From: Macrostomum lignano
Lineage: Eukaryota
Assembly (NCBI GenBank): GCA_002269645.1
Contig: NIVC01000381.1
Coordinates: 1 to 64,000, forward strand
Direction: 5' to 3'
Length of the DNA stretch: 64,000 bases
Positions 1 to 64,000 of this stretch are shown piece by piece (the stretch's first letter is position 1; the number at the start of each line of letters is the position of its first letter). The notes under the pieces were generated by a model. That model had not been told where the DNA came from and did no database searches. It worked only from the letters and a program-made list of their open reading frames with translations. Both the position numbers and the translations under genes were made by a program.

Positions 1-720
1 CTAAAAAGTTCTTGCGATGATTGAGTCATTGATTGAGTTATATCTGGGTCATTCTCATTGATTGAGTCATATACTGGGTCATAATTCGACGTTGAGCTAC
101 GAGTATGTCTGGGCCATTGGGTCATTTGATTGAGCCGTATCTGGGTCTTTGATTGAGCTGAATTGGTCATTGGGTCATTGATTGAGCCGTATCTGGGTCA
201 TTGATTGAGCTATATCTGGGTCATTGGGTCATTGATTGAGCTGCATCTAGGTCATTGGGTCATTAATTGAGCCGTATCTGGGTCATTAATTGAGCCATAT
301 CTGGGTCATTGATTGAGCTATATCTGGGTCATTGAGTCATTGAATTGAGCTGCATCTAGGTCATTGGGTCATTAATTGAACTGTATCTGGGTCATTGATT
401 GAGCAGTATCTAGGTCATTGCGGTCATTAATTGAGCCGTATCTGGTCATTGATTGAGCTATATCTGGGTCAGTGGGTCATTGATTGAGATATATCTGGTC
501 AGTAGGTCATCGGTTCATTGGGTCATTGGGTCATGATTGGGCTTTAGCTGCGTCATTGGGTCATTGGTCATTGGGTCATTGATTGAGCTATATCTGGGTC
601 ATTGGGGTCATTGGGTCATTAGGTCATTGGGTCATTAGGTCATTGGGTCATTAGGTCATTGGGTCATTGATTGGGCTTTATCTGGATCATTGGGTCATTG
701 ATTGAGCTATATCTGGGTCA
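1..720. repeat. Degenerate tandem array of GGTCATT(G)-based 8/23/31-bp units
   Basis: Recurring gggtcattgattgagctatatct. Confidence 0.9.
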
Positions 721-807
721 ATGAGCCACCCAGCAGTCAATTTGCATGCAAATCATTAAGAAAAAATTCCAATGACCCTTCCAAACGACAATGAGCCGCC
801 AAGAACC

Positions 808-3800
808 TCATTGAATCATCCAAGCGCCTTGGACAGTAGCAGCTGTCCTACCACTGACAACCCAGATGGTGAACTGCTGCAGCACCTGAATAGCGGGGAC
901 ACCTGTTTGAATACTGATGATGCTGATGAGATGCTGCATGGCGGCCGCCGCAGACACGGCCTGGTGGTATGGAGGCGGCGGTGGAGGCGGCTGCTGGCTG
1001 CTCAAATACGGATGCTGTTGATGAAGAGCGTCAGTTTCGACCAGCTTGTTGTTGACCGACGCGGAAGTTGCAACAGCCTCCGCGTCGCTACCCGAAGTTG
1101 TTGTCGACGATTCGGCGACTGAAACCGACGCAGCCGCCGCTGCCGCCGCCGCCGCCGCTGCCGCCGCCATGGCCGCCGCGGTTGCGCTTGCGTAGCTGCC
1201 GAAACTGCCCGACGCCTGGCCGCCGCCGTCGCCGCCGCGCTGTCGACGTGGTCGGAGACGGCTGCAGAGGAGGCAATGGCTTCGCGAAGCAAGCTGCTGC
1301 TGACTGGGAACCGGCACTGGTTGTAGGCCGCGGCCTGCAGCTCCACAGACTTGTCGGCTTGTTGGCGTTTCACCTTGTAGCGCCGGTTTTGGAACCAAAT
1401 TTTCACCTGATGGGGAGGTCGGTGTGATGGTTGGGACGCCAGTTGAGACACCCTGGGTGAGTTGAGACACCCTGAGGGAGTTGAGACACCCTGGGGAGTT
1501 GAGGACACCCTGAGGGAGTTGAGGACACCCTGAGTGAGTTCAGGACACCCTGAGTGAGTTCAGGACACCCTGAGTGAGTTCAGGACACCCTGAGTGAGTT
1601 CAGGACACCTTGAGGGAGTTGAGACACCCTGAGGGAGTTAAGACACTCTGAGTGAGTTGAGACACCCTGAGTGAGTTAAGACACTCTGAGTGAGTTAAGA
1701 CACCCTGAGTGAGTTCAGGACACCCTGAGGGAGCTGAGGACACCCTGAGGGAGTTGAGGACACCCTGAGGGAGTTGAGACACCCTGAGTGAGTTAAGACA
1801 CCCTGAGTGAGTTCAGGACACCCTGAGTGAGTTCAGGACACCCTGAGTGAGTTCAGGATACCCTGAGTGAGTTCAGGACACCCTGAGTGAGTTCAGGACA
1901 CCCTGAGTGAGTTCAGGACACCCTGAGGGAGTTGAGACACCCTGAGGGAGTTAAGACACTCTGAGTGAGTTGAGACACCCTGAGTGAGTTAAGACACTCT
2001 GAGTGAGTTAAGACACCCTGAGTGAGTTCAGGACACCCTGAGGGAGCTGAGGACACCCTGAGGGAGTTGAGGACACCCTGAGGGAGTTGAGACACCCTGA
2101 GTGAGTTGAGACACCCTGAGTGAGTTAAGACACCCTGAGTGAGTTCAGGACACCCTGAGTGAGTTCAGGACACCCTGAGTGAGTTCAGGACACCCTGAGG
2201 GAGTTGGGACACCCTGAGTGAGTTAAGACACTCTGAGTGAGTTAAAACACCCTGAGGGAGTTGAGGACACCCTATAGGAGTTAAAACACCCTAAATGAGT
2301 TCAGACCACCTGAATGAGTTCAGACCACCTGAATGAGTTCAGACCTCACTAAATGAAATTAACAAACTGGATTTCTCTGTTTGCAATCAGTGCCCATAGT
2401 GGAACAGCAGTTCCCAGCTGACAGTCAGGAGAAGGAAAGCAAACACCAGGTCATTTCTCTCCCCATATTTCTGAGCTTCATCAAACTTTCTGATGGCTCC
2501 AGTCGGTCAGCGGGAGCCCAGAACAACCACTTGAGCGTTGAAAGATTTTCTTCTATCGCCTGCCGATGGAAATTCCAGCCCATATTCCAGCAAGAATGAT
2601 CATTCATTAGCTGCCGTGGGCCAGCACTGAAGTGCCCAACCCTTCAGGGCGAAAGTTTTCAAGAGGGAGGCGAAAGTTAAAGAAATTATTCAGATTTCTT
2701 AGTCTTGTCAATGTTTGTTCTGCCCAAATTGTCTTCTGGCAATTTTAACCAAACAAAAAATTGCTCTCCCATTCGACGGATTCAACAGGCGGTTTCTTAG
2801 AAAATTGCTTTGGTTGGAGTCGTTAATCCATCAATCAATCAGGTCAGTCAGTTGCAGTTTGGTCAGCCTAAAACTAATTTCATCAAATAATCACTTCAAG
2901 CTTTCAAGATCTTTGATTTTTGTTTTTGTCAGACCATAACCACTGACCCGCAATTTGCGGTTTCTAGGCGATTTCTTAGAGATTCGAGAGGTTAATTAAC
3001 CCAGCCCAATTGTCGCCGCAGTTATTGTAGTAGGTTTCAGATTATCAATCAATTTTCCTGAAGAAGCTGCCAGCCGCAAGTCAGTGGATAATTGCTATTA
3101 GATTCATCAGCCGTGCGCTGACGCTGGGCGGCAGGTGTGGTAGTCTGCGGAAGCTTCTAGTGGCACTGACCCAAGCTCTGTCTCCAGCTCTACCTTGGGA
3201 GAGAGGGAGGGAATGATAGAGTGAAAGGGGAAATGAAGGTAAGAAGGAAGGGAGGAGAGAGGAGGAAGGGAGGGAGAGAGGACGTGAGAGAGGAAGGGAG
3301 AGAGGAAGGGAGAGAGGAGAAGAAGAGATAGAGGAAGGGAGAGGAAGGGAGAGGAAGGGAGAGGAAGGGAGAGGAAGGGAGAGGAAGGGAGAGAGGAAGG
3401 GAGGGAAGGGAGAGAGGAAGGGAGGGGAAGGGAGAGAGGAAGGGAGGGGAAGGGAGAGAGGAAGGGAGGGGAAGGGAGAGAGGAAGGGAGGGGAAGGGAG
3501 AGAGGAAGGGAGGGAAGGGAGAGAGGAAGGGAGGGGAAGGGAGAGAGGAAGGGAGCAAGAGAATGGTGAGATTTGAAGAGCCAGAAGGAATGCAAAGAAA
3601 TAGTGAGCGTGAAGTAAATGATGAACAAAAAATGAGAGCAATTCTGGTAAATCAAGAAAGGACCGGAGGACTGCAATTGTAATAGAAGAGTCAGATTACT
3701 CCTAAAGCTACAGTGTCCAATTAGGCAAATCTTGAACTTCATCCTGAAAAGCATTATTTATTGTTTCAGTAAGTATATTTCGAGTCTGCAACGACCCGCG

Positions 3801-6800
3801 CGATGATGTAACCAGATAGACACCTAAGACCCAGCATGCGGTTCTTTATAATCTCTAACAAGTGGCCTTTTGATGGAAGCCCGCAGGCGGGACGGGGTTT
3901 CAGCCATAGACAGTGTGTAGAACACCGGATTGCGCAATTCTGACATTCGCGCAAAGACAATGCCAGGCTATTAAGCCGCAAGCTTTAACAGCTTAATGTG
4001 GTTCTAACAAGTGACCCCAAAGACATGCAGAGCCAGTTATGTGCCGTGTGATGCAATCGATTCGTGGCTTTGGCTGCGACACTGATAACTGGCAGGCCCA
4101 AGCTGCCAGCATGCTCATAACTGTATGAATCGTCTTTATGGCCTTTGTAGGCACGGCTTCTACTGCGCATGTGATGCTGGGCTTGCTTACGGCTTTCTTT
4201 TCACTTTTCTTTTACCCCTCTGTCATCCTCTCTCCCAGCAGCTCTCACTGTCTCTTCTGTCTCATTCTCCCCCTCTCTCCCAGCAGCTCTCACTGTCTCT
4301 TCTGTCTCATTCTCTCTCACAGCAGCTCTCACTGTCTCTTCTGTCTCATTCTCTCTCACAGCAGCTCTCACTGTCTCTTCTGTCTCATTCCCCCCCTCTC
4401 TCACCCTCTATCCCCTCTCACTCTCTCACCCTCTATCACCCTCTCTCCCTCTCTCACCCTCCATCACCCTCTCTCACCCTCTCTCACCCTCTCTCACCCT
4501 CTCTCACTCTCTCTCACCCTCTCTCACTCTCTCTTACCCTCTCTCACTCTCTCTCACCCTCTCCCACCCCACTTTCCCACGTTCTTCTTCACTCACAATT
4601 GATCAGAACAAAATTCCAAATAAAAATCAGAAACCCTACTAAAAGAAACAGGGTCGCAGTAAAACACTTCCAGGAAAGTAATATTTTTATCAAACAGATA
4701 ACAAGGCTAAATCAAAAAGCCAAACTCCCTCCACCCTACCGGGTAACCCGGTCCCAAACTCGCGTGGCTCCATCTGTGGTCATATATCTATCAAAAAGGC
4801 GGCATATATACTGTATGGCTGATATCATTTACTATCTTGTTTAGTTGATTTTAGACACAGTACGCCTAGGCCTCTATAGAGTAAATCTAAACAAAACTCC
4901 CCCAACCCCCCGAAATTCGTAATGAAAACAAAATGCATTCTGCCTGCTACAAGCCAGAGGGAGTCTTTTTGTTTGAAGTTATTTTATTGCTTGGGGTTGG
5001 GTAGATCAGGCGGTATGATTGACCCGGACTGAGCTAAATAGGTCAAGAACCCAGCGTACAGGCTACAGGTAGACAATTGGCTTGTTATTGTCTGCTTAAT
5101 TATATGTCCCTGATCAGTGCTGCATCTAACTCCCCTCTATCCCCCTCTCTTGCCTCTTTCTCTTATCCTATTTTTTCTCCCTCTTCTCTCCTATCTACTT
5201 TTCTTATCTCTCTCATCTAAATCTCTCATCTACCTCTCTCATCTAAATCTCTCATCTACCTCTCTCATCTACCTCTCTCATCTACCTCTCCTATCTACCT
5301 CTTTCATCTACTTCTCTCATCTACTTCTCTCATCTACCTCTCTTATCTACCTCTCTCATCTACACTTCTCTCATCTACCTCTCTTATCTACTTCTCTCAT
5401 CTACCTCTCTTATCTACCTCTCTCATCTAACTCTCTCATCTACCTCTCCTATCTACCTCTCTCATCTACTTCTCTCATCTACCTCTCTTATCTCCCTCTC
5501 TTATCTCCCTCTCTTATCTCCCTCTCGATCTTATCTCCTCTCTTATCTCCTTATCTCCCTCTCTTATCTCTCGATCTCATCTCCTCTCTCCCCCCATCCA
5601 CTAGCGTAAAAACTCTCTCACCAGCCGGCTATCCAGCGCTTTCATGGCCAGTTTTTTTTTCAATTTTTTCAAACCTTGATTTATCAGCTGAATTCTATCA
5701 AATCTCGAATCAAAATCCAAAAATCCATGCCTGCCTGAGGCAATTTTCTCAACTCAACTTCTCAATCTGATTTCAATGCAAACCCGTGTCTAATCAGCAT
5801 TGCATATCTTTCAATTCATATGCACAAATTATTTACTTTAACAACCTTCATCCATATCTGAGCTATCAGTTGATGCGTTAGTGTGGAGCATAGGACAATA
5901 AAAAAACAACTGATAAGTTCCTACAGTTTATGAAGCCCATAGCAACTGCGATTTGAAAACCGCCTTTTTTCTCATCATGAAAAGTGGCTCGCTACTCCGA
6001 TACTCAAATATAGCCAGCTTTTTTTCAACGATAAAATCGCCTCAGGGGATCGGGGGGCTACAGGTTGAATCTTCATCAAATTCACAGCTGTTTTATGCGT
6101 TCAATGCTTATTGAACAAAAATATGCCCAAACTAAATCAGAATTTTTTGTAGCACACTTCTCTAGCACACCCTCTAGCACCCCCTCTAGCACCCCCTCTA
6201 GCACACCCTCTAGCACCCCCTCTAGCACACCCTCTAACACACCCTCTAGAACTCCCTCTAGCACACCCTCTAGCACACCCTCTAGCACCCCCTCTAGCAG
6301 CCCTCTAGCACACCCTCTAGCACCCCCTCTAGCAGCCCTCTAGCACACACTCTAGCACCCCCTCTAGCACCCCCTCTAGCACCCCCTCTAGCACCCCCTC
6401 TAGCACACCCTCTAACACACCCTCTAGCACACCCTCTAGCACACCCTCTAGCACCCCCTCTAGCACCCCCTCTAGCAGCCCTCTAGCACACCCTCTAGCA
6501 CACCCTCTAGCACCCCTCTAGCAGCCCTCTAGCACACACTCTGGCACACCCTCTAGCACACCCTCTAGCACACCCTCTAGCACACACTCTAGCACACCCT
6601 CTAGCAGCCCTCTAGCACCCCTCTAGCACACCCTCTAGCACCCCCTCTAGCACACCCTCTAACACACCCTCTAGAACTCCCTCTAGCACACCCTCTAGCA
6701 CACCCTCTAGCACCCCCTCTAGCAGCCCTCTAGCACACCCTCTAGCACACCCTCTAGCACACCCTCTAGCACCCCTCTAGCAGCCCTCTAGCACACACTC

Positions 6801-8854
6801 TGGCACACCCTCTAGCACACCTTCTAGCACGCCCTCTAGCACGCCCTCTAGCACCCTCACCTGCTGAGCGGACATCTTGAGCAGCGCAGCCAGCTGCTCC
6901 CTCTCCGGTGCGCTCAGATATCTCTGATGCCGAAACCGCCGCTCGAGTTCGAACACCTGCGCCTGGGAGAACAAAATTCTCGGCTTCCGTTTCGATTTTT
7001 GAGCTCGAAGTACCACGCCGCTCCCCAGATTAGCGCTGGTGTCCTTGGCAACCGGGGACTCGGCCCGAATTCCAGCTCCCGGTCTTCGGTCTTCCGGTTG
7101 ATGCAGCTGCTGCTGATGGCGCGGCAGACGCTGTCTCCGGATGATACCTCAGCGGACGTGTCGGCGGCGGCTGCTGCAACTTCGCCGACTTTTCTTCTAG
7201 AGGAAGAAGTTGGCAGCCCGACCTGATCGAGAGGGCTGGAGTGATGATGACGGTGCTGATGAAGTTGAAGATGCTGCTGCTGATGATGAGTCTGGTAGAT
7301 CATCGGATAATTTTGAGAATCAATCGATTGAAGCTGGCTCAGGTGCTCATGCTGCTGCTGCTGCTGCTGCTGCTGAACCACTGGCAACGGCGGATATGGA
7401 GACTCTGTAAAGTATGGATCCAGATTTTAACTTTCACTCTTTTGTCTCGAGTGTTTGCAGTGGCTTGGATTCCAATTTATGATTCAACCTGGGAATTTCT
7501 AATCCCAGGTGTCATTTCTCATTTCAGGTGTCATTTCTCATTCCAAGTGTCATTTATAATCCCAGGCGTCATTTATAATCCCAGGTGTTATTTATAATCC
7601 CAGGTGTCATTAATAATCCCAGGTGTCATTTATAATCTCAGGTGTCATTTATAATCTCAGGTGTCATTTATAATCTCAGGTGTCATTTATAATCCCAGGT
7701 GTCATTTATAATCCCAGGTGTCACTTATAATCCCAGGTGTCATTTATAATCCCAGGTGTTATTTATAATCCCAGGTGTCATTTATAATCCCAGGTGTCAT
7801 TTATAATCCCAGGTGTCATTTATAATCCCAGGTGTCATTAATAATCCCAGGTGTCATTTATAATCCCAGGTGTTATTTATAATCCCAGGTGTCACTTATA
7901 ATCCCAGGTGTCATTTATAATCCCAGGTGTCATTTATAATCCCAGGTGTCATTTATAATCCCAGGTGTCATTTATAATCCCAGGTGTCATTTCTCATTCC
8001 AAGTGTCATTTTTATCCCAGGGGTCATTTTTAATCCCAGGGGTCATTTTTAATCCCATGGGTCATTTTTAATTCCAGGGGTCATTTTTAATCTCAGGTGT
8101 AATTTTTAATACCAGGTGCCATTTACAATCCCAGGTGTCATTTCTCAAGGTGTCATTTCTAATCCCAGCAGGTGTCATTTCTAATCCCAGCAGGTGTCAT
8201 TTCTAATCCCAGCAGGTGTCATCTCTAATCCCAGCAGGTGTCATTTCTAATCCCAGCAGGTGTCATTTCTAATCCCAGCAGGTGTCATTTCTAATCCCAG
8301 CAGGTGTCATCTCTAATCCCAGCAGGTGTCATTTCTAATCCCAGCAGGTGTCATTTCTAATCCCAGCAGGTGTCATTTCTAATCCCAGCAGGTGTCATCT
8401 CTAATCCCAGCAGGTGTCATTTCTAATCCCAGCAGGTGTCATTTCTAATCCCAGCAGGTGTCAGATCTAATCCTAGCAGGTTTCAGACCAAGCAAAACTC
8501 GCACTCACCGTCATGAACAGAGGCAGTCTCGGGCCCGGCAGTCATTGACAAGTCCTGGATCGCGAGGGACTCGGTGGCCGAGGCTGTGGCAGCTGCGGCG
8601 ACTGCTGCTGCTCCATAGTATGAATACCACGGATGCTGCCGCTGTTGATGATGAGGCTGCTGATGCTGCTGCTGGTAGCCGTATCCATAGCAACCGTTGC
8701 CAGGATAGCTATCAGCTTTAAACAACTGATGATAAGGCTGGTAGAGTTTGTAGGCGTCAACATTGACATCTGCGCTGCATGAGATGTCGGTATTATATGC
8801 CGGCGGCCGGTTATAATAGCAATATTGCGGATCAGCTGATGCCAGACTCTCCAT
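808..8854 (-). CDS. NK4: NK4/tinman (Nkx2-3/2-5/2-6)-class homeobox gene, 3 exons: 8854-8509, 7404-6861, 1406-~848/808; apparent frameshifts in exons 2 and 3
   Basis: The homeodomain [44 protein letters not shown]|[15 protein letters not shown] is split by a phase-0 GT-AG intron (6860-1407) before helix-3 VKIWFQN. KPR at the N-terminus plus Tyr54 in QNRRYK matches NK4 rather than NK2.1/2.2 (KRR...QNHRYK). Intron 1 (GTGAGT at 8508, TTTACAG ending 7405) is phase 1 on both sides. Exon 2 starts in one frame and the homeobox is in another; the exon 3 tail also changes frame. Confidence 0.85.
1442..2345. repeat. 20-21-bp minisatellite (GACACCCTGAGTGAGTTCAG) at the 3' end of NK4 intron 2
   Basis: Directly visible tandem units. 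Confidence 0.95.
3196..3555. repeat. Purine-rich (GAGAGGAAGGGA)n low-complexity array
   Basis: Directly visible. Confidence 0.9.
4210..5590. repeat. Two pyrimidine-rich arrays (4210-4565, CTCTCACC-type; 5190-5590, CTCTCTCATCTAC-type)
   Basis: Directly visible. Confidence 0.85.
6160..6857. repeat. 12-bp minisatellite (CACACCCTCTAG)n abutting the NK4 intron 2 donor
   Basis: Directly visible. Confidence 0.95.
7497..8482. repeat. 19-bp (ATAATCCCAGGTGTCATTT) array grading into a 22-bp (CTAATCCCAGCAGGTGTCATTT) array; fills NK4 intron 1
   Basis: Directly visible. Confidence 0.95.
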
Positions 8855-9603
8855 CGCCCTTATCTATACGGATAGATAGTTGTATTATGATAATATTAAG
8901 TCCTTATACTATTTCTATGCAAGCTTAGCTTATAGAAGTTAAGTGTGCTAAAGGGTCTATTTTTGTTATAATAGGCTATCTAGGTCGCTCCACTACCAAT
9001 ATATTCGAGAGACTTTGAAGGGGGCACTCTAAGATCTGAAGAGGTTCAGGCCTTGGCTCGAGAATGGGGAATAGACAAGTGGCTAAAGAGAGACTGGGGG
9101 AAGCCACAGGGTTATATAAATCCCGCTTTGAGTGGCTTTGGGATTCTATCTTAACAAAGGACAAATATAAAGCAGATCAATCTGTGTTGAATTTGCCAAT
9201 CAAATTGAGTTGGAAGTGATGAGGGGCAAATTTTTAGCAAGCTGTTGGTTGTGTTCCGGAAACTAAGGTCTGTCGCTTGGGCTTTCAAAGTTTTTATATA
9301 TCGAAGCTAAGCTTGGGAGTCTGGAACTGGATGGCGGAGAGCAGGTATAGATCGCTAAAAGTCGATATACCTCTGGAACAGGAATTAAGGTAAACAATTG
9401 CTAATTCGGTTGAGGGCGCGATGGTGAAGGCGGGGCGGAGAGGCTGGAGTGGATGGCCGGGGGAGCGGGCGGCGGGAGGGCGGCGGCCAGAAATCCCCAC
9501 GGATTCAGTCATTGGCCAGCGGCCTGACTACCGCTGTTCGAGCTCGCTGCTGAGTGGGGGATTGCTTCGAACTGGGGTGTGTTGCTGCGATTTCTCTGAC
9601 ATG

Positions 9604-10160
<557 letters not shown>

Positions 10161-10711
10161 TGTGTGTCTTTCTGTTTGTGTGTCTATGTTGTCTTGGTGT
10201 CTCTCTCTAGTCGTAAACTGTAAACTTACCTAAATAAACCTTCCCATATGTTATGTCTGTTTAGTACACAGTAAAATATTTTTATAGAAACGCCACAGAA
10301 ATCATTCAGAGTCGAATCGCTACTAAAAAGTGTCTCTTAGCTAAAAATACTTGTGTTCGAAATGAAGTGGCCATGACATTTTCTTTCTTTTAAGCGACTT
10401 TACGTCCTCGCTTGAAAGTAAAATAAATCAGAAATTTCTATTCTCGAAAAGACCCATGCAGTGTGCAGTGTACGGCATTGTAGGAAGTCATTCATTTATA
10501 ATAACAAACTTGAAATTCAATACATTTGTTTAATCACCGGCATTCACTTTATTCATGCTGCAAACCACTTGAACCTGATTTTTTGTGATTTGGACTCCTA
10601 AAGTCAAGTGGACCAGCGTCTCCACTGCTACAGACTGCATGTTTTGCTGGCTATTGCAGATGAGTTCTTTGTAGGATGAATTGTTTACAGAAAATGCCAC
10701 CCCTTCCCTCC

Positions 10712-11330
10712 CTGATTGTTCAGTGTGGGTGAGTGTCAGATCCAACCCTCCCTGTTTGTTCTGTTCAGTGTGGGTGAGTGTCAGATCCAACCCCCCCCCC
10801 CCTGATGGTTCAGTGTGGGTGAGTGTCAGATCCAACCCCCCCCCCTGATGGTTCAGTGTGGTTGAGTGTCAGATCCAACCCCCCTGATGGTTCAGTGTGG
10901 TTGAGTGTCAGATCCAACCCCCCCCCCCCTGATGGTTCAGTGTGGTTGAGTGTCAGATCCAACCCCCCCTGATGGTTCAGTGTGGTTGAGTGTCAGATCC
11001 AACCCCCCCTGATGGTTCAGTGTGGTTGAGTGTCAGATCCAACCCCCCCTGATGGTACAGTGTGGTTGAGTGTCAGATCCAACCCTCCCTGATGGTTCAG
11101 TGTGGTTGAGTGTCAGATCCAACCCCCCCTGATGGTTCAGTGTGGTTGAGTGTCAGATCCAACCCCCCCTGATGGTTCAGTGTGGTTGAGTGTCAGATCC
11201 AACCCCCCCCCCTGATGGTTCAGTGTGGTTGAGTGTCAGATCCAACCCTCCCTGATTGTTCAGTGTGGGTGAGTGTCAGAACCAACCCTCCCTGATTGTT
11301 CAGAGTGGGTGTCAGAACTAACCTACCCTG
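10712..11330. repeat. ~40-bp minisatellite CAGTGTGGTTGAGTGTCAGATCCAACC(C)nTGATGGTT
   Basis: About 15 units with a variable C-run. Confidence 0.95.
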
Positions 11331-11969
11331 ACTCTTCAGTTCAAATTCCGTTTCAGAATATTTTGAAAGCAAATTTCTGACGAAATGGACATGGTTTTAT
11401 TTCTTTCAAACAGGTGGCTGTCGCGTAACGTAAATGAAAGCTTGGAAAACTAATTGACATGTCTCTCCTTTCTGTCCCTTTCTGGTACCTGCGGAAATAT
11501 CAGACTGATTGATTTGATCGTTTCAAACTCATGCCGGGTCTTTGAATGGATCGAACGACACAACCTTTATCATAAGCTGGGATGCCTGCCGTCTCTGAAA
11601 TCCCAGCACAGTCTGGATACACTATCTGGACCTAATTGATCCATGTTATTGCATAATCTATGCGAAGCTTTTTTATACTAAGCTATCTGCTAAGGAATGC
11701 CAACCTTTGTTCAAAGGCGCATGTATAAATATTAAGATAAGTATAAAAATGCGGAGAAATAGCATAAACGGTTTTTCAAACGTAAACTTCGGCCCGCATT
11801 TAGGCGAGTGAAATGCCTCACTGACTGAGGCCAGCGGTCTGTAGATAATAACAAAAATGTTTTCCTGGGAAGAATGATGCATTTATGCAATGGCTGCTTG
11901 CAGTCATTTACAGGATTTAGTTAATCCGTCAGTCGGATTCATAGTCCATGCATTCTAAATATCTACAGT

Positions 11970-12329
<360 letters not shown>

Positions 12330-13159
12330 TTATCCTAATCCTATTGAGGATTAGAAAAAGACGCAAATAAAAGTCTTGGTCAGTGGTTCATAAAAGATTA
12401 CAACAGGTGGTCAGTCTATTTGAGCCCTTCAAGGCCGCAGGAAAATACAATTGTTTATAAAACGTCAGTTCATGCTAAGCGATCGAAGTTACTTCACGTA
12501 TTTTGAAGCAACTGTTCCACGCGATGCAGTGTCCTGCCTTCCATCGTGTCCCATATAAAACATCTAGGTATAAAAGAGGATGGAATTCTGTCATTTTTTA
12601 CCGCAACGGATATCTTGTAGGATAACTATAGGAATATATTTTCCGATGGGGTATTGCATGGGATCTAGTCTGACATGAATTCAGTACTGGCATATGGCCT
12701 GTCCTGCGCACTACTAAGTGGCTTAGAGGCAACGGTCATTTTTATCTAGTTCCGACAGGGAAACATTCAAGTCTTTGTTTGCTGCGACCGCGGCTGAACA
12801 ATGAACAAAAAAGAAGTCAGAAAAAAACTGCAAAAATAGTGAGATTTCGCATTTTTGGCAGATTAAAAAATCTTGGAGGTATTTAGTCGATTTATAATCA
12901 ACTATATAAACTGGTAGATATCTACTGTATATGAGACATACTGTAGTTATATTGCATCATAAATAGTTGCAGGATTTCAGAATTAACCGTGTGATCAAGC
13001 CTCTGCATAGCTGCATGGGTCAAGTGGTCTGCACCGTGTACCCACGGTGGTGCAGAAATCCCTCCGTCTTTAACAATTACAGACAGATGGGGGTGTCTGA
13101 TGGATGATGAAGGTGAATTGCTGGGAGACAAATAAGGAGTAAGGCGGAGATGAAGACCG

Positions 13160-14070
13160 AGATAGAGGGAGACTGAGGGGAGAGGGAGACTGAGGGGAAG
13201 AGGGAGACTGAGGGGAAGAGGGAGACTGAGGGGAAGAGGGAGACTGAGAAGAGGGAGACTGAGGGGAAGAGGGAGACTGAGGGGAAGAGGGAGACTGAGG
13301 GGAAGAGGGAGACTGAGGGGAAGAGGGAGACTGAGGGGAAGAGGGAGACTGAGGGGAAGAGGGAGACTGAGGGGAAGAGGGAGAATGAGAAGAGGGAGAC
13401 TGAGGGAAGAGGGAGACTGAGGGGAAGAGGGAGACTGAGGGGAAGAGGGAGACTGAGAAGAGGGAGACTGAGGGGAAGAGGGAGACTGAGGAGAGAGGGA
13501 GACTGAGGGGAAGAGGGAGACTGAGGGGAAGAGGGAGACTGAGGGGAAGAGGGAGACTGAGAAGAGGGAGACTGAGGGGAAGAGGGAGACTGAGGGGAAG
13601 AGGGAGACTGAGGAGAGAGGGAGACTGCAGGGGAAGAGGGAGACTGAGGGGAAGAGGGAGACTGAGGGGAAGAGGGAGACTGAGGAGAGAGGGAGACTGC
13701 AGGGGAAGAGGGAGACTGAGGGGAAGGGGGAGACTGAGGGGAAGAGGGAGACTGAGGGGAAGAGGGAGACTGAGGAGAGAGGGAGACTGAGGGGAAGAGG
13801 GAGACTGAGAAGAGGGAGACTGAGGGGAAGAGGGAGACTGAGGGGAAGAGGGAGACTGAGGAGAGAGGGAGACTGAGGGGAAGAGGGAGACTGAGAAGAG
13901 GGAGACTGAGGGGAAGAGGGAGACTGAGGGGAAGAGGGAGACTGAGGGGAAAAGGGGACTGAGGGGAATTGGGAGACTGAGGGGAAGAGGGAGATTGAGG
14001 GGAAGAGGGAGACTGAGGGGAAAAGGGGACTGAGGGGAATTGGGAGACTGAAGGGAAGAGGGAGACTGAG
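13160..14070. repeat. 18-bp purine-rich minisatellite (GAGGGAGACTGAGGGGAA)n
   Basis: Directly visible. Confidence 0.95.
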
Positions 14071-15699
14071 TCGAGAGGGAGACCGCTGGAGTCTCGGTAG
14101 GTACTAAAGCTAAATATGGGCTACCTGCACAGCTGCTACAAGTAGTCACATGTATGTGAATGACGGTTATGGTAGTGATGGAAGTGCAGATGACAGTGAC
14201 TTTTACGATGGCTGGAGAGTCTGGATAAATTTATCCAGACAAAATGCCGGATAGCAGAGCGGCTGTATCATTATGCGCAATAAATTTTGAACTCGTCGGC
14301 TGAATGAATTTTTACACACCATAGTCGAAAAGTCAGCTGGACTGTTATCTTTAAAGAGTAGATCCTTTCCAAACGCACTTTCGCACATCCAGAAAAGCAT
14401 AAATATTTGTTCCAAAACTTTCATGGTTTTCTAATTTAAACTTATCTTTCGATGGCAGTAGTTTTTGCTCATTTTATGATGTGAATATTGTGCGCAATAC
14501 GCTACTCAGAGCAATATGCTGCGCAGATTTGTCTGATATAAACAGGAATTGGAAAAGTTCTGGCTTGGTAACTTTAAACAGAATTTCAATACTCTTGCCT
14601 ATTTTTAATTTCAGTTTTAAAGTTTTACATCAGCAAAGAACGGATTAGTTTGTTCCTGCAAAATTGGCTAACGTTTTAATGGCAAAGAGAAGGAACTTTT
14701 TGATTATATTTATCAAATGGTGTAAATAAATATATGTTTCGAAAAAATGTACCAAAATTAAGCAATAATTACAATATTAGCTATATTATTAGCTATATAT
14801 GAGCCGTATAACAGGGTCTGTTATTTGTTTTTCTCAACTCACTTTTTAAGTCCATATTTTCTAGGAACCATATGGCATTATTCAATATTCATCAAATAGG
14901 ACAATAGGTGAAATTGTAAATCACAATATACTAAATCTCTAAGGTTTGTTTGTTTGTTTGTCCGGTATTCCAGTCTACAGCCTGAATGCCTGAACTTTTT
15001 AGTAATAAAAAGTACAACTTCGTTCCTAGACTAATTTCAGTTAATATTAGAAGAATAGGTCTCTAAAAATACACCCCAATTGGGCACTGCGCCCTACCTA
15101 CGGTCCTACATTTGATTTTCGCATTATTAGATAGTTTCTCTTATTTTTAATTTATCTACATACATATGGCTCCCAAACAAAAATGCCTATAATGTATAGG
15201 TGCAGACAAAAATATTATAATAACCAAATTTTTACTCAACCAAATTTATGTGCAAAGGCCTTTTTTAATGCAAAATTTTAAATGCATTGTTTCACTTTTT
15301 GTTGAGGATTACTGGATTAGCTGTTTTAATTTATACCCCATCCAAAATAGTTGTGATTTATGATTACTATTGTATAGTTGATTTTTAATCATGTCATGAG
15401 TAATCAGAATGAGTCAATTTAATTGTACTTAAAAATTCTGATTGTTTAACAATAACATGTTTTTAATATAGGCAAAAAGACTATGTTTACTATTTATACT
15501 GCTATGCTTTATGTATTGATTTTCCTTTGCACTATAGCAAAGTCTGCAAGTAAATTCAATATTTAATACTAATACATTATGACCATTGACCAATATATTA
15601 TAAATGATCAATCAGTGATAATAAACCCTCTGTGCTAAGCAGGAATCTTAAGAAGATAAAGCTAAATTAAGAAAATTTTTGTATAGCATATTATATAAC

Positions 15700-16982
15700 A
15701 TCTAGACCAGCCTCCTAGATTTTCAATTGCTAGGCTGCCCTCCTGTATCCTCAGTTGCTAGGCCATCCTAGATCAGCAGATTGCTAGGCTAGCTTCCCAG
15801 ATCCTAAGCTACTGGGCCAGCCTCCTAGATCCTCAGTTGCTGGGCTAGCCTCCCAGATCCTCAACTGCTAGGCCAGCTTCCCAAATCCCCAGTTGCTGGG
15901 CCAGCCTCCTAGATCCCTAGTTGCTGGGCCAGCCTCCCAGATCCCCAGTTGCTGGGCTAGCCTCCCAGATCCCCAGTTGCTGGTCCAGCCTCCCAGATCC
16001 CTAGTTGCTGGGCCAGCCTCCCAGATCCCCAGTTGCTGGTCCAGCCTCCCAGATCCTCAGCTGCTGGGCCAGCTTCCCAGATCCTCAACTGCTAGGCCAG
16101 CTTCCCAGATCCTCAACTGCTGGGCCAGCTTCCCAGTCCTCAACTGCTGTGCCAGCTTCCCAGATCCTCAACTGCTAGGCCAGCTTCCCAGATCCTCAAC
16201 TGCTAGGCCAGCTTCCCAGATCCTCAGCTGCTGGGCCAGCTTCCCAGATCCTCAACTGCTAGGCCAGCTTCCCAGATCCTCAACTGCTGGGCCAGCTTCC
16301 CAGATCCTCAGTTGCTGGGCCAGCTTCCCAGATCCCCAGTTGCTGGGCCAGCCTCCCAGATCCTCAACTGCTAGGCCAGCTTCCCAGATCCTCAGTTGCT
16401 GGGCCAGCTTCCCAGATCCCCAGTTGCTGGGCCAGCCTCCCAGATCCTCAGTTGCTGGGCCAGCTTCCCAGATCCCCAGTTGCTGGGCCAGCCTCCCAGA
16501 TCCTCAGTTGCTGGGCCAGCCTCCCAGATCCTCAACTGCTAGGCCAGCTTCCCAGATCCTCAGTTGCTGGGCCAGCTTCCCAGATCCCCAGTTGCTGGGC
16601 CAGCCTCCCAGATCCTCAGTTGCTGGGCCAGCTTCCCAGATCCCCAGTTGCTGGGCCAGCCTCCCAGATCCTCAGTTGCTGGGCCAGCTTCCCAGATCCC
16701 CAGTTGCTGGGCCAGCCTCCCAGATCCTCAACTGCTAGGCCAGCTTCCCAGATCCTCAGTTGCTGGGCCAGCTTCCCAGATCCCCAGTTGCTGGGCCAGC
16801 CTCCTAGATCCTCAGTTGCTGGGCCAGCTTCCCAGATCCCCAGTTGCTGGGCCAGCCTCCCAGATCCTCAGTTGCTGGGCCAGCTTCCCAGATCCTCAGT
16901 TGCTGGGCCAGCCTCCCAGATCCTCAACTGCTGGGCCAGCTTCCCAGATCCTCAGCTGCTGGGCCAGCCTCCCAGATCCTTG
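15700..16982 (+). repeat. 28-bp satellite (GCTGGGCCAGCCTCCCAGATCCTCAGTT)n, array 1
   Basis: Same unit as the arrays at 26705-27256 and 47548-48835 (reverse complement). Confidence 0.95.
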
Positions 16983-17302
16983 AGCTAAAGGAATTTATTT
17001 GAAGTCTAGCTCTTTCTATATTGAACTGTTGCAGCAGGTGCTTTACTTAAGTTTATATAGGCTCGTATCTTTTCTTCAAAGTGAAATGAATCATCAGAAC
17101 TAGTGTTATCCAGTAACTGGTTCACTGAGTCCTAGATCGACTTGAAAAACACCTGCTTCTATTAGTTCTTATTGTTTATTACATTAACTTCAATAATTGT
17201 GCGCACATATTTCAGAGCGTTTCTAGCATCTAGATCTTGGCCCAGCAGTTGCCTATATAAAGATTTCAACAATTGACAGCATTGACTAAATAACTCGGGC
17301 CC

Positions 17303-21239
<3,937 letters not shown>

Positions 21240-23178
21240 CATTTAAGCAAGCAATTACTTTTATGTTTTAGTAATTTTTAAACAATAAATTTAACGAAAT
21301 CTTTTATAATTTAGTTTAGAACATTTTTTAAAATGCAAATAAATTTGTGATGATATTTCTGACGTTTAACTATTTTATTTTGGTTTTAGTAGCAGTTTTA
21401 ATTTGTGATTAACTTCAGCGTTTTTGCGCCTCTGCATGCAGAAATTTATGTAGTTCTTAATAGTTCTTTAAACCCAATAGCAATAAAATCTCAATTTAAC
21501 TTAACTTTAATTTTGTTTTAATTTTGCTTATATGTTTTTGTTCCTATTTGTTTTAATTGTCTTCCAATTGACTAAACTTTGACGATAAATATATATAAAA
21601 GATATCAATAATCGATAATCCTAGATTAGCATCAAATTACTAGATTCTAATATTTAAATGATAATTCATTTTCATACTAAAGCACACTTTTCCACGACAT
21701 AGTTCAAACATTTTTGTGCTATTTTGAATTTTTTAAACTTAGTTTCGTAATTTCAGCAAATGGTATCCATAGCAGTTTGTAAATGCTGCTTGTTTTGAAG
21801 TTAGAATTTTTCAAGTTTTGTTACTATTATAAAACTTTGACAGCGAATACATTTTGACAAATTTTAATTATAAAAAGTATCATTTTACTCTAAACCGGCT
21901 TTTCCACGTAATTTTTTTCTACATCTAGCGCTTGAATTAAATGTTGAATTATATTGTGCCAGGCTTATATGGTGCTTATAAAATTTATTGCACTTATTCC
22001 ATTCTGCTTATCTGTTTGTTTAGTTTTTTATAATAGTTTTTATAATTATATCGTGCTACTTTCTTGCTGTGCAAAATACATAAATTCACTGCTTCTTCGT
22101 GTTTACAACCAATCAATTTTAATTTCAAAGTTTTTGAAAAAAAGACCTTAACAAGACATTTCTTCTTGTACCTTTATTTATAAAATAGTTAGACCTTTGT
22201 GGAGGCTGAATTCATACATTCAAAAGTCCTAAAGCACTACCAGACAAGTAGTTTCATCAGTAACAAACTAACGCATTTTATGAATACAATAGAATTAATT
22301 ATAAAGCAATTAAAACTGGATAAAATGTTTAATAATATAATAAAATGTTTAAGCATGAAAACTGTGGCGAAAATCGATTTAATTTGAATCGGATATGCAT
22401 CAGTCGAAAGTGATTAAATGCCGTATTTGCTGTCGTCACATCCACTTATCTTTTTCGTTTATGAAAATAAAAAATGAGGCGATTTAATTTCGAGTTCTGC
22501 AATAAACTAGAAATTGAGATACATAAAATTTAATATTTTGATCAAATTGTGGAGCAATAGAATTCAGAAAAAATGTTGATTTGTTATAATACGCAAAACA
22601 AAAAACAGAAAGTTAATTGTTACCAACTTTAGTAACATTGTGGGACTGATATTTCTAATAGACATAAATTCGACTACAGCCAGAGAACTACAGGTAGGTC
22701 ACAAAAAATTAAAATAAATAATTACAGCTATTTAAAGGTTTCAAATTTATGTGAAAGTGTAGTTGAAATTCTGCGAGTCAGCGCGGCAATTCCAAATTGA
22801 AACTTTATAAATAGCAAAGGATGCACTAAATTTAAACTAGTTAATTAAAACAAACTATACAGAAAATACTCTAATTTCTTTATCAAGGAAGAAATTCACT
22901 TTTTTCATTAATACTCTAACTAGGAAATTTCCATTTTATATACATGGAATTTTACCTAAAATGGTAATGATTTTGCTAGCCTAATATCGACGAATTGCTG
23001 TATTTTAATGAACCCTAGACATGGGATTTCAATTACAACCATGATTTGTCTTATATATGAGAGTGATCCTACATACGGGATCAATCTTTAGATACAGGAT
23101 TTCCCTTCAATACGAGATTCTCCTATCATATTTGATTAGGTTTTTCTTTAAATTAGGTCGGATGCATGTCCTTTACGT

Positions 23179-26100
23179 TCAGATCTCGGCGTAGGTCCCA
23201 TAGCCGCCTAGGCGCATTCTTCGCATCCGATAAACGTCGAACGGTACGAGTCGTTTAGCGAACGCGACAACGGCAATCAGGCTGAGTAGGACGAGGCCTG
23301 AGCTGGTTAGAAAAGAGGCTTGCGGTCCGTAGCCGGAGAATAGAAGGCTCACCACTATGGGGCCGATGCAGCGAGCCAAGCTGCCCCCGCCTGTGAGGAG
23401 GCCCATCCACACGCCCTGTGTGTTTAAATGAGGTCATATATCTCTGTCTATGACTCATAAGTGTACAGATTGTTTAAATGAGGTCATATATCTCTGTCTA
23501 TGACTCATAAGTGTACAGATTGTTTAAATGAGGTCATATATCTCTGTCTATGACTCATGAGTGTACAGATTGCTCAAATGAGGTCATATCTCTGTCTATG
23601 ACTCATGAGTGTACAGATTGCTCAAATGAGGTCATATCTCTGTCTATGACTCATGAGTGTACAGATTGCTCAAATGAGGTCATATCTCTGTCTATGACTC
23701 ATGAGTGTACAGATTGTTTAAATGAGGTCATATCTCTGTCTATGACTCATCTATAAATTATCACTCACTTGTCGAATTTGGCCAAGAATTTTCGTGAGCA
23801 CGGAGGGCGCCAGCACTATGGCGATAGGATAGCCAACTGAGTGCACAGCGATGGCCAGAATTGCCAGGGGCAGTTTCACCGCAGGCACTCGGTAGCACCA
23901 GGGCAGAGCTGGCGAGCAGCCGCCTGAGTGGTCCTCGACTCGAATCGGCAGGCCGGCGCTGCCGTCGCTGGCGGTGCCGTTGACGATGAAGTAGGAGCTC
24001 AGCGGGGCCGGCAGTCCGACCCACGGGGTCAGCAGCATGAAGGCCGCGAAGGTCAGGGTCAGGGCGGCCACTATCAGATCGTTCTCCGTCAGGCTGGGTG
24101 GGGAAGGGGTGGCTGCTGATCTATCAGCTGATCTTTTGCTGATCCATCTGCTACTCTATCTGCTGATCTATCTACTGATCTATCTGCTGATCTATCTACT
24201 GATCTATCTGCTGATCTATCTACTGATCTATCTGCTGATCTATCTACTGATCTATCTGCTGATCTATCTGCTACTCTATCAGCTGATCTATCTACTGATC
24301 TATCTGCTGATCTATCTACTGATCTATCTGCTGATCTATCTACTGATCTATCTGCTGATCTATCTACTGATCTATCTACTGATCTATCTGCTGATCTATC
24401 TACTGATCTATCTGCTGATCTATCTGCTACTCTATCAGCTGATCTATCTGCTGCTCTATTTGCTGATCTATCTGCACATATCTATCTGCTGATCTATCTG
24501 CACATATCTATCTGCTGATATATCTGCTGATCCATCTGCTGAACTATCTGCTGATCTATCTGCACATATCTATCTGCTGATCTATCTGCTACTCTATCAG
24601 CCAATCTATCTACTGATCTATCAGCTGATCTATCTGCTGCTCTATTTGCTGATCTATCTGCCGATCTATCTGCCGATCTATCTGCTGATCTATCTGCACA
24701 TATCTATCTGCACATATCTATCTGCTGATCTATCTGCTGATCTATCTGCACATATCTATCTGCTGATCTATCTGCACATATCTATTTACTGATCTATCTG
24801 CACATATCTATCTGCTGATCTATCTACTGATCTATCTACTGATCTATCTGCTGATCTATCTACTGATCTATCTGCTGATCTATCTGCTACTCTATCAGCT
24901 GATCTATCTGCTGCTCTATTTGCTGATCTATCTGCACATATCTATCTGCTGATCTATCTGCACATATCTATCTGCTGATATATCTGCTGATCCATCTGCT
25001 GAACTATCTGCTGATCTATCTGCACATATCTATCTGCTGATCTATCTGCTACTCTATCAGCCAATCTATCTACTGATCTATCAGCTGATCTATCTGCTGC
25101 TCTATTTGCTGATCTATCTGCCGATCTATCTGCCGATCTATCTGCTGATCTATCTGCACATATCTATCTGCACATATCTATCTGCTGATCTATCTGCTGA
25201 TCTATCTGCACATATCTATCTGCTGATCTATCTGCACATATCTATCTGCTGATCTATCTGCACATATCTATCTGCTGATCTATCTGCTGATCTATCTGCA
25301 CATATCTATCTGCTGATCTATCTGCACATATCTATCTACTGATCTATCTGCTGATCCATCTGCTGAACTATCTGCTGATCTATCTGCACATATCTATCTG
25401 CTGATCTATCTGCACATATCTATCTGCTGATCTATCTGCACATATCTATCTGCTGATCTATCTGCACATATCTATCTGCTGATCTATCTGCTGATCTATC
25501 TGCACATATCTATCTGCTGATCTATCTGCACATATCTATCTACTGATCTATCTGCTGATCCATCTGCTGAACTATCTGCTGATCTATCTGCACATATCTA
25601 TCTGCTGATCTATCTGCACATATCTATCTGCTGATCTATCTGCACATATCTATCTGCTGATCTATCTGCACATATCTATCTACTGATCTATCTGCTGATC
25701 CATCTGCTGATCCATCTGCTGAACTATCTGCTGATCTATCTGCACATATCTATCTGCTGATCTATCTGCACATATCTATCTGCTGATCTATCTGCACATA
25801 TCTATCTGCTGATCTATCTGCACATATCTATCTGCTGATCTATCTGCACATATCTATCTGCTGATCTATCTGCACATATCTATCTACTGATCTATCTGCT
25901 GATCCATCTGCTGAACTATCTGCTGATCTATCTGCACATATCTATCTGCTGATCTATCTGCACATATCTATCTGCTGATCTATCTGCTGATCCATCTGCT
26001 GAACTATCTGCTGATCTATCTGCACATATCTATCTATCAATCAATTTATCTCGCCACTCACATTTTAGTCCAGCACCTAATAGATATAAAAGACACCATG

Positions 26101-28855
26101 GAGATGAAGCCGCAGACGGCCAGAGCGATGCCATTGTACAGCGATGCCTGCTCCTTATTCCAGGCGAACATGACCTGGCTCAGCGGGGTCATGATACTGC
26201 AATGCAGAAGTGAAAGCGGTGCAGCTACAGGCAGAATGCCAAAAATCTGAGATAAGACGTATTGCCAAAATGAAACTCCTACTATACTGACAGTCAAAGT
26301 TCATATCAATAATTAAAGTCCATAGGCTTAACTGGCTTATCTAAAAAAATGTTTTTTTAATCTAGTCTTGCCTTCGCCTTAATGCAATTTCAGTTAGCAA
26401 TATATGGTGTAAAAGCAATGATTGCAATGAATATTCTTGAGGTTTTGTTGAACTCAGAGCACAGAAAATTCACAGAATATTTTACGGGCAATTTTGCTCC
26501 TCTAAAAACCATAAACTCACGTTTCCAGCGTTGAAAAATTGAAAAACAGAACGCAGAACGTGAAGATGCAGATGAGGGCAGCCAAAGTGTCCGGCTTGGT
26601 CTGGCTGTCTGTCTGCTGATGCTGGAGTTGTTCAGCTGCATCCGAGTCTGCAATGAGATGGCGCTTCCAGTGATGAAGAAGTTTGAAGATCGCATCTAGG
26701 ACTAGGAGTCTGGGAGACTGAGGATCGGGGAGGCCCAGCAACTAAAGATCTGAGAGGGTGGTGACACAGCAACTGAGGATCTGGGATTGTGGCCCAGCAA
26801 CTGAGGATCTGGGAGGCTGGCCCAGCAACTGAGGATCTGGGAGGCTGGCCCAGCAACTGAGGATCTGGGAGGCTGGCCCAGCAACTGAGGATCTGGGAAG
26901 CTGGCCCAACAACTGAGGATCTGGGAGGCTGGCCAAGCAACTGAGGATCTGGGAGGCTGGCCCAGCAACTGAGGATCTGGGAAGCTGGCCCAGCAACTGA
27001 GGATCTGGGAAGCTGGCCCAACAACTGAGGATCTGGGAGGCTGGCCAAGCAACTGAGGATCTGGGAGGCTGGCCCAGCAACTGAGGATCTGGGAAGCTGG
27101 CCCAGCAACTGAGGATCTGGGAAGCTGGCCCAGCAACTGAGGATCTGGGAGGCTGGCCAAGCAACTGACACTCTGGGAGGCTGGCCCAGCAACTGAGGAT
27201 CTGGGCGGCTGGGCCAGCAACTGACACTCTGGGAGGCTGGCCCAGCAACTGGGGATCTTTTTGCTGTGGTAAAAAATGAAGTCGATAATATCAACGACAG
27301 CAAACAACCGCAAAGCACTGATAAAAACTCACTGATGCTAGCCGGATTAGCCAAAGATCTGTCCATCGTGTCAGTCTCGAAAAAGAACTCTTTGAAGAAG
27401 ACAGCAATCAAAACGATGTTTCCGATAGCTGTAATTGAAAGTGAAAATGAAAGAATATACAATTTTAATTAGTGAGAGGGGCACAGGGGAGAGTTAGAAG
27501 CGGTTCAGAGGATGAGCTCACCCATGAGAAAGGACAGCAGCCCGGCAGAGGTGTACATGTTGATCTGTAGCGCAGCGCCATGCACAGGGCCAGGATAGCT
27601 CAGTAGCGTGAATACAGCCTGCACCGCAGGGCCAACAATAAACCCCAGCGACTGGCAGATGGACACTTTGGCCATCACTTCAGTGCGCTCGGCCACCGTG
27701 GTGGCGCCAGACACGAAACTTCTAATCACGGCGCCATTTCCAGCGCCGAGACCAATGACAAAGCGGGACACTAATAGTACAAATCTGCGATTGGTTGGGA
27801 ATATGTGTACATAAGCGTATAGAGCGCTGCCAAATAGGCTGATCACTAGGGAGATTAGAATAGGGATTCTGGCCTGCTTCATCACGTTGAATAGCAAGCC
27901 AAGGATTGGGCTGGCAATCAGTTGGCCCAAGCTGAAGGCAGCAACCACCCAGCCTAGGAAGGCTTCATTTGATTCAGTGTCCACCTGTTTGAAAGTGAAA
28001 ATTCATGCATTATTATGATTTGCTGAGTTAATTTAATAATTTGAACCAGTGCCTATCTAAAACAAACCTAATTTAACTAAATATAAAATCTTTGAACTTT
28101 GGTTGATTAATAAAAAATAATAGTACACACAAAGATAATTTAGAATAAAAGGTTAGAATTTATTATTGTATATTAAAACACTGCCTCTGTAACTGATTTT
28201 GGAGCATCTTATTAGAAATAAAGTCAAACTCTAGCATTTTTGTCTTATATAAATATCATTGATTTTAAATTAAAATTAAAACTTATTTTTTATTAAGTTA
28301 TAATAAATATTTTGTAATTGTCAGTCTTTTCTAACATGAAATAATAAAATATAAACTTTATAATATTTTGATCCAAATAAAATAACACAAAAATTTAAAG
28401 ATTCTTTAACTTACCTGTTGCAGATATGGCCAAATTGAAGACAAACAAATTGAAAAACCCAAGCTAGATATAAAGAATGTCAAGTAACAAAGTCTAATCG
28501 ACTTCCACCTGTAGATTTCATCAGCTGGACTCCTGTTGATTGACACTGATCTAAAAAAAACAATTGTTAAGTTAAAAGCTTTACAGAACAAGTTTGTTCT
28601 TTATTTACAGACATGTAGGTCATTTTAGCATACTCTCCAAGATAATACTCAAAAAGACTAAAAAAATACATGGATAGCATAGGGTTTTATAGTTTTTTAT
28701 TCTTATACTACTACTTTTTTAATCAAAAAAGGAAACATTAACCTGTACGAAACTTACGAATTGCTTTCATTCTGGAGTGCAGCTGAAGTAGCATCAGAAT
28801 ACACACCAGCCAGCAATGGCGAATCTTCCTCGTCTTCATTAATTCGAATTGACAT
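23179..28855 (-). CDS. MFSD8: MFS transporter, MFSD8/CLN7-like; 8 exons: 28855-28758, 28550-28415, 27984-27522, 27428-27333, 26695-26521, 26196-26062, 24093-23769, 23415-23179 (~554 aa)
   Basis: Seven GT-AG introns with consistent phases give one open frame. MFSD8-like motifs: [57 protein letters not shown]...[49 protein letters not shown]. An acidic-dileucine-like EEDSPLL lies near the N-terminus. Confidence 0.9.
23420..23752. repeat. 46-48-bp minisatellite filling MFSD8 intron 7
   Basis: About 7 units of AAATGAGGTCATAT(AT)CTCTGTCTATGACTCAT(G/A)AGTGTACAGATTG. Confidence 0.95.
24112..26037. repeat. GCTGATCTATCT / GCACATATCTATCT compound minisatellite filling MFSD8 intron 6
   Basis: Directly visible; includes a ~460-bp internal duplication. 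Confidence 0.95.
26705..27256 (-). repeat. 28-bp satellite, array 2 (MFSD8 intron 4)
   Basis: Reverse complement of the array 1 unit. Confidence 0.95.
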
Positions 28856-29327
28856 ATTTATCTAGCTGCCTTGTACTGTGTTCACGCTGAAATAAAATTA
28901 TGTGCTTTAGTCGGTTTTATTCCTCACCAGTTCCTACACTACAGTCATGAGTCGCACTCACAGGCAAACAAGTGATTATGATTTATCAGAATATGAAGTC
29001 GTCTTTATTTTATAAAAAATGTACATTGTCTATTGACCTGGCAAGTTAAATTATGTTGTCGTGCACGAAATCCTTTGAGTTTATTGCCCATATCCTATAT
29101 TTTTGTGTACTAAAAAATTTAAGTTTATTAAATTAACATTTTTACCGCTATTCCTTAAATAAGAAAGCTTAAATTGTAGTGAATTTGTTTTACCGTTTTT
29201 GTTTCGGTACGTCGCAGGTTTTTAACTTTTTCAATATTTTTGAGAGAGTTTCAAATTTTTATACATGGAGCTCTAATTTCAAAAGTGGCTACTGTAAGCA
29301 ATCTGATCAGCAACTTTTTTGAAGCTA

Positions 29328-29388
29328 TTAAACCAGTGAGACGAAGTCAAGGCAGTTGGCACGAGAGGCGCAGGTTCGAGCCTGGCCC
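29328..29388 (-). repeat. Split direct repeat B2 (3' end of the retrotransposon)
   Basis: Exact 61-bp copy of 29651-29711. Confidence 0.93.
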
Positions 29389-29471
29389 TATTGTACGAGT
29401 ATTCGAGCGTATTTATTAACTTTAATTTACCGGACTTAAAAGCCAAATAAAAACCTTGGAGACTTAAAAGC

Positions 29472-29711
29472 GAGAAAAAAAATCAATACGCGCTTGGCAG
29501 GTCAGCGACAGCCCGCACCGTATTAAATAAACGCCACCCAGGCCGCGGGCACGTGACCAAGGCCCGGCCCACCACCCCCCCCCCGCACCAACGCACAAGA
29601 GCCACGCCCCACTGGTTTAACACCCAACCAAGCTACGCCCGGTCGGACCATTAAACCAGTGAGACGAAGTCAAGGCAGTTGGCACGAGAGGCGCAGGTTC
29701 GAGCCTGGCCC
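29472..29711 (-). repeat. Adjacent B1 (29711-29651) and A2 (29650-29472) repeats
   Basis: The junction GGTTTAA-T-GGTCC joins the element's 3'-end sequence to its 5'-end sequence. Confidence 0.93.
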
Positions 29712-29753
29712 AACCCAAACCAGAAAGTTCGACATAGAGAGAGAGAGAGAGAG

Positions 29754-30751
29754 TTAGAGCGCGCCAACCCGACGAGCCAAGCCATGCACAGCCGCCCTGG
29801 CATCCGAGTCCCGAGCAGATAGATAGCGAAACACTGAGTTGCCCTTCCAGTCGCCCAGCTTCTTGATCATCGGCAGTGGAACACCGAGCTGCATGGCTGC
29901 CGTAGCGCCGCCCCGCCGCAGCCCGTGGCCAGTGAACTCGCGTGGCGACAAACCCGCCGATGTGCAGAGCGAACGAAGCCGGCTATCAAACCTGCTAGCC
30001 GTCAGAGGCAACCATCCCGCGGACGACCACGTGGAGAACAGGTGAACCGGACGCGGCGCCTGGCCGATTCGGTTTGTCCGTAGCTGCCGCTCGAGCGCAC
30101 GGAACGTGCACAGGACACCCAAGCTTCCATCAGGCAGTTTCGGAAGAAACACTCGCTGAACTCGATCGCCAAACTGGTTGGTCTTCGAATGCCGCACAGT
30201 GAGCTCACAGTCGTACTCTGAGAAGACGATGCTTGATGCCGCCAGGTCGCACCACAGATCGAGCTGCCCCGATTGCGTCGTCACATTCGCTTTTCGCAGC
30301 ATACCCCACCAGGCTGCCAGAACTGCTGCCCAGAACGCGATGTCACTCTTCAGACGTTGGTCCAGGTGGGCGTGTAGCTTGAGGAGATCCGCGACTCTGA
30401 ATGGCTCCCTTGAGCGCTGCTGCCGACTGAGACACCGGCGAAGACCACGAACCAGCTTAACCATCGGCGACTCGCACGGGTCCGACCGGCCGAGAGCTCT
30501 GAAGTACAGCGAGACCGCGTTAGCATACGCCTGGCAACTCCGAAAGGCTGACAGCCGGGTGGACAGCTCGGCCAGGTATTCAGCCACGTGCACAGGCTCT
30601 GCCCGCAGCGGCGTCAGGTGCCGTGAATTGCAAAATCGCAGCCAAGACGCGAGCTGCGACCGGTAACTCCGCTTCGTGCGGGGCGCGTAGGCATTGCCCA
30701 GGATAAACGCGCAACGCTTGCTGAGGCGGTCGGGAGTCTGGCGCGGAGGGC
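29754..30751 (-). CDS. Retrotransposon ORF3: tyrosine recombinase (integrase), overlapping the RNase H 3' end; no in-frame ATG ahead of the N-terminal domain
   Basis: Catalytic residues R (GMLRKAN), K (HSKTNQ), HxxR (GHGLRRGG), W (LGDW) and Y (RYL). The frame stays open upstream of the track start at 30593, reading AYAPRTKRSYRSQLASWLRFC, the usual DIRS YR N-terminal helix. Confidence 0.9.
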
Positions 30752-32358
30752 CTGTAAAATGAGAAAAACGGAGGCAGCAGGGCAGAAAGCATGGCTAGCG
30801 ATCTCGTTAAAACAGCAGTCAACAGAGCTATACACCCGAAATAAAAAATCGCGCATTTTGTCCACGGCGTGCAGCCTAGAGCACGGGTCCGCAAAGACAT
30901 GGTACCAGCCAGGCACATGAAAAGCGCGCACCTCAACCCCACGCCTAACAGCAATGAGCATGGCAGTCTGGAACAGCGGCTGCAACTCAGGCTGCCGACA
31001 GCAACCTCTGTTAATCATGCCAACAGCCGCACTAGAGTCGGAGTAGACCACGACCGAACTGTCATTTAAAAAGGCACCCCAGCGAACCATACCAGCAGCG
31101 GAACAATAGCTTCTTTGTACGTGATATGCTTGTCTTTAAACTTTCCTCCAGCATCCAGATCCCAATTGACGTACAGCCAATCCACCATACCGCTACCATT
31201 GCGCAAAATGGCTCCGCCACCAGCACTGCTCGCATCGGTTTCGATGATCCAGCCGTTTGTGCAACTTCTCCAAAGCTGAAAATCAGGCAGCTTCAGAAGG
31301 GCACCTCGCCACCAGAGTAAAATACGCACAGTGTCAGCGGACACACGCACTTTGTGATGTGGCTTTTCCAGGGCATTAAGCAGGTCGAACAGGGGTCTTA
31401 GGAAGCAACTCCCAGCGTGCACCACCTGGACGACCCAGCTGAGCTTGCCACAAAGCGACGAAAGCTGTCGTTTCGAGAGACGCCTGCGCTGCGAAAAGTT
31501 AAGCAGTGTGGTGCGCATTTCCTCACACTTTTCCGCCGGCACACTAAGAACTCCACGGACAGTATCAATCTTCACACCGAGATACACCAAGCATTGCGTA
31601 GGTTCAACCACTTTGTTCCAATTGACACCAAAACCTAACTGGCGAACCAGCTTAATCAGCTCTTTCAGAGCATCCATACACTCTTTCTCGCTCTCGGCCG
31701 CAACCAGAAAATCATCCAGGTAAACCGAAATATTGGTCACGCCGCGTCGCACCATCATCCTCTTGACCGCCTGAGTAAGCCGGTAGAAAATCTCGACCGA
31801 GGCGCAGCTACCAAAGGGTAGCCGGGTGTCGACAAGCCATGTCAGATCACGGTTGCCTTTAAAGCGCCAACCAATGCCGGTCGCCTGGTAATCATCCGGA
31901 TGGATCGCCACGCTTCTGTAAGCTTGCGACAAATCAAGCTTTGTCATGAACCAGCCCTTGCCGATAGAGGCTGCAACCTTCTTGACGGACTCAAACCTGG
32001 GGCTCAGCTTCTTCGTATAGTTGTCATTTACCGAGTAGCCCGGAGGCGTGCTGCAGTCATGAATAAGTCGAACCTTCCCGTTATCCTTGGGAATTGCTCC
32101 CAGAGGGCTGACCATCGTAGGCTTCTTAGGCACAATCAAATACCTGCCATTCTCAATCTCTTCCTTAATTTGCAGCTCAACAGCGCGATGAAAAGCAGAA
32201 GTAGACATGTAATTGGCATTAAAAGTCTCACAAAGCCCTTTGCCATCAGTAATGCGAAAACCATTTGCGATGCCGTCTAGGATAAAATTCCGATCAGGGT
32301 CATTCTCAAGCTCAGAATCCCACGAACAAAAACGCAGGCGACCCCCCTGCACTGCCAA
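30614..32358 (-). pseudogene. Retrotransposon ORF2: reverse transcriptase plus RNase H, with a frameshift at ~31095
   Basis: RT motifs KVRLIHDCS, KLDLSQAYR, LPFG and YLDDFL. RNase H motifs ETDASS and KEA, continuing in the next frame (ORF 30614..31090) as VYSDS...HVPGWYHVFADPCSR. Confidence 0.9.
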
Positions 32359-32433
32359 CGACAGGATTGTTAAAATTTAAAGCAGGCTGAGCATTAGGCA
32401 AAATTTTAGGATTAAAACAGAGCATCGCAGACT

Positions 32434-33552
32434 TCAGTTTTTTGTCGAATGGTTGGCCTCAGGGTGGGCCTCGAAACAGATGCGGCATACGTGCCGGAAT
32501 TTGCAGCTCGACCGGAAGCACCCCCGGCGATTAAAGTGCAAGCAGAACTCTTCCCCGTCTGGCGTTCTGAGGCTCTTGGGGTCTATTGGTTTTTGAAAAC
32601 GCTGCTGTCGTGGCTGGGGCAATGACTTGCTGACTCCATGGTTTGCTGGAGTTCCAGTTCTGATTAAGTGCTTAGCAACGAGTTGGAAAGACTCCTTGCC
32701 CCATCGCTTGCCAGTTTCAGCTTGCCTAGTGCGGTAGTCCTCGTCAAAACGATTCACCTGCGCAAGGCCGAAGCCCGCGTCAAACAGCTCGCCAATCTGT
32801 ATTGAGTAGCGTAAGTAATTCATCAAATCAGTCGTGTCGGCAGTTCCATTTCTACTAGTCACCAGGGCACCATCCTTGATCATCTGCATCATCAGCCTGC
32901 AATTGCCTACCAAATACTGCGCTGCCGTGATGCTATCTGGATTAGGTTTTCTGCTCTTGTAAGTGATTCGGCCACCAGAACCATTAGCCAGCACCTCTTC
33001 CTGCTCAAAGCCGTCGAGGAAATCACGAATCAGGAGAGCCTTACGTCTACCAGAACACTCCATCCGTTCATTGGCCCTGTTCTGTGACAACAATCTGTCA
33101 AGCAGCTCATTGCCATTATCTGCTTGGTCTAATCCAGCATCATCACACCCATCAGGAAAGTAACTGGGGCCAGCAGGCTTGGCACACTCACCGCGATTCA
33201 TAGGACGCGTGGATGGACACTTGCGCTGCAGATCTCCGATCTCCCTCTTGAGTTGAGCGGCTTCCTTGCGTAGTTGCAACAGTCTGATCTCCTTCTCCGC
33301 TTTCGCGATGTCCTAGTCCAGGCCCGCCGCCGACTCCCGAGCCGCCTCCGTACTGATGTTGTCGTCTGCTTCGGCTTCTTGCTTAGATTGCTCCATGTTC
33401 TGCAACAGCGAATCTGTCCACGACTGGTCTGGGGCTGCGAGCAGGGCGCTGACAAGGTCGGCCTTGTTGCCCCGACTGCTTATGTTAGCGTGGGCACACA
33501 AGGCTTGCAGAGCCACCTTGCTCAGGTGCATAAGTTTGTCGCGGTCAGCCAT
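32434..33552 (-). pseudogene. Retrotransposon ORF1 (gag-like): N-terminal SAP-like helix-extension-helix, coiled coil, C-terminal Cys/His zinc fingers; interrupted by one in-frame TAG at 33315-33313
   Basis: Track ORFs 33313..33552 and 32434..33279 are in the same frame, separated only by GAC TAG GAC. The N-terminus LMHLSKVALQALCAHANISSRGNKADLVSALL fits the SAP pattern. The C-terminus FCLHFNRRGCFRSSCKFRHVCRICFEAHPEANH is typical of DIRS-order gag. Confidence 0.8.
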
Positions 33553-33563
33553 TGCAAAAAAAT

Positions 33564-33736
33564 GAGAAAAAAATCAATACGCGCTTGGCGGGTCAGCGAC
33601 AGCCCGCACCGTATTAAATAAACGCCACCCAGGCCGCGGGCACGTGACCAAGGCCCGGCCCACCACCCCCGCACCAACGCACAAGAGCCACGCCCCACTG
33701 GTTTAACACCCAACCAAGCTACGCCCGGTCGGACCA
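33564..33736 (-). repeat. Split direct repeat A1 (5' end of the retrotransposon)
   Basis: Near-identical to 29472-29650; differences are mainly homopolymer lengths and one substitution. Confidence 0.93.
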
Positions 33737-35370
33737 ATATTACTAAGGTAGTACGAGCGTAGCCTCGCTAACCACCAACTGGCCAAAGCACCGGGTGGGT
33801 ACTGCATGGTTTGTACTTAAGACTTGACGTGCATTTCTTGTAATACAAAGTAACTTGTACTTCTACGTGCCCCATCACAGGACAGTGTAAATGTTTGATT
33901 TTTCGAAGAAAAAATAATATCCTGCTTTAGTTCTATTATCCCATATACTAAAAATGAGTTGTCTGTATCTATCTATCTAGCTATGCGATAGATTTCAGAA
34001 AAAACGGCTCAACCGATTTTCTTCAAACTTGCACCATTTGATCAGAAATTTTCCTGGGACGGTACATGCATCTTGGCTAAGAAATTGCTCAATATTAAAG
34101 GGATTAAATATTCGAAAAACATGCTTTTTTGCAAAGGTCAAGCAGCTCTTTCGACCTGGAATGCATTGTATGAGTTGTAAGAATGCTAGAGAAAAAACCT
34201 ATACTGGCTGAATTCCGATTGTGATAAAGATTGCATCACAACTGAATTGTAACTCCGACTTGAATTGCGTCACAGTGTTGAAAACACTCTGTGGAAACAT
34301 AGCACGAGACCTGATTTAGACTGCGTAACCATATTGTTAACTTTAATTAGAACTGATACTGAACGATTGAAAAATTGATTATGTCATAACTCTCATAACT
34401 GCTTCGTGTTCATCTCTGCTTCGTGCTCATCTCGATCGCGTTAAACATACGAGTAAAAGAAGCGTCATGTAAAACGCTTAGTGGGGGAATTGCTGAGATG
34501 TCGAGGCTTACTCCAGAACCAAGAACCAAATGTTTCATTTCAAGCATAAGTAGCTCATGTAAAGCATAGAATATAAACGAATATTCGATAACACACATGC
34601 CTTTCTGCAAGGGTCAACAGAACTTTCTACTGCGAGCCATTCTGACTGGAATTAAACTAGGCAGCGCCAGTAAATTAGTATTTTTTGTCGCCACTCTAGA
34701 GAATTATAAATGTACACTGCGAGAAGAGATGTATATTATAAAATGTTCACGTGCACAATTAACAAACTAACTTTAAAAGCTGGAAAGAGGGAGAGTGAGA
34801 GAGTGAAACACATACGAGCGTACGAGTATATTTAATCGATTCACATCGCAAGCTAAAGCTAAAGAAACCTGAGTTGCATTTTCATATGCGATATTCAAGA
34901 CCCCCAATCTATAGGCTAAAGTACGTTTTAGTAAGACCGTCGTATCATAAAAAGTGCATACCATCCATCGATAAATAGAATTATTATTAAATGCCACAGA
35001 GATGTACATTGGCTACTGAGATTTGCGCCTCCTTCAGAAAATTTATCTCAATCCTTTAACATGGGAGAGTTAGCCTTAGGCTTAAAAATTCATTACAGTA
35101 CTGGGCCAAGGTGTTTTAGAGGGAGTATTGAATAATAAAAAAGTCCTGACCAATTAGCAGGCGGGTGTTGGAGACAGAATTTAGGCTTGCTGTACACACT
35201 GACAGTCTGACGACAGTGTACAAATGGTGTCCAGCTTTTTGGGGTTGTGTGGTTGATGAGTTTAAAACGCGTGACATGATAGATTTCATACCATACTCTT
35301 CTCGCACACAACCCCCATACTATTTTTTCATTATCACTCAAAATTCTTATTTTTCAATTCGAATTCCAAT

Positions 35371-38300
35371 ATGGCTCGACGTGGCACCAGCGCATTGAAG
35401 AAGAGCAGAGATGCCAAGAAGAAGCGTCAGCAAGAGAGTGCCGTTCAGCGAGAAGAGCGCCTGATGAGACTCCAACAGCAGGAGGCTGAGCGAAGAGCAA
35501 GTGAAACCGATGCTCAGCGAGAAGAGCGCCTGACGAGACTCCGACAGCAGGAGGCTGAGCGAAGAGCAAGTGAAACCGATGCTCAGCGAGAAGAGCGCCT
35601 GACGAGACTCCGACAGCAGGAGGCTGAGCGAAGAGCAAGTGAAACCGATGCTCAGCGAGAAGAGCGCCTGACGAGACTCCGACAGCAGGAGGCTGAGCGA
35701 AGAGCAAGTGAAACCGATGCTCAGCGAGAAGAGCGCCTGACGAGACTCCGACAGGAGAATGCTGAGCAAAGAGCAACTGAAACAGACGCTCAGCGTGAAG
35801 AGCGTAGATCTGCAGACAGAATTCGTGCAGAGAAGCGACGCGCTTCAGAAACCGAAGATGAACGAAGAGCTCGAATCGAAGCCGAACAAATTCGCCGTCG
35901 AGGAGTGTCGGTTAGCAGGTAGGATGACGTCTTAATCTGAGCTATTATATATTTCTGTGATCATTCTTAACATTCTGTGACCGTTAAATGATAATAATCA
36001 ATGTGCCCGTTGTGTTCATGTTTAGTCTTTTATGGGTATTTTGTATTGTAGTTGTTGTTTAATTGGTACATAGGCTTATACTGAAAAACTAGAGCCCATT
36101 TCTAAGTCTTTTAACGCAATTTTTCTCATATTTTTTAGATAGGCTTCCAGGAATTATACATACGAGATAAGTATTTTAGATAGAATCTACAATTAAAATA
36201 AATTCGGTTTCTAATAATATTAAGTTTTGAAGCCTGTTTCTAAGAATATTATATGTGTGAGTCGGCTTCGAAGAATCTTAAATCTATGAGATAGGTATTT
36301 AATATAACAATATTAATTTATGAGAATCGGTTAAGCATTTTTTACTGATGAAAATGGTTTTCGAAGAATCTTTGTTTATAATGCAATTACATTTTAGACT
36401 GGTTTGTAAGAATGTAGAATGGCATAAAAATATTCTTCACTATTCTAAGAACCGCCAAATAAAGTTGTGTATAATCCAAATATACTAAATCTTTATTTCC
36501 TCTATTCCAGGTTTGATAGTAGTGAGTTGGCCACACCGTCTGTGGTACCTTTTGATGCGTTGCGCATAATTCGAATTCCTGGTGATGGGAACTGTTTTTT
36601 TCATGCAATCTGTGACCAGTTGCAGGGCACTCCACTTGAGACCGATGCAGCATCTTTAAGACACGAGCTGACGAGCCGTGTAGTGCAGATTATGCCAGAA
36701 TTGATTGAACAAGGCTTTGTTTTGCCAGAAAATGCTGATTTCATTGTTGATTCATCTTTTTCTGAAGGCACATATGTGCCTGATGAAGTTGTTCCGCTTT
36801 TAAGCCGTTGTTTTAATGTTGATCTGGTAATTTATCAAGAAAATGGCAGTGTATTGCAGTACTGTATGTCCCCTTTGCAGCCACCGATTGCAATCGTCCG
36901 AATTCTTTTGCGTCATGAGCATTATGAGTCATTGCGATTTGCTAATCCGATTCCAGTTTCTGAGCCCATTGTAGATGAAGAGGAGCCAAGACTAACTCAG
37001 CAGAGTGCAGGTCATTTTGGCGCAAGACCTGCTCAAGAGAGGTAGGTCATTGGTATGACTGGTCATCATAATTTATTTGTCATCGAACTCAAGTTGTTTT
37101 ATTCTAATATTTTTTTTGTAAAATGAAAGATTAACCGGGAAAACTATTTGCTATTAATCCTTCCTAATCCTAATCCTTCCAATCACAGGCCAGAACGGAT
37201 TATCAGGCCTGAAGCGCCAGCCCATAACTGTGGCCCAATGGACAGAGCATGCGACCAATGCGGTGCATTACTTTGGTGCTCTGAGACGAGGAATTTCTGC
37301 TGCGCCAAAGGCAAGGTAAAGCTACCCAGCCGCACCGTGCCTCAAGTGCTGGCGGATCTGTACCTGGGGCGGCACAGACTGAGTGCCGAGTTCCTGACCA
37401 ACATTAGAAGTTACAACTCGGCGCTGCACCTGACATCGCTGGGTGCCAAACTGCGGTTGGTGCCAGGCTGGTGTCCCAGCTTCATCATCAGCGGCCAGTT
37501 GCATCACAACACGGCGTCGCTGTTTGCAGAAGATTCAGCTGAGCCCCATGGCTGGCAAGTGTATTTCAATGATCGCGAACTTGAAAGCCGCCAGAGTCTC
37601 AGCCAGAAGGTGAAGCCGGAGCTACTGGAGCTGCTGCAGACGCTGCTTCACGAGTGCAACGGCTATGTCCGCAGCCTGAGGGCAGTCGCTCATCGAATCA
37701 GCCAAGATCCGGAGTTGGGAGATGCGCGAATCGTGATTCACCCTGACCGTCGACCATCTGGGGAACACATTCGGTATGTCTGCAAGACACTTTAATAACA
37801 TATTTTGCGTAATAAAGTATCCAATTATCCAATTTGTACAGACTTTGTATCCCACAAAATCCGTTTGAAATCAGGCGCTACAACTTGCCTACGGCGAACG
37901 AGGTCGGTATCCTGATCGTTGAGGACAATGAGAACACACCGGCCAGTCGGGACGTCGTGATTCAGCTGCGTGGAGGCGGTTCCCAGCGAATCAGTGAGAC
38001 GCACCGCTCATACGACCCGCTGGAGTATGTGCTGCTGTTCCCGAATGGCGAAGATGGCTGGCACCCGGAGTTGCTGATGAGTAATGGCAAGAAATTGACG
38101 CCCATGAAGTATTATGCGAGCGAAATCATGGTGCGAGCGGGCCAGTTCAGTGTGCTGCACTATGGCCGAAGATTATTTCAGCAGTACTTGGTGGACATGT
38201 GTGCCAAGATTGAGGCAGAGAGGCTGCTGTATTTGCGGACCCATCAGCAGGACCTGCGCAGCGAGACGTATAGCGGTCTGCGGGACGCTTTGTTTGCGGC

Positions 38301-41300
38301 TGATGGCAGGTCTACCGACAGAGATCCGAGTGACATAGGCAAGCCCGCGCATGTGCTTCTGTCTTCGAGCTTCGTTGGCGGGCCAAGGTACCTGATGGAG
38401 AGGCTACAGGACGCTATGACCTATGTTCACAAGTTCGGTAAGCCGGACCTGTTTGTCACCGCAACGTGCAATCCGAAATGGCCGGAGATCAGCGCCCAGC
38501 TGCTGCCTGGACAGCGGGCAGAAGACCGGCCCGACATTGTTAGCCGAGTCTTTGAAATGAAGAAGAAAGCTCTGCTGGCCCAGTTGACCAAGCGCTATGG
38601 GAAAGAGACCGCTCACGTTTGCTCACTGGAGTACCAGAAGCGTGGTGAGTATAAATTCTGACTTGCAAGAATCAAACTTTTAATATTTATTAAATTTAAA
38701 TTTACAAAGATTTGTGATTTTTTTCTACTTTTTTGACGCTCCAGGTCTTCCCCATGTGCACTTTTTGCTGTGGCTCGTGAGCGGTCAGCGAGTGACTCCG
38801 GACCGATACGATAACATCGTGTCTGCCGAGATTCCGGACCCAGAGCAGCAGCCCGTGCTGTATGAGCTGGTGAAGACGCACATGATCCATGGCCCCTGCG
38901 GCAAGGACAATCCAGCATGCCCTTGCATGGAGAATGGCGAATGCAGCAAGGGCTTTCCTAAAGAATTCCAGCAGGTGACGCTGACCAGCGATACTGGCTA
39001 CCCACTGTACCGCAGACTATCGCCTGAGATGGGCGGATTTACAGTGGACAAGCTGTTTAAAGGCCGGAGCATTCGCATGGACAACAGGGGAGTTCAAACG
39101 CTAATATATTGCTTAGTTGTGCATTGCTGCTTTTGTTTCTGAAAGTTAATGATATTATTTTTTCATTGAAACAGGTGGGTCGTTCCGTACAGCCCTGACC
39201 TGTTGCTCCAGTTTGCGTGCCACTTGAACGTCGAAGTTTGCGCCACTGTGAAGTCGGTCAAGTACGTGATCAAGTACCTGTTAAAGGGTGGCGACATGGC
39301 GACGTTCAAAGTCGATGCCAATAGGAATTCTACTGAACCGAGAGAGCAGGCAGTGGGTAACCAGCAGCCAACGCAAACGACACGAAATGAGCCGCGGCGT
39401 GATGAGATTAAGGAGTACCTGTCCGCGCGCTACATTGGTCCAATGGAAGCCGTGAATACCATCTTGGGCTTTGAAGTAATTCGCATTCTAATTATTATTG
39501 GCTTATTTTAACCAGAGCTGTGAAACCTCGTCATAGTATAAATTGAATTTCCATCGAAACTTAAAGGCTGTATATTTTCCTTTCACTTTCTGATCAGGTG
39601 CACAACAGGTTTCCGGCGGTCATCCGACTCTGCGTTCACAAGTCGGAAGAGCAGCTCGTGTATTTCAACGAGGGGACCGCAAGAGCAAAAGCGAGAACGC
39701 CGAAGGATTCGACGTTGACGGCATTTTTCAAGCTGTGCCGTATTGACGAATTTGCTGGGTCCTTGCTCTACACGGAGGTGCCGTCCTACTTCGTGTGGCA
39801 CTCCAGCGAAAGAGAGTGGCGGCGGGCCAAGCAGGGTGTGCGAGTCGATGGCCATCCGGGTGTAGTGCGGAACAAAAACGTTGCACGCATGTACACGGTG
39901 AGTCCAAGAGCAGGTGATTTATTTTATGTTCGAATGCTCCTTTTGAATGTTAGGGGACCGACTAGCTTCGAGGCGCTGCAGACCGTGGACGGCGTTGTGC
40001 ATCCGAGCGCCAAGGCTGCTTGCATGGCCCTTGGCCTGCTGCAGCGAGATGATCACTGGCGGCGGTGTCTAGCTGAGGCCGTTCAGTCAAGAATGCCAAG
40101 AGCCCTGAGACATCTTCTGGCCGTAATTCTCATATGGGGTGAGCCTGAGGATGGCAGCGACCTCTGGTGCAGTTTTGCCGAGGATCTCAGCGAGGACCTG
40201 CGGTTTCACCACCGAGACTTGAGCACCGAGGAGATTACTGACCTGGCGCTGCGTGAGCTTCAGAGCATGCTGATCTCCATGGGCGGGAGAAGCCTGCCAG
40301 AGTACGGCCTGCCTGCGGCCTCTGTGACACCTCAAGATGGACCAATGCAGTTTGATACGGTTGAGCAAGCACTGATTACTGAGGCGCGCTTACCAATGCT
40401 GACAGATGAGCAGAAAGCGGTGTACGAGTCCGTGACTCAGAATCTTGTGGACGGCACCAGCGGCTTGCACTTCCTGGACGCGCCCGCTGGCACTGGCAAG
40501 ACCTTCCTGCTGGAGGTTCTGCTAGCCTTCGTGCGCAGCCGGCGTGAAGTCGCCCTCGCCGTTGCGGCTTCTGGAATCGCAGCGACTCTTTTGCCAGGTG
40601 GACAGACGGCGCATTCAACGTGAGTAATTTATTGTCAATATTTCAAAAAGCAGTTGTAAATATTTCGTGTGCTGTAAATATGTTCAGCATGGTGAAACTA
40701 TTTGTCTATGCCAGGTTCAAGATACCAATTCGGGCGATCCGTTCGAGCAAAGACGTGTGCGCTGTTGGAGCGCAGTCCAAACAGGCCGCTGTATTTCGGA
40801 CAGTGCGTCTAATTGTCTGGGACGAGATTTCTATGACAAACCGGAAGGATTTGGAGGCCGTCGACCGGTGCTTGCGAGACGTGCGGAAGCAGGACGTGCC
40901 ATTCGGCGGAGTGGTTTTCGTTTGCGCTGGGGACTTTCGCCAGCTGCTGCCCGTTGTGGTGCATGGGACTCGAGCCAACAGCGTCATGGCGTGTGTCAGC
41001 AGATCCCCACTGTGGAAATTTTTCCGGCGGCATCGCCTTACAAGAAACATCCGATTGCTGAGCAGTTCCGATTCTGCAACGTATTTGAGATACACCGAGC
41101 TACTCAAGCAGGTAAGTTTGTTTTCATCAGTTTATTTATTGGAAGATTTAAGGATGTTCGGTTTCTTTCGTGTTGAGAGCTCCATTTAAAAAATTGTGGC
41201 TTATTCAAGAATGCCTTGCTTAAAGTCTGTCTAGCGTTTTAAATATTTGACTTTTAACTCCCCCAGATCGGATCCGGAACAATTGAGCAGGATGCAGAGG

Positions 41301-42031
41301 AGAAAGTGTCTCTTCCTGCTGAGATCATCATTTCTGCGGAGGCGCCGCTCAATGATCTGATAAATTTTGTGTACCCATCGTTTGAGGCCTCAGTGGAGAG
41401 GGACGGCTACTTTGCAAGCCGAGCGATCCTGGCGCCGTACAATGACTCAGTGGATGCCATCAACGAGACGTGCCTGGGCATGTTCCCCGGCAGCCTGCGG
41501 GAGTACCGCTCAATAGACAGTGTGGCCGATGAGGATGCCGCTACGCACTTCCCGCCTGAGTTGCTCAACCAGCTGGATGCCCCGAACTTTCCGATTCACT
41601 TGCTGAGGCTAAAAGTGGGTATGCCAGTAGTTCTTCTCAGGAACATCAACCCGCCACGATTGTGCAATGGTACGCGGCTGATCATACTCGCAATGGGCGA
41701 GAACGTGCTTAGATGCAAGATTGCCGCCGGCCAGTTCACGGGAGACGAGATTCTTCTGCCGCGAATCCCGCTGATTCCTAGCAATGCGGACCTCCCCGTC
41801 AGTTTTAAGCGGCTGCAGTTCCCTGTGAAGCCGAGTTTCTGCCTGACGATTCACAAGTCGCAGGGACAGTCTCTGGACACAGTTGGCATTGACCTGTCAG
41901 TCGGTTGCTTCACGCATGGCCAGCTGTACACGGCGCTGTCACGAGCAAAGAACGCGGCAAATGTTCGCGTCCGGATTCCGGGAACAAGGACCAGAAACGT
42001 TGTGTTTCCAGAAGTTCTCACTGAAGACTAA
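35371..42031 (+). CDS. Helitron OTU-Rep-helicase, 9 exons: 35371-35918, 36511-37041, 37189-37773, 37875-38644, 38745-39087, 39175-39475, 39598-40619, 40715-41111, 41267-42031 (~1753 aa)
   Basis: Exon phases join into one frame. Domains: 20-aa charged repeats; OTU (GDGNCFF...HY); Zn finger (CDQC...CC); HUH Rep (FVTATCNPKW, EYQKRGLPHVH, KYVIKY); PIF1-like helicase (APAGTGKT, VWDEISM, GDFRQLLPV, TIHKSQGQSL, HGQLYTALSR). The intron 5 donor reads GGGAGT instead of GT. Confidence 0.9.
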
Positions 42032-43177
42032 TTTATTTATCGTAAAAAATGAGGGGTGAGCAATAATTTTCCTTATTATTGCAAAAGGCTAGAAAGTATA
42101 TTCAGTTATTTTTAAGGAAAAATAGAATAATTATTTCCCCATGGCTCTTAAGTAATAGCTCTCATTCTCTAAAGCAATAGCTGTCAATAGCTCTCATTCC
42201 TAAAAGAATCGCAGGAAACTTATTGCCCCAACCTCATTTCTAACGAAGCGTAGATATTGCATGGCAGTGAGTACGAGCTAATAGCTGATGAACTTTATGT
42301 TGAAGCTCAATTAGGCTTATTTTATTCATTGTATAAATTTTTACAGTCAATTTGCACTTTACAGTTAATTTGTATTTTAAGGCAATTTCATATTAGCCGA
42401 AAGTAACTTTTGAAACAAACCTTCTTTTGCACTGCTTTTAATGAATTCAATCTTTGATGAGCAGTTAATTTTGTCTTTTATTTTTCCCCTGAAATTTCAT
42501 TATAATTCGTGTAAAAACTTTACTTATTTTATATCGCAAATTTATGCAAAAGACGAAACAATTTTGTTTTTAGTTTTCCAAGGTTCGCAAAAACTTAACA
42601 TTAGAGTGAATTTTAGTATATGGATTTTTACGCAAACTACGAGTGACAGTCTTTTTTTCAAAAAATCAAAAATATCTCAAGTCACCTGTAACAACTGTAA
42701 ACTGTAAGCTCATAAAAAACGATTTGCATCAACTTGCGACGGGGCCTTCGTCTTCCATATATTGAAAGTTGAATAATATACGAAACTCACAAGATGTCAA
42801 TTTTAACTAAGGCGAAGGCCCTGAATGAAGCTTTTGTCTTACTTCATTTCTTAATCTTTGGCGAAACAAATATGAATAGTCTGTGGCAAAGCGCAAAGGC
42901 TAAGGAAATAGAGCCGAACTGATTGTTCTGACTATGGATTTGAGGGCAGGAATGAGCGAATCCGAGGGCTGCGACTATAGACTAACGTAGAGTATTAAAG
43001 GAACTCATCTGGTCACATGCAGCCATTGCACACGCTATGTATACGTGACATATCGGTTGTACTTTTAATGCCATGTTCATAAGTTTCACTTTGTACTTTT
43101 CAAGTTTATTAGCAAAAAAATACAAAAAATTCTTGCGTTACAAACGTCAAAAACGTTTAACAAACGTTAAAAATTAA

Positions 43178-44332
43178 AGAGCCACCATGTCTAACATTAA
43201 AGAGCCACAATGTCAAGCATAAAAGGACCACCATGTCGAACATTAAAGAGACACAATGTCAAGCATAAAAGGACCACCATGTCGAACATTAAAGAGCCAC
43301 CATGTCAAAAATTAAAGAGCCACCATGTCGAACATTAAAGAGCTACCATGCCAAACATTAAAAAAGAGCCACCATGTCAAAAATAAAAAAGCCACCATGT
43401 CAAACATTAAAGAGCCACCATGTCAAGCATAAAAGGACCACCATGTCGAGCATTAAAGAGCCACCATGTCGAAGATTATAGAGCCACCATGTCGAACATG
43501 AAAGTGCCACCATGTAAAACATTAAAGAGCCATCATTACATTGAGGTGCCACCAGGTCAAACATTAAAGAGCCACCATGTCTAACATTAAAGAGCCACCA
43601 TGTCGAACATTAAAGAGCCACCATGTCGAAGATTATAGAGCCACCATGTCGAACATGAAAGTGCCACCATGTAAAACATTAAAGAGCCATCATTACATTG
43701 AGGTGCCACCAGGTCAAACATTAAAGAGCCACCATGTCTAACATTAAAGAGCCACCATGTCGAACATTAAAGAGCCACCATGTCGAAGATTATAGAGCCA
43801 CCATGTCGAACATGAAAGTGCCACCATGTAAAACATTAAAGAGCCATCATTACATTGAGGTGCCACCAGGTCAAACATTAAAGAGCCACCATGTCAAACA
43901 TAAAAGAGCCACCATGTCCAACATATATGTGACTCCATGTCAAACATTAAAGAGCCACCATGTCAAAAATTAAAGAGCCACCATGTCGAACATTAAAGAG
44001 CCACCATGTCAAACATTAAAGAGCCACCATGTCGAACATTAAAGAGCCATCATGTCAAACACTAAAAAGCCACCATGTCAAACATAAAAGATACACAATT
44101 TCAAACGTAAAAGTAAGCGTCATGCCAATTTTAAAGGAGCCACTATAGAGCTAAGGAAATTGTTGCACTAGCTACTTATTGTCTGGTGGATGCTTACTAT
44201 TTGGGGATGCTTGCTATCTGGGGGATGCTTGCTATCTGGGGGATGCTTGCTATCTGGGGGATGCTTGCTATCTGGGGGATGCTTGCAATCTTGGGGATGC
44301 TTGCTATCTGGGGGATGCTTGCTGTCTTGGGA
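43178..44332. repeat. Arrays inside the Helitron 3' region: ~23-bp (TAAAGAGCCACCATGTCGAACAT) at 43178-44095 and 18-bp (GGGGGATGCTTGCTATCT) at 44200-44332
   Basis: Directly visible. Confidence 0.92.
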
Positions 44333-44442
44333 TGATTTCTTTTTGCATTACACTTTATTTGAGCAGTTTGTCTGTTGTCTTTGTCAAGGCTTTTTTTGGC
44401 TGTCTTTTTGTTACTTGTAGAGAACAGAGATTCTATACAGAT

Positions 44443-44471
44443 GCCCCCCAAGGGGGGGCGAAGATTGCTAG
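44443..44471 (+). terminator. Helitron 3' hairpin and CTAG terminus (rolling-circle termination signal)
   Basis: 7-bp G:C stem, 8 nt upstream of CTAG|T. Confidence 0.85.
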
Positions 44472-45642
44472 TAAGTGATTCTATAGCTGTAAAAAACGAA
44501 AATCATATGATATAACAAATTATTTCGTATAGTCGCATGCGACCCGAGTGAAGTGAAAGCAACTGCCATTTGAATTTCAAGTATTAATTTTTTTATATCG
44601 CATATCAATTGCTTTTTTCAAAGAAAAATAATTTTACAATAATAATGGTAAAACTAACTGCAGAATTGTGCAACCAGTCTACAATAAAACAACTGCAAGC
44701 CAAAATCGCAAGATAGCTTTACAATGGAGCAACAAGCACACGTGCGTGTGTAGGGGGGGGGGTGGTCAAATGACGCTCGCACATCAAAAAAGCAAACGAA
44801 CGTGGACAGACGGACACTAAAAATGAAACCAAAGAGAAAAAACTCTTAGCAGACAAATTTGCAATTATCAACAAAAATAGTGTTTCATTATAAACATCGG
44901 TCAGTTGTTTACGAACAGGCCCAGTTAGGCCTACGAGTGAGTAGTACATCACGCACATGTATATTGAAAAGCGATTGAGCAGCAATGCAAAAACACCAGC
45001 TGTTAATAGACACGTTACGTGAATGAGGGGATAAAAAACCATGCGTAGAAGAATAATATAAACAGATAGAGAATTACAAATTGAAAATACAGTTTGAAGT
45101 GTAGCTAGCCTATATAATAAAAAATAGCATTGGACATGAATACTGAATGAACTGATTTTTGTTAAATTGTTTAATAAATAAATTACTAAAGCAGACTACA
45201 CCAGGATGGAAGACTATAAAAATTAATTTCGAATTATAATCCCTTAAAATAGAAAAATCAATTGATGAAGCAAAGAAGACTCAAATTTGAAGATAACACC
45301 AGCTTCAATATGATGATTAATAATAATTGTTTTAATCGCATACTGAAAGCAAAGTATGCACCGAAGGGATATATATAGTAAAAAATTAACATGAATGAAA
45401 TAAATTTAAGCACCTATTAAGGCCGAGCAAAGCAAGTTTTATTTTAATAGTTTTTAAACGCAATCAACTAGGCGAAGCCAAACAAAAACATTCGATGCTT
45501 TGCGAAACATACAGACAGATTTTTATTGCTTGGTAATACGTTAAATTAATAGCATCAATTACGAGCACATGACATAACCTAGATTATTCAATAAACAAGC
45601 CATTCTAACAAATATTATTTAGTTTTACCGTCTTACTCGGGC

Positions 45643-48600
45643 TTACTCGGGCGCAACCTTGTGAATCAGAGTGTCGCAGATGCTCGTCAGTTCCGCATTC
45701 TCTCTGCTCTTCTGGTCCAACTGCGCCTGCAGATTCTGGGCCTGCAGTTCCGCTTTGCGCAGCACCGCCTGCAGTCTGACGGCTTCGCCCTCGGAGTTGC
45801 GCTTCTGCTCTTCGATAACCCGATTAGCCGCCTCGAGTTTCTCTTCCGCGTGCGCCTTGAGAGTCTGGTACTTCTGCTCGTTGCGCTTCATCCTGGCCTG
45901 GTACTCCTGCACGCACTTGTTCAGCGTCTCTTCGTTCTTCTTGTGCGCTTCGACTAGCAGTTTGGACTTCTCAAACCGGCGGTGCAGATCGGAGAATGCC
46001 TTCTCCACTGAGCGGAGGTCTTCCAGCGCCTGCGAGAGTGCGATGGGGATTCCCTGTTGCCTCTTCATCGTAATAATTATTTATATGCCCCCATACTGTT
46101 GAACGTAACGAACAGGTGTAACCTTGGCATCCATGAGTTCGATTTTTAGAAAGATTGGATGGATTTTCCTGATTATCAGTTTCTATTTTAAGAACACTGA
46201 GGATTTCCCTTTGCTGGAATAATCAGTTTCTATTTTAAGAACACTGAGGATTTCCCCTTGCTGGAAAAATCAGTTTCTATTTTAAGAACACCGAGGATTT
46301 CCCCTTGCTGGAATAATCAGTTTCTATTTTAAGACCGCTGAGGATTTCCCCTTGCTGGAATAATCAGTTTCTATTTTAAGACCGCTGAGGATTTCCCCTT
46401 GCTGGAATAATCAGTTTCTATTTTAAGAACACTGAGGATTTCCGCTTGCTGGAATAATCAGTTTCTATTTTAAGACCGCTAAGGATTTCCCCTTGCTGGA
46501 ATAATCAGTTTCTATTTTAAGAACACTGAGGATTTCCCCTTGCTAGAATAATCAGGTTCTATTTTAAGAACACTGAGGATTTCCCCTTGCTGGAATAATC
46601 AGTTTCTATTTTAAGAACACTGAGGATTTCCCCTTGCTGGAATAATCAGTTTCTATTTTAAGAACACTGAGGATTTCCCCTTGCTGGAATAATCAGGTTC
46701 TATTTTAAGACCGCTGAGGATTTCCCCTTACTGGAATAATCAGTTTCTATTTTAAGACCGCTGAGGATTTCCCCTTGCTGGAATAATCAGTTTCTATTTT
46801 AAGAACACTGAGGATTTCCCCTTGCTGGAATAATCAGTTTCTATTTTAAGAACACTGAGGATTTCCCCTTGCTGTAATAATCAGTTTCTATTTTTAGACG
46901 GCAGATGAGGATTCCTTTGCTAGAATAATCCGTTTCTATTTTTAGACGGCTTATGATTCCCTTGCTGGAATAATCTGTTCCTATTTCAAGAGTACTGTAA
47001 TTAACATTATCTTGAATTTTTAATATCAAACAAGGATTTCCTTCTATAAGCGTATACGGAATTCCATTTCTAAAACGCCACAGGGTTTTTTCCACTATTA
47101 TTGATTCACTAAATTGAAAAATGAGTAGCATCGCACCTGGTCTCGATCTCTAACAATCTCAGCAACCTGCTGATCGGAGCGCCGTTTTTGCTCAGCCATC
47201 TGTTGCATGCATCGTTCGAATTCTTTGTAGACGTGACGGGCGCCTTCTAACTCGGCGTTGAGCCGTTCAACCTCGCCAGTTAGCTGACGGATTCGATTCG
47301 ACTGATCAGCTGATTGGGAATCCTGTTGCTGTTGCTGCTGCATGCTGGGCTTGCGGCTGATGTCCGACACTGGGGCTGGCAGGGCTGACTGGGGACCGGC
47401 TGACACCAGCTCGGGTGGCGGCGGAGGCAGAGAGGATTGGCTGCCGCTCTGTGGAATGAAAGTGCGCTCTGAAGGATAAGCACTATGGATTTACCAGTCT
47501 AGGGACGCTTTGTTTTAGATAAAGTGGACTGAAAAGCTCAGAGGGTGGTCCCTAGCAACTGAAAATCTGGAAGGCTGGCCCAGCAACTAAGGATCTGGGA
47601 GGCTGGACCAGGAACTGACACCCTGGGAGGCTGGCCCAGCAACTGAGGATCCGGGAGGCTGGCCCAGCAACTGAGGATCTGGGAGGCTGGACCAGGAACT
47701 GACACCCTGGGAGGCTGGCCCAGCAACTGAGGATCTGGGAGGCTGGCCCAGCAACTGACACTCTGGGAGGCTGGCCCAGCAACTGAGGATCTGGGAGGCT
47801 GGCCCAGCAACTGAGGATCTGGGAGGCTGGCCCAGCAACTGAGGATCTGGGAGGCTGGCCCAGCAACTGAGGATCTGGGAGGCTGGCCCAGCAACTGGGG
47901 ATTTGGGAGGCTGGCCCAGCAACTGAGGATCTGGGAGGCTGGCCCAGCAACTGAGGATCTGGGAGGCTGGCCCAGCAACTGAGGATCTGGGAGGCTGGCC
48001 CAGCAACTGACACTCTGGGAGGCTGGCCCAGCAACTGAGGATCTGGGAGGCTGGCCCAGCAACTGAGGATCTGGGAGGCTGGCCCAGCAACTGAGGATCT
48101 GGGAGGCTGGCCCAGCAACTGAGGATCTGGGAGGCTGGCCCAGCAACTGGGGATTTGGGAGGCTGGCCCAGCAACTGAGGATCTGGGAGGCTGGCCCAGC
48201 AACTGAGGATCTGGGAGGCTGGCCCAGCAACTGAGGATCTGGGAGGCTGGCCCAGCAACTGACACTCTGGGAGGCTGGCCCAGCAACTGACACTCTGGGA
48301 GGCTGGCCCAGCAACTGAGGATCCGGGAGGCTGGCCCAGCAACTGAGGATCTGGGAGGCTGGACCAGGAACTGACACCCTGGGAGGCTGGCCCAGCAACT
48401 GAGGATCTGGGAGGCTGGCCCAGCAACTGACACTCTGGGAGGCTGGCCCAGCAACTGAGGATCTGGGAGGCTGGCCCAGCAACTGAGGATCTGGGAGGCT
48501 GGCCCAGCAACTGAGGATCTGGGAGGCTGGCCCAGCAACTGAGGATCTGGGAGGCTGGCCCAGCAACTGGGGATTTGGGAGGCTGGCCCAGCAACTGAGG

Positions 48601-51600
48601 ATCTGGGAGGCTGGCCCAGCAACTGAGGATCTGGGAGGCTGGCCCAGCAACTGAGGATCTGGGAGGCTGGCCCAGCAACTGAGGATCTGGGAGGCTGGCC
48701 CAGCAACTGAGGATCTGGGAGGCTGGCCCAGCAACTGGGGATTTGGGAGGCTGGCCCAGCAACTGAGGATCTGGGAGGCTGGCCCAGCAACTGACACTCT
48801 GGAAGGCTGGCCCAGCAACCGAGAATCTGGGAAGGTTGCACAGCTGCTGAGAACGTGAGAGTATTTAACCTCGATCACTCGTACGTGAGTATACTATTTG
48901 GAAAAGAAGAGATTGCAAGAAGCTTACTTAGAAAATCTTGCCGCAGTTCCGACCTCAGATCAAACACATCTAAATTACAAATACGTACAAGATAGAAATG
49001 AGCTAGCTAGAGAAGAAATAATATACTAGACAGAAACACTAGAGCGTATTGCACATTAAATAAGCTGCAGAAGAGAGCAAGAGCCAGTCGAGAGACACTA
49101 GAGGAAGAAGAGAAGGAGAGAATATCATAGCGATAGAATAGGTTTTGCCCTGTGCACGAGGTCTAGTAGTAAAAGACTGGGCGCTTAGAATTGAGCTCTC
49201 GGTATTGAGAACAGCAAGGTATGGGGGAAGGGAGTAACACACGAGCCGAGCAGGCGAATGAAGGCCGATATGTATATAGAGGCTTTATTGTAGTACTTGC
49301 ACACCTGGCACTGAATGAAAATGCATTTAGAGAAACTGATGAATACTGAGAACTCAGCGCGTGTGATAACCAGTTTTATTACAGTAGAATAGATACGAGT
49401 AGAGTCGAATAGACACAAGTAGACAGTAGAATAGATAGTACTAGAGTAGAATAGACACAAGTGCAGAGTAGAATAGATAGTACTAGAGTAGAATAGACAC
49501 AAGTGCAGAGTAGAATAGATAGGACTAGAGTAGAATAGACACAAGTGCAGAGTAGAATAGATAGGACTAGAGTAGAATAGACACAAGTGCAGAGTAGAAT
49601 AGACACAAGTGCAGAGTAGAATAGACACAAGTGCAGAGTAGAATAGACACAAGTGCAGAGTAGAATAGACACAAGTGCAGAGTAGAATAGACACAAGTGC
49701 AGAGTAGAATAGACACAAGTGCAGAGTAGAATAGATAGGACTAGAGTAGAATAGACACAAGTGCAGAGTAGAATAGATACGAGTATACTCGTAGTACTGG
49801 AGTAGAATAGATAGGATTAGAGTAGAATACACACAAGTAGAGAGTAGAATAGATAGGATTAGAGTAGAATAGACACAAGTGCAGAGTAGAATAGATAGGA
49901 CTAGAGTAGAATAGATAGGACTAGAGTAGAATAGATAGGATTAGAGTAGAATAGACACAAGTGCAGAGTAGAATAGATAGGACTAGAGTAGAATAGACAC
50001 AAGTGCAGAGTAGAATAGATAGGACTAGAGTAGAATAGATAGGATTAGAGTAGAATAGATAGGACTAGAGTAGAATAGATAGGATTAGAGTAGAATAGAC
50101 ACAAGTGCAGAGTAGAATAGATAGGACTAGAGTAGAATAGACACAAGTGTAGAGTACAATAGATAGGACTAGAGTAGAATAGACACAAGTAGAGAGTAGG
50201 ACAGGCACTAGTAAACAGTAGTGTTATAATTATATTGCGCTTCGTGCCTACTCTATGCTAAGTAGAAGACACTCAATATAGGTTACAAATAACAATAGTA
50301 CATTATAAAACAATTTGGCATAAGAATCTACAGAACTGTAACAGTATTAAAAAAACAGATACTAACCAGTCCGCCTTTAACTGGTGCGTCGCCGGCAGGC
50401 TGCGGCGAGTCGCGGTGACCCTGAAATGAAAAAAATATTTTAACAATGAAATTTAATACTCAATTCCGTACTTATATTTTACTAAAACTACTGTACACCA
50501 ATTGCAAGCGTAATTTAATTTATTTATAAATCAAATAATTTAGCAATCAAAGCCATAATTCATAAACGGCGGTGCAAAATTAATTTGAACTGTGGCATTC
50601 AATTTCTGGATAAATCAGTTAGTAAATTAAAGAAGGTAAATAACATAAGTCAGCCAATTATCAGACTGACTAGATGGCGGCTATCAGAGTGACTAGATGA
50701 CAGTTATCAGACTGACTAGATGGCGGCTATCAGAGTGACAAGATGACGGTTATCAGAGTGACTAGATGACAGTTATCAGACTGACTAGATGGCGGCTATC
50801 AGAGTGACAAGATGACGGTTATCAGAGTGACTAGATGACAGTTATCAGACTGACTAGATGGCGGCTATCAGAGTGACAAGATGACGGTTATCAGAGTGAC
50901 TAGATGACAGTTATCAGACTGACTAGATGGCGGCTATCAGAGTGACAAGATGACGGTTATCAGAGTGACTAGATGACAGTTATCAGACTGACTAGATGGC
51001 GGCTATCAGAGTGACAAGATGACGGTTATCAGAGTGACTAGATGACAGTTATCAGACTGACTAGATGGCGGCTATCAGAGTGACAAGATGACGGTTATCA
51101 GAGTGACTAGATGACAGTTATCAGACTGACTAGATGGCGGCTATCAGAGTGACAAGATGACGGTTATCAGAGTGACTAGATGACAGTTATCAGACTGACT
51201 AGATGGCGGCTATCAGAGTGACAAGATGACGGTTATCAGAGTGACTAGATGACAGTTATCAGACTGACTAGATGGCGGCTATCAGAGTGACAAGATGACG
51301 GTTATCAGAGTGACTAGATGACAGTTATCAGACTGACTAGATGGCGGCTATCAGAGTGACAAGATGACGGTTATCAGAGTGACTAGATGACGGTTATCAG
51401 AGTGACTAGATGACAGTTATCAGACTGACTAGATGGCGGCTATCAGAGTGACAAGATGACAGTTATCAGACTGACTAGATGGCGGCTATCAGAGTGACAA
51501 GATGACGGTTATCAGAGTGACTAGATGACGGTTATCAGAGTGACTAGATGACAGTTATCAGAGTGACTAGATGACAGTTATCAGAGTGACTAGATGACGG

Positions 51601-54600
51601 TTATCAGAGTGACTAGATGACGGTTATCAGAGTGACTAGATGACAGTTATCAGACTGACTAGATGGCGGCTATCAGAGTGACAAGATGACGGTTATCAGA
51701 GTGACTAGATGACGGTTATCAGAGTGACTAGATGACAGTTATCAGAGTGACTAGATGACAGTTATCAGAGTGACTAGATGACGGTTATCAGAGTGACTAG
51801 ATGACAGTTATCAGAGTGACTAGATGACGGTTATCAGACTGACTAGATGGCGGCTATCAGAGTGACAAGATGACGGTTATCAGAGTGACTAGATGACGGT
51901 TATCAGAGTGACTAGATGACAGGTATCAGAGTGACTAGATGACAGTTATCAGAGTGACTAGATGACGGTTATCAGAGTGACTAGATGACAGTTATCAGAG
52001 TGACTAGATGACGGTTATCAGAGTGACTAGATGACAGTTATCAGACTGACTAGATGGCGGCTATCAGAGTGACAAGATGACGGTTATCAGAGTGACTAGA
52101 TGACGGTTATCAGAGTGACTAGATGACGGTTATCAGAGTGACAAGATGACGGTTATCAGAGTGACTAGATGACAGTTATCAGAGTGACTAGATGACGGTT
52201 ATCAGAGTGACAAGATGACGGTTATCAGAGTGACTAGATGACAGTTATCAGAGTGACTAGATGACAGTTATCAGAGTGACTAGATGACAGTTATCAGAGT
52301 GACTAGATGGCGGCTATCAGAGTGACTAGATGACGGTTATCAGAGTGACTAGATGACGGTTATCAGAGTGACTAGATGACAGGTATCAGAGTGACTAGAT
52401 GACAGTTATCAGAGTGACTAGATGACAGTTATCAGAGTGACTAGATGACGGTTATCAGAGTGACTAGATGACGGTTATCAGAGTGACTAGATGACAGTTA
52501 TCAGAGTGACTAGATGACGGTTATCAGAGTGACTAGATGACGGTTATCAGAGTGACTAGATGACAGTTATCAGAGTGACTAGATGACGGTTATCAGAGTG
52601 ACTAGATGACGGTTATCAGAGTGACTAAATGACGGTTATCAGAGTGACTAGATGACGGTTATCAGAGTGACAAGATGGCGGCTATCAGAGTGACAAGATG
52701 GCGGCTATCAGAGTAACAAGATAGCGACAGTTAGAGTGAAAAGATGGCGATTATCAGTGACTAGATGACGGTTATCAGAGTGACTAGAGATGACGGTTAT
52801 CAGAGTGACTAGATTACGGTTATCATAGTGACTAGATTACGGTTATCATAGTGAATAGATTACGGTTATCAGAGTGACTAGATTACGGTTATCAGAGTGA
52901 CAAGATTACGGTTATCAGAGTGAATAGATTACGGTCATCAGAGTGACTAGATGACGGTTATCAGAGTGACAAGATGGCGGCTATCAGAGTGACAAGATGG
53001 CGGCTATCAGAGTGACAAGATAGCGACAGTTAGAGTGAAAAGATGGCGATTATCAGTGACTAGATGACGGTTATCAGAGTGACTAGAGATGACGGTTATC
53101 AGAGTGACTAGATTACGGTTATCATAGTGACTAGATTACGGTTATCATAGTGAATAGATTACGGTTATCAGAGTGACTAGATTACGGTTATCAGAGTGAC
53201 AAGATTACGGTTATCAGAGTGACTAGATTACGGTCATCAGAGTGACTAGATGACGGTTATCAGAGTGACAAGATGGCGGCTATCAGAGTGACAAGATGGC
53301 GGCTATCAGAGTGACAAGATAGCGACAGTTAGAGTGAAAAGATGGCGATTATCAGTGACTAGATGACGGTTATCAGAGTGACTAGAGATGACGGTTATCA
53401 GAGTGACTAGATTACGGTTATCATAGTGACTAGATTACGGTTATCATAGTGAATAGATTACGGTTATCAGAGTGACTAGATTACGGTTATCAGAGTGACA
53501 AGATTACGGTTATCAGAGTGAATAGATTACGGTCATGAGAGTGACTAGATTACGGTTATCAGAGTGACTAGATGACATCAGAGCGACTGGATAGCGATAA
53601 GTCAAATATTGAGAGAGAAATAAACAAAATATGGATTTCAACGCCACTAGAAAAAGCAGTCCACATTGCCCAGCGTTCCTTGGCCATAGCCAATAAAAGT
53701 CAAACAACAAAAAAGCAGAAACAATCCAAAGATGCCAGGTGAGTGCCTCAGCGCAAGCAAGCAGGGTCCGATAGCAAATTTTATACAAGAGATAAAATTC
53801 ATAATAAACCTACATCCCCATCGATGCCAATATTAGCAAGTGAACTGCCATCGGCTATTTTTCCTTCATCATTTTCAGCATAGCCCGGTGATTCTTTGTC
53901 GGCACGCAGATATTGTTGAACCTCATTATCGGTATTGATATCGTCATTATCAACTACAATATCATCGACACTATCAATGATTTTCTCGTTGCTGCTTCCA
54001 CTTGGCGATTCTAACGAATGAAATTCGTCATCGTCAATTGGATTGTCCTCTTTGGCTGCGGCACAATGCGACTCCTGTATTGCGCAAGCGCAACAGACCG
54101 AAACATAAATTACAGGGAGTGGAACGGAGCGGCCTAGCAGTTTTATTTAGTCATAAATCACATTCAGCTGATCAAAGTAAACTTACGAGCGTATTAATTT
54201 ATTAAGATTAAAAAATAGGGAAAATCTTTCTAAAACCAGCAGGAATCCTTAAATATTGGTTAATCTATTTTTAGAACATTTTAGAACAATTTTTAGAGGG
54301 TATTCTCTGGTTAACGAGTTTCCAAATCTATTTTTAGAACGGAGGGTATTCCTTGGTTAACGGGTTTTTCCAAATCTATTTTTAGGACGGAGGGTGTTCT
54401 CTGGTTAACGGGTTTTTCCAAATCTATTTTTAGAACGGAGGGTATTCCTTGGTTAACGGGTTTTTCCAAATCTATTTGTAGAACACAAGTGTGTTACTTG
54501 GTTGACGGATTTCCCTAAATATGTTTTTCGAACAGAGGGTATTTCCTGCTTGACGGATTTCCCCAAATCTATTTTTAAGACAGAGGGTATTTCCTTATTA

Positions 54601-56350
54601 ACGAATTCGCGTAAATATAATTTTAAACCCGAGTTTAATATATCTATGATAAATTATTTTAAATGTAAGAGGGTACTCCATGATTAACAAGCTACCTTAA
54701 GCTACTGTCTCTACTCTGTTTCCAATAATCCATTTTTGACTTTTAAATGATTCATTATCAAAAAGTCAAACACGATCCGACACATGAGGCTTACGAAAAA
54801 AGCTGAAATCATTAGGATCATAACCAAATACAAACAGATATTATACATTGATTTAGGCATAAATAGTTCAGCACAATATAAGAAAAATATAAATGTGAAA
54901 TAATAATAAGCGCACACATTTTAGTCTTATCAAAAGTGCAACATATGCACGCAAAATTAGAGGTATTAATGTACTAATCAAATAGAAGTTATCTATAAAG
55001 TAGTAAAGCAATGCAAATACCGGTGTATACATCTGACATTCTTTATTATAAATTTGTAACTTATATATGCACTTTAAACGCACCTCGACATAGTGCTGTT
55101 GGCCGCAATCTTCAGTATTAGCCACAGGATTTGGACTGCATTGGTCTTGCTCAGCCTGGGTGCTGGACACGTGGGCAACCTGTATAAAGTTATTAAGATA
55201 GATCCTTATAATAATAATATATAATTAGCCCATTGGTAATAAATTTCAGATTTTTAAATAAGGCGTCCAGCACGTGGTTGAACTTTAACCGGATAGCATT
55301 TTTAGTTTTGAAAGTACAGTTACACTTGTACTTTTAGAAATTACTTCTAAATTATTCGGTGTACTCTTAAACTACACGTGTTTTTTAGAAGTATTCATGT
55401 ATTTTGAGGGTACTCCTGTACTTTTTTAGACACTCGTGTACTTTTAGAGTACTGGTGTGCTTTTAGAGTACTATGTACTTTTAAAGTACTCATGTACTTT
55501 TTATTAGGCATTTCTGTACTTTTAGAGTACTGGTGTACTTTTACAATACTCATATACTATTTATTAGGCATTCGTGTACTTTTAGAGTACTGGTGTACTT
55601 TTAAAGCACTAGTGTACATGTCATTTTTATATATAAAAGCGCCAGTACTTTAAAAAATGCACTGAGTGCATGTACTAGAACTTTACACTTCATCAACATA
55701 GAACTAAACCCTTAGAAACTAAGCATCAAAAAGCCGCATCTAGGCAACTAAATTAATTAGAAGCCCTAAACTCTTAGTATTATCCGTTATAACAGGATTA
55801 GACAAACAATTAAACTTCTAAGAAAAAATTATAAAATTTCAAACACTCTTACAAATTAGCACAGCAATGTTAGAATCTTTGAAAAAGCACATCTAATTTT
55901 ATTGTTTAATACAAAAATAAACACTTACAGAAAACTGCCGTCATGCAAACACTGACGTCTGCAATATAAATAACTTTGCACTTTTACTACTGCTTCGCCA
56001 AGCCAAGCTAAGAAATTGCTTTATTTATCAGATCACTTATAAGTAAGAAATTGAGCCTTCATATCGATTGCGATATGAAATTCTTAGTAGCTTTTTCCGT
56101 AGATGAAAAATACTTGGCTATATTTAATAGGTTTCAATCCATTTTTCATGGATGAATGAATTTATGCCTTCATTTATTCCCTAATCTCCATATCTACGGG
56201 TATATATATATATTTTATAGCTAAAGTAAAGTTTTTTAAGCAGATGTGTATGGAAAAGTGAAACGAATTTTAGCACACCTTTAATATCCAGACTGTCTGC
56301 TATGGTTGTATGTCTATGTCCGTCTATATGGCTTGTCTGTCTGTCTGTCC

Positions 56351-56394
<44 letters not shown>

Positions 56395-59300
56395 GTCTGC
56401 CCAACTTTCATGAAGCTTCAACAACTTACACAACTGTTTTACTGCAATAAGGATTCAATGCGAAATGAAACTTATATTTCAAGCTACTAAAATTCTCACC
56501 AGCAGCGAACTCGGCGGAGGCTCAGGCCAGATAATCCCATCGGAATTGGACGGCTGCTGCTGCTGCTGCTGCTGTTTCATCTGCTCCATCTTCTGGCGTT
56601 TCAGTTCGCGAATTCGTTCTCGAATAGCGGAGGAAGAGCCGGCCGGGCCAGACGATGACTGGCCGGCGCCGCCGCTATCGTCAACCTTGTTGCCGCTGTC
56701 GCCGAGCTGTTGAGCGTCAGCGGCGGTGGACAAGCGTTTAGACGCAGCCGGCAAGCGGAACGTAGCGGTGGACAGAGGCCGGCCAGCGCCAGCAGCTGCA
56801 TTGGAACCGGAGTTCCGACGCAACTCCGACATCATGGATACTGGAGGCGGCGGCGGCGGTTGAAGATCGTCCTCGGTGAGCAGAGACGCTGGCAGCTCGG
56901 CCTCGCAACTGTTATTAACCTGATGCTGAGTGGCGCCATTGATTGTAGGACTGTGCATCATCTGTCTGCGCGAGCTGGGCGCAAACGGATTAATATTCTC
57001 ATCAGATATGGGATCATCCATGGTGTCTACGTCCATTTGCTTGCCGGGCGGTGGAGAAATTTTTGTTTTTCTTTTGCGTTTTCTGTTGCTGTTGGACAAA
57101 CAGTGGGATAAAGATTAACAATGAGTCAGCAACTTAATGCGTTGTTTGCAATGTTTTCTATAGTATGTTTGCTTGTGGATTAAAATGATAATGCATGATT
57201 TACAAACCACCCTACCCATTATATTGCTGAGCCTCTGTCAGACTTCATAGACTGCATGTTTACAAATTTTTGCTCAACAGTAACAATTAGTAAAAGTCTT
57301 GAAATCGCTAGAATCCCAATAAATACAAAACTAAACATAATTTTAATGAGAAATTACTTATAAAACCTTTGTGCGCAGTGGGGTGGGGGTTGCTCACTCA
57401 CTTATTTACCTGTGTGCTGCCCCCTGTACCACATTGCTAGCACTGGCTTAGCAGCTCAATTTTTTTAACCTTTTTACTCATTTTATCTTGTTTGCTTGCC
57501 TGTTTATTTCTAACGTTCTTTGCCAATCACTTTGCATAAAATTAGCCAACAAATCTTATCATTTTCTGGGGGTTGCTTTCCAACCTCTTGCACTGCTTTG
57601 TGCCATAGACATTTCCATACCTGCTGCTCATTTCTTCTGCTATTGGGGTGTGACCTTAATGATTAAAATTATACATACTTATTTACTTGCAACCCATTTG
57701 CTATTCAAATAAACCTAAAGATGCACATTGCTAATGTAAAACTTGTTGCTTCATTAAACCTACGCAGATTTTCAGTTTCTTTTTCTTACTACTTTCCAAG
57801 TCTAGTTCTAAAATTTTCCATCTAATTTCAATATTCTTGGAACTTTGTTACTGTGTTGAATCAGTGATATTTTTATAATTTATAAAAAGTATTTGGATTT
57901 GTTAAAACTGTCATATATTTAGCATGTTTGTGGAACTATAAGTTTTTGTCAATTTTGCAGAACTTAACTGTAAAAGCATTTGCTGATATGTTGCCTATTT
58001 TGCACATATTGCAATACAGATACACATACATAAACATATATAGTTTACATGATTGCAATTATTGCTATTCAGTGATATAACATACATGTACATTAACTTA
58101 CTAGCTTACATTAAGTGATACTGCATGTTTATGTAGAAGATGCAAGAGAGCAAGAGAAGGTGCCATGCATACAAAAGAGTATATATAATGAGGGTTACAT
58201 GTCTAGGCCTAATCTTATTTACATAGTCCTTTTGCTTGCATTATACTTTATATAAACTGTATAATACACTTGTATATATATTTTTCCATAGCTCTTCTGC
58301 TTGAGTCCTAGCAATATTATTAGAATTATACTTTCATAAAGTTGCAACTACTATATACCAGACTATATTATATGTACACACATACCCAGTAGCAAAGGGT
58401 AACTAGATTTTATAGTTTTTGCAGCAAAAAAGTTTTTGAATTTGAAATAGCAATGAGAACTTTACATATCTAGAGGCAAAAAATTTACAAATTTATCCTA
58501 TATATACATATATTTTGTTTTGCATTTGCAGTAAATCAAAAGTAAAAAAGTGAGTATTGCTCATACTAAATTTTGTTTTTGATTTTGACAGAACACCTCT
58601 TTTAGAACACCTCTATTACCTATAGACAGTATGCCAATGTCTCTAGTTGCATCAAGTATGCTATTGCTAAAATAATTGATATATTAAATTACTAATGCAT
58701 ATAGCATAATGCATATTAGTATATTACTATATTATGATTTATGTTTTTAGTCAAAAATGATAATATTAATCACATACTATTGCTTTAAATTTTGGCAATA
58801 AGAGATTGCCTAGATTTTGAATTATAGATAGACCTATGGCTGTCATGTCTCTAAGTGTGGCATGCCTAGACCTATTAAAAAATACAAGTCTAATACATTG
58901 TCAATTTTCTAACACAATAAAAAGATAGGGGTCTAGGCTATCTTAGGCCACCCTACTTTTGAAATTTGGACAAGTAGTAGACCTAAAAATTTACAAAACT
59001 TTTGACATCATGACAAATTTTCAAAACAAGTTTGTAAATTATTTTGTTTATTTGTTTGACTGCATCCTTAATTTATTTCTGATTATATCTAGGCCTAAGC
59101 ATATTAAGTAGTTTTAAATTTATCAGAAATAAACAAAAAAAGCAATTAGAAATTTTCACTTGCAAGCCTGACCCCGTGACATTGATAGGTGACAGTGACA
59201 GATACAGTTGAATTATAGGCCTAACCCTTAACCATTTTTGGACTAAACCTTTAAGTAATAAATGATAAAAGACAGACGGACACACAGTTTTGATTTTTAT

Positions 59301-59444
59301 ATATAGGTATAGGCCTAGTCTAGATTACATAAAAGGTACATGAAATAGGTAAAAAATAGTTGGAGTCATGGCTACGCAGCTTAGTGTACTGTTGTTTTAT
59401 TGTTGTCAGACTCACGTCACTGCCGTCCCATCACACAACAGCAT
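45643..59444 (-). CDS. TACC: TACC-family (transforming acidic coiled-coil) protein; exons 59444-59416 (tentative), 57088-56500, 55179-55084, 54074-53814, 50420-50367, 47448-47137, 46029-45643 (~575 aa)
   Basis: C-terminal TACC domain DRDQALEDLRSVEKAFSDLHRRFEK...KNEETL...YQTLKAHAEEKL...ENAELTSICDTLI. N-terminal DENINPF motif. All introns are GT-AG and downstream phases are all 0. The first exon and the exact 5' acceptor are uncertain. Confidence 0.85.
46178..46990. repeat. ~46-47-bp minisatellite GAGGATTTCCCCTTGCTGGAATAATCAGTTTCTATTTTAAGAACACT in the last TACC intron
   Basis: About 16 units. Confidence 0.95.
47548..48835 (-). repeat. 28-bp satellite, array 3 (TACC intron)
   Basis: Reverse complement of the array 1 unit. 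Confidence 0.95.
49385..50200. repeat. 20/22-bp compound minisatellite AGAGTAGAATAG(ACACAAGTGC/ATAGGACT)
   Basis: Directly visible. Confidence 0.95.
50658..53580. repeat. 2.9-kb 23-bp satellite (ATCAGAGTGACTAGATGACGGTT) with higher-order structure
   Basis: 69-bp and 299-bp periodicities are visible. Confidence 0.95.
54290..54600. repeat. ~48-bp minisatellite (GAGGGTATTCCTTGGTTAACGGGTTTTTCCAAATCTATTTTTAGAACG)
   Basis: About 6 diverged units. Confidence 0.85.
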
Positions 59445-60257
59445 GGTGCATCAGTATCATCACATCAGCATCATCGTATAGGCCAGGCCTAGTGAAGTGA
59501 GTCACAATCAAATTAACATTTAACTTTTTAAAACCTGTATTCCGCGAAATATATTTTTTACAGAAAACCCGGAAAGTTAAGTTGTGTCCTCGTACACATT
59601 CGTAAAGGAGGAATTTTCTTTTTTTATAAAAATTAGCATGCTTTTTGTAGGTGCAGTTTTAAATTTTAAGCTACACGTTAGATCGTCAAAATCTAACCGC
59701 CTTTCATGGGAATTTTGGCAACAATACGATTCTGCACCACTAGAATACAATAACGTGGAATCCAAATGATTTTATAAGGAGGTCGGGTGTTAAATCTCAT
59801 TTCAATTTTCTAACATCATATTTTAGTTTTGTGGTTTTACCTGTATATATATATATATGTATATGCACGGTGCGGGCTTTCGAAAACATAATTTTCCTCG
59901 CATCGCCATACATGTACAGGTTATAGCGTACTGCATCATGGCTAATACCATGCAATGCTTTTGTTCCCCCACTCCACCTTGTGACTCGTTGTGGTAATCA
60001 ATAATTTTTCTTCAGGGCGCCAATTAAAATATAGCGCCTTTAGTGCCAAAATGAGTGCCTGCAACTGGGTACCTGCATGCAGCGCCAAAATGAGCGCTGC
60101 AGACAATCAAACACAATTCTCAAAATAATGGAATTGTAGGAATTTAGTTATGTACATGTACATGTTGAATTCTTGGCTTCGTCCCCCCACCTTAAAATCC
60201 ATACATGTATAAAATCCGTACTATATATTGCATGTAGCTCGTAAATGTGCGGACAAG

Positions 60258-60511
60258 GGGCCTTTTCATATTACCAATTCCAGAACCAGAATCGGTTCGG
60301 AATTCCAAGAAAAACAGCAGTATTAAACTCTGTTAATATTTGACTGCCTTAACAGCCTCACTTTGCACGATTTTTCACTTTCTTCTTGGCGATTGTCATT
60401 CAATAATAAAAACTTTATAGCACGTATCTCCCTCTAGTTATGGAGACAAAAAGTTATACTTCACAAATTGGTTCTGGTTCTGGAACCAGAACAAGCAAAA
60501 TGAAAAGGCCC
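60258..60511. mobile_element. 254-bp MITE, PIF/Harbinger (Tourist)-like
   Basis: Perfect 12-bp TIR GGGCCTTTTCAT...ATGAAAAGGCCC, 3-bp duplication AAG on both sides, and inner inverted CCAGAACCAGAA/TTCTGGTTCTGG. Confidence 0.75.
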
Positions 60512-61563
60512 AAGGACCATTGTATATACGTTATACAGTGCATAGTCCTTGTGTGCAGATCCTTTTATCAACTGTGGGTTTTACTTCGCCGCAGAATTTC
60601 TATAGTGATTTTGGGTTACATTTTCATTTTTCAGCTTTAGAAATTTATTCATCTCTCTGCATGCACACACATGTGTATGTACATGTATACCACTGTACAT
60701 GTCATGTGATATGACACTAATAAATGTGGATGGACTACATGATGTCCATGTAATCACTTCTCTCTCATCGTACATCATCATCGCGCATATATACTACTGT
60801 CAGTACTACGAGCTAGAACTAAATTTTATTTTCTAGCTGCTTAATAAGTTTTTTTGCTACCTTTTTTAGTTTTCATTCTGTATATATCTCTCTTCTAATT
60901 TTCAATGTCTGTACAGGTCCGTAGTAAGGGCAATTATGTTAGATAATCTGGAAGATCAATCACGTAACATAGCTATGCATGTTTTTCTTTTGCTTGATTG
61001 GGATTGAGTGAAATTACCAGTAATTAAATTGTTCTTGCGAGTTTAATTTAAAAGGCAACTGACGATGCAAATAATGCAGGTTTTACATGCATTCATTTTC
61101 TTTGATCGATCGCAATAATGCGAGCTCTGATTTCTGCACTCTGAGAGAGGCCTGGAGATATGAAAGAAGTAAATCTTTTTTTTAGACTTAGAAAATAACA
61201 TAGCTCGAGCACTCCAGATTAATTTTATTAAAAACCGTCGAAATATTTACAAATTAAAGTGTTTAAAAATGTATAAAAGCTCACGTATACAGGGCAACAG
61301 AACACAGAATGAAAGATGAGAAATTTAAACAAACTGGGGTGGCTACATGCTGTTATGTACAGGTGGCAGCAGGAAAAATATTAGATATTGCTGTGCGTAT
61401 TTTTATGAGATGAAAAACTTCACATAGATAAGGTTTCCAAGAAACCATGCACGTTTCGCTAATACATGTACAGTGTATGCATGTACATTTTCGTGTACAC
61501 TGCAAAAAAGCTCGTAAAATGGTTGACAATGGATTGAAGTTTTCATACATGATCGAATTAGTT

Positions 61564-62259
61564 TCAAACCCGCTCAGATCTCAACTCAATTTTTGCGACT
61601 CGCTTTTTCAATAGCAGACTGCTCAACTTGTCCAAGTCGACTCGAACCAGCGCGTGTCGTCGAAGTAGTCGTTGATGCTGCTGATGCTGCTGCAAGTGAA
61701 AATCACCGTCGATGCCACGATGAAGTGCCAGAAGCTCCTGTTGCACTGTGCCGATCTGCCGGGCCAGCAAAGGGCAGCCCGATGCTTTTGGCAGCAGGCT
61801 GGTCAACCGGTGCGGAAGCTCCGGTGTCGCTGCTGACGTGTTCATCACCAGCAAGACTTTGCCTCGGTTTACCAGAAACTTCTTCACTATAGGCAGTGCC
61901 GCAGCGACAGGGCCGTAGCGCAAATCCGTGAGCTCCTCCAGCAGGTAGGCAGCTATGTCGTCCAGACTGTGCAGCAGTGTCTGCTGATTTACCCTCAACC
62001 GACTACTGTCCATGATCTTGCTAGTAGACGGCGGCGAGTTGGAATTAGAGGCGTCGGTTGAGCACAGGTAGCACACTCGATATTTCCGATCAGCCAAAAT
62101 GCCCTGTGGCAAATTGAGTCGGTCTTCTAGAGCAGCCTGCTCGTAGCTGGGCAGCGGCGGCGGATGCTGGCACCGACGCTGCTGCTGTCTCTGATAAGAG
62201 TCGAATATTTGTCGAAGCAAGCCGAACCTGCCTTTGTTGTCTGAGTTCTTCGTAATCAT
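61564..62259 (-). CDS. Hypothetical single-exon protein (231 aa) with a PPxY-like motif
   Basis: ATG-initiated, GC-rich ORF in an AT-rich background, with Q/P tracts like the local real genes (PPPLPSYEQA). No family recognised. Confidence 0.55.
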   Translation of the reverse strand: MITKNSDNKGRFGLLRQIFDSYQRQQQRRCQHPPPLPSYEQAALEDRLNLPQGILADRKYRVCYLCSTDASNSNSPPSTSKIMDSSRLRVNQQTLLHSLDDIAAYLLEELTDLRYGPVAAALPIVKKFLVNRGKVLLVMNTSAATPELPHRLTSLLPKASGCPLLARQIGTVQQELLALHRGIDGDFHLQQHQQHQRLLRRHALVRVDLDKLSSLLLKKRVAKIELRSERV

Positions 62260-63174
62260 CTCAAGTGGAGCGGTTGAATGATCTCATAGCAATTCTCCTT
62301 CAAGTTCTGTCGATACATGGCAGCGTATATTTATACAATTGAGATTTTATATCGTGATTCGATTTCGACTAAACAACTTTTGGTATATTTTTAGCGATTG
62401 TTTCATGCTACCTACACATGTTTTCGTTGGCCGAGTAGGCTATACTGCAGTGGGGGGTCAATGGCGGATGCTGGTAGAGCCAATGGAATGATTGGAGCCA
62501 AATTTAGAAAAATACAGACTACGGGGGTTGCAGGTCACGCAGTTTGATATTGAAAGAGGCGCACGACGTGGTGCAGTCAATATCGCTTTACTATAGCTTA
62601 CATGTAAACTTCTTTATCTTTAGTACCTTCTGTTAGTGCTGCTCTGAGTGAATCAACTTGAGTCATGACAGATTTAAATTATTAAGCCTGTATTTGTTAT
62701 CAATTATAGATTATTGCTGTCCAATTCCAGAAGCCTATCCGGCTACTTGAATAATAAGTAAATCTTATCTTCGGCCTGTTTGAACTCGTTTGACCGTTAA
62801 AAATTTACAGCATTGGGACGGCCGGCCGGCACGCGTTCAAAAGCAAGTTTGGTGCGTATTTTGCCTTGAGATTTGCACCTCTGCTCATCAACTAGCACTC
62901 AGCTTGTACATTCAAGGATTAGCATTTCAAGATATTTTTAGAACACACGCATTTGTGCCGTGTGATTGCGCCAAACTTGTGCAACTACCGGGTATGTTGA
63001 CTACGTCATTCTGCGGCTGATAACAGTGTTGTTTTTACCGCATGAACTGCTGTATTAGAACTTCATGCGTGACTCTACATGTATGACTCTACATATGTGC
63101 TTTCTGGCAAAATAAAGTTCCACTTCTTGGATCTTCGGATAAGTCAGCGCCACATGGTTGTCTGAGCGTCACTA

Positions 63175-63505
63175 TGGATGTCGGGACACCACTAGGGGTG
63201 TCTGGGCGCCACTAATGGGTGTCTGGGCGCCAATATGGGTGTCTGGGCGCCAATATGGGTGCCTGGGCGCCAATATGGGTGTCTGGGCGCCAATATGGGT
63301 GTCTGGGCGCCACACGGTTGTCTGGGCGCCACTATGGGTGTCGGGGCGCCACTATGGGTGTCGAGATGTCACAATGGGTGTCGAGATGCCACTATGGGGG
63401 TCGAGATGCCACTATGGGTGTCGGGGTGTCACTATGGTGGTCGAGATGTCACTATGGGGGTCCAGATGCCACTATGGGTGTCGAGATGTCACTATGGGTG
63501 TCGGG
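63175..63505. repeat. 20-bp minisatellite (GGGTGTCTGGGCGCCAATAT) grading to GGGTGTCGAGATGCCACTAT
   Basis: Directly visible. Confidence 0.92.
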
Positions 63506-64000
63506 GCGCATAGGGATTTAAGCGGACAAAGGGATCCTGATTGAAGTGAAATCATTGAATCCAAAGCCTCTATCCAGTTTATTGCATAGCATGTAAACGG
63601 CCCAGCATTACACAGAGGAGATGAAGCTGACCTGGTTGCTACGCAAAATTCTTAATCTCGTACTCAAATCCCTTACCAGGTGTTTTTTCATACTGCTGCT
63701 GGTAGAATTTTCTTTCCAAAAGCGTGCGGCTGTCCCCAACACCTGCATTATTTCTCCCTATCCTCAATGCCTTCACTTCCAAGCCCCAAACTCGGGCTGT
63801 ACTTGCTGTACACCCGGCTCACTCTTGCCGGTGTACATTTATTGCCTTCCCCATGGCATAGCCCCTCATCCCCTAACTCTCTACCCTACGCTGTTGCTAG
63901 GGAGTGGTAGCTAAGGCAGCAATCAGCTCTAGCCCCCAAGCAGTTATTTAGCTCTTTACATTTCAATCTAGACTCTATAGCTAAAGGCATAACAGAACAA

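What the first reader, a model, noticed from the sequence alone, without database searches (positions are those of the whole stretch)
29754..33552. One splice donor, two acceptors: predicted alternative splicing that fuses a SAP-like module to both RT/RNaseH and the tyrosine recombinase of a YR retrotransposon
Seen in sequence: ORF2 and ORF3 lack an in-frame ATG ahead of their conserved N-terminal motifs; ORF2's first ATG lies ~50 codons in, after W...DPDRNFILDGIANGF. Inside gag, after the SAP-like domain and coiled coil, is a consensus donor CGCG|GTGAGT (intron starts at 33191), which cuts codon 121 in phase 1. In front of ORF2 lies TTTAAC-AATCCTGTCGTTGGCAG| (AG at 32353-32352); joining gives G+TG, then CAG GGG, in the RT frame (840-nt intron). 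In front of ORF3 lies GTTTTTCTCATTTTACAG| (AG at 30753-30752); joining gives G+GC, then CCT CCG, in the YR frame (2440-nt intron, ~452-aa product). Inference: unspliced RNA encodes Gag and serves as genome, while two spliced RNAs encode SAP-RT/RH and SAP-YR. Both would drop the Gag zinc fingers but share a DNA-binding leader that could tether or target the enzymes. How downstream ORFs of DIRS-order elements are expressed is, to my knowledge, poorly resolved, and I know of no description of this shared-exon scheme. Caveat: AG is common and each phase match has a 1-in-3 chance.
Basis: partly seen in the sequence, partly recalled or inferred. Interest (0 to 1): 0.9.

Follow-up and report, generated by a model that had tools for sequence, protein, structure and literature searches.

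The report
Spliced Gag-leader–recombinase fusion in Ngaro retrotransposon
A flatworm jumping gene makes its recombinase from a spliced RNA that borrows the start of the coat-protein gene, and the same splice signals recur in related elements of other animal phyla; the proposed second splice, to the reverse transcriptase, is an artefact of a one-base insertion in this copy.

Summary
The window is Macrostomum lignano contig NIVC01000381.1. The feature is a defective 4.4-kb Ngaro-type tyrosine-recombinase (YR) retrotransposon on the minus strand.

The donor-to-YR splice (33192^30751, a 2440-nt intron) is real at the annotation level. The transcript-based GenBank CDS BOX15_Mlig028869g1 at this locus starts MNRGPPRQ and spans exactly that intron. 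An intact copy gives the full 453-aa SAP/coiled-coil–YR protein (PAA89852.1).

The same layout recurs elsewhere: a phase-1 donor in gag and a phase-1 acceptor about 40 codons before the YR "FC" motif. It appears in RefSeq models from amphioxus, a hemichordate and a limpet. It also appears in unselected metagenome elements (acceptor phase 1 in 48 of 52, donor in 43 of 56, both in 26 of 35).

The donor-to-RT half fails. The window copy has a private extra G (6 G against 5 in three other copies). With 5 G, ORF2 has its own ATG 8 nt after the gag stop, and the proposed junction is out of frame. That acceptor scores like background (rank 22 of 211, against rank 1 for the YR acceptor).

Verdict: partly supported. 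I found no published description of this splice.

The parts
29327..33736 (-). Whole Ngaro-type YR retrotransposon copy (about 4410 nt), defective
   Evidence: Its limits are where 98-99% identity to copies in L002, L003 and L004 begins and ends.
33558..33736 (-). Split direct repeat A1 (5' end; holds the 5' UTR and probably the promoter)
   Evidence: Self-BLAST gives 95% identity to A2.
32434..33552 (-). gag (ORF1, 372 codons): SAP, coiled coil, gag core and a CCCH zinc finger. Broken here by TAG at 33315-33313.
   Evidence: The intact version is P0122 = BOX15_Mlig026183g2.
33192..33552 (-). Exon 1, the shared leader (120 codons + 1 nt), used by both Gag and the YR fusion
   Evidence: P0127 begins with these 120 residues.
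33439..33534 (-). SAP-like motif (residues 7-38)
   Evidence: Pfam PF02037: 22.5 bits in this copy, 23.9 bits (equal to the cut-off) in the intact P0127.
33208..33330 (-). Predicted long helix / coiled coil (residues about 75-115)
   Evidence: AF2 single-sequence model places a helix at residues 43-111, with pLDDT up to 83 for residues 80-100. The overall model is of low confidence.
33186..33194 (-). 5' splice site GCG|GTGAGT; the intron starts at 33191; phase 1
   Evidence: It is the best-scoring GT in gag, is identical in 5 of 5 copies, and is used by the annotated CDSs.
30752..33191 (-). 2440-nt alternatively spliced intron, holding the gag core and the whole of RT/RNaseH
   Evidence: The gene range of BOX15_Mlig028869g1 is 3448 nt for a 1008-nt CDS. 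At the intact copy the intron is 2441 nt.
30752..30770 (-). 3' splice site CGTTTTTCTCATTTTACAG| (pyrimidine tract + AG)
   Evidence: Rank 1 of 211 AG sites. Identical in 5 of 5 copies.
29754..30751 (-). Exon 2: tyrosine recombinase (ORF3), with no ATG of its own before the core-binding domain
   Evidence: Pfam finds Phage_integrase and a SAM-like N-terminal domain. P0121 is 100% identical.
30614..32425 (-). ORF2 (RT/RNaseH). Its own ATG is at 32425-32423. This copy is frameshifted by the extra G in 32347-32342 and by a missing C at 31092/31091.
   Evidence: ORF2 is intact (535 aa) in L003. RVT_1 matches at E = 1.6e-17.
32352..32353 (-).
   Evidence: Rank 22 of 211 at 0.5 bits. The junction is out of frame in the 5-G copies.
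29650..29711 (-). Split direct repeat B1
   Evidence: 100% identical to B2.
29466..29650 (-). Split direct repeat A2
29327..29388 (-). Split direct repeat B2 (3' end)

Best explanation
This is a degenerate copy of an Ngaro-type (DIRS-order) retrotransposon of Macrostomum lignano, with the layout A1-gag-RT/RH-YR-B1A2B2. The family produces at least two RNAs from one promoter.

The unspliced RNA is the transposition template and the gag mRNA. It also carries ORF2 (RT/RNaseH), which has its own AUG 8 nt after the gag stop. How that AUG is reached is not shown; re-initiation or leaky scanning is my inference.

In a fraction of transcripts, the spliceosome removes a 2.44-kb intron that runs from a GTGAGT donor after gag codon 120 to a strong acceptor directly in front of ORF3. 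ORF3 has no AUG of its own, so it is translated as a 453-aa fusion. The fusion consists of the first 120 residues of Gag (a SAP-like DNA-binding motif plus a coiled coil) followed by the tyrosine recombinase.

Because Gag and the YR fusion share this N-terminal module, the recombinase could co-assemble with Gag on the RNA/cDNA complex or be tethered to DNA. That functional role is inference.

The same intron, with a phase-1 donor upstream of the gag core and a phase-1 acceptor about 40 codons before the conserved YR 'FC' motif, is a conserved trait of a broad clade of animal-associated Ngaro-like elements.
For: - P0121 (PAA84308.1, BOX15_Mlig028869g1) is 100% identical to the predicted junction product and starts MNRGPPRQ. 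Its gene range in L001 (window 33201..29754) is 3448 nt for a 1008-nt CDS, which leaves a 2440-nt intron.
- P0127 (PAA89852.1) is the full 453-aa leader–YR fusion at an intact copy, with a 2441-nt intron.
- That annotation was built only from RNA-seq and transcript assemblies: STAR, StringTie, BLAT-mapped Trinity, TACO and TransDecoder (PMC5730564).
- Donor and acceptor are identical in all copies, and the acceptor ranks 1 of 211.
- ORF3 has no in-frame ATG before its core-binding domain.
- RefSeq two-exon models have the same architecture and phase in Branchiostoma belcheri, Glandiceps talaboti and Patella vulgata.
- The acceptor position is conserved to within 2 residues relative to YR motifs.
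- In 80 RT-anchored metagenome loci, the best acceptor near the YR N-terminus is phase 1 in 48 of 52. The best donor in gag is phase 1 in 43 of 56. Both are phase 1 in 26 of 35, against about 4 expected. In-silico splicing gives continuous 400-580-aa ORFs.
- Controls inside coding sequence give 38% phase 1 for acceptors and 48% for donors, with much lower acceptor scores.
- 27 of 52 of these YR ORFs have no ATG of their own.
Against: - I saw no reads. Junction support is inferred from a transcript-based annotation that allowed up to 1000 multi-mappings.
- There is no protein-level evidence.
- RefSeq Gnomon models can be partly ab initio; the Gigantopelta model is a patchwork.
- About half of the related elements, such as L006, also have an in-frame ATG for the YR, so splicing may not be obligatory everywhere.
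- The SAP call sits exactly at the Pfam threshold.
- The structural model is of low confidence.
- The tethering or co-assembly role of the leader is untested.
Confidence: 0.75

Rival explanations
1. One reading: one donor feeds two acceptors and gives both SAP–RT/RH and SAP–YR fusion proteins.
For: In the window copy both junctions are in frame. An ML2 gene model (P0001, A0A1I8HAA6) joins the leader to RT.
Against: - Three of four copies have 5 G, not 6, after acceptor 1. In those copies the junction is out of frame with a stop after about 25 codons, and ORF2 has its own ATG; ORF2 is intact over 535 aa in L003.
- Acceptor 1 ranks 22 of 211.
- P0001 is an ab initio patchwork. It passes through a mini-exon read out of frame inside gag and enters RT at a different site.
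- No transcript-based (BOX15) leader–RT protein was found.
- Relatives have an ORF2 ATG next to the gag stop, or a single-stop readthrough layout.
Confidence: 0.04
2. The splice occurs but is a by-product, either cryptic or host-imposed. Functional YR would instead be made by frameshifting from the overlapping ORF2 tail, or by non-AUG or internal initiation.
For: ORF2 overlaps ORF3 by about 140 nt. About half of related elements have some in-frame ATG upstream of the YR domain. L006 has the start MAVSYY....
Against: - Position, phase and strength of both splice sites are conserved across phyla and across dozens of divergent elements. That is hard to explain without selection.
- Reading the overlap by eye, I saw no canonical X_XXY_YYZ slippery heptamer in the ORF2 frame. 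No tool was run for this.
- The first in-frame ATG of ORF3 (MVKLV...) lies after the core-binding domain.
Confidence: 0.12
3. The 2440-nt 'intron' is an annotation or assembly artefact. For example, reads from internally deleted genomic copies, or a chimeric Trinity contig, could have been mapped onto full-length copies.
For: The pipeline allowed up to 1000 multi-mappings and merged de novo contigs. I could not inspect the reads.
Against: - The gap has exact GT..AG borders with the best donor and best acceptor in the element.
- It is annotated independently at two loci.
- The same architecture appears in other phyla.
- No processed (intron-less) copy was found in the loci held.
Confidence: 0.04
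4. The acceptors receive the M. lignano spliced leader (SL trans-splicing), whose 3' AUG starts translation of ORF2 or ORF3.
For: About 30% of M. lignano genes are SL trans-spliced, and the 35-nt SL ends in ATG (PMC8629364).
Against: Joined to the YR acceptor, the SL AUG reads ATG GCC CTC CGC. That is the ORF2-tail frame, not the YR frame. Joined to acceptor 1, it is out of the RT frame with either 5 or 6 G. I worked both out by hand from the sequences. The annotated CDSs use the cis donor.
Confidence: 0.03

Closest known systems
Ngaro retrotransposons (DIRS order, YR retrotransposons)
   Same: Split direct repeats A1-[ORFs]-B1A2B2. ORF order is gag-like, RT/RNaseH, YR. There is no methyltransferase domain. 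The description of the family follows PMC8547959 and PMC9210276.
   Different: Published descriptions that I could search treat the three ORFs as separate or overlapping, and none mentions native splicing. Here the YR is expressed as a spliced Gag-N-terminus fusion. This family's leader carries a SAP motif, which the amphioxus, hemichordate and limpet leaders lack.
Retroviral subgenomic splicing, above all the foamy-virus spliced pol mRNA, and the Gag-Pol principle (my own knowledge)
   Same: A single transcript serves as genome and gag mRNA when unspliced, and as the mRNA for a downstream enzyme when spliced. A shared Gag N-terminus on the enzyme recalls Gag-Pol co-assembly.
   Different: Foamy-virus Pol is not a Gag fusion. 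Gag-Pol arises by frameshift or readthrough, not by splicing. Here the enzyme is a tyrosine recombinase rather than a DDE integrase, and RT is left out of the fusion.
Rice tungro bacilliform virus ORF IV mRNA (my own knowledge)
   Same: Splicing removes a multi-kb intron and fuses a short 5' ORF that has an AUG, in frame, to a downstream ORF that lacks a usable start.
   Different: RTBV is a plant pararetrovirus. Its leader ORF is tiny and is not part of the capsid protein.
Ogre, copia and BARE LTR retrotransposons (BARE: PMC3735527; the others from my own knowledge)
   Same: Retrotransposons that use partial splicing of the genomic transcript to set which proteins are produced.
   Different: In those elements, splicing restores gag-pol continuity or produces a gag-only mRNA. 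Here it skips the gag core and RT/RH and yields a leader–recombinase fusion.

Membership tests
Ngaro (DIRS order) | Split direct repeats arranged A1-[ORFs]-B1A2B2 | tested here: met
   A1 33736-33558, B1 29711-29650, A2 29650-29466, B2 29388-29327. The definition is taken from PMC8547959.
Ngaro (DIRS order) | Encodes RT/RNaseH and a tyrosine recombinase instead of a DDE integrase, in the order gag-RT/RH-YR | tested here: met
   RVT_1 at E = 1.6e-17. Phage_integrase plus a SAM-like N-terminal domain, both just below the Pfam cut-offs. The motifs HGLRRGG and GDW...Y are present.
Ngaro (DIRS order) | No methyltransferase domain after RNaseH (this separates Ngaro from DIRS1-like and PAT-like elements) | tested here: met
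   No methyltransferase hit in the ORF2 Pfam scan. The RNaseH end and the YR start overlap, which leaves no room for one.
Ngaro (DIRS order) | RT/YR phylogenetic placement within the Ngaro clade | not tested
   No tree with reference Ngaro, PAT and DIRS1 sequences was built. The closest RT relatives (40-47% identity) are unnamed.
SAP domain (PF02037) | Score at or above the Pfam gathering threshold (23.9 bits) | tested here: inconclusive
   22.5 bits in the window copy and 23.9 bits in the intact leader P0127. Related M. lignano leaders score 24.3 and 28.9 bits. The AF2 helix-loop-helix at residues 2-38 is of low confidence.
Retrovirus-like alternative splicing of a genomic transcript | A spliced RNA with the exact junction exists | tested here: met
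   The evidence is indirect. Transcript-derived CDSs PAA84308.1 and PAA89852.1 require the junction, and the annotation method is described in PMC5730564. Reads were not inspected.
Retrovirus-like alternative splicing of a genomic transcript | The unspliced RNA coexists with the spliced one and encodes Gag | tested here: met
   Full-length gag CDSs come from the same annotation at other copies: BOX15_Mlig026183g1/g2 and Mlig026840g5.
Retrovirus-like alternative splicing of a genomic transcript | The fusion protein is made and is needed for transposition | not testable with these tools
   This needs proteomics or ribosome profiling, and a donor-mutant transposition assay.

The most novel reading that the evidence does not exclude
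Splicing of a Gag-N-terminal leader onto the tyrosine recombinase is the ancestral and normal way in which this whole clade of metazoan Ngaro-like retrotransposons expresses its recombinase. The shared leader (a coiled coil plus a lineage-specific DNA- or zinc-binding module, SAP in Macrostomum) delivers the recombinase into the Gag/cDNA complex or onto chromatin. That would make it a splicing-based functional equivalent of Gag-Pol for a non-DDE integrase.
Probability: 0.45. Interest if true: 0.8.

Novelty: new variant of a known kind. Interest (0 to 1): 0.7.

Why it matters
How DIRS-order elements translate their downstream ORFs has not been worked out, and their recombinase ORFs often lack a start codon. 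A conserved intron that fuses the Gag N-terminus to the recombinase gives a concrete, testable answer for the Ngaro group.

It would explain why gene predictors keep producing 'xerD-like' proteins with odd N-terminal extensions in invertebrate genomes. It suggests how a tyrosine recombinase is recruited to the replication complex or to DNA.

It also gives annotators a rule: join gag exon 1 to the YR ORF in phase 1. And it shows that single degenerate copies can mislead, since here a 1-nt insertion created a convincing but false second junction.

Tried and rejected
- Whole-window repeat search was swamped by minisatellites. Self-BLAST replaced it and found no second copy of the element in the window.
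- P0001 (an ML2/WormBase ParaSite model) at first looked like proof of a leader–RT fusion. tblastn showed a patchwork with an out-of-frame mini-exon inside gag and an RH-to-YR 'intron' that uses a weak AG (rank 57). I rejected it as evidence.
- Other ML2 models (P0163, P0179, P0190, P0283-P0285) all use the same donor but join it to assorted sites. I treated them as predictor output. P0163 is not on record in the contig index.
- The Gigantopelta RefSeq model P0165 is a patchwork on a degenerate copy and is not a leader–YR model.
- SL trans-splicing as the source of the AUG was rejected on frame.
- The AF2 single-sequence model was too poor (pLDDT 41.8) for a fold search, so none was run.
- A search for an intron-less (processed) copy in the held loci found none.
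- Seven literature searches and reading of PMC6681497, PMC7192593, PMC8547959, PMC9210276 and PMC4157794 found no report of native splicing in DIRS or Ngaro elements. Goodwin & Poulter 2004 was not held. The Poulter & Goodwin 2005 and Poulter & Butler 2015 reviews, which I expect are not held, I did not try to read, so prior description cannot be excluded.
Full report
**Identity of the sequence.**
The RT-containing query found a 93%-identical Macrostomum lignano protein. The YR query found a 100%-identical GenBank protein. The locus that encodes this protein, L001, equals window 23754-39201 reversed and sits at the same coordinates in NIVC01000381.1 of assembly Mlig_3_7. The window is therefore positions 1-64000 of that contig.

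**What the element is.**
- It lies on the minus strand from about 33736 to 29327, judged by where identity to other copies starts and stops.
- It has split direct repeats: A1 33736-33558, B1 29711-29650, A2 29650-29466 and B2 29388-29327.
- Its ORFs are gag (33552-32434), RT/RNaseH and a tyrosine recombinase (30751-29754).
- There is no methyltransferase domain.
- This is the Ngaro architecture as described in PMC8547959 and PMC9210276.

**Check of the observation.**
- The donor is CGCG|GTGAGT, and exon 1 (33552-33192) is 361 nt, so it is phase 1.
- The first AG is at 32353-32352 and the second at 30753-30752.
- Both joins are in frame in this copy.

Three defects of this copy were missed:
- an in-frame TAG at 33315-33313, inside exon 1;
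- a missing C at 31092/31091, which frameshifts RNase H;
- a run of six G at 32347-32342, immediately after 'acceptor 1'.

**The RT half fails.**
I recovered four more copies of the family from Mlig_3_7: L002a, L002b, L003 and L004. I also recovered a truncated copy, L005.
- All three copies that cover the site have five G, not six.
- With five G, ORF2 begins at its own ATG (window 32425-32423), 8 nt after the gag TGA. It reads MLCFNPKILPNAQPALNFNNPVVGSAGGRLRFCSWDSELENDPDRNF... and is intact for 535 aa in L003.
- In those copies the donor-to-32351 join is out of frame and stops after about 25 codons.
- With a crude acceptor score the site ranks 22 of 211 AGs (0.5 bits).
- The one database protein that joins the leader to RT (P0001, an ML2 model) is an ab initio patchwork. 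It goes through a mini-exon read out of frame inside gag and enters RT elsewhere.
- Relatives show the same juxtaposition of gag stop and ORF2 start: +17 nt in L006, +12 nt in L008 and a 31-nt overlap in L010. L007 has gag and RT in one frame separated by a single TGA.

**The YR half holds.**
- P0121 (PAA84308.1, BOX15_Mlig028869g1) is 335 aa, starts MNRGPPRQTPDRL and is 100% identical to the predicted junction product.
- Its gene range (window 33201..29754) is 3448 nt for a 1008-nt CDS, so there is one 2440-nt intron with exactly the predicted borders.
- It starts at Met119 only because this copy has the TAG at codon 80.
- At an intact copy (L003, NIVC01000135.1), the annotation gives P0127 (PAA89852.1). 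This is 453 aa and equals the full leader (1-120) plus the YR, with a 2441-nt intron. L004 would encode the same protein.
- The Mlig_3_7 annotation contains no ab initio step. It comes from STAR-mapped RNA-seq, StringTie, BLAT-mapped de novo transcripts, TACO, TBONE and TransDecoder (PMC5730564).
- Unspliced gag CDSs are annotated at other copies.
- The donor is the best GT in gag. The acceptor is by far the best AG downstream of it, at 9.4 bits against 4.5 for the next. Both are identical in all copies.
- ORF3 opens only 15 codons before the acceptor, and its first in-frame ATG lies after the core-binding domain.
- The donor is also used in chimeric transcripts, such as BOX15_Mlig017555g1 at a truncated copy.

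**Trans-splicing does not explain it.**
The M. lignano spliced leader ends in ATG (PMC8629364). Joined to the YR acceptor, that ATG falls in the ORF2-tail frame, not the YR frame.

**The leader.**
- The SAP match scores 22.5 bits in the window copy and 23.9 bits, exactly the Pfam cut-off, in the intact leader.
- Two other M. lignano families have leaders with clearer SAP matches (24.3 and 28.9 bits). One of them, P0242, is again a SAP–coiled-coil–YR protein, although it is an ML2 model.
- A single-sequence AF2 model is poor overall. It shows helix 2-21, a loop, helix 30-38 and one long helix 43-111.

**Conservation beyond Macrostomum.**
An exhaustive HMMER search with P0127 showed that most YR relatives are stand-alone proteins of 310-335 aa. 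Some carry N-terminal extensions of 120-220 aa. Several of these are RefSeq models. I mapped three of them onto their loci:

| Species | Donor (phase) | Intron | Acceptor |
|---|---|---|---|
| Branchiostoma belcheri | AGAAAG\|GTAAGG (1) | 2833 nt | TTTTACAG\|GTCATC |
| Glandiceps talaboti | AAACAG\|GTAATG (1) | 3291 nt | CTATTGCAG\|GTCAAC |
| Patella vulgata | AGCAA\|GTATGT (1) | 2248 nt | TCTAAACAG\|ATCCAG |

- In each case exon 1 is the N-terminal part of an intact gag ORF.
- The intron holds the gag core and an intact RT/RH ORF.
- The YR frame opens 1-6 codons before the acceptor in Branchiostoma and Patella; in Glandiceps it is open for about 43 codons before it.
- Two elements picked only as RT hits (L006, L007) have equivalent phase-1 sites.
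- The acceptor falls within two residues of the same alignment column, about 40 codons before the invariant FC motif, in all six elements.

**Systematic test.**
I fetched 80 metagenome loci using only an RT alignment.
- The best acceptor-like AG within -60 to +30 nt of the YR N-terminus is phase 1 in 48 of 52 loci. It is often the top-ranked AG of the whole contig.
- The best donor in the gag ORF is phase 1 in 43 of 56 loci. It usually lies 195-225 codons before the gag stop.
- After clustering at 60% RT identity, the counts are 30 of 34 (p = 5e-11) and 26 of 33 (p = 1e-7).
- Both sites are phase 1 in 26 of 35 loci, against about 4 expected. In-silico splicing gives uninterrupted ORFs of 400-580 aa and introns of about 2.2 kb.
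- Control windows inside coding sequence give 38% phase 1 with a mean acceptor score of 1.5, against 6.1 in the real windows. For donors, the control gives 48% phase 1.
- 27 of 52 YR ORFs have no in-frame ATG ahead of the domain.

**Mechanism.**
- Shown, at the level of annotation and comparison: the junction, its product, the coexistence of unspliced gag mRNA, and the conservation of the sites.
- Inferred: splicing is partial so that the genomic RNA survives. ORF2 is translated from unspliced RNA by re-initiation or leaky scanning. The shared leader tethers the recombinase to DNA (through SAP) or co-assembles it with Gag (through the coiled coil).

**Comparison and novelty.**
The logic resembles the foamy-virus spliced pol mRNA, the RTBV sORF–ORF IV splice and the splicing seen in Ogre, copia and BARE. 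Those comparisons rest on my own knowledge, apart from BARE (PMC3735527). The enzyme, the skipped segment and the Gag-leader fusion differ from all of them. Seven literature searches and five papers on YR retrotransposons contained no mention of native splicing. Key subscription reviews were not available to read (for one of them). I rate this a new variant of a known kind.

**Verdict.**
The finding as written is half right.

Noticed in passing
window 35371-39201 and beyond, + strand: A large Helitron-like Rep/helicase gene (1753-aa product; Helitron_like_N, PIF1 and AAA_30 domains) lies just upstream of the element. It contains a 69-nt tandem repeat of 5 units at 35445-35804.
   Followed up: no
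window 28855 down to 23754 and beyond, - strand: An MFS_1 transporter gene starts about 470 nt downstream of the element's 3' end, in the same orientation.
   Followed up: no
window 15747-16980, 26732-27258, 47541-48832: The same 28-nt minisatellite occurs three times. The first array is inverted relative to the other two. The window as a whole is packed with minisatellites, for example 127 units of 23 nt at 50658-53576 and 153 units of 12 nt at 24113-26023.
   Followed up: no
window 32436-32423; L006 5981-6003; L008 5997-6014; L010 6017-6047; L007 5983-5988: The gag stop and the ORF2 start are tightly juxtaposed in several elements: 8, 17 and 12 nt apart, or overlapping. In L007, gag and RT share one frame separated by a single TGA. 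This hints at re-initiation or readthrough as the way RT/RH is translated.
   Followed up: partly
L005 (NIVC01001081.1) 8001-24022: A 3'-truncated copy of the element donates its leader exon and donor to a 16-kb transcript (BOX15_Mlig017555g1, ...PMNR|DQTNVV). An ML2 TMEM144 model likewise ends in the leader exon (P0123). The element's donor can therefore create chimeric host transcripts.
   Followed up: partly
L009 (Glandiceps talaboti OZ203274.1) 6119-6868: This hemichordate element has an extra 250-aa ORF of unknown function between gag and RT/RH, inside the intron.
   Followed up: no
window 29735-29752, - strand: A (CT)9 microsatellite follows directly after the YR stop codon, ahead of repeat B1.
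   Followed up: no
UniProt M. lignano A0A1I8* entries (P0001, P0163, P0179, P0190, P0283-P0285): The ML2/WormBase ParaSite gene models over this family are exon patchworks. They all start at Met53 of the leader and use the GTGAGT donor, then join it to assorted sites. UniProt domain names such as 'RabBD' and 'PKcGMP_CC' on them only reflect the coiled coil.
   Followed up: partly
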